This document shows positions 1 through 64,000 of a stretch of DNA of 64,000 nt, one piece after another. Each line of letters opens with the position of its first letter. Position 1 is the first letter of the stretch. The stretch covers positions 33,569 through 97,568 of the forward strand of contig PNMQ01000004.1 of NCBI GenBank assembly GCA_013823725.1, written 5' to 3'. Position numbers and translations under genes: made by a program. Origin of the DNA: Candidatus Pelagibacter sp. GTDB taxonomy: Bacteria > Pseudomonadota > Alphaproteobacteria > Paracaedibacterales > CAIOTO01. The notes under the pieces are model-generated. The model was not told the DNA's origin, ran no database searches, and was given only the letters and a program-made list of their open reading frames with translations.

Positions 1-2293
1 ACGCTCCATGGGTGGCGTTGTAATTAAACTGAGGTCTCTAACCCCCGTTAAAGACAACTGTAATGTTCGAGGTATAGGCGTTGCCGTAAGCGTCAAAATA
101 TGAACGTCTGCCTGCAGCATTTTTAGTTTTTCTTTTTGTTTAACACCAAAATGTTGCTCTTCGTCAACGATAACAAGACCCAGATCACTGAATTTCTGGG
201 TTTTGTTTAATATAGAATGTGTTGTAATAATAATATCTACTGTACCCATTCCAACATCTTTACGAATTTGAGTAGCGACTTTGGGTGTAACAAGTCTTGA
301 AAGTTGCTGAATATTGAAACCAAACCCTTCAAACCTTTTACAAAAATTTTTATAATGCTGACGACACAGCAAAGTTGTTGGCGCAATTACCACAACTTGT
401 TTTCCATTTTGAGCAACGACAAACGCGGCTCTTAAAGCGATTTCAGTTTTACCAAAACCTACATCACCGCACACTAATCGATCCATTGGTCTTCCTGAAC
501 GTAGATCTTCAAAAACATCTTCAATAGCGCTTTGCTGATCATTCGTCTCTACATAAGGAAAACGTGCACAAAATTCTTCGTATTGCTTTTGCATAACATC
601 AAAAATTGGTGCTTTTTTAAGCTCTCTTTGCGCTGCAATTTTAATGAGATAATCAGCAACTTGAGCAATTTTCTGTTTCGCTTTATTTCGACGATTTTGC
701 CATAAACTAGATCCTAGTTTATCTAACGCTATATTTTCTTGATATTCTCCATAACGAGAAATGAGGTCTCCATTTTCAACAGGCAAAAAAAGACGATCAC
801 CAGAATCATAAATAAGTTGCAGACAATCGTGCCTTACACCTTCAATATCTATTGTTTTTAATCCCTTATATTGACCCAAACCATGCTGTTTATGAATCAC
901 TAAATCATCGGGTGTTAATTCTATAAAATCATCCCAGAAGATTTTATTTTTTTGTTTTTTGTCAAAAACATGAAATTGTTTATCGAATAAATCATCAATA
1001 TGGATATAAACCATATGATCCGTTTCAAAGGAAAGGTTGAAAGGAAAATTAGAAATGATAATTTCCTTACCACTTACGTGCTCTGCATCGTTCAAATAAA
1101 GATGTGAAAAATCATCTCTGAATTGGATAGAATCATCCCAATTTTCAGATAAATATTCCTTCATTTTATCCAAATTAACGCTACTATTAGAATTGAATAG
1201 AATCTGTTTATTTTTAACATTGTTCAAACGATCTAGAAAAGCTTCCCATTTTTCTTCTTTGGTATTTTTACTAAAATCTGCAGTCTTCCATAAACATGAA
1301 GTCGATTCCTGAATTAAAGTCGTTTTAGTATTTTTAAAAAATTCGTCCCATACAGATTGATCCCAATAAAGCTGATTCGGCATTCTTGAATGCAACACAT
1401 CTTGTTCTTTGGTTTTTTTCACGAAATGGCTAATATATTGCTCTGTTATGGTCGACATCCATACATCATCAATTGATACGTAATCAAAAATAGAATCCAA
1501 TTTTTCATAGATAAACGGCAGATAGTGTTCTAGGCCAGGATGATGCTGCAATGCAGATGGTTTAAGCAAAATTGTATTTAAAATCTCTTCCACGGCTTGA
1601 TTTTGATCATGCGTAACAGAATGAATGTGTTGACGCAAACGCTTTATATTTTCAACGTTTAACATAATTTCGGAATGACTAAGCAAAATCATTTCCGTCA
1701 TATTTTCTTTATTGACTACACGTTGAGTCAAAGGATCAAACATTTTAATTTGATCCAGTTCTTCACCAAAAAAATCAAGCCGTAAAGGATTTAAATAGGT
1801 TAAGGGGAAAATATCGATAATAGAACCACGAATAGCATATTCACCAGGCGCATAAACACATTCCACACGAACTAACTGATTGTCCGTAAAGGTCTGAATT
1901 AATTCATTTCGAGAGTATGATTTACCTAGTTCAAAACTTTTTTGATGTTCCAACAATATATTTTTAGGCACCAAATATTGTCCAATTGCATAGACCGTAC
2001 TCACTAAAACTATTTTCTTATCCCCATTCAACAACTCTGTTAACGTTCTAATTCTTTGCTGCTGAACATGCATTGAAGGAGACAATAACGAAAAAGGATC
2101 GCAATCCCATTCTTCAAAATCTAACACACAAACACCTGATTTCAAGGAATGTAAAATTTGTAAAAAACTTAAAGCTTCTTCTCGATTGGAACACAGCAAC
2201 AGAGAACACTTTGAACTGTGTTGTAAGGTTTTTAAAAGATCCAAGCATACTTCTAATTTATTGAAGCTTATTTTTTTTGAATTGACGATCATA
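1..2293 (-). CDS. mfd: Transcription-repair coupling factor Mfd (N-terminal ~764 codons; C-terminus lies beyond the window start)
   Basis: Absent from the ORF track because it has no stop in the window. My reverse-strand translation from the ATG at 2293 gives MIVNSKKISF...YAPGEYAIRGSIIDIFP...RLDFFGEELDQIKMFDP (UvrB-like Mfd N-domain). Further on it gives GDVGFGKTEIALRAAF (Walker A) and LVIVDEEQHFGVKQKEKLK...LTLTATPIPRTLQLSLTGVRDLSLITTPP (helicase motifs II/III typical of Mfd). Confidence 0.85.
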
Positions 2294-2378
2294 ATTATTT
2301 CACTAACTTTTCATTTTACTTTTTTTTAACACATCATGTGCATACTATTTAAAACCCAGAATACCGCAGGTCATCCCC

Positions 2379-3161
2379 ATGCTTTTTAAAATATCTTTTG
2401 CTTACTTTTCATTTCTAGCCATTTTTGCACATTCCGCAAATCTTTTCCAAAATAATCTTGTTCAGCAAATGGTTGCATCAGCGGCACCACAGCTAAAAGA
2501 AGAACTTACAAAAGCTGTAACCAACACTCCCAATTCTGTGGCAATCCCAACAAATCAACCCATAATTATCGATTCCCCAAATGTTGGTCCCAATATCAAT
2601 ACAACGAACTCTCCTTCTGCACAGCTATCCAATATTAATCAGCCCCAACCCACTGTAAAAGAAAAAGAAAATAAACAAAAATTTGTGGCTAAAAAAGAAA
2701 AAAAAGCTAGATTGTATAAAAGATATACAGGACTTTCCTTAACACTAGAAGACGGGGAAAGTTATTTTAGCAATATTTTAAAATCAGTCAGACAATTCTC
2801 TTCTCGTGAAAGCTTAAGTCATCTAAGTGCAGCAAGCACTATTCCTTTTGATGCCAACGTTCTTGATGCGGCTGTCGTGTGTTTTCAAAAAGTATCTAAA
2901 GGCTATTTTAGAGTTCATTCAGTCAATCCTAAGGCAAATGGACTTGTCACAGACCCATACGACAAATCGCTTCTTCACAGGATTTTCCAACTCAATAAAA
3001 CCGATAAATTTAGTTTCTTCATTCGAACAGGACCAGCCGAAGCAGAAGAAATTTTAGTGTTTAACGGTCTTGTTTTTTCAAAAACAGGCAAAGGTAATGA
3101 AAGAGGTGACTCTGTATGTTTTGCCAGATACAACGTTGAAAAAATAAAACCTAAAAGTTAA
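2379..3161 (+). CDS. Exported hypothetical protein, CFARY-tail family (paralog of 59375..59881)
   Basis: N-terminal signal peptide (MLFKISFAYFSFLAIFAHSANL), a low-complexity N/P/Q-rich linker, and a C-terminal ~90-aa domain VVCFQK...RVHSVN...NGLVFSKTGKGNERGDSVCFARY. That domain aligns with the C-terminus of the 168-aa ORF at 59375..59881. Confidence 0.6.
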   Translation: MLFKISFAYFSFLAIFAHSANLFQNNLVQQMVASAAPQLKEELTKAVTNTPNSVAIPTNQPIIIDSPNVGPNINTTNSPSAQLSNINQPQPTVKEKENKQKFVAKKEKKARLYKRYTGLSLTLEDGESYFSNILKSVRQFSSRESLSHLSAASTIPFDANVLDAAVVCFQKVSKGYFRVHSVNPKANGLVTDPYDKSLLHRIFQLNKTDKFSFFIRTGPAEAEEILVFNGLVFSKTGKGNERGDSVCFARYNVEKIKPKS

Positions 3162-3163
3162 TT

Positions 3164-4039
3164 TTAATGGGTAGAAGCACCCACACAACAAACAGATTTC
3201 AAATGATTAAATTCTTTTTGCTGCGTTTCTGTGAAAGAAAATTTAGATATTAATTTAACTTGATCACAGCATTCTGATTTATGATCACGAATTTGAAGTG
3301 CGCGAGCATATCCCAATCTTGCTGTTGCAATTTGAGTGTCCTCTAAAGGTAACACTATCGCAGACTTAAAATAAGCCTCTGCTTTTTCAGCATCTTTTAA
3401 AGCTAGGTTTGCAAGCCCTGCATTAATATGGCTACTGTGTGCCAATTTCGAATCTGGTTCTTTGTTCATAATTTCTTCAAATATACTCAATGCTTTTCGA
3501 TGGTCATCAACATTATCTGAACCTAAAAGTTTTAAGCCCAAATTATAATCTTGAGAAGAAGTACTGCTAGTAGTGATGACTGATTTAGAGATTTCCTGAG
3601 CAGCAACTGTAGCTTTGTTATCCAGATAGTGCTTTTTTTTATCAACATCAGTAAGTGTTTTTTCATTAGAAGAAACCTCTGCGGAGCCAACACGTTTTTC
3701 AGCAATCAATGCTTCTAATTGCTCAATACGCTTTTCTAAGCTGGAGATTTTTTCTGATTGATCATGAAAATTCTCAACTTTTTTTGATTTCATTTCGACA
3801 GCTTGGTTGTAATCTTCAACAAGTTTTTTAAGAACAGGGTCTTCAGGTAAAGCTATTTTTTCTCGTTCACGAATTTTTTGGTCAAGGTCAGAAATACGTC
3901 GATCGAGCGCTGTAGGATCTTCTGAAGTAATTGAATCGCCTATCTCTTGATGATCTCCTAAAGGAATTAGTCCGGCAAAGCTAGTGTTTAATAATATTAA
4001 AGATAATAACACCGTAAACATTAATCTTATTTTATTCAT
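3164..4039 (-). CDS. Periplasmic coiled-coil plus TPR protein, CpoB/YbgF-like
   Basis: Signal peptide, then a heptad-rich charged segment (DLDQKIREREK, SSLEKRIEQLEALIAEKR), then C-terminal TPR-like helices (LGLKLLG...ALSIFEEI..., AGLANLALKDAEKAEAYFKSAI). This is the same architecture as Tol-Pal associated CpoB. No tol/pal genes are adjacent. Confidence 0.45.
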   Translation of the reverse strand: MNKIRLMFTVLLSLILLNTSFAGLIPLGDHQEIGDSITSEDPTALDRRISDLDQKIREREKIALPEDPVLKKLVEDYNQAVEMKSKKVENFHDQSEKISSLEKRIEQLEALIAEKRVGSAEVSSNEKTLTDVDKKKHYLDNKATVAAQEISKSVITTSSTSSQDYNLGLKLLGSDNVDDHRKALSIFEEIMNKEPDSKLAHSSHINAGLANLALKDAEKAEAYFKSAIVLPLEDTQIATARLGYARALQIRDHKSECCDQVKLISKFSFTETQQKEFNHLKSVCCVGASTH

Positions 4040-4069
4040 TGATTTTTGACCTCTCCATAATTGCGTTAT

Positions 4070-5155
4070 CTATAGTTGACCAATATAAATCCCAAGACTT
4101 TTTGCAGTTTGAACAAGCACATCATCTTTCAGAACCCTACTATATGTTCCAATAGCGTCTTCAATTGGAATGTCTATTACGCCACGATTACTCCAGCCAA
4201 CCATGCGTCCAAATTTTTTATTGATAGCTAAATCAACAGCAGCAACCCCAAAAGCTGAAGCAATCACTCGATCAATAGCATTCGGAACACCTCCACGTTG
4301 AAGATGCCCTAAAACTGTCACGCGAGTTTCGTAAGATGTTTTTTCATTAATTTGATCTGCTATATAGAAACCAATTCCCCCATAACGTAGTCTTCCATTT
4401 TCAGTAACTTCTTGTGCAACATTTTCACCATTTTCTTTAGTAATAGCTTCCGCGACAATAACCAACGCATGTTTTCTTCCTGTAGCAAATACTTTATTTA
4501 AACGGTCGAGGACTCCGTCAAGTGAATAAGGAATTTCTGGGATCAAAATAACATCTGCAGCACCAGCTATGCCTGCACCTAAGGCAATGTGTCCTGCATC
4601 TCTTCCCATAACTTCCAGAATCATAATCCTTCGATGACTTTCAGCTGTAGTATCCAAACAATCCAATGCATGAGTTGCTGTGTCCAAAGCTGTGCAATAT
4701 CCTATAGCAAGCTCTGTTTTACCAAGATCGTTATCGATAGTTTTAGGAATAGCTACAATATTTAAATCACCGATTTTTGCAATATCGTTCATTATTTTTA
4801 AACTGCCATCACCACCTATGACAATAAGACACTCAAGGTTTAATTCTCTATAACCTTCAATCAAATAATCGGTTCGATCCTTTTTGGTACCATCTTCGCA
4901 AGGATAATGGAAAGGATCTGCCTTATTGGTACTACCTAGTTTTGTTCCACCAACACGTATAATTGATTCAGGGCAATTATCTTGATCAAGCACAACATAT
5001 TTCATTGGTCGTGAAATTAGTCCTGTTGAGCCTTCTAAAATACCGATGACTTCATAACCATAATTTTGAGTTGCGTGATGATAAACTGCACGAATTGCAG
5101 CATTTAATCCAGCGCAATCACCGCCACTTGTCAGTATCCCAATTCTTTTTTTCAT
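4070..5155 (-). CDS. pfkA: 6-phosphofructokinase
   Basis: MKKRIGILTSGGDCAGLNAAIRAV N-terminus plus GGDGSL and PKTIDNDL motifs of the PfkA family. GGDGS (rather than GGDD) favours the ATP-dependent type. Confidence 0.9.
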   Translation of the reverse strand: MKKRIGILTSGGDCAGLNAAIRAVYHHATQNYGYEVIGILEGSTGLISRPMKYVVLDQDNCPESIIRVGGTKLGSTNKADPFHYPCEDGTKKDRTDYLIEGYRELNLECLIVIGGDGSLKIMNDIAKIGDLNIVAIPKTIDNDLGKTELAIGYCTALDTATHALDCLDTTAESHRRIMILEVMGRDAGHIALGAGIAGAADVILIPEIPYSLDGVLDRLNKVFATGRKHALVIVAEAITKENGENVAQEVTENGRLRYGGIGFYIADQINEKTSYETRVTVLGHLQRGGVPNAIDRVIASAFGVAAVDLAINKKFGRMVGWSNRGVIDIPIEDAIGTYSRVLKDDVLVQTAKSLGIYIGQL

Positions 5156-5290
5156 AATAGACCTTAAGCTTTAAATTTTATAGGACTCTAATATTTCCAA
5201 TATTTTAAAATTCTAAAACATTATTTCTTTAATTTAAAGCTTAAAGCGTATAAAATAGAACGATGATTCTCAATTTGGAAAAAATAATTC

Positions 5291-6175
5291 ATGGGTCATT
5301 ACCCGGTCATGTTACCTGAAGTTTTAGAGCACCTTAATATCCAAGATGGAGGGCATTATTTAGATGCTACATTTGGAGGGGGCGGATACACCCAATCTAT
5401 TTTAAACGAGAAACTATGCACAGTATCAGCTGTGGACCGTGATGAAGATGCACAAAAAAGATCTAAAGAATTATCTGAGGTCTACAAAGAACGTTTTCAT
5501 TTTTACCTCAATAATTTTTCTGAAATAGGAAATTTTCTACAACATGGAACTTTTGATGGAATTGTTTTTGATTTTGGTGTTTCATCTTTTCAACTGGATA
5601 CAGCCGAAAGAGGTTTTTCATTCAGACTTGATGGGCCGCTAGATATGCGCATGTCCAAAGAATCTCCCGTTTCTGCCTATGATGTTGTCAATGGATTTTC
5701 AAAAGACAATCTTGCTGATATCATTTATCACTACGGCGATGAACCCTTATCTCGTAAAATTGCGTCAGCAATAGTAAGAAGTAGAGATACTAAAAAAATT
5801 GAAACAACTTCTGAGCTAGCTGAAATTATTCGTGCCGTTTCACCCAGAAGACGCGACCATGACCCTGCAACACTTACTTTTCAAGCACTACGCATATATG
5901 TTAATGATGAGTTATCAGAAATAGACAAAGGCGTAAGGTCTGCCATCAATTTGCTTCGTCCAGGCGGAAGATTGGTTGTAGTAAGCTTTCATTCATTAGA
6001 GGACAGAATTTGCAAAGAAATTTTCAAACATTCATCGTTTCAATCAGGCCATACGAAACTTAAACAGGTCACAAAAAAAGCGATCCCGCCTTCAAAAACA
6101 GAAATAAGACAAAACGTAAGGTCCCGTTCCGCGCGATTACGATGTATTGAATTAATCAAGGAGCCATATGTTTAA
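5291..6175 (+). CDS. rsmH: 16S rRNA (cytosine1402-N4)-methyltransferase RsmH/MraW
   Basis: HYPVMLPEVLEHL, the DATFGGGGYT SAM loop, FDFGVSSFQLD and ALRIYVNDEL blocks. It heads an ftsL-ftsI string. Confidence 0.9.
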   Translation: MGHYPVMLPEVLEHLNIQDGGHYLDATFGGGGYTQSILNEKLCTVSAVDRDEDAQKRSKELSEVYKERFHFYLNNFSEIGNFLQHGTFDGIVFDFGVSSFQLDTAERGFSFRLDGPLDMRMSKESPVSAYDVVNGFSKDNLADIIYHYGDEPLSRKIASAIVRSRDTKKIETTSELAEIIRAVSPRRRDHDPATLTFQALRIYVNDELSEIDKGVRSAINLLRPGGRLVVVSFHSLEDRICKEIFKHSSFQSGHTKLKQVTKKAIPPSKTEIRQNVRSRSARLRCIELIKEPYV

Positions 6176-6506
6176 TAGATTTTCACTATTTAATGTTCTT
6201 TTGACATGCGTAGTCATGATTCTACTTTTTAAAATTAAAAACAATGTTGAACTTTTAGAAAGAGAACAAAAAAACCTTAAATCATCTATCAGCAAAATGC
6301 ATGACGATTTAAGAATAAAAGTAGCATCGTGGAACGTCTTAAACCACCCTACAGACCTTAAAAAACTAACTGTGAAATATTTGCCTGACTTTCAACCAAT
6401 TTCATCTGGAAATATAATTACTTTTGATGATATAATAGAAATGTCAAGGGGTCAAAATGATAACGGCGAAGATCTCGACAGTTTTATAGCCAATTTAGCA
6501 GACTAA
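6168..6506 (+). CDS. ftsL: Cell division protein FtsL-like
   Basis: 112 aa with a single N-terminal TM helix followed by a coiled coil. It overlaps the rsmH stop by 8 nt and sits between rsmH and ftsI. The ASWNVLNHPTDLKKL segment resembles alphaproteobacterial FtsL. Confidence 0.65.
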   Translation: MFNRFSLFNVLLTCVVMILLFKIKNNVELLEREQKNLKSSISKMHDDLRIKVASWNVLNHPTDLKKLTVKYLPDFQPISSGNIITFDDIIEMSRGQNDNGEDLDSFIANLAD

Positions 6507-6531
6507 TTTCAGAGGTTAACATTTTTAGCAT

Positions 6532-8268
6532 ATGCTTTCGTTTAAAGAAAAACGCGTTACAGGCCTAGGTCGTTTATTAAAAGATGCTACTAATCACGTT
6601 ACGTTTTTGGAAATGATGCGTAAGAGGGTTGCATTCCTCATTTTTTCAGGTCTATTTTTATTTTTAATCGCTATTTTTAGATTAGCTAGTCTAATGCTTT
6701 TTCAGAACTCAATCATATCTGAAAATAATTTTGATGCAAGAGAAAATAAACATATACCAAGAGCAGATATTATAGACCGCAATGGAAATGTAGTGGCAAC
6801 ACACATTGTTACCGCATCTTTGTACGCTAACCCCAAAATAATAATTGATCCCAAGAATGCCGCAAAACAGCTTTCTAAAATTTTTCCACAACTTTCATAC
6901 AAATCATTACTACAAAAACTTTCTAACACATCAAAGTCTTTCATATGGATTGCCCGACATATTCCACCAAAAACTCAGCATGAAGTTAATCTTATTGGTC
7001 AACCAGGACTTGTCCTCCAAAAGGACCATAAAAGAATGTATCCATACGGAAAACTTTTTTCTCATGTAGTAGGTTACTCTGGTCTTGACAATAACGGTCT
7101 AGCAGGAGTTGAAAAAAAATTCGATCATCATCTTAAAAATTCAGCCACACCTCTTAAGCTTAGCATTGACCTTAGAATACAAGCATCGATTGCAGAACTT
7201 GTATCACAAGCGGTAGATTTTTTCCAAGCTAAAGCTGGAAATGCAATAGTGATGGATATAAAAACAGGTGAGATTTTAGGTATGGTATCATTACCTGTTT
7301 TTGATCCTCACAATATTAATGATGCAAAACCTGAAGAACTTTTTCATATTAATACTTTAGGTGTATATGAACCAGGATCTACATGGAAAATTCTTAATAC
7401 TGCAATTGCATTAGAAACAGGTTTATCCACTCCAAATTCAAACTATGATGCAAGACATCCCATTAAAATAGGTCGTTTTACAATAACAGATTTTAAAGGA
7501 AAGAACCGATTCCTTAATCTGACTGAAGCATTTGTGTATTCATCAAACATTGCTGCAGTAAAAGTTGCCCAACAGTTTGGATCTAAAATTCAGCAAGAAT
7601 ACTTTCGTAAGTTCGGTGTGTTTAAACCATCAAATATTGAAATCCCCGAAATGGCCATGCCATTACTACCCAAAAGTTGGAAAGAATCAACATTGATGTC
7701 TGCTTCTTATGGATATGGCATCTCACTATCCCCACTGCATGCAGCAACAATCATAGGGACACTTATTAACAATGGGGAAAAAATACAACCTACTCTGATT
7801 TATAATCCCAAAAAAAACATAGCAACTACTTCCGAAAATCCAGTAATATCGAAAAAAACGTCAGCAACACTTAGAGAGATGATGAGAGCAACAACCTTGT
7901 ACGGAGGATCGAGAAAAGCAAATATTCAAGGATATTCTGTTTTTGCAAAAACAGGGACCGCATACACAAGTGTGGGGAAAAAATATAATGGAAAAGATCG
8001 ATTTAATTCCTGCATCGCAGGATTTCCATTTCATAACCCAAAGTATTTAGTTTACGTAGGCCTACATTCACCAAAAGCTTTACCAGAAACGTATTTCTAC
8101 AATGCTGCAGGCTGGAATGCAGCACCTACTGCTGGAAAAATCATTGAAAGAATTGCACCTGTTCTTAACGTTGAACCAGACGACACACCTACAACATTTA
8201 AAAATGTATCTTGGCTTGATGAAACATTAGACATACCACATAATATTGTATTGACAAACGGGCAGTAA
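6532..8268 (+). CDS. ftsI: Peptidoglycan D,D-transpeptidase FtsI (PBP3)
   Basis: N-terminal membrane anchor plus the penicillin-binding motifs SxxK (STWK), SxN (SSN) and KTG (KTGT). The dcw-cluster position fits. Confidence 0.85.
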   Translation: MLSFKEKRVTGLGRLLKDATNHVTFLEMMRKRVAFLIFSGLFLFLIAIFRLASLMLFQNSIISENNFDARENKHIPRADIIDRNGNVVATHIVTASLYANPKIIIDPKNAAKQLSKIFPQLSYKSLLQKLSNTSKSFIWIARHIPPKTQHEVNLIGQPGLVLQKDHKRMYPYGKLFSHVVGYSGLDNNGLAGVEKKFDHHLKNSATPLKLSIDLRIQASIAELVSQAVDFFQAKAGNAIVMDIKTGEILGMVSLPVFDPHNINDAKPEELFHINTLGVYEPGSTWKILNTAIALETGLSTPNSNYDARHPIKIGRFTITDFKGKNRFLNLTEAFVYSSNIAAVKVAQQFGSKIQQEYFRKFGVFKPSNIEIPEMAMPLLPKSWKESTLMSASYGYGISLSPLHAATIIGTLINNGEKIQPTLIYNPKKNIATTSENPVISKKTSATLREMMRATTLYGGSRKANIQGYSVFAKTGTAYTSVGKKYNGKDRFNSCIAGFPFHNPKYLVYVGLHSPKALPETYFYNAAGWNAAPTAGKIIERIAPVLNVEPDDTPTTFKNVSWLDETLDIPHNIVLTNGQ

Positions 8269-8356
8269 TCTTCAATCCTTACCATATATGTGCGCAAAAT
8301 GCTCTTCAATCAATTTCAAAGAGCACCACTAATGTTATCGTTTATAAAAATAAGTA

Positions 8357-8908
8357 TTATTTATTTTTTTTAGAACTACAGCATGAAAACAAGCGCTTAA
8401 AAAAGCCTTTATTTTCCTTAACAAGACCATTAATATCACTAACAATTTCAACCACTTCATGCGCTACAGCTTTAGAATCATTGGCTTGCAAAAGATCAGC
8501 TGTATTTCCTATTAAACCACCAATGTGCTGCAGGTTTGAACTTTGATTTTGATCCCCAAGTTGCGCAGCAACCTCTCCGATAACATCTAACGCTGCAGAC
8601 GCCTTTTGGACATCCTTTATGTCCGATGTATTGTCAACAAAATTGTCAACTTTATCCAAAGCATCAGGCAGTAGCTGCTCAGCAACACCGATAACAACAT
8701 CAACCTTTCCCTTAACATTTTCTGAATTTTTAAAATCATCTTTAGCTTTTACTAGCGTAACTGTAGTACCAATAATCATTTCGACAGTCTTATTGGTAGA
8801 CGCACCTACGGGTTGACTATCAGAAACTTCATCACTAATACTCGTAGAACGAGCTGTAGTAGCATTTAATACGGCACAACTAAACATCAAAAATAGAATT
8901 TTATTCAT
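8357..8908 (-). CDS. Exported hypothetical protein (helical, Asp/Val-rich)
   Basis: Signal peptide MNKILFLMFSCAVLNATTA. There is no recognisable domain. The tail is C-terminal FSCCSSKKNK. Confidence 0.5.
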   Translation of the reverse strand: MNKILFLMFSCAVLNATTARSTSISDEVSDSQPVGASTNKTVEMIIGTTVTLVKAKDDFKNSENVKGKVDVVIGVAEQLLPDALDKVDNFVDNTSDIKDVQKASAALDVIGEVAAQLGDQNQSSNLQHIGGLIGNTADLLQANDSKAVAHEVVEIVSDINGLVKENKGFFKRLFSCCSSKKNK

Positions 8909-9086
8909 ACTATAAGTCCTTTAAATTGAAAAAGTAAACTATTTTAATCAGCAAGAGTTTATATCTTGAGTAATCACAAGATTGTTTTTGCATATAATTA
9001 TTAATACCTCATTAATTTTTCATAAATATTATTAATTTTAATTAATAATATTAAAATTCAAAGATCTAAATAAGTTTATTGTTAAC

Positions 9087-9117
9087 AAAAAAAAGCACCT
9101 TAATGGTGCTTTTTTTA
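9087..9117 (-). terminator. Rho-independent (bidirectional) terminator downstream of rplI
   Basis: An A-run, a stem AGCACC (9094-9099), a 5-nt loop, a stem GGTGCT (9105-9110), then a T-run 9111-9116. It lies 37 nt past the rplI stop. Confidence 0.6.
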
Positions 9118-9153
9118 AGTATTAAAATCTTCTCTAAAAGAGATGATTAAATA

Positions 9154-9648
9154 TTAGTCTTGCTCAACTGACTCTTTAGGAGTTATAAACGCTGCAGCTT
9201 CATCTTCTGATTGGGCTACTATAACGTTAATGTTCCCAATGACTTCAGGGTGTAACACAACATTGACTGAGTGCTTTCCTAAATTTTTAATAGGAAGAGT
9301 GATTCTAACTTGATTTTTGTCTAATGAATAACCTTGGTCTTTTACACCAGCTACGATATCCAGTGGACGAACTGAACCAAAGAGCTGACCAGCATCGCTT
9401 GCTTGACGAATAACAACTACTGTTAAACCGTCCATTCGTGCCAAAACTGATTCTGCTTCACTTTTCATTTTCAAATTGTGAGCTTCAATTTCAATTCTTT
9501 GTTTTTCAAAGTACTCTAAGTTTTGAGATGTTGCTCTTAGTGCCTTTTTTTGTGGCAACAAAAAATTACGAGCATATCCTGGTTTTACGTCAACGATATC
9601 GCCGATATGACCAAGATGTTCAACACGAGTAAGTAATACAACTTGCAT
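9154..9648 (-). CDS. rplI: 50S ribosomal protein L9
   Basis: MQVVLLTRVEHLGHIGDIVDVKPGYARNFLLPQKKA is the canonical L9 N-terminus. I prefer the start at the second ATG (9648); the ORF track extends to 9657. Confidence 0.9.
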   Translation of the reverse strand: MQVVLLTRVEHLGHIGDIVDVKPGYARNFLLPQKKALRATSQNLEYFEKQRIEIEAHNLKMKSEAESVLARMDGLTVVVIRQASDAGQLFGSVRPLDIVAGVKDQGYSLDKNQVRITLPIKNLGKHSVNVVLHPEVIGNINVIVAQSEDEAAAFITPKESVEQD

Positions 9649-9663
9649 TATGTACATCTCCCC

Positions 9664-9939
9664 TTAAGAATTAACATATGGCATCAAAGCCAAGAAACGA
9701 GCTCTTTTTACAGCTAAAGATAGTGCTCTTTGATTTTTTGCAGAAACAGCGCTTATGCGACTAGGCATAATCTTTCCACGTTCAGAAACAAATTTTGACA
9801 ATGTTCTGACATCTTTATAGTCGATTTTCATAGCATTAGTGCCTGAAAATGGACATGTTTTTCTTCTTCTAAAAAATTGTTTTCTTGATGTTGGACGAGA
9901 ACCTGTTGATTCTGTCATGTTTGTTTCTACATCACTCAT
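9664..9939 (-). CDS. rpsR: 30S ribosomal protein S18
   Basis: [12 protein letters not shown]...[56 protein letters not shown] abuts the first ATG (9948) with no spacer, so the ATG at 9939 is the likelier start. Confidence 0.9.
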
Positions 9940-9955
9940 AACATTCATCTCCTCA

Positions 9956-10324
9956 TTAACTGTCTAATAAATCATCTTGTGGGTATGATTCTTCTCTAAA
10001 GTGTCGATTTTGCATTAATGCTGATGGATTATTGTCTAATTCATCTACACGTACTGTTAAAAACCTTAAAACGTCTTCGTTCAATCTCATCTGACGTTCC
10101 ATTTCAGTTATGGCTTTAGAATCAACAGCAATGTTGAAAAGAACGTAATGTCCTTTTTTATTTTTTTTAATAGGGTAAGCCAAAGTTCTTAAACCGCAAA
10201 ATTCGGTTTTGGAAACCTCTCCACCATATTCCTTAACAATAGCAGTATAGTGTTGAGCTAGCGTTTCGATTTGATTTGATGTCAGATCTTGCCTAGCTAT
10301 AAATACATTTTCGTAAAATCTCAT
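9956..10324 (-). CDS. rpsF: 30S ribosomal protein S6
   Basis: [14 protein letters not shown] is an S6 N-terminus. An AAGGAG Shine-Dalgarno lies 6-7 nt upstream of the ATG at 10324. The ORF-track start at 10405 is probably upstream read-through. Confidence 0.9.
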
Positions 10325-10454
10325 TATTTTCTCCTTTCGGTTGATGACCAAACTTCTAGTCACAGTGTTATGTATAAGAACACAAGAAGGCCAGGTATTT
10401 AGCATATACTTTTTTTAATTTTAAAGCAATATTCTAATTTTAAAAAAATTAAAA

Positions 10455-11051
10455 CTAGACAGACTTTTTACATACTATTTTTTTTCCAAAGCAATAAACT
10501 TTTTCTAAAAGAATTGCTACTACTATAGATGCAGGAATTTTATACAAAAATGGATACAAACCATATGTTAAGGCATTCTGTGATGACATCAATAGAGACA
10601 TCCAAAATAGCCCACATAAATACAAACCCATTTGCCCTACAGATAAAATGCAGAATCTTGAAATCATACAACTAATTCCATTTTCCGACTCTACGACTCT
10701 TTTTTTTAAGAAACTTACTAAAAATGCCATTGCTATAAAACCGATTAGAAAGCCACCCGTTGGCCCCATAACAGCAACTAGACCACCTTTCCCACCAGCC
10801 ATAATTGGGAAACCCCATACTGCCTGTAAAAAATATAAACATGTGGCTCCTACTGCAATTTGTGTTGTTGACAGTAAAGCAATTAGCATAACTGTTGTGT
10901 TTTGCATCGTAATTGGAATAAAGGGCAAAGGAACAGAAATTTGTGCCGACAAAGCAATGACCCAAGAAAGAGCGAAGCAAATAGCAAATTTTTTAATTAT
11001 ATTTATTAATTGTGAATTTTTAAAATAATGATTTTTTTTCATAACAAGCAT
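10455..11051 (-). CDS. bioY: Biotin transporter BioY (ECF S-component type)
   Basis: About six TM helices with BioY blocks SAQISVPLPFIPITMQN and GPTGGFLIGF. AGGAG lies 6 nt before the ATG at 11051. Confidence 0.75.
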   Translation of the reverse strand: MLVMKKNHYFKNSQLINIIKKFAICFALSWVIALSAQISVPLPFIPITMQNTTVMLIALLSTTQIAVGATCLYFLQAVWGFPIMAGGKGGLVAVMGPTGGFLIGFIAMAFLVSFLKKRVVESENGISCMISRFCILSVGQMGLYLCGLFWMSLLMSSQNALTYGLYPFLYKIPASIVVAILLEKVYCFGKKIVCKKSV

Positions 11052-11246
11052 TTTAAACTCCTAAGCTCATTTTAACTACACCAGTATATCTATTTTATTA
11101 TATCTAGTCAAATTTGTTTTCCTTTTGTTATTTGCATCAATTTTTACTATAATTATTTATATTTTATGTTTTTTATTCATAGATACAGCGCTGTGTTTAA
11201 TTTTCATATCTAAATGAAAAAGCTACATCAATTTTGAGGATTTCAT

Positions 11247-12116
11247 ATGATTTTAAAAGGAAGAGATATTGCGCAAGCACAGATACCCTTACTACGACAA
11301 ACAGCTCAAAACATACAAAATCAACTTCAAATCCCAGTCACTCTGCACATTGTTTCTGTAGGTGATGATCCTGCAAGCCAAGTTTATATTTCAATGAAAA
11401 AAAGAAAAGGTTCCGAAGTGGGTATACATGTTGAAGTGCACCAATTAGACAAAGATACAGATCAAAAAAATATTGAAATGCTAATTGCTCATCTAAATCA
11501 AGATCCTCATGCGCATGGCATTATTGTTCAACTTCCCTTACCTTCTCAAATCAACAAAGATACAATCCTCAATATGATACATCCGTTAAAAGACGTTGAT
11601 GGACTGAGCGCCACAAGTCAAGGACTTTTAATTCAGCAAAATCCAACTCTTGTGCCATGTACACCTTTGGGATGTTTGCATCTCATTAAAGAAGTCTATC
11701 CAGATGTATCAGGGAAAACTGTCACTATAGTTGGCAGGTCTTGTTTAGTAGGCCTTCCGCTGTCTCTGTTACTGATTCAAGAAAACGCAACTGTCACCCT
11801 ATGTCATTCAAAGACTATTGATTTAAAAAAACACACACTATCTTCAGATATCATTGTTATGGCTTGCGGAACACCTCACCTTCTGACAGAAGATATGGTT
11901 TCACAAAATGCTGTAGTTATAGATGTTGGAATATCACGTCTACCATCAGGTGAAATTGTTGGAGATGCTGATTTTGAAAACCTTTATCAACGCGTAAATG
12001 TTATAACCCCGGTACCTGGAGGTGTTGGACCTATGACTGTCTTATATCTTTTGCACAACACATTAAAAGCTGCAATTTTACAAAATAATCTATCGAATAT
12101 ATCCACTATAAAATAA
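11247..12116 (+). CDS. folD: Bifunctional methylenetetrahydrofolate dehydrogenase/cyclohydrolase
   Basis: VGDDPASQVYISMKKR, GIIVQLPLP, KDVDG, TPLGC, VGRSCLVGLPL and PVPGGVGPMT blocks. Confidence 0.9.
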   Translation: MILKGRDIAQAQIPLLRQTAQNIQNQLQIPVTLHIVSVGDDPASQVYISMKKRKGSEVGIHVEVHQLDKDTDQKNIEMLIAHLNQDPHAHGIIVQLPLPSQINKDTILNMIHPLKDVDGLSATSQGLLIQQNPTLVPCTPLGCLHLIKEVYPDVSGKTVTIVGRSCLVGLPLSLLLIQENATVTLCHSKTIDLKKHTLSSDIIVMACGTPHLLTEDMVSQNAVVIDVGISRLPSGEIVGDADFENLYQRVNVITPVPGGVGPMTVLYLLHNTLKAAILQNNLSNISTIK

Positions 12117-12223
12117 TATGTGACGTATTAACAAATCCAAGTTTAAACATTCATATTTCGTTTGCAATGGAATTTAAAATAATATTATGATTTTTAAATA
12201 CCTGTAAATATGAAGCTTCATAC

Positions 12224-13033
12224 GTGATAAGAAAAATAATATCTTCTTTAATATGTTTACATTTAACGCTATGCTGCAAAATCTTTGCAATTGAAGAACA
12301 TCAGCTAAACACTTTTTTTGAAGCTTGCCAGTTGCTTGAAACATCTGCTTTCCTTCATGTTCGTCCTGTTAGAAATCGTTACTATGATAGCGAAACTATC
12401 GGAACCAAAATAAACAAACAAATACAAGAACTTTCTTTACCCGAAAATGTAACACCACATGAAAACTATCAGAATCTTCAAGAATACTTTTTAAATGCGC
12501 TGGATTGTAAAGACGGACAAAATATAAAAAGAATATTACACGCCATAACATCTCGCAATATATCTACAAAAGAATTCCTCTCGTTAAACAATATCCAACC
12601 TTATTTGAATATGCTTTCCTTATACTTCACTGAATTAACGTCTTGGGCCTTATCTGAACAAGACATAAACGGATATTATGCAAGCCTTCAATTACATATT
12701 AATTCTAAAGATAAAAAATCAGCACACGCACATTCATTTGAAATTTTTTTACAGCAAAGAATTTTAAATAAAAAATTTATTCGTCGCTGTGGAAAAATTA
12801 TCGATGACTTTGTTGCCAATCGTACTTTTGATAAAGAACATATCTCTAACTTACTCAAAATATTAAATAAATATGATCCAGAAGCATTAGGAGAGGAACC
12901 ACAATTCACTACAAATAAAGAAAACCCCACCATTGATTTAGAAAATGAGATCAATGCAAAACAGTATTTTTTTTATAAAATAAAATTTAAATTAATAAAA
13001 ATTCTAGATACCCTTGAAAACGGGGATGCATAA
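12224..13033 (+). CDS. Exported hypothetical protein
   Basis: GTG start and a hydrophobic N-terminus (IISSLICLHLTLCCKIFA). I recognise no domain. Coding status rests only on ORF length and the lack of a competing ORF. Confidence 0.45.
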   Translation: MIRKIISSLICLHLTLCCKIFAIEEHQLNTFFEACQLLETSAFLHVRPVRNRYYDSETIGTKINKQIQELSLPENVTPHENYQNLQEYFLNALDCKDGQNIKRILHAITSRNISTKEFLSLNNIQPYLNMLSLYFTELTSWALSEQDINGYYASLQLHINSKDKKSAHAHSFEIFLQQRILNKKFIRRCGKIIDDFVANRTFDKEHISNLLKILNKYDPEALGEEPQFTTNKENPTIDLENEINAKQYFFYKIKFKLIKILDTLENGDA

Positions 13034-13062
13034 ATATTTCCACAAAATAAAAGAAATTATTT

Positions 13063-13980
13063 TTAAGAATTTGTATGGTTAATCCAATAACTATCAAATC
13101 CAGCAAGCACAGAGCCTCTTACAATTCTGGATAGCCATCCATGATAAAGCGTATGTAAAGAACCAGATCTATAAAGTTTCTGAATAAATAAAAAAGTCGT
13201 TACAGGGCTGCGTAAACTTCTTATGTTTTCTGCATGTATTTGAGCTCTTAAAGTTAATAGTGGAAAAGTAACTGACGCCTGTATTGCTGAAATTATGGGC
13301 CCCATAATGCAAGATTCAGAAAAAGTAAGATTATCTTTCTTGTTAAACAGTATCTGTTTTAAAATCCTGTTAGAGATCAAAAAAACATTCAAATGCAAAA
13401 ACGAAGATTGAAAAGTTAATAATCCACCTTGAAAAAACCACGATCTATGCCTGAAACAATCTGAAAAATCGCATCTATTATTTTGGATGAATGGAATGTC
13501 AAGCTTGCGAATATAAGCCACTTTTATACGCTCAAATGGATTAGCAAAAACGATATCAGTAGATGAAATCATAGCAGAAATAAATAATTGAGAAACCACA
13601 GGATTCTTCAAATAACTATTTTCTGGTAATTTTTTTGTCTGTAACATTAAATATTTATATAAAAAATAGGTAGACTGTGCACGTAGTGTTAATTCAACAA
13701 GATGTGTTTTCAAAATAGGCACTAAAATAGGTCGATGTACTGTTTTAATAGCCTTAAAAAGGCCACTATAGGAGTCACCCGTTACTTGTCTACCTATAGT
13801 CAGAAAATCAAACGGAAAAGATATAATAGGGCGTGTAACCGCAGGAACAGTGCTTTCTTTTACAGCTTTATAAAATAACTGAGACTGAGATATAACATTA
13901 CTTCCGTCTTTATCTACAGCGAAACCATAAGAATAAAGACAGAAAAAAATTAAATAAAATTTATATCGCATTTTGCACAA
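13063..13980 (-). CDS. Mitochondrial-carrier-family-like membrane protein (eukaryote-like)
   Basis: 305 aa. Three ~100-aa segments each contain a degenerate P-x-[DE]-x-x-[KR] carrier motif: PFDFLTIGRQ, PFERIKVAY and PLLTLRAQ. Each is followed by an aromatic/Gly segment and an even-numbered helix; the third, LYHGWLSRIVRGSVLAGFDSYW, is close to the canonical carrier consensus. Confidence 0.45.
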   Translation of the reverse strand: MCKMRYKFYLIFFCLYSYGFAVDKDGSNVISQSQLFYKAVKESTVPAVTRPIISFPFDFLTIGRQVTGDSYSGLFKAIKTVHRPILVPILKTHLVELTLRAQSTYFLYKYLMLQTKKLPENSYLKNPVVSQLFISAMISSTDIVFANPFERIKVAYIRKLDIPFIQNNRCDFSDCFRHRSWFFQGGLLTFQSSFLHLNVFLISNRILKQILFNKKDNLTFSESCIMGPIISAIQASVTFPLLTLRAQIHAENIRSLRSPVTTFLFIQKLYRSGSLHTLYHGWLSRIVRGSVLAGFDSYWINHTNS

Positions 13981-14064
13981 TAAAGAAAAGAATGCCTCAT
14001 TTAAGGGTAGATAAGCTACTTTTCTAATTCAATAAAATTCAATCCTGGCACACTACATAAAAAT

Positions 14065-17000
14065 CTAGATATCTTCAGAGATCAAACTTTGAATTTCATA
14101 TTCAATTTGATTATTAAATTTGAATTTCTTTTTAAAAACGAATTTAACTTTTCCCACATTTTCAATTTTGGTGGTTACCGTTAATGATGATTGTCCTTTG
14201 GGGACATCTGAAAGAATATTTTTCAAGCGATCAAATAATACAATTTCTGGTTGAAGATGAATATGCACATCCTTCACTTTGATTTTTGATTCTAAATGTT
14301 CACAAGCAATAACTGTAAATTTTACGTTATCATCTTCTGATTTAACACGTGCTTGTACAAAGATGCAGGTTCCTTGTTTCAAAAGGTCTTTAGACTTTAA
14401 ATAAAGATCTGAAAAAAAAACAAGGTCGATAACTCCTGTTTTATCTGCTATTTGAATGAAAGCAAATGCATCACCTTTTTTAGATTTCTTTTCCTGGACT
14501 GCAGCAATTGTTCCTGCGAAATTCACATAAGGTTTATATTCGCCATCGGTACAAATATAATCATACACTTGACCAATTGGGGCTACATCCAACGATGATA
14601 AATGATTCAAATAAACATCCATAGGATGAAGAGACATATAAAAACCAATGGAATCAAGTTCCTTTTGCAAACTATCTTGAACTCCCCAATCTTTACCTAT
14701 AGCTAAGGGCAGATTAATCGTCTGATTTTCTTTCGTCTGAAACAACGTTTTCTGTTTACTTTTTTGCGCTTTATATATCATTTGTGATTGCTGTATAAAA
14801 ACTTCGACATTTTCATAAAAAGCTTTCCGATTGATAATTTTATGTTCTATTAACATTAATTCATCAAATGCTCCTGATGCTATTAAACTTTCAAGTTGAC
14901 GTTTATTAATGGTTTTACTGTCTAATCTTAATGCAAAATCTGTTATGTTTTTAAAAGGTCCATTTTGATTCCTCTCGATTAACATTTGCTCAACAGGCGC
15001 AATTCCTACATTTTTTAATGCAGAAAGACCATACCTAACACTCCATTCACCATCCTTTGATTGTTCACACGTAAAATTAACATGGGAAGCATTAATATCA
15101 GGCTTCAACAGATTATGACCATACTGTTCCATATCATTTTTGAAAATATTAAGTTTATCCGTATTCTGTTTATCTAAAGTCATGGAAGCACAATAAAATT
15201 CAATTGGGTAATTAGCCTTAAGGTAGGCTGTTTGATACGCAATTAAAGCATAAGGGGCAGAGTGCGATTTGTTAAAACCATAGCCTGCGAATTTAGCCAT
15301 TTGATCAAAAATAAGGGATGCTGTTTTTTCTTCAATACCTCTTTCTGTGGCACCTTTAACAAACAAATCTCTTTGATCATCCATTTCTTTTTTAATTTTT
15401 TTACCCATGGCTCTGCGCAAAAGGTCTGCTGCACCCAAACTATATCCTGCAAGAACCTGTGCAATTTGCATAACTTGTTCTTGATAAACCATAACCCCAT
15501 AGGTTGTATTTAAAATGGGTTCTAATTTAGGATGCGCATATACAACAGGTTCATGTCCGTGTTTACACGCAAGATATCTAGGAATATCGTCCATAGGTCC
15601 CGGACGGTACAACGCAACAAGGGCTATTAAGTCCTCAAACAAATCAGGCTGAAGTTTTTTCAAAACATCTTTCATGCCAGCACTTTCAAGCTGGAATACG
15701 CCAACCACATTCAAATCACAAAGCAATTTAAAAGTTTTAGAATCGTTCAAAGGTATTTTGTGAATTTCAACAAGTATATTGTGGTTTTGTTTAATCAGTC
15801 TGCAACATTCTTGAATAACAGTTAGAGTCTTAAGACCCAAAAAATCGAACTTAACCAACCCCATAGCTTCAACATATTTCATGCTGAACTGAGTTACAGA
15901 AAGGTCAGAACTTTCGTCTTTAAAAAGAGGTATAACGTTGTTGAGTGGTTGATCCGAAATAACAACCCCAGCAGCATGGGTGGATGCATGACGGTATAAT
16001 CCTTCAAGTTTTTTTCCCATATCAAACAGTTTTACCAACTGGTGATCTTGCTGAATCATTTCACGTAAACTTGCACTTTCATCTAAAGCCTGAGAAAGTG
16101 TTACAGGTTGCGCCGGATTATTCGGAATCATTTTACACAAACGATCAACTTGACTGTAAGGTAATTGCATAACTCTGCCTACGTCACGCAATATCATACG
16201 TGCTTGGAACTTTCCAAATGTAACGATGTGCGCCACACATTCTTGCCCATATCGTGACCTTACGTATTGAATAACTTCATCACGTCTGTCTTGACAAAAA
16301 TCCACATCAAAGTCAGGCATGGAAACACGTTCAGGATTCAAAAATCGTTCAAAAATGAGACTAAAACGAATAGGGTCTATATCGGTAATAGTCAAAGACC
16401 AAGCTACTAACGATCCAGCACCCGAACCACGCCCTGGCCCCACAGCGATATCTTTTGATTTTGCCCATTTAATAAAATCAGCAACGATCAAAAAATAACC
16501 AGGGAAACCCATATGATTGATAACGCCAAGCTCATAATCAAGACGATCGTAATATATTTTTGATATAGCATCGTCTGGTTCATTAATAAAAATTTCTTCT
16601 TGCAAACGTTTTTCAAGACCGGCATAAGATTGATTTTTCAATTCGTCATATTCAGAAACTTCTTCTGATTGAATGAATTTTGGAAGAACTGGAGCCCTAC
16701 CCTTTAAAACAAAATGGCACCTTTTAGCAATTTGGACTGTATTGTCTAAAGCTTCAGGTAAATCTAAAAACAAACTTTCCATTTCTGAAACATTTTTAAA
16801 ATAGTGTTCTTTTGTTTCATGACGTCTTTTTTGTTCATCGATATAAGTACTATCCGCAATACAAAGCAGTGCATCATGCGCATAATAATCATTTTGTGTT
16901 TTAAAAAAAACATTCTGTGTCGCCACAATAGGAATGGAATAATCAGCTGCAAGTTTTAAAAATAAGGGTTCGGTATTTTTTTCATCTTCTAAATGGTGTC

Positions 17001-17544
17001 TTTGAATTTCCAAATAAAATCGATCGACAAAAATTTCTTTAAAAGTCTGCGTAAGATTTTTCATTACTGAAAAAACAAAGGGCATGTCTTGATTCAAATT
17101 CAAGGCCAAATATCCTAAAGGTCCTAAATGTCCACCAGACAAACAAATCAATCCCTGTTGGTATTGCCTTAAATCTTCCAACGTAATATAGGGAACTTCA
17201 ATCGTATCTTCTTTAAAATGTGATAGTGTACTTAATTTTATAAGATTCTCATAACCTAATTGAGACTGCGCCAATAAAACAATATCAGCCTTAAAACTGT
17301 GTGTAGTTTCATTGGGCAATTCAATATCTAATTTTAAACTGATTTGAGAAGCAATAATGGGTTGAATGCCTTTTTGCAGTGCATAACCCGAAAATTCTAA
17401 GGCACCATATAAATTATTAGTATCAGCAACAGATATTGCTGGCATACTATAATCAATGCATAAGTCAATAATGTCTGGGATCTTGATAGCGCCTTCACTA
17501 AGTGAATAAGCACTATGCGTTCTGAGGTGAACAAAAGTGGAGAT
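14065..17544 (-). CDS. dnaE: DNA polymerase III alpha subunit
   Basis: Carries the GPGRGSGAGSLVAWSLTITDIDP and FERFLNPERVSMPDFDVDF blocks. The ATG-delimited ORF ends at 17445. The same frame stays open upstream and encodes the conserved PHP N-terminus FVHLRTHSAYSLSEGAIKIPDIIDL (17535 downward). That stretch has no ATG, GTG or TTG. The 5' end given here (ATC at 17544) is provisional; see the finding. Confidence 0.9.
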   Translation of the reverse strand: MSTFVHLRTHSAYSLSEGAIKIPDIIDLCIDYSMPAISVADTNNLYGALEFSGYALQKGIQPIIASQISLKLDIELPNETTHSFKADIVLLAQSQLGYENLIKLSTLSHFKEDTIEVPYITLEDLRQYQQGLICLSGGHLGPLGYLALNLNQDMPFVFSVMKNLTQTFKEIFVDRFYLEIQRHHLEDEKNTEPLFLKLAADYSIPIVATQNVFFKTQNDYYAHDALLCIADSTYIDEQKRRHETKEHYFKNVSEMESLFLDLPEALDNTVQIAKRCHFVLKGRAPVLPKFIQSEEVSEYDELKNQSYAGLEKRLQEEIFINEPDDAISKIYYDRLDYELGVINHMGFPGYFLIVADFIKWAKSKDIAVGPGRGSGAGSLVAWSLTITDIDPIRFSLIFERFLNPERVSMPDFDVDFCQDRRDEVIQYVRSRYGQECVAHIVTFGKFQARMILRDVGRVMQLPYSQVDRLCKMIPNNPAQPVTLSQALDESASLREMIQQDHQLVKLFDMGKKLEGLYRHASTHAAGVVISDQPLNNVIPLFKDESSDLSVTQFSMKYVEAMGLVKFDFLGLKTLTVIQECCRLIKQNHNILVEIHKIPLNDSKTFKLLCDLNVVGVFQLESAGMKDVLKKLQPDLFEDLIALVALYRPGPMDDIPRYLACKHGHEPVVYAHPKLEPILNTTYGVMVYQEQVMQIAQVLAGYSLGAADLLRRAMGKKIKKEMDDQRDLFVKGATERGIEEKTASLIFDQMAKFAGYGFNKSHSAPYALIAYQTAYLKANYPIEFYCASMTLDKQNTDKLNIFKNDMEQYGHNLLKPDINASHVNFTCEQSKDGEWSVRYGLSALKNVGIAPVEQMLIERNQNGPFKNITDFALRLDSKTINKRQLESLIASGAFDELMLIEHKIINRKAFYENVEVFIQQSQMIYKAQKSKQKTLFQTKENQTINLPLAIGKDWGVQDSLQKELDSIGFYMSLHPMDVYLNHLSSLDVAPIGQVYDYICTDGEYKPYVNFAGTIAAVQEKKSKKGDAFAFIQIADKTGVIDLVFFSDLYLKSKDLLKQGTCIFVQARVKSEDDNVKFTVIACEHLESKIKVKDVHIHLQPEIVLFDRLKNILSDVPKGQSSLTVTTKIENVGKVKFVFKKKFKFNNQIEYEIQSLISEDI

Positions 17545-17569
17545 AACATCCTCAATTTCAAAAATGTTA

Positions 17570-17645
17570 TGGCTCCCCGGGACGGGCTCGAACCGCCGAC
17601 CCAGTGGTTAACAGCCACTTGCTCTACCGACTGAGCTACCGGGGA
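17570..17645 (-). tRNA. tRNA-Asn (anticodon GTT), CCA encoded
   Basis: Folded by hand. Acceptor TCCCCGG/CCGGGGA, D-arm GCTC-AGTCGGTA-GAGC, anticodon arm AGTGG-CTGTTAA-CCACT, T-arm GGCGG-TTCGAGC-CCGTC, discriminator G, then CCA. Length 76 nt. Confidence 0.9.
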
Positions 17646-17825
17646 ATAATAAAATATTATATCGAATTGTTTTTCAAATCAAGTTTTTTTTTATTTTTTT
17701 TCAAAAATATGATATAATAATTTTTGATTTAAATGTTATTTTTCAAAACAAAATTATCGTAATATTGCTTTAGTTTTTTCAATAAAGACAAAATTAACCT
17801 CAGTTTAGCTTATACAAAAAAAATT

Positions 17826-19637
17826 GTGAACGATCTACATAAAACCATTCATGACATAAAAATGCGTGTCAATCTTTCTGACGTTATAGGTAACGTTGTG
17901 AAGTTGCAACGCAAAGGCACTCAAATAAGAGGGTTATGCCCTTTCCATAATGAAAAGACACCTTCATTTAATGTGGATGATGCTAAAGGAATGTATAAAT
18001 GTTTTGGTTGCGGACGATCAGGAGACCATATTTCCTTTCTTACTGAAAAAAGAGGAATGTCTTTTAAAGAAGCTGTTGAAGACCTCGCCTACAAAGCAGG
18101 CGTAAATGTTGATAGTCTATTTTCGCATCAAGGCGCCCATACAGTTGAATATGGAACGCTAACAAAGGGATACGATATCAATCAAGCTGCATGTGAATGG
18201 TTTCAAAAACAATTAGCAGAATGTCAAAATCATACCGTTCTAAACTATATTAAACAACGCAGGTTTTCTCCAGACACCTTAAGGCAATTTAAAATTGGCT
18301 TTTCGCCTTTTGAAGGTGGTTTGATTAAACATCTTAACTCCTTAGGCTTTAACGAAGACATTATTAAGGAATATGGCTTTTGTACGAAAAATGGGAAAGA
18401 TCTATTTCGCGGAAGATTGATGTTTGTCATTTGCGATACAAAAGATAAAGTCTTAGGTTTTGGAGGAAGAGGTATTCAAACTGACCAAGTTCCTAAATAT
18501 TTAAATTCACCAGAAACACCGTTATTTCAAAAAAGCCATGTCTTGTTTGCTCAAAATATTGCCTTTAAAAATATCATGACAGATACCCCTCCTGTGGTGG
18601 TTGAAGGTTACACCGATGTTATGCGACTTTACCAAAACGGTTTTACAACAGCAGTAGCACCCCTTGGAACCGCTTTTACAGAACATCATCTCGATATTTT
18701 ATGGAGAAGACATTCTTCACCTTTGTTTTGCTTTGATGGTGACAATGCTGGTTTTCAAGCTGCTATTAAAACGTCTCATACTATTTTGGCAAAAATCAAA
18801 CCTAACTTTTCAGCTAAATTCTGCATTCTCCCCGTAGGACATGACCCCGATAGTTATTTACAAAACGAAGGAACATATAATTTCAAACAACTTCTGAGCA
18901 ATGCAAAAAGCATATCGGATATGGTTTGGATGGGGTTAGAAAATAAATATTTAAAACCACATCAGCCATCAGAATATATAGATGTTTCTCCAGAAATAAA
19001 AACATCCTTCAAAAGAGAAATTTTTCAAATTACATCGACTATTCAAGATGAAGATTTACAAGATTTTTTCAAACAAGATCTACTGAGGAAATTTGATTCA
19101 TGTTTTGACTATAGAACAGTTAAAAATAATAAAAAAGGTGGGCCTTCCTATAAGTCTCTAAATCAAGGTCTCTTGAATCAAGTGAAGCAAAGCAATCAAA
19201 AAACCAAGAAAATTGAATATATTCAAAAGATACTGTTGATCTGTTTAAAGAATAATCCTCTCCTTATAAATAGAGTCCATGAAGAATTAGTGCAATTTAA
19301 TGGTTTACCTTCTCGATTAAATGAGTTTAAAATGGTTCTCACAGATTATTTTCACGAAACCACTGACACTCTGATTCAACTTTGTTATAAAAAAAACCTT
19401 GACGACGTCTTAAAACAGATGAATGATTTTGAAGCAATGAATCCTTTTTCTTTAATAAAACCGCACGTTAATGATGAGGATTTAGATGAACTTTACAGCA
19501 GTTGGATTTCACTTTGGACAAGTTATTTAGAATACACACAAACTCAAAAAGATAGTCAGTATATGAAATCTAAAGTTTGTGAAACCGAGAATGATGCAGA
19601 ATGGGAGCGATGGAAGCTTTATAAAATGAAAACATAA
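17826..19637 (+). CDS. dnaG: DNA primase
   Basis: Zinc ribbon CPFHNEKTPSFNV...YKCFGCGRSGD, plus TOPRIM EGYTDV and FDGDNAG. GTG start. Confidence 0.9.
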   Translation: MNDLHKTIHDIKMRVNLSDVIGNVVKLQRKGTQIRGLCPFHNEKTPSFNVDDAKGMYKCFGCGRSGDHISFLTEKRGMSFKEAVEDLAYKAGVNVDSLFSHQGAHTVEYGTLTKGYDINQAACEWFQKQLAECQNHTVLNYIKQRRFSPDTLRQFKIGFSPFEGGLIKHLNSLGFNEDIIKEYGFCTKNGKDLFRGRLMFVICDTKDKVLGFGGRGIQTDQVPKYLNSPETPLFQKSHVLFAQNIAFKNIMTDTPPVVVEGYTDVMRLYQNGFTTAVAPLGTAFTEHHLDILWRRHSSPLFCFDGDNAGFQAAIKTSHTILAKIKPNFSAKFCILPVGHDPDSYLQNEGTYNFKQLLSNAKSISDMVWMGLENKYLKPHQPSEYIDVSPEIKTSFKREIFQITSTIQDEDLQDFFKQDLLRKFDSCFDYRTVKNNKKGGPSYKSLNQGLLNQVKQSNQKTKKIEYIQKILLICLKNNPLLINRVHEELVQFNGLPSRLNEFKMVLTDYFHETTDTLIQLCYKKNLDDVLKQMNDFEAMNPFSLIKPHVNDEDLDELYSSWISLWTSYLEYTQTQKDSQYMKSKVCETENDAEWERWKLYKMKT

Positions 19638-19696
19638 GAACACGCTGAAACATTTTTAAAATAAGTGTTACTTTTTTATTTAAAGAAAGAATTATA

Positions 19697-21589
19697 ATGA
19701 GTCAAAAAATCAAAAAAAACGATCCACAACAATACGACGATATCAATGATCTACCCTTAATGGAAATCAATAAAATGAATCCCATTCTCAGGAGATTGAT
19801 TACTCGTGGTAAAGAAAGAGGATACGTTACTTATGACGAATTAAATGAAGCCCTGCCCCAAGACCAATTATCTTCAGACCAAATTGATGAAACCATGACA
19901 CTTATCGCTGAGATGGGAATCAACGTTATCGATAGTGACGAAGAAACTGAAGAACCGCTATTGGGAGATGTGATAAAACCAGATCTTTCTGAATACGATT
20001 TTGGTGAAGCTCCAGAAGAATCTGAAGATGATGTAATGGGTCGAACAGACGACCCTGTTCGACTTTATTTACGTGAAATGGGTAACGTCGAACTTTTATC
20101 TCGTGAAGGTGAAATAAACATTGCCAAAAGAATTGAAAGCGGTTCTGTGGTTATGACAAAATGCATTTGTCAAAGCCCTATTACATCTTGGCTGATCAAA
20201 GATTGGAAAGAACTTATCAATGATAACAAGATGCTCATCAAAGATCTTATGCTTTCAGAAAGCAGTGGCGGTGCTGAAGATGAATTGGAAGAAGAAGATA
20301 CTTCTGATGACATTGATCTCCATGAAGAACCATCAACACTTGCTGAGATCGATGAAGCTACTAAAGCAAAAGTTATAGCTGCACTGGATAAATATATTGA
20401 TTTGTTCACAGCATTAACAAAAGAATATCGTCAAATGACAAGTCAAAAAAACACCCTTCAAAAACCAAGTGATGCTTATATCAAAATTCATGATGAAATT
20501 ACAGCACACTTTAAAGAAGAAATACGTTTAAACGGTTCTCGCATTGCAGACGTGATGCGCGCACATTCTAACATCAACAAAGTTTTTACCAATTTAGAAA
20601 AAAATATACTTTCTGCTGCTGATGCAAAAGGTGTTAAAAGAGACACTGCTTTTGCACATTTAGTCAACCAACCTTTTTCATATGAATGGCTTGAAAGTCT
20701 TTTAAAAGTTAAAGATAAACACTGGATGCCTTTCTTAGAAGAAAATTCAAAAAGCCTTCAAGATATCGTAACTGAAGCACAAATTATTGAAGAAAAATAC
20801 GATATTACTGTTTCTGATTTAAGATCTATTATTCAATCATTACAAAAAGGCGAAAGAGAATCATCAAAAGCTAAGAAAGAAATGATAGAAGCCAACCTTC
20901 GTCTTGTGATTTCTATTGCTAAAAAATATACCAACAGGGGATTACAATTTTTGGACCTTATCCAAGAAGGCAACATTGGGTTAATGAAAGCTGTTGATAA
21001 ATTTGAATATCAAAGAGGTTATAAATTTTCGACCTATGCAACATGGTGGATCCGTCAGGCTATTACACGATCCATTGCTGATCAAGCAAGAACTATTCGT
21101 ATCCCCGTTCATATGATTGAAACCATCAATAAATTAGTTCGAACTTCTCGTCAAATTATGAATGATATAGGACGCGAACCAACACCAGAAGAATTATCAG
21201 AAAAATTGATGATGCCGCTTGATAAAGTGCGCAAAGTCATGAAGATTGCAAAAGAGCCAATCAGTCTTGAAACGCCAATAGGAGATGAAGAAGATAGTCA
21301 CTTGGGCGACTTCATCGAAGATAAAATGGCTATATTACCTGTTGACTCAGCGATCCATGCAAACTTAAGGGAAACTACAACAAAGATTTTATCTTCTCTA
21401 ACTCCTCGTGAAGAAAAAGTTCTGCGTATGCGCTTTGGTATTGGAATGAATACAGACCACACTTTAGAAGAAGTCGGCCAACAGTTCGCTGTAACACGTG
21501 AACGTATTCGTCAAATTGAAGCGAAGGCTTTGCGTAAATTAAAGCATCCAAGTCGCTCTAGAAAACTTCGCAGTTTCCTCGATACATAA
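19697..21589 (+). CDS. rpoD: RNA polymerase sigma-70 factor RpoD
   Basis: [11 protein letters not shown], region 2 [27 protein letters not shown], and region 4.2 [29 protein letters not shown]. Confidence 0.95.
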
Positions 21590-21601
21590 AAAAAATCTAA
21601 A

Positions 21602-22399
21602 ATGAAAGTTGCTTTTTGGAATGTAAATTCAGTGCGCCCCAGACTTCCACAAGTTCTAGAGTGGATCAAAGAGGAGCAACCTGATGTTTTGTGCCTTCAA
21701 GAAATCAAATGTCAAGAACATGAATTCCCCACAGAACCGTTTGAAGAGGAAGGGTTTCAATGTGCTGTATTTGGTCAAAAATCATATAATGGCGTAGCTA
21801 TACTTTCAAAATATGCTATAGAAGACATTCAGAAAAATAATCCTTATTTCCAGGATGATCAATCTCGTATTCTAGAATGCGTCATTGACGGATGGCTTAG
21901 AGTTGTTAATGTCTACGTGCCCAATGGACAAGCCGTTGGCACAGAAAAAATGGATTATAAATTAGACTTTTTAAAATCGTTTAAAGAATATATCAAGTCA
22001 CGAATGAAGCTAGAAAACCCACTCATTATTGGTGGTGATTTTAATGTTGCTCCAACACCTCAAGATGCCCACAAGTCTGCACAACAAGATAAGGATGTTT
22101 TATGTTCTCCACAAGAACGCAAAGCTTTCAGAGAACTTCTGCATCTAGGATTACTCGATACCATCAGAGAATTTAATATCCAGGCAAAAGATTTATTCAG
22201 TTGGTGGGATTATCGCAGTGGTTCATTTCAAAGCAATAAGGGTTTTCGAATCGATCACATATTAGCCTCTGCTATGGCATTTAATAGCCCAGAATACAAA
22301 ATTATAAATTGTGGGATAGAATCTTCTCCAAGATCTAATGAAAGACCTTCAGATCATGCGCCTATTTGGGTGAAGATTGAAAAAATAAATAAAATTTAA
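21602..22399 (+). CDS. xthA: Exodeoxyribonuclease III
   Basis: MKVAFWNVNSVR, LCLQE, GGDFNVAP, the WWDYR...FRIDH block and C-terminal SDHAPIWV. Confidence 0.9.
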   Translation: MKVAFWNVNSVRPRLPQVLEWIKEEQPDVLCLQEIKCQEHEFPTEPFEEEGFQCAVFGQKSYNGVAILSKYAIEDIQKNNPYFQDDQSRILECVIDGWLRVVNVYVPNGQAVGTEKMDYKLDFLKSFKEYIKSRMKLENPLIIGGDFNVAPTPQDAHKSAQQDKDVLCSPQERKAFRELLHLGLLDTIREFNIQAKDLFSWWDYRSGSFQSNKGFRIDHILASAMAFNSPEYKIINCGIESSPRSNERPSDHAPIWVKIEKINKI

Positions 22400-22444
22400 A
22401 CAAATCAATAAAAAATAAATATAACAATAAATTATAAATAAGAT

Positions 22445-22948
22445 ATGTTGGAAAAAATTATTGAGCTATCAAGTATTAACATCAATGAAACAGATTCAAA
22501 TTCGAAAAGATATGAAAAGAATGCAAAAATTGACGCATATTATCGTAATGCACTTACGCAAATACATAACGGAAAATGGATTTCGTGGAATTGGAGCGCG
22601 TTCTTCTTATCTGTACTTTGGATGCTATATAGAAACATGCTACTTCTTCCTTTAATGATAATAGGAATTGATATTATTACAGAGTGCACTTTCTCTGAAA
22701 AATTAATCGAAAGTGTCGCTCAGTTTGCATGGCTATATTTGATTTTTTTTGGATTATTTAACAATAAAATATACTATCACCATCTGAAACGCAAAGTTGA
22801 AAAAGGATATACAAGATCGATGATTCAACCTACTAACCATACTTTTAAAAAAATCCTTTTTTTATTTTTATCTCTATTATTCACAGTAAACATTGTGTTT
22901 TTATATTTATCAAAAAGAAAACATCAAAAAAAATGTCGAACTAGATGA
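22445..22948 (+). CDS. DUF2628-like small membrane protein
   Basis: NGKWISWNWSAFFLSVLWMLYRNM resembles the DUF2628 core (xNWxAFxxxxxWxxYRxM). Several TM helices and a basic tail. Confidence 0.45.
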   Translation: MLEKIIELSSININETDSNSKRYEKNAKIDAYYRNALTQIHNGKWISWNWSAFFLSVLWMLYRNMLLLPLMIIGIDIITECTFSEKLIESVAQFAWLYLIFFGLFNNKIYYHHLKRKVEKGYTRSMIQPTNHTFKKILFLFLSLLFTVNIVFLYLSKRKHQKKCRTR

Positions 22949-23238
22949 CAAGTTTTCGATTTATTTCTTTCTCTTGAGTTTATTATGCATTATTGCATTC
23001 ATTCAAACTTTTTTGAACTATCTGAATGCGAAAAAAATACTCAAAAAATCAATTATAAAATAGAGAAGACATTAGACAACTGTGATATAGAATAGTAGAT
23101 TCTATCCATTCCCGGCACCTTCCATATGATATTTAAAGCTAATGTGTTTACTTTTTAGCGCTACGTCTTATTATTTAATCCCAAATATTAGGTTTAAATT
23201 TGAATTGGTGTAATATTATACTTTTGGTTAATAATATT

Positions 23239-23270
23239 ATTAGATTAGATTAGATTAGATTAGATTAGAT
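23239..23270. repeat. Pentanucleotide microsatellite (ATTAG/TAGAT) x6.4
   Basis: Perfect tandem repeat read directly: at-tagat-tagat-tagat-tagat-tagat-tagat. It lies in the 368-bp spacer between the convergent 22445..22948 ORF and rpoN. Confidence 0.9.
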
Positions 23271-23316
23271 GTGAATAATATAACTAAAAAGAAGGTTTAT
23301 CTTATCATATTTATTT

Positions 23317-24729
23317 CTAACTGAATATTTCACAAGAAGCATGAGCTCTATAAATCTTTTTCCTTTGTGAAGAAGAAGCTATCCCTAAAATAGTACGATA
23401 CTTCGATACTGTTCTACGAGCAATGTCAAAGCCTTTGGTGTTTAAAAGCTCAACTAAATCTTCATCTGATAACGGTCTATCTTTTGGTTCTTCGAACACA
23501 ATATCTTTAATTGCATTTTGAATTTCTATGGAAGAATTAGCACTAGCCATATTTCCCACTAAATTGCTAAATAAACTTTTTAAATTCATGATACCTCTTG
23601 GTGTATCCAAAGTTTTCGACGTGCTAATACGACTAACCGTACTTTCGTGCAAATCTGTAAGCTGAGATACATCTTTGAGTGTCATTGGAACTAAAGGCCC
23701 CACATTACAAAAGAAATTGTTTTGAATTTTTGCAACAGCTTGAGAAACTTTTAACATCGTTATCGCACGTTTTTGCAAAGACTGAATTAACCAATTAGCA
23801 GCGTAAAATTTATCTTTTAGATAATCTAAATCATCCGACGAATTAAATTTTTTCTTTAATTCATTAAAATATGAAGAATTGACTATTACTTTGGGTAATG
23901 ATTGTGGATTTAATCGTACATCTAGATCATGATACTGATTTTTGGATATAACAATATCCGGACAACGTGTTTGAATGTCTGAAAATTGATTCTCAAAATT
24001 TCTTGCTGGATGAAAATCTAAATTTTTTAAAATCTTTAAAAATTTAATAAAATCATTTTCTTTGAAAGTGAATTGTTTGCAAACACTTGATAAATCCATT
24101 TTTTGTAATAACTTAAACGCAGCAATATAGTTTTGTATTTGTTCATCTCTATATATATTTGCATAGTAATCATCTTTTAATCTTATTTGAATTCTGAAAC
24201 TTTCATATATATCCTGCGCAAATATGCCGATAGGTTCTAAGTTTTTAAGTTTCGTTAGAACAAAATCTATGTCGTGCTCTTGATCTTTGAAAATTTCATA
24301 TGCATTTTTCCAATGTGAATTTAAAAAACCGTCTTCATTTAAATTATGAAAAAAATAAAAAGCGATTTCTTGATGTCGTTCATTATTAAACGTCTGATAT
24401 ATTTGGTGCGTAACAAAGTGATGAAATGAAAGAGGACTATTCCACAGTGGCTTTTCTGAAGTAAGACCATATTCCTGTTGAGAAGTGTTACTATGTGCGT
24501 CACCATTATTACCATAATCATCTGAAAATTTTTCTTCTTCAGATTCAGACGTTTGTGTTTTTCCTTCTTCATAAAGTTCCAATAAAGGATTTTCCATTAC
24601 TTGATTTAATACAAAATCATTCAATTCATCAGCAGAAAACTGAAGCAAATGAATAGCTTGCTGTAACCTAGTTGTTAGGACAAGCTGTGATCCTTGACGG
24701 AGTTTTAACGAAATTTCATTTCTAATCAT
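23317..24729 (-). CDS. rpoN: RNA polymerase sigma-54 factor
   Basis: Region I LRQGSQLVLTTRLQQAIHLLQ, an acidic region II, and the C-terminal RpoN box ARRTVSKYR. It follows lptB as in many proteobacteria. Confidence 0.9.
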   Translation of the reverse strand: MIRNEISLKLRQGSQLVLTTRLQQAIHLLQFSADELNDFVLNQVMENPLLELYEEGKTQTSESEEEKFSDDYGNNGDAHSNTSQQEYGLTSEKPLWNSPLSFHHFVTHQIYQTFNNERHQEIAFYFFHNLNEDGFLNSHWKNAYEIFKDQEHDIDFVLTKLKNLEPIGIFAQDIYESFRIQIRLKDDYYANIYRDEQIQNYIAAFKLLQKMDLSSVCKQFTFKENDFIKFLKILKNLDFHPARNFENQFSDIQTRCPDIVISKNQYHDLDVRLNPQSLPKVIVNSSYFNELKKKFNSSDDLDYLKDKFYAANWLIQSLQKRAITMLKVSQAVAKIQNNFFCNVGPLVPMTLKDVSQLTDLHESTVSRISTSKTLDTPRGIMNLKSLFSNLVGNMASANSSIEIQNAIKDIVFEEPKDRPLSDEDLVELLNTKGFDIARRTVSKYRTILGIASSSQRKKIYRAHASCEIFS

Positions 24730-24738
24730 ACCCTCAGT

Positions 24739-25524
24739 TTAAAGGGTAAATCTTTCTCCAAGGTAAACGCGACGAACATTTTCATCATTAATAATCATTT
24801 TTGCCGTACCTTCGCAAATAATATGTCCACCCGATAAAATATAGGCCTTATCGACAATTTCAAGCGTGTCACGCACATTATGATCTGTAATTAAAATTCC
24901 CAGACCTAAAGATTTTAAATGTGAAATAATTTCTCGAATTTCAGATACTGCTATGGGATCAATACCTGCTAAAGGCTCGTCTAATAGCAAAAAGGAGGGT
25001 TTCATTGCCAATGCTCGTGCAATTTCAACGCGTCTACGTTCTCCTCCAGATAAGGCTAATGCTGGTGACTGTCTGATATGAGTAATTGAAAATTCATCCA
25101 ATAATATATCAGTTATAAATTGACGTTTATCAAAATCTTTTTCATAAAACTCCAAAACAGCCAAAATATTATCTTCAACAGTCATGCTTCTAAAAATCGA
25201 TGAATCTTGGGGTAAATAACCCATACCGTGTCTTGCTCTTTGATGAAGAGGTAATTTTGTAATATCGAGATCATCTAATAAAACTTCACCATGATCTGGC
25301 GTGGTTAATCCTGCAATAATAGAAAAGCAAGTTGTCTTTCCAGCGCCATTAGGTCCTAATAAACCAACCGCCTCACCTTTATTAACTGTGATATTAATTC
25401 CTTGTAAAATAAGTCGATGTTTATAGGATTTATAAATATTTCGAGCGATTATAGTTTCGCATGATTTTTCTAAACCTAAATTTAAGTATTCATACAACGA
25501 TTGAGAGTATTTTTTATTCTTCAT
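24739..25524 (-). CDS. lptB: LPS export ABC transporter ATP-binding protein
   Basis: Walker A GPNGAGKTT, signature LSGGERRRVEIARAL and Walker B LLLDEPLAGIDP. Located between the lptA-like gene and rpoN. Confidence 0.9.
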   Translation of the reverse strand: MKNKKYSQSLYEYLNLGLEKSCETIIARNIYKSYKHRLILQGINITVNKGEAVGLLGPNGAGKTTCFSIIAGLTTPDHGEVLLDDLDITKLPLHQRARHGMGYLPQDSSIFRSMTVEDNILAVLEFYEKDFDKRQFITDILLDEFSITHIRQSPALALSGGERRRVEIARALAMKPSFLLLDEPLAGIDPIAVSEIREIISHLKSLGLGILITDHNVRDTLEIVDKAYILSGGHIICEGTAKMIINDENVRRVYLGERFTL

Positions 25525-25536
25525 TGTTTTATAATA

Positions 25537-26085
25537 TTACGAGTTCTTTTGGGGTATAACAAAATGCGCTTCAGCAAATCCAGATTGATTTGATTTTACT
25601 TCAAATAATAGTGTATTAAAATTGAAATGAACACAATCACCCTGAATTTTATTTTTATCAATCATAATTTCCACATGACCAGTACAATCTATAATATTAT
25701 TTTGATAAACACATTTTTTCGCATGTATAGAAATAGTCTTATCAGAATCTTGAAGTGGTTCAAGCGTAATATAAACAGGTCCTTCAAGGATAATCGTATT
25801 AATTTGTGTTATTTTTTTTGATTGATCTACCTCTTTATTTTGATGTGCAACAATTATTTTTTTAGTACATATCAGATTTTTATGTGTCCTTGAATTCCAT
25901 GAAACTTTTGCATCAATACTTCCGCTATGCACAATGGAAACATTTTTATTAGGATCATACTCAATTATGTCTCCTGTAATTTTCATATCTGACTGGGGTG
26001 CTATATCAACTTCTTTAGACGAATCTGAGCATGCCGAGTTCCAGTGAAAAGTAATTAAAGCAAAAAAAACAATGACTAACTTCAA
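25537..26085 (-). CDS. LptA/OstA-like periplasmic LPS transport protein
   Basis: 182 aa with a signal peptide and beta-rich repeated segments (ITGDIIEYD..., IQGDCVHFNF...). It sits immediately upstream of lptB. I cannot distinguish LptA from LptC. Confidence 0.5.
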   Translation of the reverse strand: MKLVIVFFALITFHWNSACSDSSKEVDIAPQSDMKITGDIIEYDPNKNVSIVHSGSIDAKVSWNSRTHKNLICTKKIIVAHQNKEVDQSKKITQINTIILEGPVYITLEPLQDSDKTISIHAKKCVYQNNIIDCTGHVEIMIDKNKIQGDCVHFNFNTLLFEVKSNQSGFAEAHFVIPQKNS

Positions 26086-26119
26086 AAATAATAACCTATG
26101 TAGAATGACATACTATTAT

Positions 26120-27385
26120 CTACATATTCCGTCTAATCCAGGAAGTAATTTTTTTCCAAAGTGACATTTTTTTAAGCCCAAGTTGTTTCAAATCATACAA
26201 TTCCATTTCTTGCGCTGCAAATAACAGCAGTCCAGCAGTTACTGAAAAGCTTGGGTTTTGTATGATTTCTGATGTTCCGTAAATACCCATAGGATGTGAT
26301 AATCGCGTTGGAAGGCCAAACAAACTTGTAATTAATTCTTTTAAACCTTGTATCTGACTTACACCACCTGTTACGACAATTTGCCTGAATGCTGACTGAT
26401 CTAACTCCTTCGATTTGAATTTAAGCATAATCTGTTCAAGAATTTCTTCAATACGAGACCTAATAATATGAACCAAAAAACCACGTGCTATGTGCCTTGT
26501 GTGTATAGGCGCAACTTCGCCAACTTGCGATAAAACAATATTTTCTTTCTCTTCACTTTTTTGCATAAAAAGATTACCATACAAATTTTTAAGTCTTTCA
26601 GCCTGGGCAACATCTATACCTAAACCTTTTGCAATATCATGGGTGATTTGTATCCCACCTAAAGGTATGGTTGCCGTACTAGTCATGGAACCATCTTTAA
26701 ACGTTGTTACTGTTGTTTGCCCAGCACCAATATCAATATGTGTAACTCCTAACGACATTTCATCAGATAGCAGTGTAGACATTGCAGAAGCATACGGTGC
26801 AGCAATAAAACCCGCAACATCAAGATGACAACGAGAAATGCATAAACTAATATTATTAATCAATTCATTTTTTGTAGTCATAACCAAAAGTTTTGCTTCT
26901 AATTTTTGCCCCACCATTCCTTTAGGATCTGTGATCCCTGTAAGGTTATCGACAGAATAACTTAATGGAAGGATATGCAAGACATGCTGATTTAAACGCT
27001 TAAATTTTTCACTATTAAGAGTAAAAATTTTCTGCAAGTGCTCTTGTGAAATGGGGTGTTTTGATAAAGAAATTTCAGTTTTCACAACATGAGAAACAAT
27101 CCAACGACCTGGTATAGATACGTACAGCTCTCTAATATTGTGCTGAGCACTTTGTTCTGCAGCGTGAACAGCGTTTAAAATCGAATCTTCAAGATCTTCA
27201 ATATCAATGATATTGCCACCCCTTAACCCTTTTGAAAGTTGGTAGCCTATTCCTAATATTTTAATAGAAGCGTCACTCGATTGATTCATATGCTGAATCT
27301 TTCCAACAGCGCAAGATACTTTGCTGGAACCGATATCAAGTGCACCAAAAATATTTTTAGTTTCGATAACTTTTGTTTGAAACAT
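26120..27385 (-). CDS. ftsA: Cell division protein FtsA
   Basis: Actin-like ATPase blocks ALDIGSSKVSCAV, HIDIGAGQTTV and VVTGGVSQIQGL, plus a C-terminal amphipathic tail. Confidence 0.9.
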   Translation of the reverse strand: MFQTKVIETKNIFGALDIGSSKVSCAVGKIQHMNQSSDASIKILGIGYQLSKGLRGGNIIDIEDLEDSILNAVHAAEQSAQHNIRELYVSIPGRWIVSHVVKTEISLSKHPISQEHLQKIFTLNSEKFKRLNQHVLHILPLSYSVDNLTGITDPKGMVGQKLEAKLLVMTTKNELINNISLCISRCHLDVAGFIAAPYASAMSTLLSDEMSLGVTHIDIGAGQTTVTTFKDGSMTSTATIPLGGIQITHDIAKGLGIDVAQAERLKNLYGNLFMQKSEEKENIVLSQVGEVAPIHTRHIARGFLVHIIRSRIEEILEQIMLKFKSKELDQSAFRQIVVTGGVSQIQGLKELITSLFGLPTRLSHPMGIYGTSEIIQNPSFSVTAGLLLFAAQEMELYDLKQLGLKKMSLWKKITSWIRRNM

Positions 27386-27533
27386 ATTTATAATAATTAC
27401 TAGATGAGGTTTAGTTTAATTTATTGAGCAGTATACTACTTATATATAAATAATTCTATCACAAAAAGAGACTATTTAGTCATATATTTTTAAAAACATT
27501 AAAATTTAATTTCAAAAAAAGAGAACTTCAGGC

Positions 27534-27562
27534 TTGCCTTAACGTTTATCAAAGATTATCAT
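27534..27562 (+). promoter_or_regulatory. Putative sigma-70 promoter of hfq
   Basis: TTGCCT (27534-27539), a 17-nt spacer, then TATCAT (27557-27562), 37 nt upstream of the hfq ATG. This is a pattern match only in an AT-rich spacer. Confidence 0.25.
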
Positions 27563-27598
27563 CAAATTTTAGTAAAATAATAAATAAAAGGAAAAAAT

Positions 27599-27901
27599 AT
27601 GGCCAGCGAGAAGCCCGTGAATGTCCAAGATGTTTTTTTAAATCATGTTCGTAAAAATAAAAATTCATTGACAATTTTTTTGATCAATGGAGTCAAATTG
27701 CAAGGCGTAGTTACTTGGTTCGACCAAGCAACCATATTATTACGAAGAGAAGGACATTCTCAGCTCGTGTATAAACATGCCATTTCCACTATTATGCCAC
27801 AAGGTTTTATGGGGCTTTTTGACCAAGGCAATTCAAATCATGAAAACAATCAGAATCACAATCATTCTAGTGATGATAACGATGACTCTGAAGAGGGTTA
27901 A
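27599..27901 (+). CDS. hfq: RNA chaperone Hfq
   Basis: [11 protein letters not shown]...[16 protein letters not shown]...[12 protein letters not shown] (Sm1/Sm2 motifs), plus a His/Asn/Asp-rich C-terminal tail. Confidence 0.95.
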
Positions 27902-27950
27902 TATATCCAAGAATCTATCCCGTTGATTTTATTTAGATACATATGATATA

Positions 27951-27991
27951 AATAATTACCTGATCAAGTAATGATGAGGTAATTATTTTTT
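27951..27991 (+). terminator. Hairpin plus T-run downstream of hfq
   Basis: Perfect 10-bp stem AATAATTACC (27951-27960) / GGTAATTATT (27978-27987), a 17-nt loop, then TTTT. The AT-rich stem and long loop lower confidence. Confidence 0.4.
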
Positions 27992-28005
27992 AAGGAAATG
28001 TTCAA

Positions 28006-28860
28006 ATGAGTTGGCTAGCTGATTTTGTTAAACCAAAAATACAAGCTTTAATGAAAAAAAGCTCTCTTCCAGAGAATTTGTGGACAAAATGTTCTAAATG
28101 TGAACACTTACTCTTCACCAAAGAATTAGAAGATAACCTTAATGTGTGCCATTATTGCGGCAACCACATGAGGATTGATATCGCTTTACGCTTACGATCG
28201 CTTTACGACAACGCTCTATATGAAGAATTCCCCATTTCTAAAGTTGTTCAAGATCCCTTAAAATTCAAAGATAGCAAAAAATATACTGATCGATTAAAAG
28301 AAGCAAAAAGCAAAACCCACAGAGAAGATAGCGTTATCGCAACTTTCGGACACATTAACAATGTACCCGCCGTTATAGCAGGATTTGATTTCAACTTCAT
28401 GGGAGGATCCCTAGGCATTGCAGCAGGAGAAGCCCTAGTTATTGCATCACAAAAAGCAATAGAAAAAAAATGTGGACTTATTATCATTTCAGCATCAGGT
28501 GGAGCACGCATGCAAGAAGGTGTTTTATCCCTCATGCAAATGCCAAGATCGATTATTGCTGTTGAAAAAGTCAAAGAAGCAGGTCTACCCTATATTTCCG
28601 TACTAACAGACCCTACCACAGGCGGTGTTTTAGCCTCATTTTCCATGTTAGGCGACATAGCTATAGCCGAACCCAATAGCCTAATTGGCTTTACCGGAGC
28701 AAGAGTTATAGAGGAGACAATCAGACAAAAGCTTCCAGAAGGGTTTCAAAGAGCAGAATATCTTCTTGATCACGGGATGATTGATATCATAACGCACCGA
28801 TCAGAAATGAAAAAAATATTATCCCAATTATTACAACACTGCTACAATGGGATCCGCTAA
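28006..28860 (+). CDS. accD: Acetyl-CoA carboxylase carboxyltransferase beta subunit
   Basis: N-terminal Zn ribbon CSKCEHLLF...CHYCGNH and the carboxyltransferase core FMGGSLG...SGGARMQEG. Confidence 0.9.
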   Translation: MSWLADFVKPKIQALMKKSSLPENLWTKCSKCEHLLFTKELEDNLNVCHYCGNHMRIDIALRLRSLYDNALYEEFPISKVVQDPLKFKDSKKYTDRLKEAKSKTHREDSVIATFGHINNVPAVIAGFDFNFMGGSLGIAAGEALVIASQKAIEKKCGLIIISASGGARMQEGVLSLMQMPRSIIAVEKVKEAGLPYISVLTDPTTGGVLASFSMLGDIAIAEPNSLIGFTGARVIEETIRQKLPEGFQRAEYLLDHGMIDIITHRSEMKKILSQLLQHCYNGIR

Positions 28861-29615
28861 ATTTTCAAAAAATACCTGATTTGGGATTTAAAAAAATCAC
28901 CATAATAAGTTAGAATTGAGGAAGCAATCATACTCAATACAACAAATCCAATCCATAGTTGCAGCGGCATTGTAATGAAAAACAACTGAACTTGAGGGAT
29001 GATGCGCCCCAAAAAACCCAGCGTCAACTGACTGATAAGAAATACAATCAGCAAAGGCGCTACTAATTGCAAACTAATCTGGAAAGTTTGAGCAACAATC
29101 TGAATTAAGCTCTTTGAGTATTCTCCAAAAGGAATAGAACTCATCATAGGAAACAAGACATATGTGCTAACAAAAGCATTCAGAATCAGATGATGAAGAT
29201 CCAAGCTTAAAAAAATAACAACACCAAATACGTTGAACACATTAGACAACAGCGTGCTTTCTGGCAAATTTGGGTTAAAAGAATTTGCACTAGACAATCC
29301 CATAAAATCGCTCACAAAGTGACCAACGTACTCCAAGATCATAGCTATCAACCTACTCATAGCTCCAATAAAAGAACCTATAATAAGCTCCTTAATCATT
29401 TCTTTCATAAGCAAAATAAAATGCAAATCACTGCTTGACTTTACAGATATTAAAGGCAAAATGAGAAAAGAAAAACCAAGGCTAATAAAAAGTCGAATTC
29501 TGCCAGGGATTTCTTTCTGAGACAAAAAAGGCACTAAGGAAAAAACACCCAGAACGCGACAAAAGACTAAAAAGAAATCAAAAAAGTCTTTAAGTATAAA
29601 ATGCTGATCCATCAT
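28857..29615 (-). CDS. fliR: Flagellar (type III) export apparatus protein FliR
   Basis: 252 aa polytopic membrane protein. The N-terminus FFLVFCRVLGVFSLVPFLSQKEIPGRIRL matches the FliR/SctT pattern. It sits directly after fliQ. Confidence 0.7.
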   Translation of the reverse strand: MMDQHFILKDFFDFFLVFCRVLGVFSLVPFLSQKEIPGRIRLFISLGFSFLILPLISVKSSSDLHFILLMKEMIKELIIGSFIGAMSRLIAMILEYVGHFVSDFMGLSSANSFNPNLPESTLLSNVFNVFGVVIFLSLDLHHLILNAFVSTYVLFPMMSSIPFGEYSKSLIQIVAQTFQISLQLVAPLLIVFLISQLTLGFLGRIIPQVQLFFITMPLQLWIGFVVLSMIASSILTYYGDFFKSQIRYFLKI

Positions 29616-29617
29616 AG

Positions 29618-29887
29618 CTAATGCGACAATTGCTGAATTTTATCAAAAAGAGACAAAGAAAAATTGAACAATATGCTTGATAGATAATTAGACAACAAAA
29701 TAACAGAAAAAAGAATTGCAAAAAGCTTTGGAACGAATGTAATTGTTTGCTCTTGAAGCTGCACAAGAGTCTGCAACAAAGAAATAACACTACCCACTAC
29801 TAAAGCAATCAACAAAATAGGAGAAGACATTTTCAAAACAACAAAAATAGATTCTTTCAAAAGATCCGTAACGTCCGCAGGTAGCAT
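29618..29887 (-). CDS. fliQ: Flagellar (type III) export apparatus protein FliQ
   Basis: 89 aa with two TM helices. SPILLIALVVGSVISLLQTLVQLQEQTITFVPKL is the FliQ/SctS signature. Confidence 0.75.
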   Translation of the reverse strand: MLPADVTDLLKESIFVVLKMSSPILLIALVVGSVISLLQTLVQLQEQTITFVPKLFAILFSVILLSNYLSSILFNFSLSLFDKIQQLSH

Positions 29888-29913
29888 AGCAATTCCTTGT
29901 ATCTAAAAGATGA

Positions 29914-29942
29914 TTGACATGATAAAAAGTTTCATGTAGTAT
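29914..29942 (+). promoter_or_regulatory. Putative sigma-70 promoter of rplU-rpmA(-atp)
   Basis: Exact TTGACA (29914-29919), a 17-nt spacer, then TAGTAT (29937-29942), 66 nt upstream of the rplU ATG. Pattern match only. Confidence 0.3.
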
Positions 29943-30008
29943 TATTGGATATAATAAGTTTGTAATTTAACTTTAAATCAATTGACCATAGCTTGAAAGA
30001 TATTTTTA

Positions 30009-30320
30009 ATGTTTGCAATAGTTAAAACTGGCGGAAAGCAATACCGCGTAAAAGAAAACGACATCCTTAAAGCAGAAAAAATTGAAGCTGAAGTTGGAAC
30101 GATTGTACAACTCAGTGACATTTTGGCTTTGCACGACGGTGAAAGTTTAAAAATTGATGCGTCAGAACTTAAAGGTGTCGTCGTTGAAGCAACAGTCGTT
30201 GCCCAAGCAAGAGCGCCAAAAGTCATTATCTTTAAGAAAAAAAGACGCCAAAACTACAGACGTAAAAAAGGTCATAGACAACCTATGACAATCTTGCGTA
30301 TTGTTTCTATTAAGAATTAA
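30009..30320 (+). CDS. rplU: 50S ribosomal protein L21
   Basis: The MFAIVKTGGKQYRV N-terminus and a basic C-terminal RRKKGHRQ. Confidence 0.95.
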   Translation: MFAIVKTGGKQYRVKENDILKAEKIEAEVGTIVQLSDILALHDGESLKIDASELKGVVVEATVVAQARAPKVIIFKKKRRQNYRRKKGHRQPMTILRIVSIKN

Positions 30321-30354
30321 GAATTAGTAATTAGAATTTTAAGGAGTATTCGTC

Positions 30355-30609
30355 ATGGCAACAAAAAAAGGCGGTGGTAGTACACGTAACGGTAGAGATT
30401 CTGAAGGCAGAAGACTTGGCGTTAAAAAGTACGGCAGCGAAAGTGTTATTTCCGGAAATATTCTTGTTCGTCAAAGAGGAACAAAATTTTTTGCCGGAAC
30501 AAACGTTGGAATGGGTAAAGACCATACATTGTTTGCAACTGCAGAAGGAACTGTTTTATTCCATAAAGGAAAATTCAACAGAACATTCGTTTCTGTAATC
30601 GTTGCTTAA
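30355..30609 (+). CDS. rpmA: 50S ribosomal protein L27
   Basis: [26 protein letters not shown]...[12 protein letters not shown]. Confidence 0.95.
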
Positions 30610-30627
30610 AAAATATATCAGGTTTAG

Positions 30628-31368
30628 ATGGATCCACTAAGTCAATTTCAAATCAAGACTCTATGGACTTTTAAACCTTTTTCTTTTTTAGATCTATCAA
30701 TAACTAATTTAACAATTACATTGGTAGGTCTAGGACTTTTAGTTTGTTTTACAGGTCACTTAGTGGCAAAACAAAAAAAACTAGTACCTAATAAAATTTT
30801 CACAGTTTTTGAACTTTTTTATAATTTCGTAGCATCCGTCATCAAAGAACAGACTCATCAGGATCCACGAAAATACATCCCATTTGTCATAACTATTTTC
30901 ACATTTATTCTTCTAGGAAATGCACTAGGTGTTATTCCGTTCTTGTTTGCAGTAAACAGTCAAATTTCAATCACAACAACGCTATCACTGCTGGTTTTTT
31001 TCTACGTTGTATTCCTTGGAATAAAAGCGAAACAAATAAAATTTTTTAGAGATTTTATACCCAAGGATGTACCAATAGCCATATTGCCTCTAGTAGTTGT
31101 GATCGAACTTATTTCATATTTAGTTCGTCCAGCAACCTTAAGCATGAGGTTATGCATCAACATGATGGCAGGTCACATCATGATAAAGGCGATAGCATCC
31201 ATGGCTTCCATGCTACCCATACAAGCCACAACCATACCAGCTATCATACTGATATGTTTTTTTAACGTCGGATTATTATGTTTTGAATTCCTAGTCAGTG
31301 GTCTTCAGGCATACATTTTTTTGATTTTAACTTGTAACTACATTGGCGATGCTATAAACTCACATTAA
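30628..31368 (+). CDS. atpB: F0F1 ATP synthase subunit a
   Basis: Polytopic membrane protein with the conserved Arg block LSMRLCINMMAGH. Followed by the subunit c and b genes. Confidence 0.9.
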   Translation: MDPLSQFQIKTLWTFKPFSFLDLSITNLTITLVGLGLLVCFTGHLVAKQKKLVPNKIFTVFELFYNFVASVIKEQTHQDPRKYIPFVITIFTFILLGNALGVIPFLFAVNSQISITTTLSLLVFFYVVFLGIKAKQIKFFRDFIPKDVPIAILPLVVVIELISYLVRPATLSMRLCINMMAGHIMIKAIASMASMLPIQATTIPAIILICFFNVGLLCFEFLVSGLQAYIFLILTCNYIGDAINSH

Positions 31369-31387
31369 TGAATTTAGGAGAAGACAT

Positions 31388-31618
31388 ATGGATATAATTG
31401 CATATAAATACATTGCAGGAGCATTAGTTATGCTTCCTCTTTTAGGAATTGGTATTGGACTTGGAAATTTCTTATCAACTTATGTTTCCTCAATTGCAAG
31501 AAACCCAGACATCAAAGAAGAATTAAGCGGCAAAGTTTTATTGTATGCAGCCTTAATTGAATTTTTGGCACTGCTTTGCTTCCTTGTTGCCATCTTTATA
31601 TTCTTTGTGATCAAATAA
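31388..31618 (+). CDS. atpE: F0F1 ATP synthase subunit c
   Basis: A 76-aa helical hairpin with an ARNP polar loop and a membrane carboxylate in ALIEFLAL. Confidence 0.85.
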   Translation: MDIIAYKYIAGALVMLPLLGIGIGLGNFLSTYVSSIARNPDIKEELSGKVLLYAALIEFLALLCFLVAIFIFFVIK

Positions 31619-31630
31619 GATCTTGCTCAA

Positions 31631-32107
31631 ATGCCTCAGTTTGACACATCTAGTTTTCAATCTTCTATAACGTGGCTGTTGATTGTTTTATATACCACTT
31701 ATTCTTTTTATAAGTACTATGTAATTCCTAATTTTTTACGAAATATCAATAAAAGAAATGAATACATTCAGTCTTTTATTGATAAAGAAAGAAAAATTCA
31801 ATTTCAGCGACGTGAGTTATTTAGAACACATCAAGACCTCATCCAACATACTAAAAAACAGTGTGAGACTGATTTTCTAGACATGGAAACAAAATTAACC
31901 TATAAAAGCAAAACCAAAATAAGCAACTACCACCAACAGCTTATCGAGAAATATCAAACTGAGGAACGAATTTATAAACGGCAATTTGACTCTCTTGAAA
32001 AAAACATTGCCACCAAAGGCGAAGAAATTGCAAAAGAAGTTGTTGAGACTTTTAATCAATTGTCCTATCAAGCATTACCTACAACCAACCCTTCCAATAA
32101 AGAATAG
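31631..32107 (+). CDS. atpF2: F0F1 ATP synthase subunit b-prime
   Basis: One N-terminal TM helix and a long charged helix. It is the first of two consecutive b-type genes after atpE, the alphaproteobacterial arrangement. Confidence 0.6.
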   Translation: MPQFDTSSFQSSITWLLIVLYTTYSFYKYYVIPNFLRNINKRNEYIQSFIDKERKIQFQRRELFRTHQDLIQHTKKQCETDFLDMETKLTYKSKTKISNYHQQLIEKYQTEERIYKRQFDSLEKNIATKGEEIAKEVVETFNQLSYQALPTTNPSNKE

Positions 32108-32112
32108 CGCTC

Positions 32113-32622
32113 ATGTATATACAGCCCATTTTTTATGTGTTAATCAGCTTTATAATCATTGTACTTTATGCTCTAAAAAAACATTTTTTTGGGTTAAATC
32201 AATTTTTAAATAATCAAAAAAAAATTATTGAGTCCAACATTGAAACTGCGCAACAAAATTATAAAAATGCCCAAGAAGCCTTGAATGAAGCTATGGAGCT
32301 AGATAAACAAAAACAGTTTGAAGTTGATTCCATAAAAAAATTGTGGGCAGATAGAATTCAGTTGCTTGTTGATGAAGTGGCTAAAATCGAAAACAAGCAA
32401 ATTCAATTTAAAAATAATCACCATAAAAAAATGATATCTTCACTTCAAGATGAATTTAATAAAAAAGTAAATTCTGCTGTTGTTAATGCAGTGTTCACGA
32501 AACTACAAGAAGAAATAAGTCACGTAAATGACACCGTCAATCAGAATATAACCAATCAAGTCTCTCAAAAAATATTTAGCGCTGATTGCTCCTTACTGGA
32601 TAATTTTTTTAGTTATGACTAA
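32113..32622 (+). CDS. atpF: F0F1 ATP synthase subunit b
   Basis: One N-terminal TM helix and a long charged coiled coil. It is the second b-type gene. Confidence 0.65.
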   Translation: MYIQPIFYVLISFIIIVLYALKKHFFGLNQFLNNQKKIIESNIETAQQNYKNAQEALNEAMELDKQKQFEVDSIKKLWADRIQLLVDEVAKIENKQIQFKNNHHKKMISSLQDEFNKKVNSAVVNAVFTKLQEEISHVNDTVNQNITNQVSQKIFSADCSLLDNFFSYD

Positions 32623-32905
32623 AAATATCGATCGCAGCCTTGCATGCACACAAATTAAAATTCTTGTAGAAAGACATTTTAATAATGCTGAATGTATTGT
32701 TCGAGATGTATCGGAAGCACATGCACATCATCAATCAAAAAGATCTTTAATTCGAGATACTGATACACCAACCCACATTCAAATAACGGTTAAAACAACA
32801 GCTAGCATTAATAAATCTAGAGTAGAAAGAGATAGAGAAATCTATATTCTTTTAGATCCATTTTTTCAAAAGGGTCTTCATTCTGCTGAAATAAAATTCA
32901 TATAA
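32615..32905 (+). CDS. BolA-family protein
   Basis: 96 aa. ECIVRDVSEAHAHH...THIQITVKT...SRVERDREIYILL...GLHSAEIKF follows the BolA pattern (xVxDxSxxHxxH...H.x.x.V....RxxRHRxVYxxL...IHALxI). Overlaps the atpF stop by 8 nt. Confidence 0.55.
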   Translation: MTKNIDRSLACTQIKILVERHFNNAECIVRDVSEAHAHHQSKRSLIRDTDTPTHIQITVKTTASINKSRVERDREIYILLDPFFQKGLHSAEIKFI

Positions 32906-32923
32906 TTTTTTAAAGGGTCGTCA

Positions 32924-34279
32924 ATGGAAAATTCACAAACACTCGGAATTGTCCTCGCTGCAGGTAAAAGCAAAAGAATGAAATCAAAAAAATCAAAGCT
33001 TCTATTTGATTTGGCTGGAAATCCTGTTATTAAACATGTTGTTCAAAAATTATTTGATTTTTGCTGTGATCACGTCATCGTGGTCACCTCCCCTGATTTA
33101 GAAGATGATATGAAATCCTTCGGCTTTGATACTATCGTTCAGCACGAAGCCAAAGGAACAGGAAATGCCGTCCTTGCAGCCCTTTCTTATCTTCAGCAAA
33201 ACAGACAGTTTGATAATATTGTTATTATGTGTGGGGATGCACCTCTTTTTAAACCTGAAACGTTAACTCATCTCAGTCAATCTCGTTCACTATTTTCAAT
33301 GCTTATCTCTAAACTAGATAAAGAAGATATAGACTTACCTTATGGAAGAGTTGAAATTGCAGAAGCTGCACAAGAAAGTATGTACAGAGAAGCAAAAGCC
33401 ATCATTGAATATAAAGATGCAACAGATCTTCAAAGACAAATTATATGGATGAATTCTGGTGTATACAAAATTAAAAGCGAACTTCTCCTTGATCTTGTCC
33501 CCAAAATACAACCCAGTGCACAGACTGGGGAATATTATTTAACAGAGATCGTTAGTATGGCGGCTTCTCAGAATATCAGACCGATCGTCATAGAATGCCC
33601 TTTTAATGAAACCATTGGTTTTAACACACGAATTGAATTTGAAAGGGTTTCACATCTTTATCAAAAAGACCTTCAAGACAGCTTGAGACAACTTGGGGTT
33701 ACGTTTTTACAGCCTGACACAATACATCTTAGCTTTGACACTAAAATTGGCCAAGATACTACCATTGAAGGTAATGTTGTTATTGGACCAGGTGTTATCA
33801 TTGAAGATGATGTACGCATTAAAAGCTTTAGCTACGTAGAACATTCAACTATTAATCATGGTGCTACCATTGGTCCTTTTGCCCATATTCGCGGTCAAAC
33901 AACTATTGGTGCAAATGCCGTAATCGGCAACTTTGTTGAACTAAAAAATTCAATAATTTCAGAAAAGACCAAAATTAAACATCTCAGCTATTTAGGTGAT
34001 TGTACTGTTGGTGCACAAAGCAATATTGGTGCGGGTGTCATTACAGCTAACTATGACGGTTTTGCTAAATACAAAACACACATCGGCGAACGTGTAAGTG
34101 TAGGCGCCAATACCGTTCTTGTCGCACCGATCAACATTGGCTGTGATGCCATGACAGGTGCAGGTTCAACTATCACTAAAGATATCGCAGCAGGTGATTT
34201 AGCAATATCACGCACTAAACAAGATAATAAAACTCAGTGGGCTATAAAATTTAAAAGCTCTAAAACTAAAAACAGCTAA
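32924..34279 (+). CDS. glmU: Bifunctional UDP-N-acetylglucosamine pyrophosphorylase / glucosamine-1-phosphate N-acetyltransferase
   Basis: The LAAGKSKRMKS nucleotidyltransferase N-terminus and a C-terminal run of hexapeptide repeats (IGPGVIIEDDVRI..., IGANAVIGNFVEL..., IGAGVITANYDG). Confidence 0.9.
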   Translation: MENSQTLGIVLAAGKSKRMKSKKSKLLFDLAGNPVIKHVVQKLFDFCCDHVIVVTSPDLEDDMKSFGFDTIVQHEAKGTGNAVLAALSYLQQNRQFDNIVIMCGDAPLFKPETLTHLSQSRSLFSMLISKLDKEDIDLPYGRVEIAEAAQESMYREAKAIIEYKDATDLQRQIIWMNSGVYKIKSELLLDLVPKIQPSAQTGEYYLTEIVSMAASQNIRPIVIECPFNETIGFNTRIEFERVSHLYQKDLQDSLRQLGVTFLQPDTIHLSFDTKIGQDTTIEGNVVIGPGVIIEDDVRIKSFSYVEHSTINHGATIGPFAHIRGQTTIGANAVIGNFVELKNSIISEKTKIKHLSYLGDCTVGAQSNIGAGVITANYDGFAKYKTHIGERVSVGANTVLVAPINIGCDAMTGAGSTITKDIAAGDLAISRTKQDNKTQWAIKFKSSKTKNS

Positions 34280-34833
34280 AACCAGTAGAATACTATATAA
34301 ATAGTTGCTGCAGCCATAACTGCAGCGATAATATCATCTAACATAATGGATAATGACTGAAATCTTTCTTGGCTACTCATCCAAGTTTCAACTGCATGGA
34401 TCGGCCAAGGTTTCAAAATATCGTAAATTCGAAACAGAATAAATGATGCAAAAATTAATACCGTAGACTGAACATGTCCCAGCACTGATAAACAAATCGC
34501 TTTACCAAAAAAAACAAGGCTTACCGTAAGTAAAAAACCCGAGACCTCATCGATTACGATCCAAGAAGGATCATATTTTTTTTTATCACTTCTGGCGAGT
34601 AACGATTGCCTATCCTCTATTCTGAATTTTTCCAAGATATTGAAACAAAGCCACCAACCCCAAAAAAATGTAATAATTGATGCTGCCAACACTATCAAAT
34701 CAAAACGTAATGTAAATTTGAACGATGTCCAGTAAAGAATATATAACAGCGGCATTACACCTAATGTTCCCCACGTTCCAGGCATTTTAGGCAAATAACC
34801 AAGACCAAACCAAGATGCAAAAAATGGTGTCAT
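34276..34833 (-). CDS. pgpA: Phosphatidylglycerophosphatase A
   Basis: FGLGYLPKMPGTWGTL and the IVIDEVSG motif in a ~185-aa membrane protein. Confidence 0.7.
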   Translation of the reverse strand: MTPFFASWFGLGYLPKMPGTWGTLGVMPLLYILYWTSFKFTLRFDLIVLAASIITFFWGWWLCFNILEKFRIEDRQSLLARSDKKKYDPSWIVIDEVSGFLLTVSLVFFGKAICLSVLGHVQSTVLIFASFILFRIYDILKPWPIHAVETWMSSQERFQSLSIMLDDIIAAVMAAATIYIVFYWF

Positions 34834-36152
34834 TACACTATTCCAAAAGCTTTGAATATTTCATAGGTTAAAAAAATCACACTTAAGAATAGCAAAAAAT
34901 AAATGTATGCATTTGGAAAAAACATTCTATATTGAATCACTATAGAAGGGTTTTTTCGCGCTTTAAGACACATAAGACAAGGAATAATTCCAAAAAGAAG
35001 AATAGCAAATGTCCCGCCAGCAATACCCAAAGCATTTAAAAATATCCCAGGAAAAAAACATGTGACAATAACACACACTGCAAAATAGAAAAATGAAATA
35101 ATTTTTCGTGAAAATTTTAATTTTGGCGCCTTTTTAATATCGCTTACAAAATCAACCACACTAACCCCTTGACCAAAAATGGATGTAATAATCGCAGCAA
35201 AAGAAAAGACCTGAGCCCAAAAGCTTAAGTTATGCATAACCACATTATTTTTTGTTCTAATAACGTGGGTTAGAATATCCGTAATAATTTGTCCTTTTTG
35301 AAAGTATGTAGCAAATTCAGCTTTTGAATGTGCAGGGATAACACCTAAGACACAATTGTTCCAAATCAAATAAACGATAAATGGGATAAATGCACCGATA
35401 ACAATTGATTGAACTGTATTGCTTGAAAAAGCGTCTTTATCTTGTGATCTAAAATACTTTAAAACAGATGGAATCATATTATGAAAACCAAACGCAATAA
35501 CCATAAATGGCACCATCAACGGAAAAGTCCCCCAATCGGATCGCGCTAAATTTTGAGAATCAAATGCTGGATACGAAATTCCTATAAGAATCATAAAGGC
35601 AACAACTAAAACAGCAACACCTAAACGATTCCACAAATCAATACGTTCGTAAATTTGACAGATTATAGAATGGCTGAATATACCCAACATAATGGGCCCC
35701 ATGTAATTTGAATAGATTGGATTTAAAATGAAAGAACTCAGATCGATTTTAAATACTAAAAAAAAGTTGTGAATAAAATTTAAAAATAAATCCCCGCCTT
35801 TGCTAAGGTATGCAACCATAACGCAAGAAAACAAACCTAGAAAACAAAATATAACCCAGTTTTTAGCTGTTTTCCCCAACAGATTTTCTACCGTATCTAT
35901 GAGATTAATTTGATAATTGCTTGTACTATTTTTCGTAGCATTTATAGTTGAAAGGCATTCAAATAAAATAAGCCCCGTAGATAGCATGTATACCCAAGAA
36001 ACCACATAAGCTGCCAAAGAAACCCACAGACCTCCTTCTCCTGTTACTGTTGGCAATGCCAGCATTCCTGCCCCAATAGTTCCACCAGCAATTAAAAAAA
36101 TAGATCCCCAAAAAGAACCCGTCAAGGATTTCTGTTTTAATTTTTGTTGCAT
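34833..36152 (-). CDS. Aromatic amino acid permease (HAAAP family, TyrP/Mtr/TnaB-like)
   Basis: GSIFLIAGGTIGAGMLALP is the hallmark N-terminus of TyrP/Mtr/TnaB. About 11 TM helices. Confidence 0.75.
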   Translation of the reverse strand: MQQKLKQKSLTGSFWGSIFLIAGGTIGAGMLALPTVTGEGGLWVSLAAYVVSWVYMLSTGLILFECLSTINATKNSTSNYQINLIDTVENLLGKTAKNWVIFCFLGLFSCVMVAYLSKGGDLFLNFIHNFFLVFKIDLSSFILNPIYSNYMGPIMLGIFSHSIICQIYERIDLWNRLGVAVLVVAFMILIGISYPAFDSQNLARSDWGTFPLMVPFMVIAFGFHNMIPSVLKYFRSQDKDAFSSNTVQSIVIGAFIPFIVYLIWNNCVLGVIPAHSKAEFATYFQKGQIITDILTHVIRTKNNVVMHNLSFWAQVFSFAAIITSIFGQGVSVVDFVSDIKKAPKLKFSRKIISFFYFAVCVIVTCFFPGIFLNALGIAGGTFAILLFGIIPCLMCLKARKNPSIVIQYRMFFPNAYIYFLLFLSVIFLTYEIFKAFGIV

Positions 36153-36177
36153 ATGTATCCTCTAGTATTGTATGTCT

Positions 36178-38127
36178 TTATGGCTGAGACACTTTGCATG
36201 CGCCACCAATAGATTTGCAAAATGATTTAGCTGCATTCAGGTTAGAAAACTTCAAATGAACCAAAAGTCGATAAACTTTTTGACCAGAGTTTAATACTGT
36301 TTGTCTGATTTCTATTTCCTGCGTGAATAATTTTTGATATTTTTTTTGCAATCTTTTCTTTTCAGATGATGCTTTTTTAGATGACCCCAACGTTCCTAAT
36401 TGAATCAAAAAGGGCAACTTTTTCTGCACATTTTTTTCAATTTTTTTCTGAGTTGAAACAGATAAATTTTGTTCCTCATTTTGTCTAAGATTCTGAATAG
36501 CTTCATCTACATTTGGAGCAGGTTCAGGTTGGTACGTTTGAGCCAATGGAGCTGGACTATTTTGCAAAATAGAAGGTTGTCCTTCTTGGGTAAGAACATT
36601 TTGCTGCGCATAATCTGAAGAACTTTGAGGTGCAACAGGAATAGGATCTTCTATTTCATCTTCGTCTTCAAAATGAAGGGGATCTATTGTTTCTTCATTG
36701 CTTTCAAGTACGTTTTCGCCCTCTAATGGTAAGGATCCATGAGGCATCAGACGATCGTAGATAACATTATCTTTGTGAATATCTGTATATTGCACCTTAT
36801 CATTTGAAATCTTATAAGGGCCTTTTGCGGCTTTTATTATTGGTATTCCTGAAGAATCTGAAGGTCTTAAATACCAATACACACCTGCACCAAAAAGACT
36901 AGAACATAAAAAACCTAATCCTATCCATAATATTTTTCGAATTAAAGTCTTTGATATAAATGGATTAGATAATTTTTCGTTTAACGCATGTTGTTCTCTT
37001 TTGCCACCTACATCTTTATTGGCATTATCGTGTTGTAAACTTTGTGATGTGAAATCACGCGAAGGCATTGCGCGTTCTTGGGTCTCGTAATCATATTGAT
37101 CGTTACTCTGCTGTGATTTTGGCAACAAATTCATACTGCTACGATGTGGCATGAAGTATTCTGGAACATATTTATCTTCACGAAACAGTCTATTATTTAT
37201 CCTCGTTTCATTATAGTGAGGGTCAGATAATGGCGATTCACGATAATGCAAAGCATTTCGATGAATTTCGTCCATCCGTCTCGACTGATTTAAATACGGA
37301 TCTACTGGTGGTGGGTTGTAATATTGGTGAGGTCCCAAAACAGGTGCATCTTCGTAAGCATTATAATTTTTCGAAGATCCGTAATAATTATGATCCGAAA
37401 AAGGTTGAGTGGAATTTTCATAATGGTTGTGCTGAGAAATATATTCAGCATGACTATTTCTAGGCTGGGCATCACTATAGGTTGGTTCTACATAATATCT
37501 TTCATGCGAAATGTGTTCTATTGGTTGAGCAGGGACCCGATCATATTGAGCAAGACGTTCATTTAAACCGATAGATGTATCATGCGGCTCGTGAATAGGA
37601 CTTCGCCTATGCTGAGATACTGAAGGTTGAGGTGGATAATCATATCTTTGTCGTTGTGTCGATTGCTCTGCTCTTGGTACAGATGTTTGCTCGTACCTTA
37701 AGTTATGTGCACTAACTTGCTGTTTTGAATTCTCATCATACCTATCTTCATATTGCTCTTCAAAAGACGAATTTGATGAGCCTCGAAAAGAAGGAATAGG
37801 ATTGGATTTCTTAGAATTAATTTCCATAGAAGCAGAAGGAAAATCATCTAGCTCTCTTTGCGTAGATGGGGGGACCTTTAGCTGTTGCTTATCATAATTT
37901 GACTTTAAATATGGAGTTTGCTGAGGTTCATTCTGGAAGCTATCTCTACCACCCCTCAAACCTTGAGTATGCGATTTTTGATTTCTCAAAAATTGATCAT
38001 CTAACAAGGAATGATGATTTTGATTTTCCATATCTTCATGGTCATCACTACCATCAAAATAGGACTTTCTTTTTTTCTTATTAAACAAAAAATCTAAACC
38101 AGACATTATATTTGTATTATGAATCAA
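36178..38127 (-). CDS. SPOR-domain protein with a very long low-complexity N-terminal region
   Basis: C-terminal SPOR pattern FLIQLGTLGSSKKASSEKKRL...QKVYRLLVHLKFSNLNAAKSFCKSIGGACKV. A single TM helix (ILWIGLGFLCSSLFGAGVYWYL). About 390 aa of Q/Y/N/P/H/S-rich sequence precede it. Confidence 0.7.
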   Translation of the reverse strand: MIHNTNIMSGLDFLFNKKKRKSYFDGSDDHEDMENQNHHSLLDDQFLRNQKSHTQGLRGGRDSFQNEPQQTPYLKSNYDKQQLKVPPSTQRELDDFPSASMEINSKKSNPIPSFRGSSNSSFEEQYEDRYDENSKQQVSAHNLRYEQTSVPRAEQSTQRQRYDYPPQPSVSQHRRSPIHEPHDTSIGLNERLAQYDRVPAQPIEHISHERYYVEPTYSDAQPRNSHAEYISQHNHYENSTQPFSDHNYYGSSKNYNAYEDAPVLGPHQYYNPPPVDPYLNQSRRMDEIHRNALHYRESPLSDPHYNETRINNRLFREDKYVPEYFMPHRSSMNLLPKSQQSNDQYDYETQERAMPSRDFTSQSLQHDNANKDVGGKREQHALNEKLSNPFISKTLIRKILWIGLGFLCSSLFGAGVYWYLRPSDSSGIPIIKAAKGPYKISNDKVQYTDIHKDNVIYDRLMPHGSLPLEGENVLESNEETIDPLHFEDEDEIEDPIPVAPQSSSDYAQQNVLTQEGQPSILQNSPAPLAQTYQPEPAPNVDEAIQNLRQNEEQNLSVSTQKKIEKNVQKKLPFLIQLGTLGSSKKASSEKKRLQKKYQKLFTQEIEIRQTVLNSGQKVYRLLVHLKFSNLNAAKSFCKSIGGACKVSQP

Positions 38128-38265
38128 TAAATTATTTTTTTATAGTATATGAGAATACGATGCTGTTTGAAAGCGATATTCATAAATACTATAAAATTGA
38201 TACCTAAAATATTTTATTTAAGGGTATGTTTATCGATAATCAATTTAAAGCAATCCCCGAAATGG

Positions 38266-39177
38266 CTATTTTTGAGTTTGAAAAAAGTCGTCGCTCATAA
38301 GATTATCAACGATGTCTTGCTTCAGAGCATTTTGAGGTAGCTGAGGGCCATACAATTTATTGCCGTCAATACTCATTTTTGGTGATGGAAAATCATTTGA
38401 TTTATCATCTTTTTTCACATACATGTAAATTTTCAAAATTATTTTATTAATATGATCAAATGTTCTTAAAACAACACGAATACGCTGACCCACAAGATCT
38501 TGAAAAGAACATGCTTCAAAAATATTGGCAATCTTAGTCTTCAACTCTTTCTGATCAACAGCTTCAATTTCACCGCACATTTTTTCCAGTGACTCCGCAC
38601 TATTCAAAATGCGATGAGTAGATTGTTCAGCAAACTGAATAACCTCTTCAAGTTCTTTAAAAGAAAAATTCAGCAGTTTAGATTCAACTTGAGGGTTATC
38701 TTCTTGAAGTAATTCAGATTTTAATTTCTTTAAAATATTTATCACTTTACAAATTTGGTTTATTTTTTCAGAACCCATATCTACTGATAAAGGATGTCCT
38801 TCATGCGAAGAATATTCAGCGAAAATTTGATTAAGCAGTAACTCAACATCATTTAAAATTTGACTGACTTTTTTTATTCTTTGCCCTGTTAAATCCTGAA
38901 ATATACAGTTCTCATAAATCTTAGTAATTGCTTCTTGTACTTTTGAAAATGAATTATTCAGTTTTGACTTTTGAAAAAATTGATTAATCTCTTCAGCATT
39001 ATCAAGAATTCGATTCGTGGCATCTACCATACTTTGAACAATAACGTCTAATTGTTCCTGAGTTTCAGAAAATATAAATAAATTATTCCGAAAACATCCC
39101 AGATCTTGTAAATCTGAACGCGCACAATCTAAATATTTTGAAAATTCTTCTAACTGGAGTATCGCTGCATGATCCAT
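38266..39177 (-). CDS. CheZ-like CheY-P phosphatase with internally duplicated catalytic hairpin
   Basis: Two copies of the CheZ active-site motif: FQDLTGQRI (aa 93-101, nt 38875-38901) and FQDLVGQRI (aa 225-233, nt 38479-38505). Each is preceded by a similar helix (ATNRILDNAEEI vs STHRILNSAESL). The C-terminal QDIVDNLMSDDFF resembles the CheY-binding tail of CheZ. It sits directly after cheY. Confidence 0.6.
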   Translation of the reverse strand: MDHAAILQLEEFSKYLDCARSDLQDLGCFRNNLFIFSETQEQLDVIVQSMVDATNRILDNAEEINQFFQKSKLNNSFSKVQEAITKIYENCIFQDLTGQRIKKVSQILNDVELLLNQIFAEYSSHEGHPLSVDMGSEKINQICKVINILKKLKSELLQEDNPQVESKLLNFSFKELEEVIQFAEQSTHRILNSAESLEKMCGEIEAVDQKELKTKIANIFEACSFQDLVGQRIRVVLRTFDHINKIILKIYMYVKKDDKSNDFPSPKMSIDGNKLYGPQLPQNALKQDIVDNLMSDDFFQTQK

Positions 39178-39180
39178 TTA

Positions 39181-39570
39181 TTAAATTTCCCCTACCACGC
39201 TCACAAGTTTCAATCGTAAAGTTTCAGCATTAAAAGGTTTTACAATATAATTTGTTACGCCAGCTTGTTTCGCAGCTATAACATTTTCTGTTTTACTTTC
39301 GGCTGTAACCATAATAAAGGGAATGTGTTTCAGGTTTGGATTCGCTCTCACTGCTTTTAACAGCTCCATCCCGTTCATAGGCTCCATATTCCAATCAGAA
39401 ATTATTAAGTCATATTTATTATGCTTTAATAGCTCTAGAGCTTCACCACCATCCAAAGCTTCATCTATATTTTCAAATTTTAGCTGCCTTAAAAGATTAC
39501 CAATAATACGAAGCATTGTTTTATAATCATCAACTATTAATACTCTAAATTTTTTAAGATCTATAGACAT
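39181..39570 (-). CDS. cheY: Chemotaxis response regulator CheY
   Basis: Single receiver domain of 129 aa. LIVDDYKTM (acidic pocket), LIISDWNMEPMNG (phospho-Asp), MVTAES and the YIVKPF Lys. Confidence 0.85.
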   Translation of the reverse strand: MSIDLKKFRVLIVDDYKTMLRIIGNLLRQLKFENIDEALDGGEALELLKHNKYDLIISDWNMEPMNGMELLKAVRANPNLKHIPFIMVTAESKTENVIAAKQAGVTNYIVKPFNAETLRLKLVSVVGEI

Positions 39571-39656
39571 GGCATAAACATTATAATTAACTATGCCTTT
39601 ATAATATTCATAAATAAACTAACAAAACGTAAAGTATTGATGAAAATTTTATTTCA

Positions 39657-41078
39657 TTACCAAAGGCCAAGAACTTTCCACCATAGTCCGCCACCACATA
39701 TCCAAATGATAAGATTAATAATACTGACTATAAATCCAATTTTCCACCAATCACCTAATTTAACGTAATTTGCACCAAAAACAATAGCACCCGCAGTTGT
39801 TCCATAATGCGTCATACTTGAAAATAAACTACTAAAAAATGCAAGCAAGAGTGCTGCAACTAAAGGAGGAGCTCCTATAGAAATACTAACAGCTAAAAAT
39901 GCAGCATACATTGAAGATACATGTGCTGTGTTGCTTGCAAAAAAGTAGTGACTATAAAAATAACATAAGGATAAAAATAGGAATCCCTTTTGCCAAGGCC
40001 AATCGACTACAAATCTTGAAATATTTTGGCTAAACCAAGATATAAAACCAAACTTATCAAGGTAGGTCGACAATGTAACAAGAACCGCAAGCCAGATGAA
40101 TGTATTCCATGCTTCCTTTTCATTCATCACATCTTTCCAATCAATGATTTTCAAAACGATTGTTAAGACTAAACCTAATAAGGCTGCTGTTGAAGCACCA
40201 ACGCCCGTTTGTTTTGCAAAAATCCAAAAAAACAGAATTAGACAAAAAATACCAATCATCGTTTTTTCTTTAGAACTTAATGGTCCTAATTTTTCTAATT
40301 GATCACGGGAAAATTCTTTTGAATTTTTAATAACTTTTAATTCAGGTGGATAAATCCAATATAAAACCAAAGGAATAACCAACAAGCTAATCAACCCAGG
40401 AACACTAGCAGCAACAAACCAAGAAACCCAAGTAATTTCAACATTTTGTTTTGCCGCTAAGCTTTGCGCCATTGGGTTTGCAGCCATCGCAGTTAAAAAC
40501 ATTGCACTGGATATTAAATTACTTTGAAAAGTGACTTGATACAAAAAGGATCCTAATTTTCTTTCCGTACCATGTTCAGGGGAACTACCCAAAGTTTCAG
40601 AAATAGACTGGATAATTGGAAGCATCACACCACCGGTACGCGCGGAATTACTAGGCATAAAAGGTGCAATCAACACTTCTGTAATAGCTATTCCGTATCC
40701 CAAACCAAGAGTGCTTCGCCCCAAAAGACCCACAAAGATATAAGCTAATCTTGTTCCTAACTGAGTTTTAATAAACCCACGGGCGATAAAAAAAACAAGA
40801 ACAACCAGCCAAATTACTTGATTCGAAAACCCTGCCATTCCTTCTTCAAAGGTTAAAACATTTGTTAGTACAGTTACCAAAAGACCTAATAACGCAATAA
40901 AAGGCATAGGGTATGGCTTAAGTACAATTGCTGTAATCGTAGCCACAAAAATAGAAAATAAGTGCCAAGCTTTAGGCTCTAAACCTACCGGAATAGGCAT
41001 CAGATAGATAGATAGACCAATAATAATCGAGAAAAATATTTTTAAATTTGTTGCATTCATTTTTATCTTATTCTCCAA
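39657..41078 (-). CDS. DASS-family (SLC13-like) anion/dicarboxylate transporter
   Basis: 473 aa polytopic with the hairpin-tip motif SNSARTGG. The overall pattern resembles 2-oxoglutarate/malate translocators and CitT-like carriers. Confidence 0.7.
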   Translation of the reverse strand: MENKIKMNATNLKIFFSIIIGLSIYLMPIPVGLEPKAWHLFSIFVATITAIVLKPYPMPFIALLGLLVTVLTNVLTFEEGMAGFSNQVIWLVVLVFFIARGFIKTQLGTRLAYIFVGLLGRSTLGLGYGIAITEVLIAPFMPSNSARTGGVMLPIIQSISETLGSSPEHGTERKLGSFLYQVTFQSNLISSAMFLTAMAANPMAQSLAAKQNVEITWVSWFVAASVPGLISLLVIPLVLYWIYPPELKVIKNSKEFSRDQLEKLGPLSSKEKTMIGIFCLILFFWIFAKQTGVGASTAALLGLVLTIVLKIIDWKDVMNEKEAWNTFIWLAVLVTLSTYLDKFGFISWFSQNISRFVVDWPWQKGFLFLSLCYFYSHYFFASNTAHVSSMYAAFLAVSISIGAPPLVAALLLAFFSSLFSSMTHYGTTAGAIVFGANYVKLGDWWKIGFIVSIINLIIWICGGGLWWKVLGLW

Positions 41079-41568
41079 TTTACAAAAAACACAAAATCTT
41101 AATTTTATAAAACTAAATATTTATTATCTTTGATAGTTTCCCACATAATAGCAAAAATTTCAAAAAAATGCTTTCTTTTAAAAATCTGTTAAAATTAATG
41201 ATGCTGAACAAACACCTCACATTGTTATTAAAAAAATTTAAAATATAGTATCCACATATAAGTTAGCAAGATGAACTAAATCACCTTATTCCTCTGAAAT
41301 GAGATCATCACTCCTATGTTTTTTCATCAGTCTAAATCTACTATTTAATATACACTGAAGGGAAAGTGTAGGAGTTTTTTTGGTTACAAAGCACAATAAA
41401 TTCGTGCTGACATCATATATGCATCTCTTGCGTTTATTTTCATAGTCAAAAAAAATGCCACAAAAAAATTATTATGGCTAAAAAACATGGCACCGTAATA
41501 TAACATGGCTTTCCCAAAACGATTTTGATATATTTTATATGATATATATAAAAAAAGGATACTGTAAC

Positions 41569-43866
41569 ATGTCTAATAATGTTTTTGATGAATCAGTCAT
41601 CTACCATAGAAGAAAACCATACGGAAAACTTTCGGTTGTTCCAACGAAACCTCTAGATGACCGTGAAGATCTTGCTTTAGCTTATTCTCCAGGTGTTGCT
41701 GAACCTTGCAGGCTTATTCAAAATAACCCTCTAGAATCATTAGAATTAACATCAAGAGGAAACCTCGTCGCTGTTATTTCAAACGGGACAGCAGTTTTAG
41801 GATTAGGAAACATTGGTGCTTTAGCTTCAAAACCGGTGATGGAAGGCAAAGCTGCTTTATTTAAAAAATTTGGTAACATTGATTCTTTCGATATTGAAAT
41901 TGATGAAACAGACCCTGACAAACTTGTTGAAATTATTGCTTCACTTGAACCTACATTTGGAGGTATCAACCTTGAAGACATTAAAGCTCCTGAATGTTTT
42001 TATGTTGAACAAAAATTAAAAGAACGCATGAAAATTCCTGTGTTCCACGATGATCAACATGGAACAGCTGTTATCGTTGCGGCTGCAACACAAAATGCTT
42101 TGGAGCTTTTGGGAAAAAACATTCAAGATGTTAAACTTGTCGCATCTGGTGCTGGCGCTGGTGCAATGGCTTGTTTAAACTTGCTTATGCATATAGGTAT
42201 CAAAAGAGAAAACATTACAGTTTGTGATAGTAAAGGTGCAATTCATTCCGGTCGTGAAGATATAAAGGACCCTTATAAAAAAGCGTTCATGATAGAAACA
42301 CCCAATAGAACTTTGAAAGATGCCTTAAGAGGTGCAGACATGTTCTTAGGTCTATCTGTTGCAAATGTTTTTGACGAAGAAATGATTGCTTCACTAGCCC
42401 CTAACCCGCTAATTTTAGCTCTAGCAAATCCAAATCCAGAAGTAACTCCTGAACAAATTCTCAAAGTAAGATCTGATGCCATTATCGCAACAGGACGATC
42501 TGACTACCCCAACCAAGTCAACAACGTTCTATGTTTTCCTTACTTGTTCAGAGGTGCTCTAGATGTAGGTGCGTCATGCATTAACGAAGAAATGAAAATT
42601 GCTGCCGTTGATGCTATTGCAAGACTTGCCAAAGCAGAAACAACAGATGTTGTAGCCAACGCTTACGGTGGTGAAGTTCACCGTTTTGGCAGAGACTATA
42701 TTATTCCAAAACCATTTGACCGTCGTCTCTACATGGAAATTGCTGCAGCTGTGGCAAGAGCTGCTATGGACACAGGCGTAGCAACAAAACCAATTCAAGA
42801 TTTTGCAACGTATCTTCATGATCTTGAAAGTTATGTGTACAGATCAACTTCTTTCATGAGACCTATTTTTGAAATTGCTAAATCTGAAAAAGCAAAAGGT
42901 ACACGTATCTGTTTTGCTGAAGGTGAAGACAACCGTGTTTTACAAGCTGCTCAAGGTCTGGCAGATCGTGGCATAGGTCATTCTGTTTTAATTGGCCGTC
43001 CAGAAGTGATTAAATGGAGAATAGACCATTTAGGGTTACGAATAGTTGAAGATAAGGATTTCACCATTGTAGACCCGAACAGCGATAGCCGTTTCCAAAA
43101 ATATTGGCAAACTTATCATTCTCTTATGGAACGAAAAGGTGTTAGCCCAGACGATGCAAAAATTCATGTAAGAAGCAAAAACTCTTTAATTGCTGCTTTG
43201 GCTGTACGTTTGGGAGATGCTGACGTTTCTATTGCGGGATTAACAGGACGCTATATAGAGCACTTTAGGACTTTCAGGCAAATTCTGGGGCTTGATAAAG
43301 ATGCCGACATATGTGCTGCCGTAACACCGCTTATCTTGCCGTCAGGACCACTTTTCCTTTGTGACCCATATGTCAACGAAGATCCAACCGCGGATGAACT
43401 CGTAGAAATCACAGAATTAGCGATGAAGCAAGTTCGTCAATTTGGATTAACACCAAAAGTTGCACTTGTTTCCCATTCTAATTTTGGAACATCGTCGCTT
43501 CCTTCTGCAAAGAAATTAAGAGAAGTTAGAGATATTTTAGCTTATCAATATCCGGACTTAGAAATTGATGGAGAAATGCATGCTCATTTAGCCTTAGATG
43601 AAGACGCACGTTCTAAATTTTTCCCCAATTCCAATTTAAAAGGAATGGCTAATTTACTTATTTTCCCCAATATTGAATCTGCTAATATTTCATATAATTT
43701 AATAAAAACTTTAACAGAATGTCCAACCCTCGATCCTATCCTCATGGGACTTAATGGAGTAGCACACGTACTTAGCCAAACAGCTTCTGTAAGAACCATA
43801 TTAAACATGTCAACATTAGCTGTCGCAGAATTTCAAGGACGCAAAGCTTTATCCTCATCAGAATAA
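41569..43866 (+). CDS. maeB: NADP-dependent malic enzyme (MaeB type, with C-terminal phosphotransacetylase-like domain)
   Basis: YSPGVAEPC, the FHDDQHGTA block and the Rossmann loop [11 protein letters not shown] ~330-aa PTA-like C-terminal half follows. AAGGA lies upstream of the ATG at 41569; the ORF track begins at 41539. Confidence 0.9.
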
Positions 43867-43892
43867 TAAAAGTCCTTACTACCTATCTATTT

Positions 43893-43927
43893 CACCCCTT
43901 TGATTCATATCTTAGGGGTGTTTTTTT
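43893..43927 (+). terminator. Rho-independent terminator after maeB
   Basis: Stem CACCCCT (43893-43899) / AGGGGTG (43914-43920), a 14-nt loop, then TTTTTTT (43921-43927). Confidence 0.7.
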
Positions 43928-44036
43928 AGTAACGCCTTGCAAAAATAAGCGCTAAAAACGTATTGATAGTTGTAAAAGATGATAAAAATCATTATTCTTA
44001 CAAGACATTAAAAAACCCTAAAATAAATATAACGAG

Positions 44037-45368
44037 GTGTATCACATTAAGAAAAAAAACCTATTTCACGTCCTAAGCAAAATGATTCCCTTGTCGTCAA
44101 ACATAGGAATTCTTATTGCATATAGAATATTACTTGTGAACATACTTTCTGATTTTGACGAATCGTATTCTAATGCAGCCTCCCATATTCTTGTAGTGCT
44201 GGGTCTATTGGCTTTTCCCTATTATTTTTCTACGGGAACAGCTCTACAGATTAAAAGAAAAATTACAGAAAAGTTAGATAAAAATAATATTTTAAATACG
44301 ATATATGTATCCTTATTTCTTAATCTCGTATTAAGTTTATGCACTTCACTTCTTTTTTACTTTTTCACACAAGATGCTCTACAACTTTTAAGTCAGCCAC
44401 CAGAAATCATTTCACCTACCGTTCATTTTGTTCAAAATTATTCTAAAGGGTTAATATTTTATTCGTTAATTCACTGCTTTCAACATATTCTTATCGGTTT
44501 AAATAGAGTATCGCATTCTTCGTATATGAATATTTTTTCTCATGCTATGCATTTGTTTTTCATATGGGGTTATTTTACGTACTTAAAAAATTATCAAGGC
44601 ATCGAATTTAAATACCTAGACTATAGTTGGCATCAGCCTCTCATTTTTTCAAGTTGCGTTATTTTAATTTTAGGATATGTATACAGCAAAAATTATTTTC
44701 ACAGTAAAATGTACATAAAATTGAAATGGAACGCCGTCCAATCCGAGATAGCTAAAATATTTAAAATCAGCTTTCCTTCAGCAATTCAAAACATTCACGG
44801 AACAGTGGTTCACCTTTCTCATGTTGTATTAATTGGCATATTAGAACCAAACCTGTTAGTCATTTATCAAATATTTCTCAAAAATAATTTAATTGCTTTT
44901 GTCCTTATGTTTGGAACTGTTCAAGCTTTTGGATTAGATAATATTACATCTATTGTGCAACGCAATTTTAAGCAATACATAAAATCTCTTAAATCTTTCT
45001 TTATCATATACAGTGTTTTACTTTTCACGATTTCTATGATTTTCTACTTTTTTTTAACCTTTGAAATCAAACATGTCGAAAAAAACATCCAATATTATGG
45101 AATAATATTGGGTTTTTTTATGATGAATATTTCATATTATATTGTATGCATTAGAAATATTTTGATAGCAACGCTTATCAATCTAAAAGATACTGTTATT
45201 CCGCCTTTTATATCCACATGCTTAAGTTTAGGACTGGGTATTCCACTAAGTCTCTACTTAGGATCCACAATACCTATATTAATAGGCATTAGCATTGGTG
45301 TGATTGCTCATTATGCAGTAGCTAGTTTTTATTTGTTAAAGAGAATTAAACATTTTTGGAATACATAA
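44037..45368 (+). CDS. Polytopic membrane protein, possibly MATE/MOP-superfamily exporter
   Basis: 443 aa with about 12 hydrophobic helices in two halves. The second half opens with IAKIFKISFPSAIQN, reminiscent of MATE repeat starts. Weak call; the GTG start is uncertain. Confidence 0.35.
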   Translation: MYHIKKKNLFHVLSKMIPLSSNIGILIAYRILLVNILSDFDESYSNAASHILVVLGLLAFPYYFSTGTALQIKRKITEKLDKNNILNTIYVSLFLNLVLSLCTSLLFYFFTQDALQLLSQPPEIISPTVHFVQNYSKGLIFYSLIHCFQHILIGLNRVSHSSYMNIFSHAMHLFFIWGYFTYLKNYQGIEFKYLDYSWHQPLIFSSCVILILGYVYSKNYFHSKMYIKLKWNAVQSEIAKIFKISFPSAIQNIHGTVVHLSHVVLIGILEPNLLVIYQIFLKNNLIAFVLMFGTVQAFGLDNITSIVQRNFKQYIKSLKSFFIIYSVLLFTISMIFYFFLTFEIKHVEKNIQYYGIILGFFMMNISYYIVCIRNILIATLINLKDTVIPPFISTCLSLGLGIPLSLYLGSTIPILIGISIGVIAHYAVASFYLLKRIKHFWNT

Positions 45369-45466
45369 ATCATCAGTTTAAAGGAACAGTTTCAATTTAT
45401 TTTCTTACTTTTTACTTCATTATGCATTAATATGAAAATATTAACGCATAAAGGAATTAAATTAAG

Positions 45467-45970
45467 GTGTTTGCAAATCATAGATTTGTTTTAAGAATGT
45501 TAATCTGTTTTTATTTTGCTCTTGCTAATAATGGACTATATTCAAACACACCTCAAATTAGCTCTAAATTTGCGGCCATAAAATTTAATAAGGTAAATCT
45601 GCATAGCGGTCCTGGTTTCAATTATCCCATAAAAACGTTTTTCTTTTCGATTTACAGACCCATTGAGATTGTTGCAAATTTTGATGTTTGGAGAATGATT
45701 CGCGATTTAGATGGCGAAACAGGTTGGGTTCACAAAAGCACCTTAACACCTAAAAAACATGGCCTTGTGATTAAGGACAACGTTAACCTTACCAAAAAAC
45801 CCGATTCTAATTCTGAAATCATAGCGCATTTAGAAAAAAACTCTGTTGTAAGAATAGAAAAGTGTGATGGACGATGGTGCAAAGCGTCTACAATAAAACA
45901 ACCTTCATTAGAAAATTTTCAATCATACAAAGGTTGGATTGATCAAAGCTCTCTTTGGGGTGTACTATAA
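45467..45970 (+). CDS. Exported double SH3-like protein (DUF1058/YgiM-like)
   Basis: Two SH3b-like units: VNLHSGPGFNYPI...WRMIRDLDGETGWVHKSTL and VNLTKKPDSNSEIIAHLEKNSVVRIEKCDGRWCKA...YKGWIDQSSLWGV. This is the pattern of an alphaproteobacterial conserved protein. Confidence 0.6.
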   Translation: MFANHRFVLRMLICFYFALANNGLYSNTPQISSKFAAIKFNKVNLHSGPGFNYPIKTFFFSIYRPIEIVANFDVWRMIRDLDGETGWVHKSTLTPKKHGLVIKDNVNLTKKPDSNSEIIAHLEKNSVVRIEKCDGRWCKASTIKQPSLENFQSYKGWIDQSSLWGVL

Positions 45971-45972
45971 CC

Positions 45973-46737
45973 ATGCATACGTGTGCCGAATGCGTGCTGA
46001 TTGCGCAAAACCTACAATATAGTGACTCATCAAGAAATAGCTTGCTGGTTTCTAATATTGATTTTGAAATCACCAAAGGCACAATTACAACTATTATTGG
46101 TCCAAATGGAGCAGGGAAAAGTACGTTACTAAAACTTATATTAGGCATATTAAAACCCTCAGGTGGCTCTATTATAAAGACCCCCGAACTAAAGATTGGT
46201 TACATGCCTCAAAAACTTGCCTTAGAAACAAGCTTACCTTTGCGGGTTAAAGACTTTTTAAATTTTTTTGCAGATCACAAAGATAATACGGCACATATTT
46301 TAAAAGAAGCATTTGAAGTGTTTGACATACGTCCTCTTTTGGATAAAAACGTTCACAATCTTTCTGGTGGAGAATGGCAAAGAATTCTTTTTTTAAGATC
46401 TATCATGAACAATCCAGACTTATTGATTTTGGATGAACCAGCCCAGTGCCTCGACTATAACAACCAAATTCATTTTTATCATTTTCTCAAACAATATGTT
46501 ATGGAAAATCAAGTCACTGTTATTCAGGTGTCCCATGATTTACATTTGGTTTGGGAAGATAGCAACCAAATTATATGTATGAATAAACATATATGCTGCA
46601 AAGGTTCGCCTGATAAAGTTTATAGACATGAACATTTTCAATCCCTTTTTAAAGGTTTTGCTCCTTATCAACACAATCATTCTCATCAAAACTGTGATCA
46701 TCACCATAATGAATTACATATCGAGGAGGTTGAATGA
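45973..46737 (+). CDS. znuC: Zinc ABC transporter ATP-binding protein
   Basis: Walker A GPNGAGKST, IGYMPQKL..LPL.V..FL (ZnuC-type), LSGGEWQR and LILDEP. The tail is His-rich: YQHNHSHQNCDHHHNELH. I prefer the ATG at 45973 over the TTG at 45955. Confidence 0.8.
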   Translation: MHTCAECVLIAQNLQYSDSSRNSLLVSNIDFEITKGTITTIIGPNGAGKSTLLKLILGILKPSGGSIIKTPELKIGYMPQKLALETSLPLRVKDFLNFFADHKDNTAHILKEAFEVFDIRPLLDKNVHNLSGGEWQRILFLRSIMNNPDLLILDEPAQCLDYNNQIHFYHFLKQYVMENQVTVIQVSHDLHLVWEDSNQIICMNKHICCKGSPDKVYRHEHFQSLFKGFAPYQHNHSHQNCDHHHNELHIEEVE

Positions 46738-47525
46738 CCAGACTTATATTTTCAGCTATTCTTCTAGGAATAACATTTGGAATTGTAGGATGTTTTTTAA
46801 TGTGGATGAGACATGCTTTTCTAAGCGACGCATTAAGTCATAGCGCTATTTTAGGTGTGTCCATAAGTGTTTTATTTGGTATTTCCCCATTGTGGGGGAT
46901 AACAGGAATAGGCCTTCTTATTGCGCTAAGTCTCTATTACCATAAGTACTGTTCCAACATTCCCAAAGATAGTTGGCTTAATCTTATATCTTACTCTTTT
47001 CTTGGACTAGGATATACCGTCACTCATTATCTTGCTCACCATAAGGGACTAACATTAGGGTATTTAGAATCTATTCTATTTGGCGACATCTTATTAATTA
47101 ATAATCACGATTTACAATTTATAACATTTTTTGCAATCTTCATTGTCTGCATTGTTTTTCTTTTTTGGAAAATGATTATTAGATCCATACTCGATACGGA
47201 ACTTGCCCAAATACACAATCCAAAATCTGCATATATTTTTCCTATTTTTCTGGGCATTTTAGTCATTCTATTAAGCCTGACATTACCCAAAGTGGGGGCA
47301 CTCCTTGTTCCTGGGATGCTTATAATGCCTGCTTGCTGCGCAGCATTAATTGCTAAGTCTCCAGAAAAAATGATTTTTATAGCCGTTATAATATCTATTT
47401 CTATTTTTTTAATGGGAATTTTTGCTGCCTTTCAATTTGATTTCCCTATTAGCCCCATGGCCGTCATTTGCGGTTTTGGAATCTTTATAGGCACCATAGG
47501 GTTGAAAAGATTAATGTCTCGATGA
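46734..47525 (+). CDS. znuB: Zinc/manganese ABC transporter permease (ABC-3 family)
   Basis: 263 aa with 8-9 TM helices. It overlaps the znuC stop by 4 nt, the typical ZnuB position. Confidence 0.75.
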   Translation: MTRLIFSAILLGITFGIVGCFLMWMRHAFLSDALSHSAILGVSISVLFGISPLWGITGIGLLIALSLYYHKYCSNIPKDSWLNLISYSFLGLGYTVTHYLAHHKGLTLGYLESILFGDILLINNHDLQFITFFAIFIVCIVFLFWKMIIRSILDTELAQIHNPKSAYIFPIFLGILVILLSLTLPKVGALLVPGMLIMPACCAALIAKSPEKMIFIAVIISISIFLMGIFAAFQFDFPISPMAVICGFGIFIGTIGLKRLMSR

Positions 47526-48136
47526 TTCTCTACTTAAAATACTTATTACAACATAACCTTCAAGTTATTACTCTAAATGCCATATTAAGCATAAGTCTTT
47601 TTGGATTGTCTTACGCATTATTTTTGAATAAATTCATGACACAAGAAGCTTTATTGTGCATTATTTTTTTCTTCACTGTTTTTCATATTTATCAAACAAC
47701 TCGATTATTCGAAGAAGATATTGACGATGGAAGTTTTGACATTGCATGTTCTTTATTTGGCAATATGTCGTGCTACATCATAGCTCGATCAGTTATGCTG
47801 ATTCTCTGTAATGGAATTATTTTATGGGGTTGTTTTTTTACCTTAAGTACAATGCTTCGCTTTCACAATGTTATTACATTTTACTATTTTCTTTACACGA
47901 CTCACCTATTCTTGTTTTTTATATCTATTCAATTGCTGATTTCTATCACGCAATTTCGCATTGACGCCTTGGCAATTTTTACATTAAACATCCCTTTTTT
48001 TATGCCCTACTACTTAAATTTAATGAACCTACCCCTTCAAAATACTCAAATATATTGGGCTTATGGTGCAGTCATGATACAACTTGGTATTTTTTTTCTG
48101 ATATCTGAGAACTTAATTTTTTACAGAAAACAATAA
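47522..48136 (+). CDS. ccmB: Heme exporter protein CcmB
   Basis: About 205 aa with six TM helices and the CcmB signature RLFEEDIDDGSFD (consensus F..D.EDGSL). Its ATG (47522) overlaps the znuB TGA as ATGA. Confidence 0.6.
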   Translation: MILYLKYLLQHNLQVITLNAILSISLFGLSYALFLNKFMTQEALLCIIFFFTVFHIYQTTRLFEEDIDDGSFDIACSLFGNMSCYIIARSVMLILCNGIILWGCFFTLSTMLRFHNVITFYYFLYTTHLFLFFISIQLLISITQFRIDALAIFTLNIPFFMPYYLNLMNLPLQNTQIYWAYGAVMIQLGIFFLISENLIFYRKQ

Positions 48137-48203
48137 AGACAAATTATATTTTTATTAAATATTTGATGTTATTATTTTTAAAATAATATTATTGGGTCTA
48201 TAC

Positions 48204-48551
48204 ATGATAGATGGTGTTCAAGAAAGAAAATTTCAAGAAGCTGGGAAAATCATTTTTAAAAAAGGGGACAACGGATTTGCTTGCTTTTTTATAGATTCAG
48301 GTTCGGTTGAGCTTTGGGACCACGTTAATGGAACAGACCAACTGAAATTCACCATTCATAAGGGTGGAATATTTGGTGAAATGGCACTTATAGATTCAGG
48401 CCCAAGGTCTCTGACAGCTAAAACAGGAAAAGAAGGAGCAACGTTAATCACAATTAAATCTGACTATGTTCAAAAAATATTAAAAGAATCTCATCCGTTC
48501 TTAAAAATTCTAGTCAGCCGATTGATTGAAAATTTAAGATCACGACCTTAA
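48204..48551 (+). CDS. Stand-alone cyclic-nucleotide-binding domain protein
   Basis: FKKGDNGFACFFIDSGSVELW...IFGEMALIDSGPRSLTAKT is a cNMP-binding beta-barrel with a phosphate-binding-cassette-like GEMAL...R. No HTH or other output domain follows. Confidence 0.7.
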   Translation: MIDGVQERKFQEAGKIIFKKGDNGFACFFIDSGSVELWDHVNGTDQLKFTIHKGGIFGEMALIDSGPRSLTAKTGKEGATLITIKSDYVQKILKESHPFLKILVSRLIENLRSRP

Positions 48552-48655
48552 ACCACATTTCTCTTCATACTTTTAGATATCTATTTTGACAAAACCATAG
48601 CTTTTTCTAATAAAATTATATATAATTTAGAAAGTTTTGTTTTATAGTTTCGTTT

Positions 48656-49096
48656 GTGAAATACAGTCCCCCTTCAAGAAGAGTTTCTCGTATTGCTTTT
48701 GTGCAATCTGTTTATCAATTTGAACAAACAGAAGTTCCTTTAAGTCAAATTGCTTCGCAATTTTTGACATATCATTTCCCTGACAAGCAAAGAAGCCATC
48801 CTGAAAGACAACCCGCGAATGAAGATTTTTATCTTGAATTAATACGTGGATTAGAACTTCACCTTGACGAAATTGATAACCTTATTGTTCAAAACTTAAC
48901 AGAAGAATGGTCTTTTGATAGAATCATTTCTATCATGAAAGCTGTATTACGTTGTTCATTATATGAATTAAAACATCAACCGCTTATACCTCACCCCGTT
49001 GTTATCAATGAATATGTTGAAATTACTAAGATGTTTGCAGATGACAAGGATGTTAAATTTATTAATGCCATTCTTGATAAATTATCAAAAAAATAA
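48656..49096 (+). CDS. nusB: Transcription antitermination factor NusB
   Basis: RIAFVQSVYQFE, LRCSLYEL, and VVINEYVEITKMF...KFINAILDKL. GTG start. Confidence 0.8.
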   Translation: MKYSPPSRRVSRIAFVQSVYQFEQTEVPLSQIASQFLTYHFPDKQRSHPERQPANEDFYLELIRGLELHLDEIDNLIVQNLTEEWSFDRIISIMKAVLRCSLYELKHQPLIPHPVVINEYVEITKMFADDKDVKFINAILDKLSKK

Positions 49097-49147
49097 ATAA
49101 TTTATTTGTAATTATTTATTACCATTAAAAAAAATGGTTTAATAATT

Positions 49148-49708
49148 ATGAATAATAAAAAAAATGGTTTAATTAGTTTAATAATTTTATTTATCGTATT
49201 AATTTTAGCCACAATTTATTTTGCATCCAATAATGCAACAAGAATGGGCGAATCTTTTTTGGATGATTCAAAGAATGAGAGCTCCCAAGACAGAAAAAAT
49301 AATGACACCATCGAAGTGTCAGAAGATGATGGTGATAAAAATAAAAAAGCTCAAAAAAGAATTGATAATCTAAAGCTTTTCCTAGAAGAGCCTTATTATA
49401 GGCTACCTGTTATTTTTGTCCCTGCAATTAAAACCAATAAACTAAAAGGTATTCTAAATATCCGTGTTGTCATGAAAATTGATCAACGCAAGGCATTCAA
49501 TATTGCCAAAAACCTTGTCCCAAGAATTACTGATGCTATTTTTGTAGATTTATTTAAAGCATTTAATCTTTTGTGGTACCCAAAATACGATCCAAATCCA
49601 AAAATTATTAAAAAAAGGATATTGAAAACCATTCAAGAAGTGTTAGGGAAAGGTGGAATAGATACTATTATCATTCAAGAATTTTTCTTCACTCGCTTTT
49701 CGCGATAA
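49148..49708 (+). CDS. FliL-like membrane-anchored protein
   Basis: N-terminal TM anchor. The body YYRLPVIFVPAIK...LNIRVVMKID...LVPRITDAIFVDL...IKKRILKTIQEVLG...IIIQEFFFTRF follows the FliL layout. Weak call. Confidence 0.4.
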   Translation: MNNKKNGLISLIILFIVLILATIYFASNNATRMGESFLDDSKNESSQDRKNNDTIEVSEDDGDKNKKAQKRIDNLKLFLEEPYYRLPVIFVPAIKTNKLKGILNIRVVMKIDQRKAFNIAKNLVPRITDAIFVDLFKAFNLLWYPKYDPNPKIIKKRILKTIQEVLGKGGIDTIIIQEFFFTRFSR

Positions 49709-49714
49709 TCTTAT

Positions 49715-50335
49715 TTATTTATTTAATTTCTGCAAACATAATTTAAGCATTTGTGATAATTCTATATTTTGGTGTTTAGAATTAACTTGCTGCACGACTC
49801 TAAATGCATCGCTTTTAGAATATCCTAAACCTTGCAATGCCATAACAGCATCATTATTCATGCTGTTATTTTCCGATGAAATAAGCGAGCTTTCTTGAAT
49901 TACACCTATCCCAGTATCTGAATTAGAATCTGGATAAGGAAGCTTTTCTTTCAGTTCCAAAATCAACCTTCCAGCCAATTTAGGTCCAACCCCGTCCGCT
50001 TTAACTAATGAATTTTTATCACCCGACATAATGATATTATAAATCTGATCGGGTGTAAGAGATGATAAAATACCTAAAGCAACTCTTACGCCTACACCTT
50101 GAACAGATAGCAGGATATTAAAATATCGCTTATGTAACTCTTCTAAAAAACCGCACAAATAAGTTTCATCTTGTCTTACAACGGTCTGAACAAAAAGAAC
50201 TAAGGATTCTCCAATAGATGGCAATCTGAGTTTTATGGACTCCGATATGCGCACCTCGTAGCCAACGCCGTGGACATCAATAATCAAACTATCTTCTAAA
50301 ATAGAGTCTAAAACACCCTTTAATTTTGCAATCAT
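49715..50335 (-). CDS. ruvA: Holliday junction DNA helicase subunit RuvA
   Basis: MIAKLKGVLDSI...VHGVGYEV, HhH motifs (VQGVGVRVALGILS, ADGVGPKLAGRLILELK) and C-terminal domain III ALQGLGYSKSDA. Confidence 0.9.
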   Translation of the reverse strand: MIAKLKGVLDSILEDSLIIDVHGVGYEVRISESIKLRLPSIGESLVLFVQTVVRQDETYLCGFLEELHKRYFNILLSVQGVGVRVALGILSSLTPDQIYNIIMSGDKNSLVKADGVGPKLAGRLILELKEKLPYPDSNSDTGIGVIQESSLISSENNSMNNDAVMALQGLGYSKSDAFRVVQQVNSKHQNIELSQMLKLCLQKLNK

Positions 50336-50826
50336 ATTATGCTTAAATACCCAAAATAACCTATTAAACTAAAACACGTGATACCTATAAAATGTCTATA
50401 ATCTAATAAATAGACATTATTTTTTAATTCTTGAATCCATGCTATCGGATTCATTTTTTGGTGATATTCATCCAATCTGTCAAAAAGAACATGAATATCC
50501 TTCTCATGATAAGTTCGATCCTGAAATGGATTTTTATATGTATTTTTAGTCTCTTTTCCATTTTTAAAATCTAATAGAGATTCAGGTGTAAGTTGACGAC
50601 GCATCTGCACACCATCTATAGACCTTCCCCCTTCAGGGTTCGGTAAATTTCTAACAATGGGATGAGGTAATTGACTTTCTGTTAGTTTGTGATTTGTAAC
50701 AAACATCACTTCTTTTATTGGCGGTTGCTCCTTGCCAATGACCGTCCATCCCTCATCACAAATATCATTTGTAAAAGCATTCATAGTTAAAAACCATAAA
50801 ACAAATATCTTATCCCTTATCTTCAT
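50332..50826 (-). CDS. Hypothetical protein with N-terminal signal/anchor and C-terminal TM helix
   Basis: 164 aa with hydrophobic segments at both ends (IFVLWFLTMNAF; IGITCFSLIGYFGYLSII). Its stop overlaps the ruvA start by 4 nt. It has no RuvC motifs. Confidence 0.45.
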   Translation of the reverse strand: MKIRDKIFVLWFLTMNAFTNDICDEGWTVIGKEQPPIKEVMFVTNHKLTESQLPHPIVRNLPNPEGGRSIDGVQMRRQLTPESLLDFKNGKETKNTYKNPFQDRTYHEKDIHVLFDRLDEYHQKMNPIAWIQELKNNVYLLDYRHFIGITCFSLIGYFGYLSII

Positions 50827-50915
50827 TCAATCTCGCTGATTTTTAACTTCTTTATAAATTTAGCTTATGGCTAAAAAATTATTTTTTTCAATAATTTTAT
50901 ATGAAAATAATGGCA

Positions 50916-51407
50916 TTAAATATTAGGAACAATAAACTGTTTTAAGACACAATTTTTCATACTAAATTCTGACCATCTTGCCACATCAGCTTCTATAAAA
51001 GCCAAAGAAGAAGTTGGGAAAGCGTCACACCGTTGTGTTGGGTCTATAGCTTTTAAAATATTAGTTAAAGCTGGGTTATGGCAAATGATCATAATGTGGT
51101 TGTAAGCAGGCGAAGTCGTTTGAATCTTATGCCACAAAACATCAGCTGTTGCTTGATAAATGCCATCATCAAATTTTTCATCAACCCTTGCTGGCAAAGA
51201 TTGTCGCACTGCCTCCAATGTTTGTCTGGTCCTTTTAACATTGGAACATAGAACCAAATCTACAGACTTCAAAAGATTAGGTAGTTGTGGACGCAAATAA
51301 TCTAATTCAAGCATTCCAGACATTGTAATTGTGCGTTCTCTGTCTGGTTTTCCAAACTGTTCTAATTGAGACGAAGCATGTCTCATCAACACTACTGTTT
51401 TAGTCAT
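50916..51407 (-). CDS. Histidine phosphatase superfamily protein, SixA-like
   Basis: VVLMRHA (catalytic RH), PDRERTIT.SG, KRTRQT, and the distal His in IICHNP. The ~160-aa size is typical of SixA. Confidence 0.6.
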   Translation of the reverse strand: MTKTVVLMRHASSQLEQFGKPDRERTITMSGMLELDYLRPQLPNLLKSVDLVLCSNVKRTRQTLEAVRQSLPARVDEKFDDGIYQATADVLWHKIQTTSPAYNHIMIICHNPALTNILKAIDPTQRCDAFPTSSLAFIEADVARWSEFSMKNCVLKQFIVPNI

Positions 51408-51491
51408 AGCATTTCACCATACATTAATTTTATATTTATACATCTTATGTAATTTTATAGAACATATAATCATTACTCCATAAAACCTTCG

Positions 51492-52586
51492 ATGTTTAAC
51501 AAACATGATTTTTTTACTGATAACATTTTGTCACACGATGAAATAAAACAATTATGGCTTTCTGTCTACAGAACAAAAGGCATTGGCAATGCTCTGTTTT
51601 GGAAACACTTTCAAAAATGCAAACATTTCACACACCAAATACGTACATCCGTAAATAATGAAATTGAATCGGTACAAAAATTTAATGCACATTTAGTTGC
51701 TGCATTCGAGGATCATTATCCTCAAGATTTATTTTGTTTAAATTACCCACCTCCAATCATTACAGCAAAAGGAAAACTAGAGCTTTTAGCTAATCCCATA
51801 ATAGGAATCGTCGGTGCACGAAATGCATCTTTGCCAGGAATAAAAATTGCCTTTGAAATGTCCAAATTCTTAGCACTATCAGGATTTACCATAGCATCTG
51901 GATTGGCAAGAGGAATAGATAAAGCAGCACACGAAGGTGCCATGCTAGAAGGTAATCATTCCCATCCAACCATCGCTGTGCTAGCAGGTGGGATTGATCA
52001 AATATATCCACCCGAACATCATGCTATTTATCAAAATATTTCTACCAAAGGTGTTGTTTTATCAGAAATGCCATTTGGTCAAAGCCCTATTGCATCACTT
52101 TTTCCCAGAAGAAATCATTTAATTGCAGCACTTTCAAAAGGATTAATTATTATAGAAGCAGGATTAGGATCAGGAACGATGATCACTGCTGAACAAGCGC
52201 TTGCACTAGGCAAAGATATTTTTGTAGTTCCAGGATCTATTAAAGATCCACGCTATAAAGGATCGCACAGCCTTATTAAAAATGGAGCTATTTTAATAGA
52301 TCACGCACAAGATATATTAGATTACTACCAATTGATCCCTCGAAAAAAATTGTGTCCATCTTTCACGGTTGATACGACTAATCATGATGTTGCATCACAA
52401 GAAAAAAATCCTACATCTCATGAGATACTAAAACATATCCCAGAAACAGGTATAACTCTTGAAGAACTATACCTGGACATTCAATATATGAATCTTGACA
52501 TTTCAATGATATCTGAAACTATTTCGAACTTTGAATTTGAAGGAGAAATTCATAGAGCCCAAGATGGCAAAATATATCTAAGCTAG
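51492..52586 (+). CDS. dprA: DNA-processing protein DprA (Smf)
   Basis: IGIVGARNASLPG...ASGLARGIDKAAHEGA...VLAGGIDQIYPPEH...FPRRNHLIAALS is the DprA Rossmann-like core. Confidence 0.85.
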   Translation: MFNKHDFFTDNILSHDEIKQLWLSVYRTKGIGNALFWKHFQKCKHFTHQIRTSVNNEIESVQKFNAHLVAAFEDHYPQDLFCLNYPPPIITAKGKLELLANPIIGIVGARNASLPGIKIAFEMSKFLALSGFTIASGLARGIDKAAHEGAMLEGNHSHPTIAVLAGGIDQIYPPEHHAIYQNISTKGVVLSEMPFGQSPIASLFPRRNHLIAALSKGLIIIEAGLGSGTMITAEQALALGKDIFVVPGSIKDPRYKGSHSLIKNGAILIDHAQDILDYYQLIPRKKLCPSFTVDTTNHDVASQEKNPTSHEILKHIPETGITLEELYLDIQYMNLDISMISETISNFEFEGEIHRAQDGKIYLS

Positions 52587-53303
52587 GTTTTTAATATGTG
52601 TTTTAATTTTCTCTATCATTAATTCTGCTCTTAGTTTTAAACCACGAGGACACTGAGATGTTTGTGCAATTGCTAAAAATTCATTCAAAGCATCTTCCTG
52701 TTGGTCTAAAAGAACGAGAATTAAACCTTTAATTTCTAAAAACATAATTTTCAAAGGTGTTGTGTCCGAAATAGATTCCGATACTATGGATAGTAATGCT
52801 CTTAACGCTACTTTTGTATCTTCACTAATTTTTTCAGGATCTTGGCCACGAGTGATCATTTCAATTTCATTATTCAAATATACAGCCTTAGAAAAGGATC
52901 GAAAGAAAGCATCGTTTTTATGATCAGAATATAAATCTTGAAGGATTTTCTGACCTTTTTTAAAATCATCAGATCCTTTATCCACAAATACTTTAGCCTC
53001 GAGTAAACGTGCAAGTGCATGATAAGCCTTAGAATCTTTTTGTGCTATTGTTTCCAAAATTTTCAGGGCTTTTTCTGTCTGTTTAACTGCAAGATATTCT
53101 TGAGCTTGTAAATATTTATCAGAGATATAAATTTTTTCATGCTGTTGATTTTCAACATATTTATTAACACCAAAGAAAACTATAAATAAAATTCCTATGG
53201 CGTAAAAAAAATACTTCTGATATTTATTCCAAATACTTACCAATTTTTCTTGCTGAATATCTTTTTGAACTTCTTGCAACAACTCATTGAAATTTTCTGT
53301 CAT
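52578..53303 (-). CDS. YfgM-like membrane-anchored TPR protein
   Basis: A cytoplasmic N-terminus with W.KY, one TM helix (FFYAIGILFIVFFGV), and a periplasmic helical-repeat domain. Architecture-level call only. Confidence 0.4.
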   Translation of the reverse strand: MTENFNELLQEVQKDIQQEKLVSIWNKYQKYFFYAIGILFIVFFGVNKYVENQQHEKIYISDKYLQAQEYLAVKQTEKALKILETIAQKDSKAYHALARLLEAKVFVDKGSDDFKKGQKILQDLYSDHKNDAFFRSFSKAVYLNNEIEMITRGQDPEKISEDTKVALRALLSIVSESISDTTPLKIMFLEIKGLILVLLDQQEDALNEFLAIAQTSQCPRGLKLRAELMIEKIKTHIKNLA

Positions 53304-53373
53304 AGGTCTATCATTTTATTTATCTCACATAATACAGAATCACACGTACACTTCATTTTTTCAAGAAATTTAT

Positions 53374-54138
53374 TCAGGAAACGATGCATGGCAACTCTAA
53401 AACAAAACATGCTCCTTTGGATTGAGTGCTTTCAGCCCAAATATTGCCATTGTGTAATTTAATGATTTGCTTTGAAAAGGCCAGACCTAATCCATGCCCT
53501 TGAACATTACCAGCTCTCAAAGCTCGATAACTAGGCATAAAAATCTTTTCGATTTCTCCTGATTTTAATCCGATACCGTTATCACTAATACGGATTTTAA
53601 CGTATTTATTTTCTTCTTGAATATCCACAGTGATTTTAGGATCTTCCTCAGATTTATATCTTATTGCATTTTCAAAAATATTCATAAATACTTGTTGTAA
53701 AAAGCAGGTGTTTCCTTTTATTTTACAAGATTTACTATTCATACACAGTTTGGGATGTTCACTGCTATTCAGTTGATAAGTCTTACACCAAGAATCACAA
53801 ATTATTTTTGACAAATCGACAACTTCTGTACAATTAAGTTTTCGATTATCATTCTTTTGAAAGAGAAAAAAACTAATGAGCTCCTGCATTTGACCAGATA
53901 CATTTCCTAAAAAATCAACAATTTTTGCAGCGTCTTCATTATGAATAACAGCATCATTTTTTTTCAAAATACTGCTAAAATTAGAAACCAAACGCAGCAT
54001 ACGATTGACATCGTGAAAGAAAAAATAATCCGTTTCATTACGTTTATTTTCAGAATGCACTATTTTTTTCTCTTCAGAGTTACAAGATTTACCCAAGTGT
54101 TTTTTCATTTCAACTTTTCCTGTCTCATATCTAAACAA
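53374..54138 (-). CDS. Sensor-less histidine kinase (HisKA-like plus HATPase_c only)
   Basis: H-box-like FFFHDVNRMLR, N-box FENAIRY, G1 SDNGIGL and G2 GHGLGLAFSKQII. It has no TM or sensory domain, and no response regulator is adjacent. Confidence 0.65.
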   Translation of the reverse strand: MFRYETGKVEMKKHLGKSCNSEEKKIVHSENKRNETDYFFFHDVNRMLRLVSNFSSILKKNDAVIHNEDAAKIVDFLGNVSGQMQELISFFLFQKNDNRKLNCTEVVDLSKIICDSWCKTYQLNSSEHPKLCMNSKSCKIKGNTCFLQQVFMNIFENAIRYKSEEDPKITVDIQEENKYVKIRISDNGIGLKSGEIEKIFMPSYRALRAGNVQGHGLGLAFSKQIIKLHNGNIWAESTQSKGACFVLELPCIVS

Positions 54139-54349
54139 CCGAATGCCATCAATCTGACACTTTAATTTGCAAATTCAACTATAAGCAATTGTAAAAAAAG
54201 TAGATAATTGAAATTTGTTGCAGAATTCAATTATACATAATATTTCATAAAATAAAAGCACAAAAATAAAAGAATTGTAAAAAAATGTATTTATTTTTAT
54301 TGTTCTAATATAAAATATCTAATATAAGATCGTTCAAAAGAATTTCATC

Positions 54350-55102
54350 ATGTTTAAGAATTTCCTTGCTACATTGTCAATAATCCTTGCTCTTTCAAGT
54401 TGCAAAGAAGAACAAAAGGTGAATCCCAAAGTTTTAAAGATTGGAATGTCTATAGACTATCCTCCTTTTGAATTTTATCAAGATGGAAAACCCGTTGGAT
54501 TTGAAGTCGATATTATTAATGAAATAGGTAAGTTAGTAAAAAAAGATATTCAACTTATGGATCTCCCTTTTGATGGAATCCTAGCATCTATTAAAACGGG
54601 AAAAATTGATTTAGGATGCTCAGCTATTTCAGCAACTGAAGAAAGAAAGAAATCCGTTCACTTCTCAAAGCCTTACCACGTTTCAACACTTGTGCTTTTA
54701 ACAATTCATAAAGATCTCAAAGATTTAAAGGCTCTTGAAAATAAAAAAATTGGGGTTCAATCTGGCTCTATTTATGAAAATTATCTTAAGGAAAAACAAA
54801 TTCAAAATTCAAAAATTCAATTTCAATCTTTATCTAAAGTTCCAGAATTATTGCAAAATTTAAAAAATAAAACTATAGATGCTATTTTATTAGGTCAAAG
54901 GGAAGCCATTACCATTCAGAAGAATTTCAAAAAACAGGATTTTACAACTTTTGTACATGATATCGTCGAATCAAATAATGAATACGCCATTGCCATGAGC
55001 AAAGATTCACCGTTGATTGAAAAAATAAATCAAGCGATTGATGAACTTACCGCTTCGGGTAAAATTGAAGAAATTGAAAGAAAATGGTTTGAAAAAGATT
55101 GA
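54350..55102 (+). CDS. Polar amino acid ABC transporter substrate-binding lipoprotein
   Basis: Lipobox LALSSC. Family-3 SBP blocks LKIGMSIDYPPFEF, GFEVDI and KIDLGCSAISATEERKK. Confidence 0.85.
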   Translation: MFKNFLATLSIILALSSCKEEQKVNPKVLKIGMSIDYPPFEFYQDGKPVGFEVDIINEIGKLVKKDIQLMDLPFDGILASIKTGKIDLGCSAISATEERKKSVHFSKPYHVSTLVLLTIHKDLKDLKALENKKIGVQSGSIYENYLKEKQIQNSKIQFQSLSKVPELLQNLKNKTIDAILLGQREAITIQKNFKKQDFTTFVHDIVESNNEYAIAMSKDSPLIEKINQAIDELTASGKIEEIERKWFEKD

Positions 55103-55163
55103 TTTATACACAAGAATAAGCTTATTTTTATAGAATATTCATTTCATAAATATTTTTTAAAGT

Positions 55164-55826
55164 ATGCTCTTTAATTTTGATGTTTTTTTATCATCTTTCG
55201 AATTTGTCTTACAAGGGCTCTCTGTCACGTTATCCTATACGATTCTAGCATTAACATGTGGATTGCCCTTAGGCGTTGTGTTAGCAATACTAAAGTTGCG
55301 TTCTAAAGGATTTTTGTTTCACTTTGCGCAAGGATATACTTCTATTTTTAGAGGCACACCTTTACTCGTGCAGCTAGGTCTGTTTTATTTTGCTACACCT
55401 CAACTTACCGGCATTCATCTAAGCGCATTTCAAGCAGGAATATTAACTTTTTCACTGAATTCTGCAGCTTATGTTTCTGAAATATTTAGATCAGGGATTC
55501 AGTCTATCGATAAATCTCAAACAGAATCTGCACAAGTTTTAGGACTCACAAAATTTCAAGTATATATTCACATTATTTTCCCACAAACGATACGTAAAAC
55601 ACTACCTAGCCTATTGAATGAAATGATTGATTTACTTAAGGAAACAGCTTTAGTAAGCACCATAGGTGAAATGGACATTATGTTCCGAGCACGTCAAGTT
55701 GCTACTGAAAAATTCCTCTATTTTGAACCATATCTACTAGCTGCTCTCTTTTATTATGTTTTAGTATTTATCATAAGTTCATTAGGCTCCTTTGTTGAAA
55801 GGAAAATGCAATATGTTGCACATTAA
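55164..55826 (+). CDS. Polar amino acid ABC transporter permease
   Basis: HisM/GlnP-type: FRGTPLLVQL and the EAA-type loop SQTESAQVLGLTKFQVYIHIIFPQ. Confidence 0.85.
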   Translation: MLFNFDVFLSSFEFVLQGLSVTLSYTILALTCGLPLGVVLAILKLRSKGFLFHFAQGYTSIFRGTPLLVQLGLFYFATPQLTGIHLSAFQAGILTFSLNSAAYVSEIFRSGIQSIDKSQTESAQVLGLTKFQVYIHIIFPQTIRKTLPSLLNEMIDLLKETALVSTIGEMDIMFRARQVATEKFLYFEPYLLAALFYYVLVFIISSLGSFVERKMQYVAH

Positions 55827-56532
55827 AAATTTAAGCCTTCAGCTTAATTCAAGAACAATATTATCTGATATAACAACGGATATTTCTTCAGATAAAATTT
55901 ATGCTATTTTAGGCCCATCAGGTTCAGGAAAGACTTCTCTACTGCGCTGTATTTCTCAGCTAGAACAAAATTATTCAGGGACATTAAGATTAAATCAAAA
56001 ACCTCTTCAACAACTTTCTAAAGGCCAAATTGGGATGGTTTTCCAACAATTTGCTCTGTTTGAAAATATGACGGTTGAACAAAATATTTGTTTAGCTCCC
56101 CAACTCACAGAGCAATCATCCAAAGAACAAATCCAAAAAAAATACAATGAGTACATCGAGCAGTTTAATTTGCAAAACTTAACCCATTATTTTCCCTGCC
56201 ATTTGTCTGGTGGACAAAAACAAAGAGTAGCTATTGTGCGCATGCTAATGATGAATCCACACATCATTTTATTTGACGAACCCACTTCTGCTTTAGATAT
56301 TGAAAATGTAAAAGATGTTATCGATTTAATTTCAGCGCTAAAAGGAAAAGAAAAAATTATTATTGTGGTCACCCATGATGTACATTTTGCCAAATCCATA
56401 GCGTCTGATATTATTTTTCTACATGATGGTGAAATTAATCAAATTGCATCTAAAGACGATTTTTTCTCACTTGATCACAGAAAAGGATTATCACCAAAAG
56501 CTCAACAATTTTTATTAAACTGTTCAGTCTAA
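55813..56532 (+). CDS. Polar amino acid ABC transporter ATP-binding protein
   Basis: Walker A GPSGSGKTS, Q-loop MVFQQF, LSGGQKQRVAIVRML and Walker B ILFDEPTSALD. The ATG at 55813 has AAAGGA 9 nt upstream; the ORF track starts at the TTG at 55792. Confidence 0.9.
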   Translation: MLHIKNLSLQLNSRTILSDITTDISSDKIYAILGPSGSGKTSLLRCISQLEQNYSGTLRLNQKPLQQLSKGQIGMVFQQFALFENMTVEQNICLAPQLTEQSSKEQIQKKYNEYIEQFNLQNLTHYFPCHLSGGQKQRVAIVRMLMMNPHIILFDEPTSALDIENVKDVIDLISALKGKEKIIIVVTHDVHFAKSIASDIIFLHDGEINQIASKDDFFSLDHRKGLSPKAQQFLLNCSV

Positions 56533-56534
56533 GA

Positions 56535-58193
56535 TTAGTTACTGGGCAAAACAATACTGACTTTGAAAAAGCTTCTTTCTTTCTTTAAGGAATGAAATTT
56601 TTTGTTTTGTGAAATATCAGCTTTTATTTTTATCAATGAAATCGCTTTTTCAGAAACCCCAATTGAAACAAACTTCTTTTTGATAATGTTGAAAATTATG
56701 TCAAATTGCCTATCCAAATCTGAAGCATAGCTGAAAAATTTTGGAGAAATCAAAAAAATTAACTCTCTTGAAACTTGACTTTTTTCTAATTGATGACTGA
56801 TAGAATAACCGATATCAAAAATATCAAAGCGATTTTTTAATGTATTGATTAATTTAGACACCATCTTAGACACATGATCACGAGGATTATATTTTTTCAA
56901 AAAAGCATCATAAACAACTGGTCTATTACTTTGCTGCTCCTTCTCAAACTGGGTTTGCATTGCATTCAATGACTGATCGATTTGCTTTATGCTACTCTGC
57001 AAAAAATAAATGTTTAAACCATCTTTAAAATTTAAATAAAGGAGAATAAAAAAGAGCATGATCGATACATAGAAAAATCCTTTGAAGATTTTTGCTATAA
57101 GTAGATTTTTTTTCAAACTAAAAATTTTGAACTGATGATGAATTAATCCTGAGAAAATCCTGTAATTTTTAATATAAAGAACAGCATCCGAAATTGAAGA
57201 ACAATTCTTAAGAACAGATAAAAAATTCCTTTTCTTCACAGCTACTTGAGTTCTCACAAATTGAATTTTATTGAAAAATTTAATAGATTCAAAACAATCA
57301 ATATCGTCAAAATTTTCGTCAAAATTGCACAAAAGCAAACAATTCTTCCACTCTTGATTTACATCTAATCTTTTTGCAAATTTTACACTAGCATCAACAT
57401 GATCTAAAATATCAGAAAATTTTTGAGGATGATCAATCTGATTTTTCTTTAAATGCAGGGTACGTATAAAATAAAAGGCACCATTCTTCATCAAATAGAT
57501 TTGCCAAACCTCAGAAGATATTCGGTTAATCAAGAAGACCCATATATCTTTTAAAGCTAGATAATCCAGCTTTAAAAGCGTACAAACTTCGCCTGCAATT
57601 TTTAAATCAAAACTTGATACAAAACTAATAGGAATACTTAAATTTTTTAATATCAAAAAATGATGGGTCAAAATTTGACTAGGATGCAAAGAAACAAATA
57701 AAAGTTGAGTATTATTTTTTGGATATTTAATGAAAAGAGGACTAATCCACTCTTGAGGAGAAAATCTGCTTTTAACCAATTGAGATGTCAGAATTTTCTT
57801 CTGAACACCCTTAATCTTCCCAAGCTTGATAAGTTGAAAATCGAGATCTTCACCTTTAAGGAAAATTTGAGTATACATATTTTTCTTATGTTTCCAAAAT
57901 TCGTTTAATTTTTGCATCATGTCAGAATGTGAACAATCATCCATTTGATATACAAATTGTTCAAGTATTTGATTGGAACGAAAGTGTGAAAATGTCATTG
58001 TATCATTTTCAATCGTGACTTCTATATTTTCAAATCTTTGAAAAAAAATAAAATTCTTGAATTGGTAGGTAAAAAAATCATACGCATCATTCAAAAAAGA
58101 ATATATTTCATTTTTGAGAAAATTTTTTTTAGGTTCTTCTGTATTTGCTAGCAGGCGAGAAGAATTAAGACCCCATTTCGTGAAAATTTTCAT
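56535..58193 (-). CDS. Bitopic membrane protein with GspL / PilM-PilN-like topology (function unproven)
   Basis: 552 aa. About 365 aa of predicted cytoplasmic domain, one TM helix (aa ~366-389, IAKIFKGFFYVSIMLFFILLYLNF), a coiled coil (QSSIKQIDQSLNAMQTQFEKEQQ) and a ~130-aa C-terminal domain. Its start overlaps the GspF-like gene by 29 nt. The call rests on topology and context only. Confidence 0.35.
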   Translation of the reverse strand: MKIFTKWGLNSSRLLANTEEPKKNFLKNEIYSFLNDAYDFFTYQFKNFIFFQRFENIEVTIENDTMTFSHFRSNQILEQFVYQMDDCSHSDMMQKLNEFWKHKKNMYTQIFLKGEDLDFQLIKLGKIKGVQKKILTSQLVKSRFSPQEWISPLFIKYPKNNTQLLFVSLHPSQILTHHFLILKNLSIPISFVSSFDLKIAGEVCTLLKLDYLALKDIWVFLINRISSEVWQIYLMKNGAFYFIRTLHLKKNQIDHPQKFSDILDHVDASVKFAKRLDVNQEWKNCLLLCNFDENFDDIDCFESIKFFNKIQFVRTQVAVKKRNFLSVLKNCSSISDAVLYIKNYRIFSGLIHHQFKIFSLKKNLLIAKIFKGFFYVSIMLFFILLYLNFKDGLNIYFLQSSIKQIDQSLNAMQTQFEKEQQSNRPVVYDAFLKKYNPRDHVSKMVSKLINTLKNRFDIFDIGYSISHQLEKSQVSRELIFLISPKFFSYASDLDRQFDIIFNIIKKKFVSIGVSEKAISLIKIKADISQNKKFHSLKKERSFFKVSIVLPSN

Positions 58194-59343
58194 AAATTGG
58201 TACTACAGTCCCTAACAATATCCACATGAGAACAATTCCCATAATAAGGAGCAAGATAGGTTGAGTCCAGAAAATAATTTTATCACTCATATTTTTTTTA
58301 AACTTTTGTTCTTGTTCGCTTATGAATTTAAGGTTCTTCTCCATGCAACCAGAAATTTCTCCCATTTTCAAAACATGCAACTGAGCCTTGTTGATTCCAG
58401 GAAAGTGTAAAAATGATGTTTTGACATCATGGCCTCTATTAAGGCTATCAATCACATAATAGATATGCCTGGAAACACGCGCATTAAAATTATCTTTAAC
58501 AATATGTAATGCCTGATTAAAATGAAACTGATTAGACAGGCAAAAGGACATTTGCCTCCAAAAATCCATCACTTCAAAACGCGCAACAATGGGTATAAAA
58601 CTTAAATTTTTCCTGCATAGAATCATAAAAAAAAATATAGATGCTACAGAATATAAGATTATTGACACGTTATCTTTTACAAACATTAAACTTTTTGTGG
58701 CCAAAGAAATTTTTGAAACAGGCACTAACTGTAAAACTGAAGGCAACACCATATCAATAGAAAAATATAAACTTACTCCTAAAATAAACAAAGTTAAAAG
58801 AGGATAAAATAGAACATTGGTTAATTTCTTTTTGCTCTCAATTTTTTCAAAATAATATTCACTAATCAATTTGAACACAACCAAGTTAGACTGTGTACTA
58901 CAAATTTGTTTCAGATTAGATACTATAAAATCATCAAAAAAATCGTTACGTTGTATGTCAAAAATATTTCGACCTTTACTTAAATGATCCAAAATTTCTT
59001 GGGTTACTATTTTTAAAATTTTATGTGAACACTGTTCTTCATAAATTTTTAAAGACTCTTGCAAATTAAGCCCTGATTCAAGAAGGTCTGCACAAGACTG
59101 AAAGAAATGAGCTTTATGATAATCTGTTATTTTTTGATGAAGCCAAACGTGCTGAATAGAAACATACTGAAATCCTTCTGCCAACAAAAATTGTTGTAGT
59201 GAAACTTTGGATTCTGACATAAACTTTTTTTTTATGCCGGTATAGTTTTTATCTAAATAAGTTGCTACAAATAAAGGCAAAATTGTCAAATCATATAAAT
59301 TAAATTTAAGGTATAAATGTTGATACATTACAAACATATTCAT
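58165..59343 (-). CDS. Type II secretion / type IV pilus platform protein family (GspF/PilC-like)
   Basis: Two T2SSF-type repeats. Repeat 1 is FFQSCADLLESGLNLQESLKI...LSKGRNI...KKKLTNVLFYPLLTLFILGVSL. Repeat 2 is FWRQMSFCLSNQFHFNQALHIV...LNRGHDVKTSF...LKMGEISGCMEKNL...IIFWTQPILLLIMGIVLMWILLGTVVPIY. Three TM helices in the canonical positions. The true start may be the internal MSESK at 59220. Confidence 0.6.
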   Translation of the reverse strand: MNMFVMYQHLYLKFNLYDLTILPLFVATYLDKNYTGIKKKFMSESKVSLQQFLLAEGFQYVSIQHVWLHQKITDYHKAHFFQSCADLLESGLNLQESLKIYEEQCSHKILKIVTQEILDHLSKGRNIFDIQRNDFFDDFIVSNLKQICSTQSNLVVFKLISEYYFEKIESKKKLTNVLFYPLLTLFILGVSLYFSIDMVLPSVLQLVPVSKISLATKSLMFVKDNVSIILYSVASIFFFMILCRKNLSFIPIVARFEVMDFWRQMSFCLSNQFHFNQALHIVKDNFNARVSRHIYYVIDSLNRGHDVKTSFLHFPGINKAQLHVLKMGEISGCMEKNLKFISEQEQKFKKNMSDKIIFWTQPILLLIMGIVLMWILLGTVVPIYENFHEMGS

Positions 59344-59374
59344 GCATCAACATTTTCTGAGTTCAGTAAATTCT

Positions 59375-59881
59375 TTAACTGGTTTGGTATCTAGCAAAGC
59401 AAAAGTAATCACCTGTTGTGGTACCATCACCGTTTTGCAAGAAAACAACTCCATTATAAGTGTTCATACCTTGGGAAAGGTCTCCATTTATATCTTTGGG
59501 AACATTTAATACAAATGAACTCCCGCGCGTAATTTTTGCTTTGAAAATTTTATTAAATGCATCGATATCCATAGCACTTGTTATAACACCTCTCCCACTA
59601 GCATTATGAGAGTGTGAACGGACAAGTGTATTGCCTTGCTTCTCGACACAAACAGAAGCTGCTTTTGGGATTGCAGGAATGGCAACTTTAGAAGCAGCAT
59701 CAAAGGCTAAATCTTTTTGCTGCCTGTTAAATTGGCTTGTACTATTCATGACTTCCGCATTATAAGTATCGCCCGCAGGTATGATTTGTGCTGTTAAAGC
59801 CATAGTATTACACATAATACCACAAAACAAAATTGGAGCATATGTAGAGGCTGAAATTAAAATTCTTTTTAAATTGTTCAT
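59375..59881 (-). CDS. Exported hypothetical protein, CFARY-tail family (paralog of 2379..3161)
   Basis: Signal peptide. The C-terminal domain SVCVEK...RSHSHN...NGVVFLQNGDGTTTGDYFCFARY aligns with the 260-aa ORF at the other end of the window. Confidence 0.55.
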   Translation of the reverse strand: MNNLKRILISASTYAPILFCGIMCNTMALTAQIIPAGDTYNAEVMNSTSQFNRQQKDLAFDAASKVAIPAIPKAASVCVEKQGNTLVRSHSHNASGRGVITSAMDIDAFNKIFKAKITRGSSFVLNVPKDINGDLSQGMNTYNGVVFLQNGDGTTTGDYFCFARYQTS

Positions 59882-59950
59882 AAAAATCCCTTATTCTTTT
59901 TTTTAATATTTAATATCAAATACTTTAAACAAAGTTAATTGTTAAAAGTA

Positions 59951-61573
59951 TTAATCATCCATTTTTTTCAATTTCGAAATATTTTCAAACAACAAAATAT
60001 CATCAATACCTATGGCATTCAATTCATCAAGCGATTGACTAAACATAGTTCCATTTCTTTTGGTTCTCTCTATAACTATTTGAGTTATTAAAAAGGAATA
60101 TTTTATAAAATTTGTTTCTGATCGACTATAATCCACAATGCAAGAAGATTTATCAAGAAGTCTCAAAGTATCAAATGCTTTTAAAATTGAAAGCTGTATG
60201 AATAGTTTTATGTTTTCTGTTATAATTTCCGAAGGCAAGGGAGAAGTTTTCAAATTGAAGTAATAGTCAAACCAGTTATTATCCAAAAAATACTGTTGTA
60301 AGTTATGAAATAAACTATTTAAAAGCTCTGATCTTTGTGTGTCTTTCTGAATTTTATCGCTTTTTAAATCTTCAACAAAGATCCTAATATCACTAAAAAT
60401 AGTATTCAATTTTATTAATGCTGAAAATTGTACAGAAGAAATATCTCCTTGAGATTTTAATTCCAAAGATTTGGCATATTTTTTCCAGTTGCTCCACTTA
60501 GATAGTAGTTCACCAAATTCTTTCTTACCGTTAATACTGACAAACTTTACTACTTCAGATGGAGTAAATCCTATTTGTACAATATATTTTTTGGCTTCAT
60601 CTAAACTATCAAAATGTATATGCACCGTTTTACGACTTACCCACGAATTTTTAGATAATGATTTTTGAACATCAGAAATTTTTGATACAAAAGAAATCTT
60701 TTTATCACGCAATAAATCATCAAATTTAAATTGTGTACTATCTTGATGAAGTGCTTTTTTTATAGCACTCAACTCATAAGTATCAAATTCTTTTTGATCC
60801 ACTGGACTACTGTATTGATGAATCATAGAAACAGCAAAAGATGGTGGCTTGGATTCCCCAAACAGTGCATACAGTTCACCGTTTATATCTGTCGTTACCA
60901 AAGTTTGTATTTCTAAATTTTCACCAAATTCAACATTAGAACCCTTACCTTCAAGTGTTGTGCTTTCTTTGAATATATTAATAGGAAGACCTGTTTTTTC
61001 ATCAAACTCTAAACTTTTAATTTTTTCCTTTCCTGATTTATCAAGATATCGTAAGCCGATTTTTACAAATCTTTTTTTCACCCTCTCGTTATTTGCATCT
61101 TTATAAAGTATTTTCTTTTTTTCTTCATCAAATGAGCGATATAGTACTTTATCTCCATTACGGTCATCATAAAAATATACTAGTCCATCAGGTAACTGAT
61201 CAGGATTCCAAAACCAAATATTATCGTAATTTATTCCTTTTAAACTCACTAATTTTTTTGCTATTTCTTGTTTTTCTAAAGACTTAAATTCTGGATCTGA
61301 TTCGATATCATTTTTATATCTAATCAATATATATTCAACAACTTCGGATCTTAAATTGCCAGATTCATACAAATTCTTACCAGGCACAGCTATTTTTTCT
61401 TTCACAGACTGTTCGGCTGGACTAGCCTTAATTTTTTCTGCCATTTGCATCTTAAGATCTTTCTTTTCATCCATGTTTATAACAGATGAATAACTCAAAT
61501 GAGAGAATAAAAATAACGAATATACTATATAAAAATATGATCTATAATTTGAAAAAATTTGTCTTGGCTTCAT
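59951..61573 (-). CDS. Exported hypothetical protein (540 aa, Lys/Glu-rich)
   Basis: N-terminal hydrophobic signal (YFYIVYSLFLFSHLSYSS). No recognisable domain and no Walker motifs. It is the first gene of the co-directional block ending in the GspF/GspL-like pair. Confidence 0.5.
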   Translation of the reverse strand: MKPRQIFSNYRSYFYIVYSLFLFSHLSYSSVINMDEKKDLKMQMAEKIKASPAEQSVKEKIAVPGKNLYESGNLRSEVVEYILIRYKNDIESDPEFKSLEKQEIAKKLVSLKGINYDNIWFWNPDQLPDGLVYFYDDRNGDKVLYRSFDEEKKKILYKDANNERVKKRFVKIGLRYLDKSGKEKIKSLEFDEKTGLPINIFKESTTLEGKGSNVEFGENLEIQTLVTTDINGELYALFGESKPPSFAVSMIHQYSSPVDQKEFDTYELSAIKKALHQDSTQFKFDDLLRDKKISFVSKISDVQKSLSKNSWVSRKTVHIHFDSLDEAKKYIVQIGFTPSEVVKFVSINGKKEFGELLSKWSNWKKYAKSLELKSQGDISSVQFSALIKLNTIFSDIRIFVEDLKSDKIQKDTQRSELLNSLFHNLQQYFLDNNWFDYYFNLKTSPLPSEIITENIKLFIQLSILKAFDTLRLLDKSSCIVDYSRSETNFIKYSFLITQIVIERTKRNGTMFSQSLDELNAIGIDDILLFENISKLKKMDD

Positions 61574-61850
61574 TTTCTATGTCTAACCCAATAAGGTTTA
61601 TATAGGAACATGATTACAAAATATTGTAAAAAATATATTAATGAAAGAATTTATAATTCTTTTTTTGGATATTATAAATTTTAATTTTATAATAGTTGAT
61701 CATTATAAATCTTTATGATTAAATATAAAAGTATAGAATGTTTTCCATTTTAAGAGAATAAAATGAACATAATTTTTAATGCGTGGCGATGGTGTCTAGA
61801 AAAAACACTACCCGTGCGTGCTAATTTTATGTCTTTAGAAAGCTCTTATT

Positions 61851-62855
61851 ATGAATGTGATTACTCGATCTTATAAATCTACAACCAATCTTTTTCCTTT
61901 GCTTTTGGCTATACTGACTTCCATTTTTTTATCTTCTTGTTTAAATAAATCAATTTCTCAAAAAGTATTGTTGCCCTCTAATAACCAAATTAAGGCAAAA
62001 CTTATTGAAAATATTCTTCAACAATATCAGTTATCCTACGACATCGATCAGCACTCTATTGATGAAGATTTTGTATTGCAAAAGCATAGCCTTCAAATTC
62101 CTAAAATTGTGCATGATCAATTAATTTATTTTATTAAACATCATTTACCCATTGATATTCGTATGGTCGGATTTCCATTCAAATCTGTAAATACTCAGCG
62201 CAAAGTAATTGCGCAAAGGGCCGATATGGCCGAACGCTTAAGTTTACAATATTTGCACGGTATGCTTGAGAAGATAAAAGCTGTTTATTCTCCAGGTGCT
62301 ATGCTTACAATCCTATGTGATGGAATTGCTTTTAGTGACGTTTTTCATATAAGTGATGAACACATTAAAATTTATGAAGATACTCTAAAAATATTATCCA
62401 AAGATTTGAAGGGGATAAAAATTCTATCCTCATATGATTTAGGATTAAGATCCGCATATTTTAAGAAAATCAAACATAACGCGAGATCAGTAAGTGATCA
62501 GGTTACATTAAATAGAATGGCTTTTGAGCTCAACCAAAGAAAAGATGATCATACCGTAATTACAAAAACAAAACAAATTCAGGCGTACAGTCAGCATTTT
62601 GGAATGCTTATCAAAAATAAATTTTCAAACCAAAATTACATCAAGGCTTCTGTCCATTTTCAATTTTCTACTAGTCCCAAAATAGGTTTAAAACTATCTC
62701 CAGATTCTTCTGTTACTCCATGGCATGGAACCCTTTTACAAGAATCCGATGGTCGATGGCGCATTGTACATCTTGAAGATATTAATCAAACGAAATATGT
62801 ACGAACAGGTATATACGTAAATCAATATTGGTGCGCTTTTTTCAAAGCTAAATAA
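61851..62855 (+). CDS. DIT1/PvcA (isonitrile synthase) family protein with lipoprotein signal
   Basis: MVGFPFKSVNTQRKV...ADMAERLSLQYL...VYSPGAMLTILCDGIAFSDVFHISDEHIKIYEDTL and ASVHFQ....PKIGLKL.....VTPWHGTLL...DGRWRIVH match the conserved PvcA/IsnA/DIT1 blocks (PAFPxKSxNxxKV, DxxE, Y.PGA...I.SDG.VFSD, LSIHPQ...K.GI.L...TPWHG). The N-terminus has the lipobox LSSC. Confidence 0.65.
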   Translation: MNVITRSYKSTTNLFPLLLAILTSIFLSSCLNKSISQKVLLPSNNQIKAKLIENILQQYQLSYDIDQHSIDEDFVLQKHSLQIPKIVHDQLIYFIKHHLPIDIRMVGFPFKSVNTQRKVIAQRADMAERLSLQYLHGMLEKIKAVYSPGAMLTILCDGIAFSDVFHISDEHIKIYEDTLKILSKDLKGIKILSSYDLGLRSAYFKKIKHNARSVSDQVTLNRMAFELNQRKDDHTVITKTKQIQAYSQHFGMLIKNKFSNQNYIKASVHFQFSTSPKIGLKLSPDSSVTPWHGTLLQESDGRWRIVHLEDINQTKYVRTGIYVNQYWCAFFKAK

Positions 62856-62948
62856 TCCAAATCTCAAATTTTATAACCACTACAATATCCACATGCATGA
62901 ACATAAAGTTCATATACACCTCTATATTATAGAAAAGGAAAGATCATA

Positions 62949-63941
62949 ATGAAAATCAAATCAATTCGCATAATTTTAAAAAAGTTTCTATTTGTTACAT
63001 TTACAATTTCTGCAACTTTAAATACTTACGGCACAGAAAATGTGATTAAATATCTTGAAAAGTCCAAGATTAACATTGGCGATTTATCTGAAGAAGGAAT
63101 AATCATTATATCAAAACACATAGAGAGTTTACCAAAAATTGATATCAAACAAGGTAGTGCTTTACAAGCTATCAGCTCCTATTTGAAAAAATGCATTAAA
63201 AATAAACCCAAAAGCTCAATTGAAGATTTAGTAAAAAATTCAATCGGACAGAGGGAAAGAATTCAATGTGTTATGCTTGGTTTTCCTGTAAAATCACAAA
63301 ATATGGATGAAGTTTATAATCATCAAGCAGGACTAGGTGATTTTCTAAGCTTACTAACCTTACATTATATCGCTTGCGAAATAGAAAAGGTGTATGCACC
63401 TGGAGTAACATTTAAGATTATCAGTGATTATGTTGCTCTAAAAGAAATTGTGGATCCTGAATCTGCCACTGTTTATCAAACAGGAATTCAAACATTAGCG
63501 AATTTATTCCCAGATACGATTATATATGACCTTAGTTTTCATGACATAGATTGCTTCACTATTTTTCAAGAATCGACAGCATACAACAAACGGTACTCAG
63601 AAGCTGGAAAAGGTAATTCGATTAAAATCCATGAAGCACTATTAAAATCAAAACAATTTAGCGATTATATCACTAACGAATTTAAAAACATTCCACACCT
63701 TCGATTTTCAGTACATTCCTATAAAAATGGAGAATCCAATAAATTAACTTTACCATTTTATAGCAATAAATTAGGAACACCTTGCCACCACGTTTGCTTA
63801 GTTAATTATCATTACAATAGCGCCTTCGTTAAGTATAAAAAAGTAAGCGCAGAAAGTACGATAGAATTAAAAACTCTTGATATCACAAATTTAAATAGCA
63901 TGCACATATCACTGCCATATTTTCAAGATATGAAGCCTTAG
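62949..63941 (+). CDS. DIT1/PvcA family protein, second tandem paralog, with signal peptide
   Basis: MLGFPVKSQNMDEV...LGDFLSLLTLHYI...VYAPGVTFKIISDYVALKEIVDPESATVYQTGI and LRFSVHSY....NKLTLPF....GTPCHHVCL. These are the same blocks as the upstream gene but more degenerate: the SDG Gly is replaced and TPWH becomes TPCH. The N-terminus is Sec-type. Confidence 0.55.
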   Translation: MKIKSIRIILKKFLFVTFTISATLNTYGTENVIKYLEKSKINIGDLSEEGIIIISKHIESLPKIDIKQGSALQAISSYLKKCIKNKPKSSIEDLVKNSIGQRERIQCVMLGFPVKSQNMDEVYNHQAGLGDFLSLLTLHYIACEIEKVYAPGVTFKIISDYVALKEIVDPESATVYQTGIQTLANLFPDTIIYDLSFHDIDCFTIFQESTAYNKRYSEAGKGNSIKIHEALLKSKQFSDYITNEFKNIPHLRFSVHSYKNGESNKLTLPFYSNKLGTPCHHVCLVNYHYNSAFVKYKKVSAESTIELKTLDITNLNSMHISLPYFQDMKP

Positions 63942-64000
63942 ATATATTCTTTCTAAAAAAAATATTCCATCCTGATGAATAATATGAATCCATTTACTAT

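Follow-up and report, generated by a model that had tools for sequence, protein, structure and literature searches.

A eukaryote-type mitochondrial carrier homologue encoded in a bacterial genome, and its possible retargeting to the bacterial inner membrane

Carrier-family proteins in bacteria and in the analysed window

Mitochondrial carriers are treated as a hallmark of eukaryotes. The members of this family (MCF/SLC25), among which the ADP/ATP carrier (AAC), UCP1/2 and the oxoglutarate carrier (OGC), are usually nuclear-encoded proteins of the eukaryotic mitochondrial inner membrane, and are built of three ~95-residue repeats, a kink proline being present in every odd-numbered helix. The one characterised bacterial example, LncP (Lpg2905) from Legionella pneumophila, is a weapon sent to host mitochondria: according to the available part of its description, it is a nucleotide carrier delivered by the Dot/Icm system (T4SS), which avoids SecYEG/YidC and is assembled in the mitochondria of the host (PMC3252375). 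The same part of the source gives a short C-terminal extension as the one difference between LncP and the eukaryotic MCF members, and mentions no N-terminal signal peptide (PMC3252375). The original prediction for the locus described here presented LncP as the sole bacterial case, which has to be corrected since further bacterial cases exist; Lpg1137, of the Pfam family SLC25_like (PF18405), is a very divergent bacterial SLC25 homologue (PMC5621508) and also a Dot/Icm effector. Finally, the NTT/Tlc transporters of Rickettsiales, Chlamydiae and Caedibacter import host nucleotides across the inner membrane of the symbiont (as cited in the available part of PMC11909080), in the way that is proposed below for the present carrier, but they possess an unrelated 12-TM fold, the likeness being functional only.

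The window (the whole stretch of DNA that was analysed, 64 kb long and devoid of rRNA genes) encodes a protein for which a eukaryote-type MCF/SLC25-like nature in a bacterial genome had been proposed, and this proposal is borne out by sequence, profile, fold and genomic context.

13063..13971, minus strand: carrier gene, 302 codons plus stop, from the ORF list and an identical 302-aa product in a public collection

The 305-aa ORF that was initially reported is indeed present (13063..13980, minus strand), an in-frame TTG at 13980 adding three residues upstream, but the start codon of the carrier gene is likely the ATG at 13971, which would give the 302-aa product. No promoter or terminator was found in the spacer between dnaE and the carrier gene.

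As MCF genes are overwhelmingly eukaryotic, one may suspect eukaryotic contamination of the assembly or, failing that, a decaying pseudogene, yet such an artefact is hardly credible at this locus. The GC content of the carrier region (0.30) falls inside the range of the whole window (0.28-0.39), and the gene is flanked by dnaE and folD/bioY in an identical order at loci L001/L003-5 and L007, the dnaE-folD synteny extending over three related genomes, with dnaE and folD found on either side of it on independent assemblies from four samples. In addition, the reading frame is intact in all the orthologues, and dN/dS is well below 1, being 0.19 against the orthologue in locus L001 and 0.14 against that in locus L007, values which indicate that the gene is under purifying selection. 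Both contamination and pseudogene are refuted by the dnaE-folD synteny, the intact frames and the dN/dS.

Three divergent repeats and a predicted carrier barrel

Whereas three Mito_carr matches had been expected, Pfam Mito_carr (PF00153) gave a single stretch of 38 bits for a cut-off of 22.3 (E = 1.4e-9), restricted to repeat 3 (residues 217-294 of the 305-aa ORF), repeats 1 and 2 being below Pfam detection. No match was obtained in a single-sequence search of the PDB nor in a search of NCBIfam, and Pfam SLC25_like remained without match even at E <= 10, so that membership of the Lpg1137 family was rejected, whereas the window protein passes the threshold of Mito_carr. A profile of the family recovered UCP2 (5.6e-11) and AAC3 (1.4e-9) from the PDB, with further matches to UCP1, OGC and GGC1, and it matched ~100 canonical carriers in a search of 1.84 billion representatives; several of these were collinear over residues ~45-300, and the collinear full-length canonical targets contain three Mito_carr stretches apiece. 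The repeats and their signatures are positioned as follows.

13618..13887, minus strand: carrier repeat 1 (residues 29-118: H1, short matrix helix, H2); canonical repeat-1 profile at E 6.9e-6; model helices 29-64, 68-77 and 80-113
13786..13815, minus strand: signature 1, PFDFLTIGRQ (residues 53-62); P, D and Q62 kept, K/R at +5 replaced by T58, from alignments with eukaryotic carriers
13339..13617, minus strand: carrier repeat 2 (residues 119-211: H3, matrix loop, H4); 88 columns of the canonical repeat-2 profile matched at E 3.8e-7; helices 124-154, 169-180 and 183-209 in the model
13510..13539, minus strand: signature 2, PFERIKVAYI (residues 145-154), a canonical PxExxK
13066..13338, minus strand: carrier repeat 3 (residues 212-302: H5, matrix helix, H6); Pfam Mito_carr stretch; canonical repeat-3 profile at E 2.7e-21
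13234..13263, minus strand: signature 3, PLLTLRAQIH (residues 237-246), with conserved P and R, and L239 in place of the acidic residue

The E-values listed for the three repeats come from hhalign comparisons of the family repeats with canonical repeat profiles, in which the cognate repeat scored best each time, while the reversed-sequence controls gave E-values of 0.03-0.34. The repeats compared directly with each other within the protein were all three in register, with weak hhalign E-values of 4.8e-4, 0.018 and 0.088. The predicted threefold repeat therefore holds in the sense that each repeat matches its cognate canonical profile, and less so in terms of direct internal similarity. At the sequence level, these comparisons indicate that the window protein is a genuine but divergent MCF/SLC25 homologue across all three repeats.

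The AlphaFold2 (AF2) model, computed from a 19-sequence alignment, has a pLDDT of 83.3 and a pTM of 0.78, and its helices follow the order H1-h12-H2, H3-h34-H4, H5-h56-H6, which corresponds to a six-helix barrel with short matrix helices; the second helices quoted for each third in the original prediction are H2, H4 and H6 of this model. In Foldseek searches, the top 16 PDB matches and the top 14 matches in the viral library were all carriers (UCP1, AAC and OGC among them) with TM-scores of 0.5-0.67, everything lower having a TM-score under 0.3; all matches above 0.45 were carriers. The structural matches include carriers from the giant viruses Yasminevirus, Pithovirus and Moumouvirus (TM 0.55-0.63, probability 1.00), which have the same fold, are likewise encoded by non-eukaryotic genomes and share amoebal hosts, but are only 11-16% identical in sequence to the window protein. 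The protein is predicted to adopt the carrier barrel, as originally proposed, a prediction that partly depends on the homology claim because the AF2 alignment held eukaryotic carriers; from five close relatives alone, AF2 gave a poor model (pLDDT 45).

All three motifs quoted at the outset are found in the protein, under the forms PxDxx. / PxExxK / Px.xxR, and their prolines stand in the canonical Px[DE]xx[KR] columns, which are occupied by proline in 96 (P53), 94 (P145) and 100 (P237) sequences of a 100-sequence alignment (302-aa numbering). The Q62 brace on H1 is the same residue in 98 of the 100 sequences, and in repeats 2 and 3 the [YWF][KR]G element has kept its G, G182 and G278 being in register with canonical carriers (94-100 of 100 sequences). 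Within the close family, P145, E147, R148 and K150 are invariant. Besides, the RG of H6, in 'SRIVRGS', aligns with the AAC 'LRG' of 'SNVLRGM' (bovine AAC1) and 'ANILRGV' (yeast AAC2), and R285, conserved across the family, aligns with the AAC arginine that we take to be contact point III. The acidic residue of signature 3 is absent too from more distant signal-peptide-bearing relatives. The resulting acid-less form, 'TYP[LY]xTL[KR]', is common to the fungal PMP47/Ant1 peroxisomal carriers, which are among the best eukaryotic matches of the family profile and which, like the carrier proposed here, are MCF members redirected from the mitochondrial inner membrane to a different one. However, the similarity is weak (E ~1e-7 to 1e-5) and mostly concerns one repeat, the PMP47 label itself deriving from one cluster name, and the common acid-less signature may be a parallel loss.

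The partial loss of salt bridges that had been noted initially is confirmed and can be detailed. In the matrix network, the charged pairs D55-K150 and E147-R242 have been kept while the H5-H1 pair is lost on both sides (L239, T58), leaving two of the three bridges, and there is no cytoplasmic [FY][DE]xx[KR] network, with Y105-K-x-x-M, N201-R-x-x-K205 and I297-N-x-x-N (YKxxM / NRxxK / INxxN) providing no acidic/basic pair. In these two respects the window protein differs from the eukaryotic MCF. Weak cytoplasmic networks are reportedly found in some accepted carriers too, as attributed to Robinson, Overy and Kunji in 2008.

The bridge losses could mean that transport activity is gone. The carrier fold might also have taken on a non-carrier role in the bacterial envelope, for example that of a channel, of a structural subunit or of a factor that handles lipids or proteins, which would fit the missing cytoplasmic network, the matrix bridge lost on both sides, the divergence of repeats 1 and 2 beyond Pfam detection and an atypical Ser-Ser that, in a hand alignment, occupies what we take to be AAC contact point II. 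Precedents are provided by the carrier-fold subunits of Tetrahymena complex IV, which are among the best structural matches, and by MTCH2, reported as an insertase in the available part of a preprint (bioRxiv 10.1101/2022.09.15.508165). Nevertheless, two matrix bridges, Q62, the three kink prolines, G182, G278 and R285, all of them needs of a working gate and binding site, have been kept under a dN/dS of 0.14-0.19, and a non-carrier role is judged rather improbable.

The N-terminal segment and the charge of the outer face

In addition to its bacterial chromosomal location, the window protein is distinguished from eukaryotic MCF members by a signal-like segment at its N-terminus and by an outer face that is not positive.

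13915..13971, minus strand: putative Sec-type signal peptide or signal anchor (residues 1-19), from hydropathy and n-h-c layout; MRYK / FYLIFFCLYSYGF / GFA, then VDKD

The N-terminus can be read as MRYK-FYLIFFCLYSYGFA with a putative cleavage before VDKD(G); the residues at -1 and -3 are small, and the start of the mature part is acidic. A hand-made heuristic (an n-region with positive charge, 9-20 hydrophobic residues as h-region, positions -3 and -1 occupied by small residues, and a cleavage site not directly followed by positive charge) classes the window protein as signal-peptide-bearing, although its h-region is moderately hydrophobic, the best 11-mer (1.75) lying slightly under the first threshold that was set. 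In the AF2 model, residues 2-20 form a helix of their own, with low pLDDT, and no in-frame ATG, GTG or TTG occurs between Met1 and helix 1, that is, no alternative start that would bypass the segment. A signal-like n-h-c segment followed by an acidic stretch is found in 24 of the 35 members of the clade to which the protein belongs, compared to one of the 65 remaining carriers (P0071, a borderline case that reached the threshold). Most of the 25 relatives that were examined have the same N-terminal layout, and the net charge of their first 12 mature residues is <= 0 in all; the layout is shared by most of the full-length relatives and by none of ~65 canonical carriers. The segment is a putative Sec-type signal peptide or an uncleaved anchor. 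The original prediction contained no mention of this hydrophobic stretch of residues 1-19.

The net charge of the outer face is -0.1 in the signal-peptide-bearing proteins and +4.5 in the other carriers (Mann-Whitney p = 3.7e-7, related sequences being counted as independent), while that of the matrix face is ~ +12 in both groups, thereby reflecting a stronger positive-inside bias in the former. The original prediction had left the choice between a carrier targeted to the host and one that the bacterium uses in its own membrane; the conserved signal peptide, the outer face poor in positive charge and the housekeeping context favour the latter.

On balance, we consider it probable that the protein is a eukaryote-derived carrier retargeted to the inner membrane of the bacterium itself, in a mitochondrion-like orientation. 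The ancestor would have been taken up from a eukaryote (or a giant virus) and would later have gained a Sec-type signal peptide, and therefore Sec/YidC would insert the carrier into the bacterium's own cytoplasmic membrane. Both termini and the even-numbered loops would then face the periplasm, and the three 'matrix' loops the bacterial cytoplasm, as in the mitochondrion. In this position, the carrier would move a small host-derived metabolite across the inner membrane. Following the symmetry argument of Robinson and Kunji, the two remaining matrix bridges and the absence of a cytoplasmic-gate network suggest a net, uniport-like import rather than a strict exchange. As for the substrate, a nucleotide or a nucleotide-like cofactor can be tentatively put forward because ADP/ATP carriers, UCPs and fungal PMP47-type peroxisomal carriers score best among the relatives, and because the presumed contact-point-III arginine of AAC is conserved.

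The main rival to this own-membrane reading is an effector comparable to LncP, which would be exported and inserted into a host membrane, either the mitochondrial inner membrane or that of another organelle, where it would alter host metabolite fluxes. As far as can be judged from the available part of the LncP description, with which the comparison was made, the two have in common an MCF-fold gene in a bacterium that lives (in the case of the window, probably) inside protists and a presumed eukaryotic origin, and this mode of action is that of the only characterised bacterial MCF (PMC3252375); moreover, a role as infection factors has been hypothesised for the Mito_carr proteins of bacteria (PMC5621508). 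The named relatives of the window protein belong to a family of obligate protist symbionts, and several relatives carry short K/R-rich C-terminal tails. The gene also evolves faster than its neighbours, with 74% identity to its orthologue versus 84-97% for the housekeeping neighbours. Fast evolution relative to neighbouring genes is frequent in host-interaction genes.

The window protein differs from LncP as described in that it is alphaproteobacterial, has far more degenerate motifs and carries a conserved signal-like segment where the consulted LncP text mentions none. Several observations make an exported effector unlikely. With six hydrophobic helices preceded by a Sec-type signal peptide, the protein should be committed to the inner membrane of the bacterium, whereas LncP is described as avoiding SecYEG/YidC. 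The inspected loci contain T6SS genes (tssK/L/M) and a T2SS-F-like gene, and no T4SS. To our knowledge, neither T6SS nor T2SS is a route for polytopic membrane proteins. Finally, the outer face has lost the positive charge that is usual in carriers destined for import into mitochondria, and the gene is embedded in a conserved synteny among housekeeping genes.

Relatives, host bacterium and origin of the clade

In a neighbour-joining (NJ) tree built from Poisson distances, the clade of 35 proteins that includes the carrier is split from all 65 sampled canonical carriers with a bootstrap of 100/100, a value to be read in the light of an unrooted topology and very divergent sequences, with a risk of long-branch attraction. 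An exhaustive search of 1.84 billion representatives recovered only ~35 clusters of this clade; the clade size is taken from this search because two word-indexed homologue searches, which gave just 8 and 14 proteins, missed known family members. Besides, a pattern scan of 185,579 species genomes, sensitive to close relatives only, gave 2 matches.

The inspected contigs of the clade are bacterial and mostly alphaproteobacterial-looking, on the basis of ntrYX synteny and record titles. Two members carry names from Paracaedibacteraceae MAGs, and host-associated lineages account for all the named members. The Paracaedibacteraceae are Holosporales that live as cytoplasmic symbionts of protists, the described ones being free in the host cytoplasm (PMC11909080). 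On indirect evidence, the bacterium from which the window derives is a low-GC alphaproteobacterium, probably Holosporales-like and related to such protist-dwelling symbionts, with a presumably intracellular lifestyle.

The clade also bears on the question of the origin of SLC25, which is still regarded as open (bioRxiv 10.64898/2026.03.31.715626). Instead of a transfer from eukaryotes, it could represent a surviving alphaproteobacterial branch of the family to which the mitochondrial carriers trace back. Bacterial, mostly alphaproteobacterial-looking contigs, two Paracaedibacteraceae members, a separation from all the sampled canonical carriers in the NJ tree and a membrane-targeting device, as expected for a native bacterial protein, are all in line with such an ancestry, and SLC25 would, if this were true, gain a direct prokaryotic relative with a native Sec-dependent biogenesis. 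However, the rarity of the clade in both the exhaustive search and the pattern scan, the exclusively host-associated nature of its named members and the sensitivity of an unrooted NJ tree to long-branch attraction render this ancestry very improbable, a patchy distribution in protist symbionts being a classical sign of host-to-symbiont transfer.

If the retargeting to the bacterium's own membrane is correct, the clade would represent traffic in the reverse direction to that of LncP: the symbiont would borrow an organelle-type transporter of its host for its own inner membrane and would, in metabolic terms, be 'organelle-like'. It would also provide a natural experiment in the re-routing of a TOM/TIM22-dependent carrier via Sec/YidC and, for studies of structure and mechanism, a carrier amenable to bacterial expression with two matrix bridges and no cytoplasmic gate. 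Furthermore, it would add a new element to the exploitation of host metabolites by Holosporales. Such carriers are not mentioned in a 2025 review of this order (PMC11909080), and no paper on them was found in the literature for Paracaedibacter, Holospora, Caedibacter, Odyssella, Midichloria, Jidaibacter or chlamydial genera.

At the loci inspected, the carrier gene is present as one copy per locus, and outside the dnaE-folD setting, further clade members are located between ntrY and hsp33-gidB-parAB-tssKLM.

Carrier gene, its product and its homology

The 305-aa open reading frame reported at 13063..13980 (-) is present and begins at TTG; a start slightly further on is preferred here, and residues are numbered on the resulting 302-aa product throughout. 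The gene and its immediate neighbours are:

12224..13033 (+): hypothetical gene, 269 aa, tail-to-tail with the carrier gene and followed by folD and bioY
ATG at 13971 (-): preferred start of the carrier gene, three codons past the TTG (302 aa, MRYKFYL..., the same form as in the public protein collection)
14065..17445 (-): dnaE, with the carrier gene 93 bases downstream on the same strand

GC content at the carrier region is 0.30 (window range 0.28-0.39), and the carrier is single-copy at each locus inspected. Its tail-to-tail neighbour has a signal-peptide-like N-terminus, matches no Pfam or NCBIfam family and is only 40% and 32% identical to its counterparts at two related loci (L001, contig CAYPYB010000001.1, and L007), against 70-97% for neighbouring genes; it has the look of a rapidly evolving secreted protein.

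The gene product is a mitochondrial carrier homologue, and the original prediction of a eukaryote-type protein of the mitochondrial carrier family (MCF, SLC25) in a bacterial genome is backed by Pfam, profile, repeat, alignment and fold evidence. Three matches to Pfam Mito_carr (PF00153) had been expected; the family was indeed matched with 38 bits (cut-off 22.3; E 1.4e-9), but on one stretch, residues 217-294 of the 305-aa frame, i.e. repeat 3 only. An exhaustive search of 1.84 billion cluster representatives with a profile built from the five nearest relatives returned 17 proteins below 1e-10, which form the protein's own family, and about 100 weaker matches, mostly ordinary carriers aligned on two or three stretches, several of them collinear across query residues ~45-300 and carrying three Mito_carr stretches each. 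Against the PDB, a wider family profile matched UCP2 (an uncoupling-type carrier, UCP) at 5.6e-11, as well as the ADP/ATP carriers (AAC) AAC3 and AAC2 of yeast, that of Thermothelomyces and bovine AAC1, UCP1, the oxoglutarate carrier (OGC) and GGC1. The narrow family profile still matches yeast AAC2 (1.4e-4), and its alignment places 'YNGWSSRVVRGS' opposite 'FFKGAWSNVLRGM' of bovine AAC1. In a MAFFT alignment of 100 sequences, the signature prolines 1, 2 and 3 fall in single columns (96, 94 and 100 prolines), and the columns of Q62, G182 and G278 hold 98, 98 and 97 identical residues.

The threefold repeat, also part of the prediction, is weak by self-comparison (hhalign E-values of 4.8e-4, 0.018 and 0.088, all in register) but clear against canonical repeat profiles: repeats 1, 2 and 3 of the 15-member subfamily each matched the cognate canonical repeat best, at 6.9e-6, 3.8e-7 and 2.7e-21, with reversed controls at 0.03-0.34 across 20 columns or fewer. 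As regards the fold, AlphaFold2 gave a poor model with the five close relatives alone (pLDDT 45), and reached pLDDT 83.3 and pTM 0.78 with a 19-row alignment of close relatives, distant relatives and six eukaryotic carriers. The latter model predicts the anticipated six-helix barrel, H1-h12-H2 / H3-h34-H4 / H5-h56-H6 (transmembrane helices H, short matrix helices h), together with a separate N-terminal helix outside this layout. The top 16 PDB chains found by Foldseek are all carriers (UCP1 with TM 0.64/0.67, AAC, OGC), as are the 14 top giant-virus matches, and all matches below the carriers have TM < 0.3. This fold call rests partly on the eukaryotic rows, for which the justifying homology is shown independently.

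Relative to the orthologues in L001 and L007, dN/dS of the carrier is 0.19 and 0.14, compared with 0.03-0.06 for dnaE, pfk and PBP and 0.09-0.15 for bioY and folD; the gene is therefore under selection yet fairly fast-evolving. The top value among the compared genes, 0.22-0.25, belongs to a secreted-looking hypothetical protein of 183 aa (8357..8908 (-); identity 61% to L001 and 46% to L007; no Pfam match).

Signature motifs and N-terminal segment

The three signatures of the product are:

Signature 1, PFDFLTIGRQ: P, D and Q brace retained, the +5 basic residue being T58
Signature 2, PFERIKVAYI: canonical PxExxK
Signature 3, PLLTLRAQIH: P and R retained, the acidic position being L239

The matrix network of carriers joins the acid on each odd-numbered helix to the base on the next odd-numbered one. 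By this rule, D55-K150 and E147-R242 appear intact and the H5-H1 bridge appears gone on both partners, which agrees with the partial salt-bridge loss noticed earlier. Since the acid-less H5 signature is common to distant signal-peptide-bearing relatives (PLMTIR, PLVTLM, PLLMLR), the loss is old. The cytoplasmic-network positions read YKxxM, NRxxK and INxxN, and no salt bridge is possible at these aligned H2/H4/H6 positions. R285-G286 on H6 stands opposite the 'RG' of AAC, whose arginine we take to be contact point III; an H4 Ser-Ser opposite AAC Gly-Ile presumably marks contact point II, a lead only, drawn from a hand alignment to AAC. The absent cytoplasmic gate would agree with a carrier-fold protein that has taken on a changed, non-transport role, but the conserved matrix gate and cavity residues speak against it, and we consider it quite unlikely.

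An N-terminal segment that the original prediction did not mention precedes helix 1. Residues 1-19 (MRYK, FYLIFFCLYSYGF and G-F-A followed by VDKDG) have the n-h-c layout of a putative Sec signal peptide, with small residues at -3/-1 and an acidic stretch after. No in-frame ATG, GTG or TTG lies between Met1 and helix 1, so that the segment is translated whenever helix 1 is. Most full-length relatives share this layout, for instance MIRKILFLVAIGMQFLISHG before QEID, MFQKIICSFFILILFSITCIA before KTDDD, MLKILLCFFALHAQA before HPEESD and MKFLIVLLSVANLAPS before QEQ. A hydrophobic 11-mer ahead of helix 1 occurs in 25 of 100 full-length sequences, 24 of them inside one 35-sequence clade (neighbour-joining, bootstrap 100/100), where the window protein belongs to a subclade of 15 (bootstrap 98); among the 65 sequences outside, only P0071 reached the threshold, as a borderline case. 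The 11 clade members lacking the segment comprise five (P0004, P0127, P0131, P0144 and P0006) whose sequence opens about where helix 1 does or which are shorter alternative calls of genes that have longer cluster mates, P0094, and five that appear complete and have no N-terminal extension (P0025, P0058, P0069, P0077 and P0087). The last five, which keep canonical 'HP[LF][DE]xxKT[RK]xQ' signatures, could be effector-type counterparts of the signal-bearing proteins. Besides, an extremely N/K/I-rich subgroup of ~250 aa (P0012, P0125, P0126 and P0127, on contigs of 1-4 kb) begins at helix 1 and represents either truncated gene calls or a real signal-less variant.

The mean net charge of the would-be periplasmic segments is -0.1 in signal-bearing sequences versus +4.5 in those without a signal (Mann-Whitney p = 3.7e-7, which overstates the contrast because the sequences are related), and the 'matrix' face is similarly charged in both (+12.9 and +11.2). 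This shift runs in the direction expected from adaptation to the bacterial positive-inside rule.

Proposed working and alternative readings

Canonical carriers have no cleavable signal, and their N-tail must be translocated; an added Sec signal is the simplest route to bacterial insertion of such a carrier. Whether cleaved off as a signal peptide or kept as an N-in anchor, the N-terminal segment would have helix 1 begin on the periplasmic side. After six helices, the two termini would be periplasmic, as would the loops H2-H3 and H4-H5, and the three matrix loops would face the bacterial cytoplasm. The protein would thereby be oriented as carriers are in the inner membrane of mitochondria, the periplasm corresponding to the intermembrane space. 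Bridge networks reportedly bear on the strictness of exchange (the Robinson-Kunji argument), so that a carrier with two bridges on the matrix side and none in the cytoplasmic network would be something other than a strict exchanger. The least arbitrary guess at the substrate may be a nucleotide or a cofactor resembling one, given that AAC, UCP and fungal peroxisomal carriers of the PMP47 type score best among the relatives and that the arginine on H6 is kept.

A host-targeted effector has a precedent in Legionella pneumophila LncP, the characterised bacterial MCF protein, which is described, in contrast to the route proposed here, as avoiding SecYEG/YidC so as to be handed to Dot/Icm (PMC3252375). 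Such a role would agree with the relatively fast evolution of the carrier, but the signal peptide, the pattern of charge and the synteny with housekeeping genes are hard to square with it, and we deem it unlikely. The Sec-type signal and the contrast with LncP speak for a place in the bacterium's own inner membrane, across which the protein would transport a solute from the host, a reading we hold to be somewhat probable; functional statements on the carrier are computational inferences throughout.

Bacterial MCF genes are already known, and the Legionella effector Lpg1137 is a remote SLC25 homologue (PMC5621508). Since Holosporales were often filed under Rickettsiales at the time of that work (PMC11909080), clade members may well be among its bacterial entries. 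What seems to be undescribed is the recurring Sec-type signal, the coherence of the clade and the implied use in the bacterium's own membrane: the literature search found no paper on the clade, its proteins or their signal peptide, a 2025 Holosporales review nowhere uses the word 'carrier' or 'SLC25' (PMC11909080), and a 2026 preprint gives SLC25 no known prokaryotic homologues beyond a proposed remote CysZ/YihY similarity (bioRxiv 10.64898/2026.03.31.715626).

Related loci, probable organism and other window genes

The closest relative comes from a Polish study on wastewater and rivers, where the record of its MAG contig bears the label 'uncultured Candidatus Pelagibacter sp.'; it is 74% identical where housekeeping neighbours reach 84-97%, and shares the order dnaE-carrier-hypothetical-folD-bioY-rpsF, which a 61%-identical relative also keeps. 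An identical protein was found in a further sequencing run. Contamination or a pseudogene is ruled out by the conserved gene context, the synteny of related loci and dN/dS. Members of 31-37% identity lie, on three long metagenome contigs, between ntrY/ntrX/trkA and hsp33-gidB-parA-parB-tssK-tssL-tssM; in L009, L010 and L012 (~12300..16900), the type VI secretion (T6SS) genes tssK-tssL-tssM stand ~3.4 kb downstream of the carrier, past hsp33, gidB, parA and parB. Another member adjoins murI, alr and flagellar-type export genes, one has a response regulator, gshB and an MFS transporter as neighbours in a MAG with the label Alphaproteobacteria, and two are listed by NCBI as hypothetical proteins from MAGs of 'Candidatus Paracaedibacteraceae bacterium', a family of the Holosporales. 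This tiny distribution, restricted to symbionts, makes an ancestral bacterial carrier very improbable, although the unrooted tree is compatible with one.

According to PMC11909080 and PMC11144129, all described Paracaedibacteraceae inhabit protist cytoplasm, nearly every sequenced Holosporineae genome outside Holospora keeps the T6SS, and related sequences come from wastewater, among other habitats. Besides many unannotatable secreted-looking proteins, the window encodes:

28857..29615 (-) and 38266..39570 (-): FliR-type export protein, CheZ and CheY
34833..36152 (-): Trp/Tyr permease
39657..41078 (-): DASS (Na_sulph_symp) dicarboxylate-type transporter
41539..43866 (+): malic enzyme-PTA fusion (MaeB), adjacent to the DASS gene

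Flagellar/chemotaxis genes are thus retained, and the permease, DASS and MaeB genes suggest dependence on imported amino acids and dicarboxylates. Given the Paracaedibacteraceae relatives, the lifestyle of that family and this gene content, the organism is probably a low-GC, Holosporales-like, host-associated alphaproteobacterium. The housekeeping genes of L001 are 85-97% identical to those of the window; since the matching window carries FliR and CheY/CheZ and the named relatives of the carrier are Paracaedibacteraceae, the title 'Candidatus Pelagibacter' of L001 is probably wrong.

Elsewhere in the window, 36178..38127 (-) encodes a very Q/N/P/Y/S-rich protein of 649 aa with only one hydrophobic stretch, around residue 400, and no Pfam match at 1e-5. 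At 56535..61573 (-), a T2SS-F (GspF/PilC-like) gene (58165..59343) is surrounded by three ORFs (552, 168 and 540 aa) without Pfam match; the region may be a divergent locus for a pilus or for secretion. Finally, 61851..62855 (+) and 62949..63941 (+) are tandem DIT1_PvcA paralogues (pyoverdine/dityrosine biosynthesis), both with hydrophobic N-termini, a pair unexpected for a small low-GC genome.

Follow-up and report, generated by a model that had tools for sequence, protein, structure and literature searches.

A four-gene block on the minus strand

[quoted passage not shown] Gaps of 69 and 31 nt separate the first three ORFs and the last two overlap by 29 nt, exactly as the initial annotation had described the block. 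Between the four genes, the coding strand shows no terminator-like site; a promoter scan of the block was uninformative, since shuffled sequence gave as many hits. The 552-aa ORF is followed by a gene for an ABC ATPase in convergent orientation. On the other side, only 2.4 kb of the window remain, which we lengthened using an identical public contig (L006); the added 10 kb code for an unknown 569-aa protein, LolA, PBP5, FtsH, TilS, and others. The DIT1/PvcA-like pair said to adjoin the block is real (E = 5e-39 and 2e-20), and tblastn found no copy of it in the related loci L001, L004, and L005 or in the short L002 and L003. A Mito_carr-domain protein was also found, hinting at a host-associated, genome-reduced lineage.

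The two proteins encoded upstream both begin with signal-like hydrophobic segments, in line with their predicted export. Family searches with the 540-aa protein gave no match; its orthologue in L005 is 67% identical (dN/dS of 0.19), that in L004 is 43% identical and, at 423 aa, lacks the C-terminal third, and none was found in L001 or in remote relatives. The 168-aa protein has two conserved Cys, a poorly conserved N-terminal signal with an AxA-like site (ALTA/Q, ASTA/Q), and a dN/dS of 0.25; it matched nothing in Pfam, NCBIfam, or PADLOC. Its orthologues lie 5′ of the last two genes (hereafter, the pair) in L005 and L004, not in L001, and a 31% identical paralogue that retains both Cys is found 56 kb away in the window (2379-3161), in an unrelated context. 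We considered the 168-aa protein as a type IV (pseudo)pilin and rejected it, the class III signal peptide (short basic leader, Gly, F/M-T-L-x-E, hydrophobic helix) being absent.

Could the four genes be one unit, in which the pair would be devoted, as the initial annotation proposed, to exporting or assembling the 540- and 168-aa proteins? The short gaps on a common strand, uninterrupted by terminator-like sites, speak for it, as do the signal peptides and purifying selection of both exported proteins and the recurrence of the arrangement in L005 and, shortened, also in L004. However, L001 has the pair with a YkuD gene upstream and neither homologue in 21 kb, no remote relative has either gene, and the 168-aa paralogue stands elsewhere. 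The co-occurrence that had suggested a cargo holds for three close lineages out of four, and the cargo idea itself is weak because the two genes accompany the pair in these lineages only. We find such a dedicated device quite improbable; the 540- and 168-aa proteins are lineage-specific neighbours of the pair, not demonstrated parts of it.

The platform protein and its bitopic partner

The assignment of the 392-aa protein to the GspF/PilC family stands: Pfam T2SSF (PF00482) matches it in two repeats (E = 6.4e-26; 91.2 bits for a cutoff of 25.2), PilC (3jc8) is its match in the PDB (E = 7e-10), and hydropathy delineates three TM segments (about 178-200, 225-243, and 363-381). The NCBIfam models ComGB, GspF, HofC, and PilC score 37-83 bits, all far under their cutoffs, the best equivalog being ComGB (83 bits, cutoff 240); GspF, which covers residues 66-385, reaches 63 bits (cutoff 424). 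The relatives, too, score below the curated cutoffs of the equivalogs (GspF, PilC, HofC, ComGB, XpsF). Judged by these profiles, the protein is a true T2SSF platform, though one that has diverged deeply. The length first given, correct for the longest ORF, is probably not that of the product: the homologues are 371-373 aa long and begin with MPLF, so that translation probably begins with the TTG at 59280, yielding 371 aa and leaving a 94-nt gap upstream.

The channel of PulF is lined by polar-Pro pairs, Y168/P169 in TMS1 and E370/P371 in TMS3 (PMC10790770). Our protein retains the Tyr-Pro of TMS1 (Y180-P181), whereas its TMS3 has a Gln-Pro (Q361-P362, "WTQP") where canonical GspF/PilC has Glu-Pro. 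All eight subfamily members aligned through TMS3 have Gln-Pro, Glu-Pro being found in E. coli GspF and in P0004; L011 reads WTPT instead of WTQP. As the canonical channel Glu is replaced by Gln in this subfamily, its energetics may differ.

The 552-aa protein has a single TM segment (369-387). Its predicted layout starts with an N-terminal helix, after which come an actin-like cytoplasmic domain (about 55-350), the TM helix, a long helix reaching to about 435, and a C-terminal domain (439-549). We modelled it with AF2 from an alignment of 11 homologues, all of which share this bitopic architecture (pLDDT 71.2, pTM 0.57). Most residues of the modelled actin-like domain have a pLDDT of 70-90; an unbroken helix (358-435) followed by an alpha-beta-beta-alpha-beta-beta domain (439-549) is predicted at pLDDT 50-70, in the full-length model only; the two may correspond to the periplasmic coiled coil and ferredoxin-like domain of GspL. 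In a Foldseek search against the PDB, the best match was an uncharacterised actin-like protein (3hrg, 4.5e-11), followed by PilM (3jc8_Ma, 6e-10; 2ych, 2e-9), FtsA (about 1e-8), EpsL (1yf5, 5e-7), GspL (4pht, 2e-6), and PulL (5tkw, 2e-6); the matches to PilM, FtsA, and EpsL/GspL/PulL all have a probability of 1.0, with target-normalised TM-scores of 0.43-0.49 for this single medium-confidence model.

Sequence comparison tells less. Neither the 552-aa protein nor eight remote homologues hit any Pfam or NCBIfam family at E ≤ 1, PDB profile searches with the protein came back empty, and hhalign against E. coli GspL gave a probability of 0.2. Five residues are invariant in the family (F99, W149, W218, R275, and F291), and the phosphate-binding DxG motif is not conserved in its alignment. 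The proposal of a GspL-like protein, or PilM-PilN fusion, is, thus, supported as an architecture, by model fold and topology, and finds no counterpart at the level of sequence families. PulL itself corresponds to PilM fused with PilN (PMC10191384).

Conservation of the pair and search for other parts

A GspE-type Walker A and the prepilin motif G/FTLxE are both absent from all frames of the 64-kb window; the same motif scan, run on the E. coli gsp locus as a positive control, detected GspE and, out of five pseudopilins, four (GspG-J). Motif and family scans combined, the latter covering the majority of ORFs from 120 aa upwards (for 11 ORFs, 126-261 aa long, the motif scan alone was used), revealed no ATPase, pilin, peptidase, or secretin in the window and its 10-kb right extension, as the initial annotation had anticipated for the vicinity of the block. 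The core set of a complete type IV filament system (T2SS, T4P, Com, or MSH), with the secretin that diderms add to it, is not found there. Nor did any of these four components turn up at seven related loci, where 9-10 kb of sequence flanking the pair could be read.

In about 12 rare lineages, all uncultured, the two genes of the pair are found side by side without exception and overlap in most cases, and the T2SSF gene lies directly 5′ of the GspL-like gene at every locus with upstream sequence. The overlap measures 29 nt in L001, L004, L005, L009, and L018, and 23 nt in L012. The GspF-like/GspL-like family is very rare indeed, with nine clusters among 1.84 billion representatives. In remote relatives, where the GspL-like proteins are 480-620 aa long, the pair is joined by a gene for a 200-218-aa bitopic protein and, usually, by one for a 162-169-aa exported protein; going by topology, the former could be GspM/PilO-like and the latter GspC/PilP-like, and they would then complete an F-L-M-C/P-type platform operon. 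Such candidates are seen in remote relatives only: the lineage of the window lacks them at the pair locus, and tblastn with the remote-clade 200-218-aa proteins found nothing in the window.

The initial annotation had also offered that the pair may be the relic of a decayed T2SS or T4P, its genes drifting to pseudogenes. The local absence of the remaining components would fit, and so would a host-associated, genome-reduced lineage such as the Mito_carr-domain protein hints at, independent losses of T4P and T2SS being on record in Rickettsiales (PMC10847448). In four lineages, at 52-89% identity, both reading frames are, however, intact, and overlap and gene order are kept even in relatives at about 15-25% identity. 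Moreover, at an unsaturated dS of about 0.6, dN/dS is 0.09 for the GspF-like gene (compared with L005) and 0.23 for the GspL-like gene, not far from the 0.05-0.14 of housekeeping genes nearby; the pair is, therefore, not a relic. We regard decay as very improbable, largely refuted already by these ratios.

A probable dispersed filament machine, or a possible module of its own

We think it probable that the pair is the sub-operon for the inner-membrane platform of a type IV filament (T2SS/T4P-like) machine that is divergent and dispersed. The membrane platform would be made up of the polytopic GspF-like protein; the actin-like cytoplasmic domain of its partner would dock the extension ATPase, as the known cytoplasmic role of GspL is to bind the N1E domain of GspE (PMC8134430), and its putative coiled coil and small domain in the periplasm would provide the link to periplasmic partners. 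The two proteins may, thus, form a physical complex acting in filament assembly, and the conservation of the 29-nt overlap suggests that translation is coupled and that the complex has a fixed ratio. The ATPase, the pilin(s), the prepilin peptidase, and any secretin would probably be encoded elsewhere in the genome. Every type IV filament system has an ATPase, a platform, a pilin, and a peptidase, and model genomes have their T4aP genes scattered (PMC10191384); T4P/T2SS genes are patchy across Rickettsiales (PMC10847448). Several observations weigh against this reading: no ATPase, pilin, peptidase, or secretin gene was seen in the window, its 10-kb extension, or the flanks read at the seven related loci, although a platform gene usually sits beside its ATPase gene; the GspL assignment comes from a single medium-confidence model that no sequence match backs; the locus in the window has neither a GspM-like nor a GspC/PilP-like candidate; and the Gln in TMS3 may mean different energetics.

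The same observations may be taken to mean that the pair works without GspE/PilB ATPase, pilins, or secretin, either as a self-standing membrane device, which could be a trimer that conducts ions and has an actin-like cytoplasmic scaffold, or as a platform on which another system docks. Indeed, the other parts are missing from each context that we viewed (the window, its 10-kb extension, and the seven related loci), the platform is partnered with L and not with an ATPase in all lineages of this rare and divergent family, the channel Glu (PMC10790770) is replaced by Gln in all eight members aligned through TMS3, and strong purifying selection shows that the pair is in use. Against this, no type IV filament system devoid of ATPase and pilin is known (PMC10191384), ATPase binding is the sole established cytoplasmic function of GspL (PMC8134430), the inspected sequence amounts to about 20-75 kb per genome, and dispersed T2SS/T4P loci are common. 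We judge such an orphan, repurposed module unlikely, and hold as decidedly doubtful its more specific version, a stand-alone membrane device derived from a type IV filament platform, with Gln for the channel Glu and a new GspL-like family as its cytoplasmic arm. If true, it would mean that rare uncultured bacteria, apparently alphaproteobacteria and possibly host-associated, keep a pair free of ATPase, pilin, and secretin under strong selection.

With the T2SS platform GspF-L-M-C (Klebsiella Pul, Vibrio Eps, E. coli Gsp), the pair shares a polytopic T2SSF protein that has three TM segments and a partner of GspL-like design, modelled as an actin-like domain followed by a single TM helix, a helix in the periplasm, and a small alpha/beta domain, and the bitopic and small exported proteins of remote relatives occupy GspM- and GspC-like positions. 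Unlike in the T2SS, there is no sequence-level match to GspL, GspM, or GspC, TMS3 has Gln-Pro in place of Glu-Pro, and no E, D, G-K, or O genes lie nearby; the cytoplasmic domain, which in GspL measures about 240 aa, spans about 350 aa with an additional N-terminal helix. F and L adjoin and overlap here, whereas in E. coli K-12 F comes after the GspE gene and is set apart from L by five pseudopilin genes. In Legionella, the dispersed lsp genes (lspDE, lspFGHIJK, lspLM, lspC, and pilD) make up a multi-locus machine with its platform gene split from the ATPase gene; F travels there with pseudopilin genes and L with M, while F is coupled directly to L in the window.

As for T4aP, PilM leads the named T4P/T2SS structural matches of the 552-aa model, just behind 3hrg, the actin-like domain is near PilM in size, and the remote-clade order (MN-like, O-like, P-like) parallels pilMNOP. 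Yet PilM and PilN are separate proteins in T4aP and would be one fusion-like protein here, PilM binds ATP whereas our family has no conserved phosphate-binding DxG, and PilQ is absent at the pair locus; besides, the PilC gene normally goes with pilB/pilD and not with pilM. The mitochondrial miT2SS keeps GspD, E, F, and G and lacks L, M, and C (PMC8134430). It is likewise a pared-down T2SS derivative, but with the inverse set, the pair having F and L where E, G, and D are lacking. In the MSHA system, which has MshG as its platform, the secretin MshL follows and the ATPase MshE lies alongside, neither of which was found at the pair loci; MshI, described as a fused protein resembling PilM/PilN and about 480 aa long, is followed there by PilO-like and PilP-like genes (MshJ-MshK), and these gene sizes resemble those of the remote-clade operon.

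Gene layout and the GspF-like platform protein

Four minus-strand ORFs had been described in the initial annotation, and we recovered all of them: a 540-aa protein (59951-61573), a 168-aa protein (59375-59881), a 392-aa GspF-like protein (58165-59343) and a 552-aa GspL-like protein (56535-58193), with gaps of 69 and 31 nt and, between the last two genes, an overlap of 29 nt. The G+C content of this region is about 30%, the same as in the remaining window, so that such long ORFs are not due to chance. Choosing the initiation codon of the GspF-like gene deserves a comment: since its homologues are 371-373 aa long and begin with MPLF, and since the window reads TTG-CCT-TTA-TTT at 59280, the true start is probably this TTG, which would give a protein of 371 aa and a gap of 94 nt. 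By hydropathy, the 392-aa protein has three TM segments and the 552-aa protein a single one (369-387), and N-terminal signal-like segments are present in the 168-aa protein, the 540-aa protein and both DIT1/PvcA-like proteins. A promoter and terminator scan gave matches no more numerous than in shuffled sequence.

The 392-aa protein matches Pfam T2SSF over two stretches (E=6.4e-26) and, together with its three TM segments, this agrees with the GspF/PilC-type platform that had been proposed; a profile of three orthologues run against the PDB aligned over nearly its full length with M. xanthus PilC (3jc8, E=7e-10). NCBIfam equivalogs all scored far under their cutoffs (ComGB 83 bits, GspF 63, HofC 52, PilC 52), and none stands out, either for this protein or for its relatives. 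Judged by its sequence, it is a genuine platform protein, albeit a divergent one.

We aligned the GspF-like subfamily with E. coli GspF and with P0004, a canonical GspF used as reference. The Tyr-Pro pair of TMS1 is retained (Y180-P181); the Glu-Pro pair of TMS3 is replaced by Gln-Pro (“WTQP”, codons at 58252-58263) in all eight members aligned through TMS3. Because the corresponding polar/Pro pairs of PulF (Y168 and E370) are reported to be conserved across GspF/PilC, where they form the constriction of a proposed ion channel (Guilvout et al., PMC10790770), the Glu-to-Gln change is, as far as the alignment goes, a defining difference of this T2SSF subfamily; provided that the remaining machine parts are encoded elsewhere, it would be a naturally occurring test case for the PulF ion-channel model. 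Scanning metagenomes with the subfamily returned just two short family contigs and L015, an unrelated canonical GspE-GspF locus.

A GspL-like partner and its remote relatives

The 552-aa protein has no match in Pfam or NCBIfam, and profile searches of the PDB with its family were also empty. Word-indexed protein searches, even with an 11-sequence profile, returned only the four close lineages; an exhaustive profile search covering 1.84 billion representatives yielded only nine clusters, eight of which are remote homologues (236-619 aa) sharing the same architecture, without any Pfam domain. An AlphaFold model built from 4 sequences was unusable (pLDDT 40); with 11 sequences, the AF2 model reached a pLDDT of 71.2 (70-90 over most of residues 30-350) and a pTM of 0.57. 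Foldseek comparison of the model with the PDB, with a probability of 1.0 for all listed matches, retrieved the actin-like protein 3hrg (E 4.5e-11), PilM (3jc8_Ma, E 6e-10; 5eou and 2ych, E 2e-9), FtsA (E about 1e-8), the cytoplasmic domain of EpsL (1yf5, E 5e-7), GspL in complex with GspE (4pht, E 2e-6) and PulL (5tkw, E 2e-6); the best entries of PilM and GspL type reached target-normalised TM-scores of 0.43-0.49.

Beyond the TM segment, a single long helix extends in the model to about residue 435 and is followed by helix-strand-strand-helix-strand-strand (439-549); in element order alone, this would correspond to the ferredoxin-like periplasmic domains of PilN, PilO, GspL and GspM. The 11 sequences of the family share no conserved Asp/Gly phosphate-binding motif, their invariant residues being F99, W149, W218, R275 and F291; in that respect, the domain looks closer to the non-ATP-binding GspL than to PilM. 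PulL/GspL is itself regarded as PilM fused to PilN (PMC10191384). The initial annotation had suggested GspL or such a fusion, an assignment upheld by fold and topology and not by the sequence databases; as modelled, the 552-aa protein is thus GspL-like in structure, not in sequence.

In every remote locus with upstream sequence, a T2SSF gene of 371-379 aa lies directly 5' of the partner gene (L008, L009/L010, L011, where it is cut by the contig end, L012, L016/L017 and L018/L019); L007, with just 84 nt upstream of the partner gene, is uninformative. The two genes overlap by 29 nt in L009 and L018 and by 23 nt in L012. Downstream of the pair, these loci encode a protein of 200-218 aa that has a single TM segment near its N-terminus; next comes, in L008, L009/L010 and L014 (contig-truncated in L011 and L018), a 162-169-aa protein with a signal or anchor segment, a Ser/Pro/Thr-rich linker and a beta-rich C-domain. 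These two extra genes occupy 11554-12698 in L009, 2754-3921 in L008, 11875-12492 in L016 and 11629-12449 in L018. By position and topology, their products are candidate GspM/PilO-like and GspC-HR/PilP-like partners, respectively; Pfam and PDB sequence searches gave no match, and no sequence method backs either assignment. Likewise, hhalign detected no signal between the family profiles and E. coli GspL, GspM or GspC, nor between the L-like and M-like profiles. Homologues of the two genes are found neither at the locus nor elsewhere in the 64-kb window.

Around L016 and L018 lie EipB-like, zf-CHCC, DUF3576 and Rick_17kDa genes, neighbours that we take to be typical of Alphaproteobacteria; the deposited labels read “Pseudomonadota bacterium” for one relative and “uncultured Candidatus Pelagibacter sp.” for the closest one. 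Beside the module in L009, two dCache_3 proteins flank a protein that carries the ligand-binding domain of neurotransmitter-gated ion channels (Neur_chan_LBD; 945-1967, minus strand); also encoded there is an exported protein of 1000 aa (3769-6771, plus strand), which has stretches rich in Gly/Ser/Ala and gave no domain match.

Selection on the pair and the missing machine parts

Besides the lineage of the window, the protein collections contained only three close ones: L005, a GTDB representative MAG and the one relative returned by a scan of the genome collection (GspF-like protein 87-89% identical, partner 72%), L001 (68% and 54%) and L004 (65% and 52%). In all three, the pair is retained with its 29-nt overlap, and synteny downstream of it is conserved as well (amino-acid ABC transporter, histidine-kinase-like gene, DprA, RuvA). 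Calculated by Nei-Gojobori against L005, with an unsaturated dS of about 0.6-0.7, dN/dS was 0.09 for the GspF-like gene, 0.23 for the GspL-like gene, 0.25 for the 168-aa protein, 0.19 for the 540-aa protein, 0.10 for RuvA and for the ABC ATPase, and 0.14 for DprA. The genes of the block are under purifying selection (0.09-0.25), and pseudogenisation is therefore rejected; the values for the pair essentially refute the decayed relic that had been envisaged.

ATPase, secretin, pilin and peptidase had been noted as lacking nearby, and locally this holds. No frame of the window, or of any of the family loci, contains a GspE-type Walker A or a class III prepilin motif; in E. coli gsp, the scan did pick out GspE along with four of the five pseudopilins (GspG-J), and it detected GspE in the unrelated L015. 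Scanning most of the window's ORFs of 120 aa or more against protein families revealed no secretin or prepilin peptidase, 11 ORFs of 126-261 aa being covered by the motif scan only. The 10 kb past the right end of the window carry LolA, PBP5, FtsH, TilS and similar genes, and the flanks of L001, L004, L005, L009, L016 and L018/19 (9-10 kb available) contain none of the missing parts. As all these scans are negative, the local absence is robust, and it recurs in independent lineages. A gene at 26120-27385, considered as a possible PilM, was discarded as a bona fide FtsA (320 bits). A Holosporales review makes no mention of T2SS or T4P, and a literature search on the assembly accessions returned no paper.

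One has to keep in mind that ATPase, platform, pilin and peptidase are core proteins common to all known type IV filament (T4F) systems and that T4aP genes lie dispersed in model genomes (PMC10191384), that the established cytoplasmic role of GspL is to bind the N1E domain of the ATPase (PMC8134430), and that T4P/T2SS genes are patchy among Rickettsiales (PMC10847448). On these grounds, the best-supported reading, which we hold to be rather probable, is that the two genes would form a translationally coupled platform sub-operon of a divergent T4F machine, whose ATPase, pilins, peptidase and any secretin would be encoded elsewhere in the genome. The main rival, a pair truly devoid of an ATPase and repurposed, would account for partners repeatedly missing nearby, for the unusual F-L coupling and for the Glu-to-Gln change; set beside the shared T4F core and the ATPase-binding role of GspL, it seems to us unlikely.

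The T2SS/T4P inner-membrane platform is an already known kind of system; new here are the GspL-like family, the distinct T2SSF subfamily with its altered channel residue, and an operon layout coupling F to L, apart from the ATPase, with M- and C/P-like genes added in remote members. If the missing parts lie elsewhere, we are dealing with a T2SS/T4P superfamily branch that has diverged very far, with a previously unrecognised GspL-like family lacking a Pfam model and a gene order that ties the platform to L instead of the ATPase; if the genome lacks them altogether, the pair would be the first case of a T4F machine derivative reduced to its platform. In either case, the profiles built here would let annotators recognise proteins now called “hypothetical”.

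Neighbouring genes

The 168-aa and 540-aa proteins have no match in Pfam or NCBIfam; a defence-system or phage origin of all four proteins was rejected, PADLOC and PHROGs giving no match. Orthologues precede the pair in L005 (540 aa, and 178 aa by the longest ORF or 168 aa from the orthologous start) and in L004 (423 and 171 aa); homologues are absent from L001, where YkuD is found upstream of the pair, and from all remote relatives. A 260-aa paralogue of the 168-aa protein is encoded at 2379-3161 (plus strand; 31% identity over 131 aa, both Cys kept); the “CFARY” proteins form a small exported family, present in the genome in at least two copies. The 168-aa protein starts with a Sec-type signal instead of a prepilin leader and was therefore rejected as a pilin. 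The idea that the two proteins are cargo of the pair is possible and weakly supported: it fits the gene order in L005 and L004, and it is weakened by the missing genes in L001 and the remote relatives and by the paralogue.

Two tandem DIT1/PvcA-like proteins (isonitrile-synthase family) are encoded on the plus strand at 61851-62855 and 62949-63941. They are divergent and 27% identical to each other, and the first carries a lipobox-like LSSC; export seems unusual for members of this family. By tblastn, the DIT1/PvcA-like pair has no copy in the four related loci that the search covered (L001, L004, L005 and the short L002/L003).

DprA (DNA-processing protein A; 51492-52586, plus strand) lies 4 kb from the platform pair, with synteny kept in all four close lineages; as DprA is widespread, a role of the machine in DNA uptake is only a thought. 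At 13063-13980 (minus strand), a 305-aa protein contains a mitochondrial carrier domain of eukaryote type (Pfam Mito_carr, E=1.4e-9); proteins of this sort are typically found in intracellular bacteria exploiting host metabolites, which hints at a host-associated lifestyle. Finally, a FliR-type export protein (Bac_export_1; 28857-29615), a CheZ-like protein (38266-39177) and sigma-54 (23317-24729), all on the minus strand, point to a flagellated, chemotactic organism, traits that are a poor fit for the “Candidatus Pelagibacter” label given to the closest public MAG.

Follow-up and report, generated by a model that had tools for sequence, protein, structure and literature searches.

A predicted exported pair of PvcA/IsnA-family proteins and its tryptophan-codon leader in a probably alphaproteobacterial genome

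The 64,000-nt stretch of DNA analyzed here, which we call the window, carries near its end two adjacent genes of the DIT1/PvcA family, c1 and c2. We suspect, giving the idea not quite an even chance, that they encode an envelope- or host-facing enzyme pair of the isonitrile type under Trp-responsive control, with a chemistry that is predicted. According to this proposal, c1 would be a Sec-exported isonitrile synthase of the PvcA/IsnA type and the catalyst of the pair, and c2 would be a Sec-exported paralog that joins it in a heteromer, either as a partner without catalytic activity or as a subunit that confers specificity. Beyond what the initial annotation of this DNA had described, the analysis revealed that the pair is an ancient module, that c2 has lost residues of the catalytic motifs in a lineage-specific manner, and that an upstream leader with Trp codons precedes c1.

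The gene pair and its conserved residues

The initial annotation had placed two adjacent ORFs in the PvcA/IsnA/DIT1 family on the basis of conserved motifs, and its coordinates proved exact: c1 spans positions 61851 to 62855 of the plus strand (334 aa) and c2 positions 62949 to 63941 of the same strand (330 aa), the former being catalytically the more conservative of the two and the latter a divergent paralog. Both match Pfam PF05141 (DIT1_PvcA), c1 with an E-value of 4.8e-39 (134.9 bits) and c2 with 1.8e-20 (74.0 bits), and since these scores lie well over the gathering score of 26.4 bits, the family match is not a chance one. The two proteins are 27% identical to each other. When compared in sequence with PvcA (3E59), c1 gives an E-value of 6e-23 and c2 one of 2e-4; the sequence matches of c1 in the PDB are PvcA 3E59 and PIsnA 9DH4. 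Foldseek searches with models of both proteins returned 9DH4, 9DHM and 3E59 as the sole matches at E<=1e-3, with TM-scores of 0.43-0.59. Confidence in these models is low (pLDDT 64), above all for the active-site loops, because the underlying alignments comprised just 7-12 sequences. Both c1 and c2 are members of the PF05141 family and not PvcA orthologs; with the NCBIfam model NF045653 (PvcA, L-tyrosine isonitrile synthase) they score 92.2 and 30.3 bits, respectively, against an equivalog cut-off of 600 bits. A further difference from PvcA/IsnA is an N-terminal motif, Y-x-L-x-YDID, that is particular to the c1 clade. The idea that c2 is a recent duplicate or a sister of c1 found no support, since all c2 proteins score higher with the canonical-family HMM than with the c1 HMM.

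In every locus with enough flanking sequence (~20 loci), c1 and c2 are adjacent on one strand, and both gene orders occur. A profile search for relatives of c2 in a word-indexed database yielded 5 proteins, and a metagenome scan yielded 6 loci. Together the two genes form an ancient, conserved module. Ca. Finniella and Dependentiae are among its carriers, and the proteins encoded at one or another of the carrier loci include the ATP/ADP translocase TLC, Mito_carr, ankyrins and DOT1; where characterization is possible, the carriers resemble protist symbionts that are obligately intracellular. The sequence of the window itself is present in groundwater, lake and drinking-water metagenomes, and an exact 189-nt contig of c1 was found in a sequencing run flagged as RNA.

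As a stand-in for catalytic residues from the literature, we took the 22 positions that are conserved at >=85% in 36 canonical sequences. The window c1 keeps 19 of them, together with the motifs FPFKSVNTQRKV (residues 108-119), ADMAERLSLQYL (124-135), YSPGAMLTILCDGIAFSD (146-163) and VTPWHG (288-293). Its deviations are F222R, D226E and R265K, the first two of which are found clade-wide and may be caused by an alignment offset. Across all loci, c1 differs at 2-5 of the 22 positions, and K111, S112, K118, D125, E128, D157, G158, H269, K277 and H292 are kept in nearly every one, the c1 of locus L018, with Glu at 157, being an exception. The window c1 further carries Tyr at position 246, which lies outside the 22-position count and is occupied by Arg in 83-88% of the family, so that R246Y and R265K could alter its activity. 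From this pattern of retention, c1 is likely to be the catalyst of the pair.

As the initial annotation had noted, c2 is the more degenerate copy, both in its weaker score with 3E59 and in its residues. It carries ISDYVAL (158-164) and TPCHH (277-281) and differs at 7 of the 22 positions: K118 to E121, D125 to G128, E128 to D131, G158 to Y161 and W291 to C279 (c1 numbering first), plus F222 and D226, for which the aligned segment (the canonical RFMxED motif) is missing. Most other loci differ at 7-9 invariants in c2. Because the residues lost vary from lineage to lineage, c2 looks like a non-catalytic partner, and it most likely serves as such a partner, or as a specificity subunit, with its fold kept. 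Judged by these family-wide invariants, the concern that catalytic residues might be lost in both copies would apply to c2 rather than to c1.

These losses also invite the reading, which we find quite unlikely, that neither protein is catalytic and that both are exported binders of aromatic amino acids that put the Tyr/Trp-binding fold of PvcA to a new use, being induced by Trp starvation to capture Trp or Tyr from the host. The many invariants lost from c2 and the R246Y change in the window c1 would fit this idea, as would the binding of L-Tyr by the related fold (according to the title of 9DH4), the Trp/Tyr permease found near the pair in locus L016, and the Trp-codon leader described below, which suggests induction when Trp is scarce. 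What argues for an enzyme instead is that c1 has kept its Lys, His and acidic invariants over deep divergence, the pattern to be expected of a working active site, and a binding function also sits poorly with the comparison of 11 loci, which revealed no ABC or permease partner conserved beside the pair.

Export signals and gene neighborhood

The N-terminus of c1, MNVITRSYKSTTNLFPLLLAILTSIFLSSC, encodes a predicted signal peptide (61851 to 61940, plus strand) in which R6 and K9 are followed by LFPLLLAILTSIF and then by the lipobox L-S-S-C, with Cys30 (codon 61938-61940) as the predicted lipidated first mature residue. It fits the lipobox rule that we applied, a PROSITE-style pattern in which a basic n-region and a hydrophobic h-region are followed by [LVI][ASTVI][GAS]C, the Cys lying within residues 15-35; of 60 c1-clade proteins, 3 match this rule. 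In the present genome, c1 is therefore a predicted lipoprotein that would be lipid-anchored, and the presence of LolA two genes downstream of the pair indicates that a lipoprotein-sorting pathway exists. At the same site, c1 orthologs carry either a cleavable signal of the form ...VHA↓N or ...VYA↓N or a hydrophobic anchor of ~20 residues; the alphaproteobacterial proteins end in ...VHA↓N, and the deep-branching ones have uncleaved-looking anchors flanked by basic residues on both sides, for which the topology is ambiguous. The N-terminus of c2 reads MKIKSIRIILKKFLFVTFTISATLNTYG↓TE and passes a rule-based check for a Sec-type signal peptide (62949 to 63032, plus strand), with a basic n-region, MKIKSIRIILKK, then FLFVTFTISATL as the h-region, and a cleavage site that has small residues at -3 and -1 (NTYG↓T). 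Orthologs of the c2 type share this layout, often with ...A↓MEHVP at the junction, and have a Shine-Dalgarno sequence ahead of the upstream ATG.

A crude hydrophobicity rule was passed by 42 of 57 c1-type and 21 of 24 c2-type proteins, most of the others being borderline by eye; 8 of 45 canonical PvcA-like proteins also passed, one of which looked genuine by eye. Judged by such rule-based checks and by conservation across the clade, the export signals appear to be real and to form a conserved, clade-defining trait, with N-terminal signals or anchors in about 60 relatives of the c1 type and 24 of the c2 type and none typical of canonical PvcA-like proteins, and the lipoprotein signal of c1 and the Sec-type signal of c2 that had been described at the outset now stand as local instances of it. 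Tat export was considered and dropped, since twin arginines occur in a few orthologs (P0004, L004, L010) and are not conserved. A C156-C328 disulphide, considered as a marker of the periplasm, showed a partial association (26/28 versus 16/32) and was left out as evidence.

A membrane anchor need not place a protein outside the cytoplasm, and the N-terminal segments might instead hold ordinary isonitrile synthases to the membrane with their catalytic domains in the cytoplasm. We consider this very unlikely. The deep-branching c1 proteins, in which helices of ~20 residues are followed by basic clusters (YHTRNR, KKSKKD), could satisfy the positive-inside rule in that orientation, but basic residues precede these helices as well. 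Moreover, the short h-regions and -3/-1 cleavage motifs of the c2-type proteins are typical of cleaved signals, and the window c1 lipobox and the ...VHA↓N termini of alphaproteobacterial c1 proteins likewise speak against such an arrangement.

We give next to no credence to the notion that wrongly called starts have produced spurious signals or that c1 and c2 mark the border of a more extensive isonitrile cluster. The former draws on the many c2-type proteins that have a Met directly after the hydrophobic segment (A↓MEHVP), yet the Shine-Dalgarno sequence in these genes lies ahead of the upstream ATG and not of that Met. In the window, Shine-Dalgarno motifs precede the signal-including ATGs of both genes, that of c2 being AAAGGA (62934 to 62939, plus strand; 9 nt ahead of the ATG), and the first internal Met of either protein lies inside the conserved GFP.KS block, leaving none that is usable for a cytoplasmic start. 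The basic and hydrophobic character of the N-termini is also kept across 20-55% identity. As for a larger cluster, the absence of a partner oxygenase before position 64000 was confirmed, and neither a dioxygenase nor a P450 was found in the 10 kb beyond the window or upstream of the pair. The genes that follow encode a 569-aa protein without a Pfam match and then LolA, PBP5, FtsH and other housekeeping functions, and searches of PHROGs and Pfam gave no match for the flanking 540-, 168-, 552- and 569-aa proteins. An all-against-all BLAST of the neighbors in 11 loci detected no third gene family conserved beside the pair, and an oxygenase was conserved neither in these loci nor in L015-L018 and L026. 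An isonitrile cluster of the pvc, isn or amb/wel type would have an adjacent PvcB/IsnB or P450 and cytoplasmic enzymes without a signal peptide, and the pair has neither feature. The initial suggestion that c1 and c2 are the first genes of an isonitrile locus continuing downstream is thereby refuted.

Export raises the question of how far the proteins travel. It is possible, if unlikely, that one or both are secreted effectors. Following Sec export, a type II system, for instance, would deliver them to the vacuole or cytosol of the host, and the isonitrile-type reaction would take place there instead of in the periplasm. Both known substrates occur in the host cytosol, the c2-type proteins have classical cleavable signals, most c1 orthologs are not lipoproteins, and a T2SS-F/PilC-like gene lies just upstream of the pair at 58165-59343. 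However, the T2SSF-containing cluster is not conserved beside the pair elsewhere, the window showed neither a secretin nor any further core gene of a T2SS, and the lipobox of the window c1 and the membrane anchors of the deep lineages argue for tethering.

The leader ORF and hairpin upstream of c1

A short leader ORF, MNIIFNAWRWCLEKTLPVRANFMSLESSYYECDYSIL (61763 to 61876, plus strand), starts 88 nt upstream of c1 with MNIIFNAWRW... and overlaps the c1 start out of frame. It is preceded at 6 nt by a Shine-Dalgarno-like AAGAG (61752 to 61756, plus strand) that is invariant across six aligned orthologous upstream regions, and conservation of the leader itself is limited to its first ~10 codons, among which are two Trp codons (61784-61786 and 61790-61792) separated by a CGA Arg codon. 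A leader with its own Shine-Dalgarno sequence and one or more Trp codons is conserved in 10 related loci; the orthologous versions read MSIKFNTWRWYSV and M(S/T/N)(I/L/V)KFNTWQWRSV, both followed by a stop, and MSNNYQSWRF.., M(TM)FVVNWRY.., MLRYWWG.. and MIKNFARLRFWH.. at their starts. Among 206 control gene starts, none had a comparable upstream ORF with a Shine-Dalgarno sequence and ATG 75-105 nt away.

The same region is predicted to form a long RNA hairpin (61754 to 61847, plus strand; RNAalifold consensus of 6 sequences), the 5' arm of which contains the leader Shine-Dalgarno sequence, AUG and Trp codons, and the 3' arm of which comes to its end 4 nt ahead of the c1 start codon, flanking the GAAAG ribosome-binding motif of c1. 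In the consensus, 92.5% of cells are paired compared with 35-48% when the partners are slid. Covariation is thin, with 3 compensatory pairs among 6 closely related sequences, a number reached in 7 of 500 shuffles. Folded as single sequences, the window gives a z-score of -2.2 and L015 one as low as -4.75, and L017 and L018 gave no significant fold. These results lend modest support to a conserved hairpin that would link the leader to the ribosome-binding region of c1. The leader has no Rfam match at a cut-off as loose as E<=10, and no intrinsic terminator is predicted, the analysis showing one hairpin and no second, alternative fold. Because the hairpin extends to the ribosome-binding region and no terminator is predicted, control by this element would be translational. 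We propose that c1 expression is coupled to translation of a leader of 10-13 codons, with Trp at codons 8 and 10, that lies inside the hairpin: when Trp-tRNA is scarce, ribosomes would stall at the Trp codons, the hairpin would be held open, and c1 would be translated, although the direction of this response could differ. As a counterpoint, such attenuation logic turns genes on at low Trp, which is odd for an enzyme that consumes Trp.

Proposed function and comparison with known systems

If our preferred reading of an envelope- or host-facing enzyme pair is correct, c1 and c2 probably work not in the cytoplasm but within the periplasm or at the surface that faces the host. There they may obtain from the host cell both Trp or Tyr, as the aromatic amino acid, and a ketose phosphate, for instance ribulose-5-phosphate, on the assumption that the latter is available outside the cytoplasm. 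The expected product would be either the amino-acid isonitrile itself or, as for yeast DIT1, the N-formyl form that arises from its hydration, set free where symbiont and host meet, with no oxygenase step to form a vinyl group. The initial annotation had worried that export would part the enzymes from their pentose-phosphate co-substrate; this concern is weakened by the intracellular look of those carriers that can be characterized, the periplasm of which is presumably bathed in host metabolites. Its suggestion of neo-functionalised exported enzymes or host-directed proteins is supported as a class by signals that are conserved. A bolder version of the idea, which we hold to be on the doubtful side, is that obligate intracellular bacteria of at least two phyla use an exported heteromeric isonitrile synthase, with an active c1 and a pseudoenzyme c2, to convert ribulose-5-phosphate and Trp or Tyr from the host into a metal- and haem-binding isonitrile at the boundary with the host, and that the alphaproteobacterial lineage has placed it under a new Trp-sensing leader, as a chemical response to the way the host controls tryptophan.

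To our knowledge, all characterized enzymes of the PF05141 family act in the cytoplasm and hand their product to an oxygenase. Here a whole clade appears to be exported, is always paired with a degenerate paralog and is never linked to an oxygenase, and its apparently protist-dwelling carriers, where characterizable, suggest a so far undescribed role for this fold at the contact between symbiont and host. In these little-studied, uncultured lineages, the leader with its Trp codons would add a new cis-regulatory element and tie the module to tryptophan. A literature search found no description of an exported PF05141 pair or of its Trp-codon leader.

The leader has familiar counterparts. Like TrpL and TnaC, it is short, has its own Shine-Dalgarno sequence and Trp codons beside Arg (W-R-W, compared with W-W-R in E. 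coli TrpL), and is associated with RNA structure upstream of a gene; its length is similar as well, being 13 codons in L002 and L006. Unlike in those systems, the genes that would be regulated are not for Trp biosynthesis or degradation and no terminator is predicted, and the D16/P24 spacing of TnaC is absent from the c1 leader.

Among proteins, c1 and c2 share the PF05141 family and fold with PvcA of Pseudomonas aeruginosa (3E59) and IsnA/PIsnA (9DH4, 9DHM), which are L-Tyr/L-Trp isonitrile synthases. In contrast to c1 and c2, with their export signals and no oxygenase, those enzymes have no signal peptide and are encoded next to the Fe(II)/2-oxoglutarate dioxygenase PvcB or IsnB. Two IsnA-type paralogs also stand side by side in the cyanobacterial hapalindole/ambiguine/welwitindolinone loci (AmbI1-3/WelI1-3), where WelI1 and the oxygenase suffice for product formation in lysate and the second paralog is without a shown role (PMC4236562). 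In that case both paralogs retain six core motifs, are cytoplasmic, and belong to a large biosynthetic cluster with an IsnB-type oxygenase (PMC4236562). The pair described here resembles them in comprising two paralogs but differs in that c2 is degenerate, both proteins are predicted to be exported, and there is no cluster.

A eukaryotic member of the family offers a parallel in the destination of its product. Yeast DIT1 forms N-formyl-tyrosine for the spore wall, and its product reaches an extracytoplasmic surface layer; the enzyme itself works in the cytoplasm and requires the P450 DIT2 and an exporter, neither of which has a counterpart at the c1/c2 locus. A similar logic applies to the 'perimeter defence' by rhabduscin of Xenorhabdus and Photorhabdus, which is synthesized in the cytoplasm by IsnA/IsnB and a glycosyltransferase and then exported, so that a surface isonitrile acts on host metalloenzymes. 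The analogy is one of function alone: the c1/c2 locus has no glycosyltransferase or IsnB, and rather than the product being sent out of the cell, the enzyme itself would be located outside.

Two divergent members of the PvcA family with export signals

The right end of the window carries two neighbouring plus-strand genes, here called c1 (61851-62855, 334 aa) and c2 (62949-63941, 330 aa). Both match the DIT1_PvcA profile (PF05141, threshold 26.4 bits), c1 at 134.9 bits (E = 4.8e-39) and c2 at 74 bits (E = 1.8e-20), and the tandem DIT1/PvcA-family ORFs of the initial annotation are right in every detail. The two are 27% identical and lie far below the 600-bit PvcA equivalog cut-off. By sequence, c1 matches PvcA (3E59) and IsnA-type structures (9DH4, 9DHN, 9DHM) at ~1e-22, and c2 matches such structures at 2e-4 at best. 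Their AlphaFold models were built from few sequences and are of low confidence (mean pLDDT 64); at E<=1e-3 these models retrieved PIsnA and PvcA chains only, the next matches being tyrosyl-tRNA synthetases and cyclodipeptide synthases. Homologues are named solely "L-tyrosine/L-tryptophan isonitrile synthase family protein" or "pyoverdine/dityrosine biosynthesis protein Dit1". An exact 189-nt c1 contig (window 62449-62637) occurs in a run flagged as probable RNA and coded 'organism A', which suggests that the bacterium was present in a sample labelled as a single organism, not a metagenome, and c1 was possibly transcribed there.

c1 starts with MNVITRSYKSTTNLFPLLLAILTSIFLSSC, whose basic n-region is followed by a hydrophobic core of 13 residues and the lipobox L-S-S-C (Cys30); the whole fits a PROSITE-style lipoprotein pattern. 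c2 starts with MKIKSIRIILKKFLFVTFTISATLNTYG, with a putative cleavage site before TE. The initial annotation's claim of export signals is borne out clade-wide, and its worry that they are wrong-start artefacts falls away: between the start Met and the conserved GFP.KS block there is no further Met in c1 or c2, which rules out a cytoplasmic product from an internal ATG, and AAAGGA lies 9 nt upstream of the c2 ATG. Every orthologue and distant relative at the other loci keeps a basic-plus-hydrophobic N-terminus, though of variable sequence. Many relatives of c2 (c2-type proteins) have an alternative Met right after the hydrophobic segment (...A, putative cleavage, MEHVP), but the Shine-Dalgarno motif precedes the upstream ATG instead. 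Among 939 matches to c1 in a full HMMER scan of 1.84 billion representatives, such an N-terminus, and after it the clade-specific motif Y-x-L-x-YDID, is present in nearly all of the ~55 closest, whereas canonical (PvcA/IsnA-like) proteins of the LPAFPAKSPN type, lower in the list, lack it. A crude signal rule was passed by 42 of 57 c1-type, 21 of 24 c2-type and 8 of 45 canonical proteins; by eye, the c1- and c2-type failures are mostly borderline and a single canonical pass looks genuine. Judged from these N-termini, the export signals appear real and clade-defining. Because twin arginines are not conserved, export would be via Sec rather than Tat, and because a lipobox is rare, occurring in 3 of 60 c1-type proteins, the lipid anchor would be a local form of a trait, export or anchoring, that the clade shares in general.

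In deep-branching c1 proteins the N-terminus resembles an uncleaved signal anchor that could take either orientation, which leaves room for an anchored enzyme facing the cytoplasm; given the lipobox of c1 and the cleavable-looking signal of c2, we regard this as very unlikely. Window c1 has Cys156 (62316-62318) and Cys328 (62832-62834). c1-clade proteins often read CDG for the canonical SDG, and a C-terminal Cys is present in 26 of 28 with Cys156 versus 16 of 32 without it; the two cysteines could form a disulphide, fitting an oxidising compartment.

At 22 positions conserved in at least 85% of 36 canonical members, c1 keeps 19 (F108, P109, K111, S112, N114, K118, D125, E128, Y146, G149, D157, G158, Y175, S267, H269, K277, P290, W291 and H292, in c1 numbering), and its orthologues at every locus change just 2-5. 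Window c2 departs at seven (K118E, D125G, E128D, G158Y, W291C and a lost segment aligned to canonical F222/D226), while Dependentiae-like c2 proteins have different losses (K111 to A/S, K118 to I/V, D125 to S/N/G, DG to EP, H269 to R) and those of loci L009 and L017 are nearly intact. Within its own subclade c2 is 50-52% identical, with long identical blocks. Pseudoenzyme subunits typically keep their fold while catalytic motifs decay independently by lineage, and the c2 pattern appears to be that of such a partner, retaining fold, export signal and neighbour. Window c1 itself has Lys for Arg at 265 and Tyr for Arg at 246 (codon 62586-62588; AYSQHF versus ARSQ(H/Q)F). Every close orthologue, and 83-88% of the family, has Arg at 246; contigs of other runs span this codon with no difference listed, and Y246 may alter substrate binding.

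A two-gene module without an oxygenase

We followed the same contig 10 kb past the window end. The gene that comes right after c2, in the same orientation, is a 569-aa ORF with no Pfam or PHROGs match (11182-12891 of the extended region L001, about 64130-65839) that is not conserved at other pair loci, followed by LolA on the opposite strand, PBP5, FtsH, a GrpB/GNAT protein, an ATP_bind_3 (TilS-type) protein, a thioredoxin-reductase-like gene, a glutaredoxin gene and RNase H. No TauD/PvcB-type or other dioxygenase, P450 or transporter was found in these 10 kb. Divergent from the pair is a minus-strand four-gene cluster (56535-61573), not conserved beside it elsewhere, encoding 540-aa (with an N-terminal signal-like segment) and 552-aa proteins, both without Pfam match, a 168-aa protein and a T2SS-F/PilC/ComGB-like membrane protein (58165-59343).

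Wherever a locus includes enough flank (the window, L002/L007, L004, L006, L008/L009, L010-L018 and L021-L026), its c1-type and c2-type genes are same-strand neighbours, in the order c1-c2 in some loci and c2-c1 in others. Two Dependentiae-like loci, L012 (5980-9602) and L014 (4858-10363), have a second c2-type copy in addition to the c1-type gene, which makes three PF05141 genes in each; an ankyrin-repeat gene interrupts the L014 trio. All-against-all comparison of neighbours at 11 loci revealed no further conserved family. That the genes stay side by side while their order and surroundings vary argues for a joint function of the two proteins. The suggestion that an isonitrile locus continues downstream is thereby refuted, and it is barely credible that the pair reflects faulty annotation or marks the edge of a cluster. 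Non-recurring neighbours include the ATP/ADP translocase of L017, an MFS transporter and a Trp/Tyr permease in L016 (10506-11708 and 14221-15420) and a DsbA-like oxidoreductase upstream of the pair in L018 (2386-3213).

A tryptophan-codon leader upstream of c1

Conservation is higher in the DNA preceding c1 than in the genes (81-88% mean column identity versus 55-89% c1 protein identity in the loci compared). This upstream DNA encodes, on the plus strand, a leader ORF starting at 61763 (MNIIFNAWRWC...) with its own Shine-Dalgarno motif (AAGAG, 61752-61756). Orthologous leaders read MSIKFNTWRWYSV (then stop) in L002, M(S/T/N)(I/L/V)KFNTWQWRSV (then stop) in L006, L026, L027 and L028, MSNNYQSWRF... 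in Finniella, M(TM)FVVNWRY... in L018, MLRYWWG... in L015 and MIKNFARLRFWH... in L017. Each lies 76-100 nt upstream of c1 behind a strong Shine-Dalgarno motif; no such motif-plus-ATG ORF of at least 9 codons occurs at this distance among 206 other gene starts of the compared sequences. Dependentiae-like loci lack the leader.

A long plus-strand hairpin is predicted at 61754-61847, its 5' arm containing the leader Shine-Dalgarno, start codon and Trp codons and its 3' arm stopping 4 nt before the c1 ATG. Support for it is modest: pairing holds in 92.5% of cells versus 35-48% with partners slid, there are three compensatory pairs, a number reached by 7 of 500 shuffles, and of seven loci folded singly, five have z-scores between -2.2 and -4.75 and two show no signal. 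The leader region has no predicted intrinsic terminator and no Rfam family. The E. coli trp leader has 13-14 codons, with Trp codons beside Arg. By analogy, this arrangement suggests that Trp-tRNA-dependent ribosome stalling keeps the hairpin open, exposing the c1 ribosome-binding site; the direction of this control we infer from geometry only. The leader is a new candidate regulatory element. Non-catalytic amino-acid-binding proteins induced by Trp starvation would suit it and the eroded c2 motifs, but sit poorly with the intact c1 positions, and we consider them unlikely.

Carriers, proposed function and known relatives

The window is low-GC (~33%) bacterial chromosome with housekeeping genes for DnaE, DnaG, RpoD, RpoN, FtsA, GlmU, ATP synthase, PBPs and ribosomal proteins, and its sequence is present in metagenomes from groundwater, lakes, rivers and drinking water. 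A malic enzyme fused to a phosphotransacetylase-like domain (41539-43866, plus strand) and a Na+/sulfate-dicarboxylate symporter family transporter (39657-41078, minus strand) look like ordinary carbon metabolism, consistent with dicarboxylate use. Among named sources, the pair is found in Candidatus Finniella inopinata, an amoeboflagellate endosymbiont, in a Candidatus Dependentiae MAG and in uncultured MAGs of Alphaproteobacteria and Pseudomonadota. Several loci, not all, bear features typical of an intracellular lifestyle: an ATP/ADP translocase gene (TLC; L017, 9548-11095) that directly follows the pair, multiple ankyrin-repeat proteins, a DOT1-like methyltransferase, and mitochondrial-carrier homologues near the pair in L016 (15478-16422) and in the window (a 305-aa minus-strand ORF at 13063-13980 with a carrier domain of eukaryotic type; Pfam Mito_carr, 1.4e-09). 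Legionella LncP is a mitochondrial-carrier-type protein of an intracellular bacterium, and by analogy these ORFs hint at the same lifestyle.

Our favoured, still tentative, proposal is that c1, exported and here lipid-anchored, and c2, exported and soluble, act together as one unit, either in the envelope or where symbiont meets host, and that c1 would make an isonitrile there from the alpha-amino group of Trp or Tyr with a host-derived ketose phosphate. Without an oxygenase, the product would be an amino-acid isonitrile or its hydrated N-formyl form, and expression would be tied to Trp supply through the leader. The initial annotation objected that the co-substrate is absent outside the cytoplasm; from the intracellular carriers we infer that porins can admit host pentose phosphates and aromatic amino acids to the symbiont periplasm, so an exported enzyme need not be cut off from its substrates. 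The initial interpretation is partly upheld, in that its exported or host-directed reading stands. Onward secretion of the pair into the host would suit the cleavable-looking c2 signals, less readily a lipid-anchored c1, and is improbable.

Searches of the literature gave no account of exported PF05141 proteins, the c1/c2 pairing or this Trp-codon leader. PvcA and IsnA share family and fold with the pair, but are cytoplasmic and work with an oxygenase. Yeast DIT1 is likewise cytoplasmic, and P450-dependent. As a precedent, the cyanobacterial I1/I2/I3 genes also include two IsnA paralogues side by side; there WelI1 plus the oxygenase suffice in lysate (PMC4236562), but both paralogues retain the core motifs and lie within large clusters.
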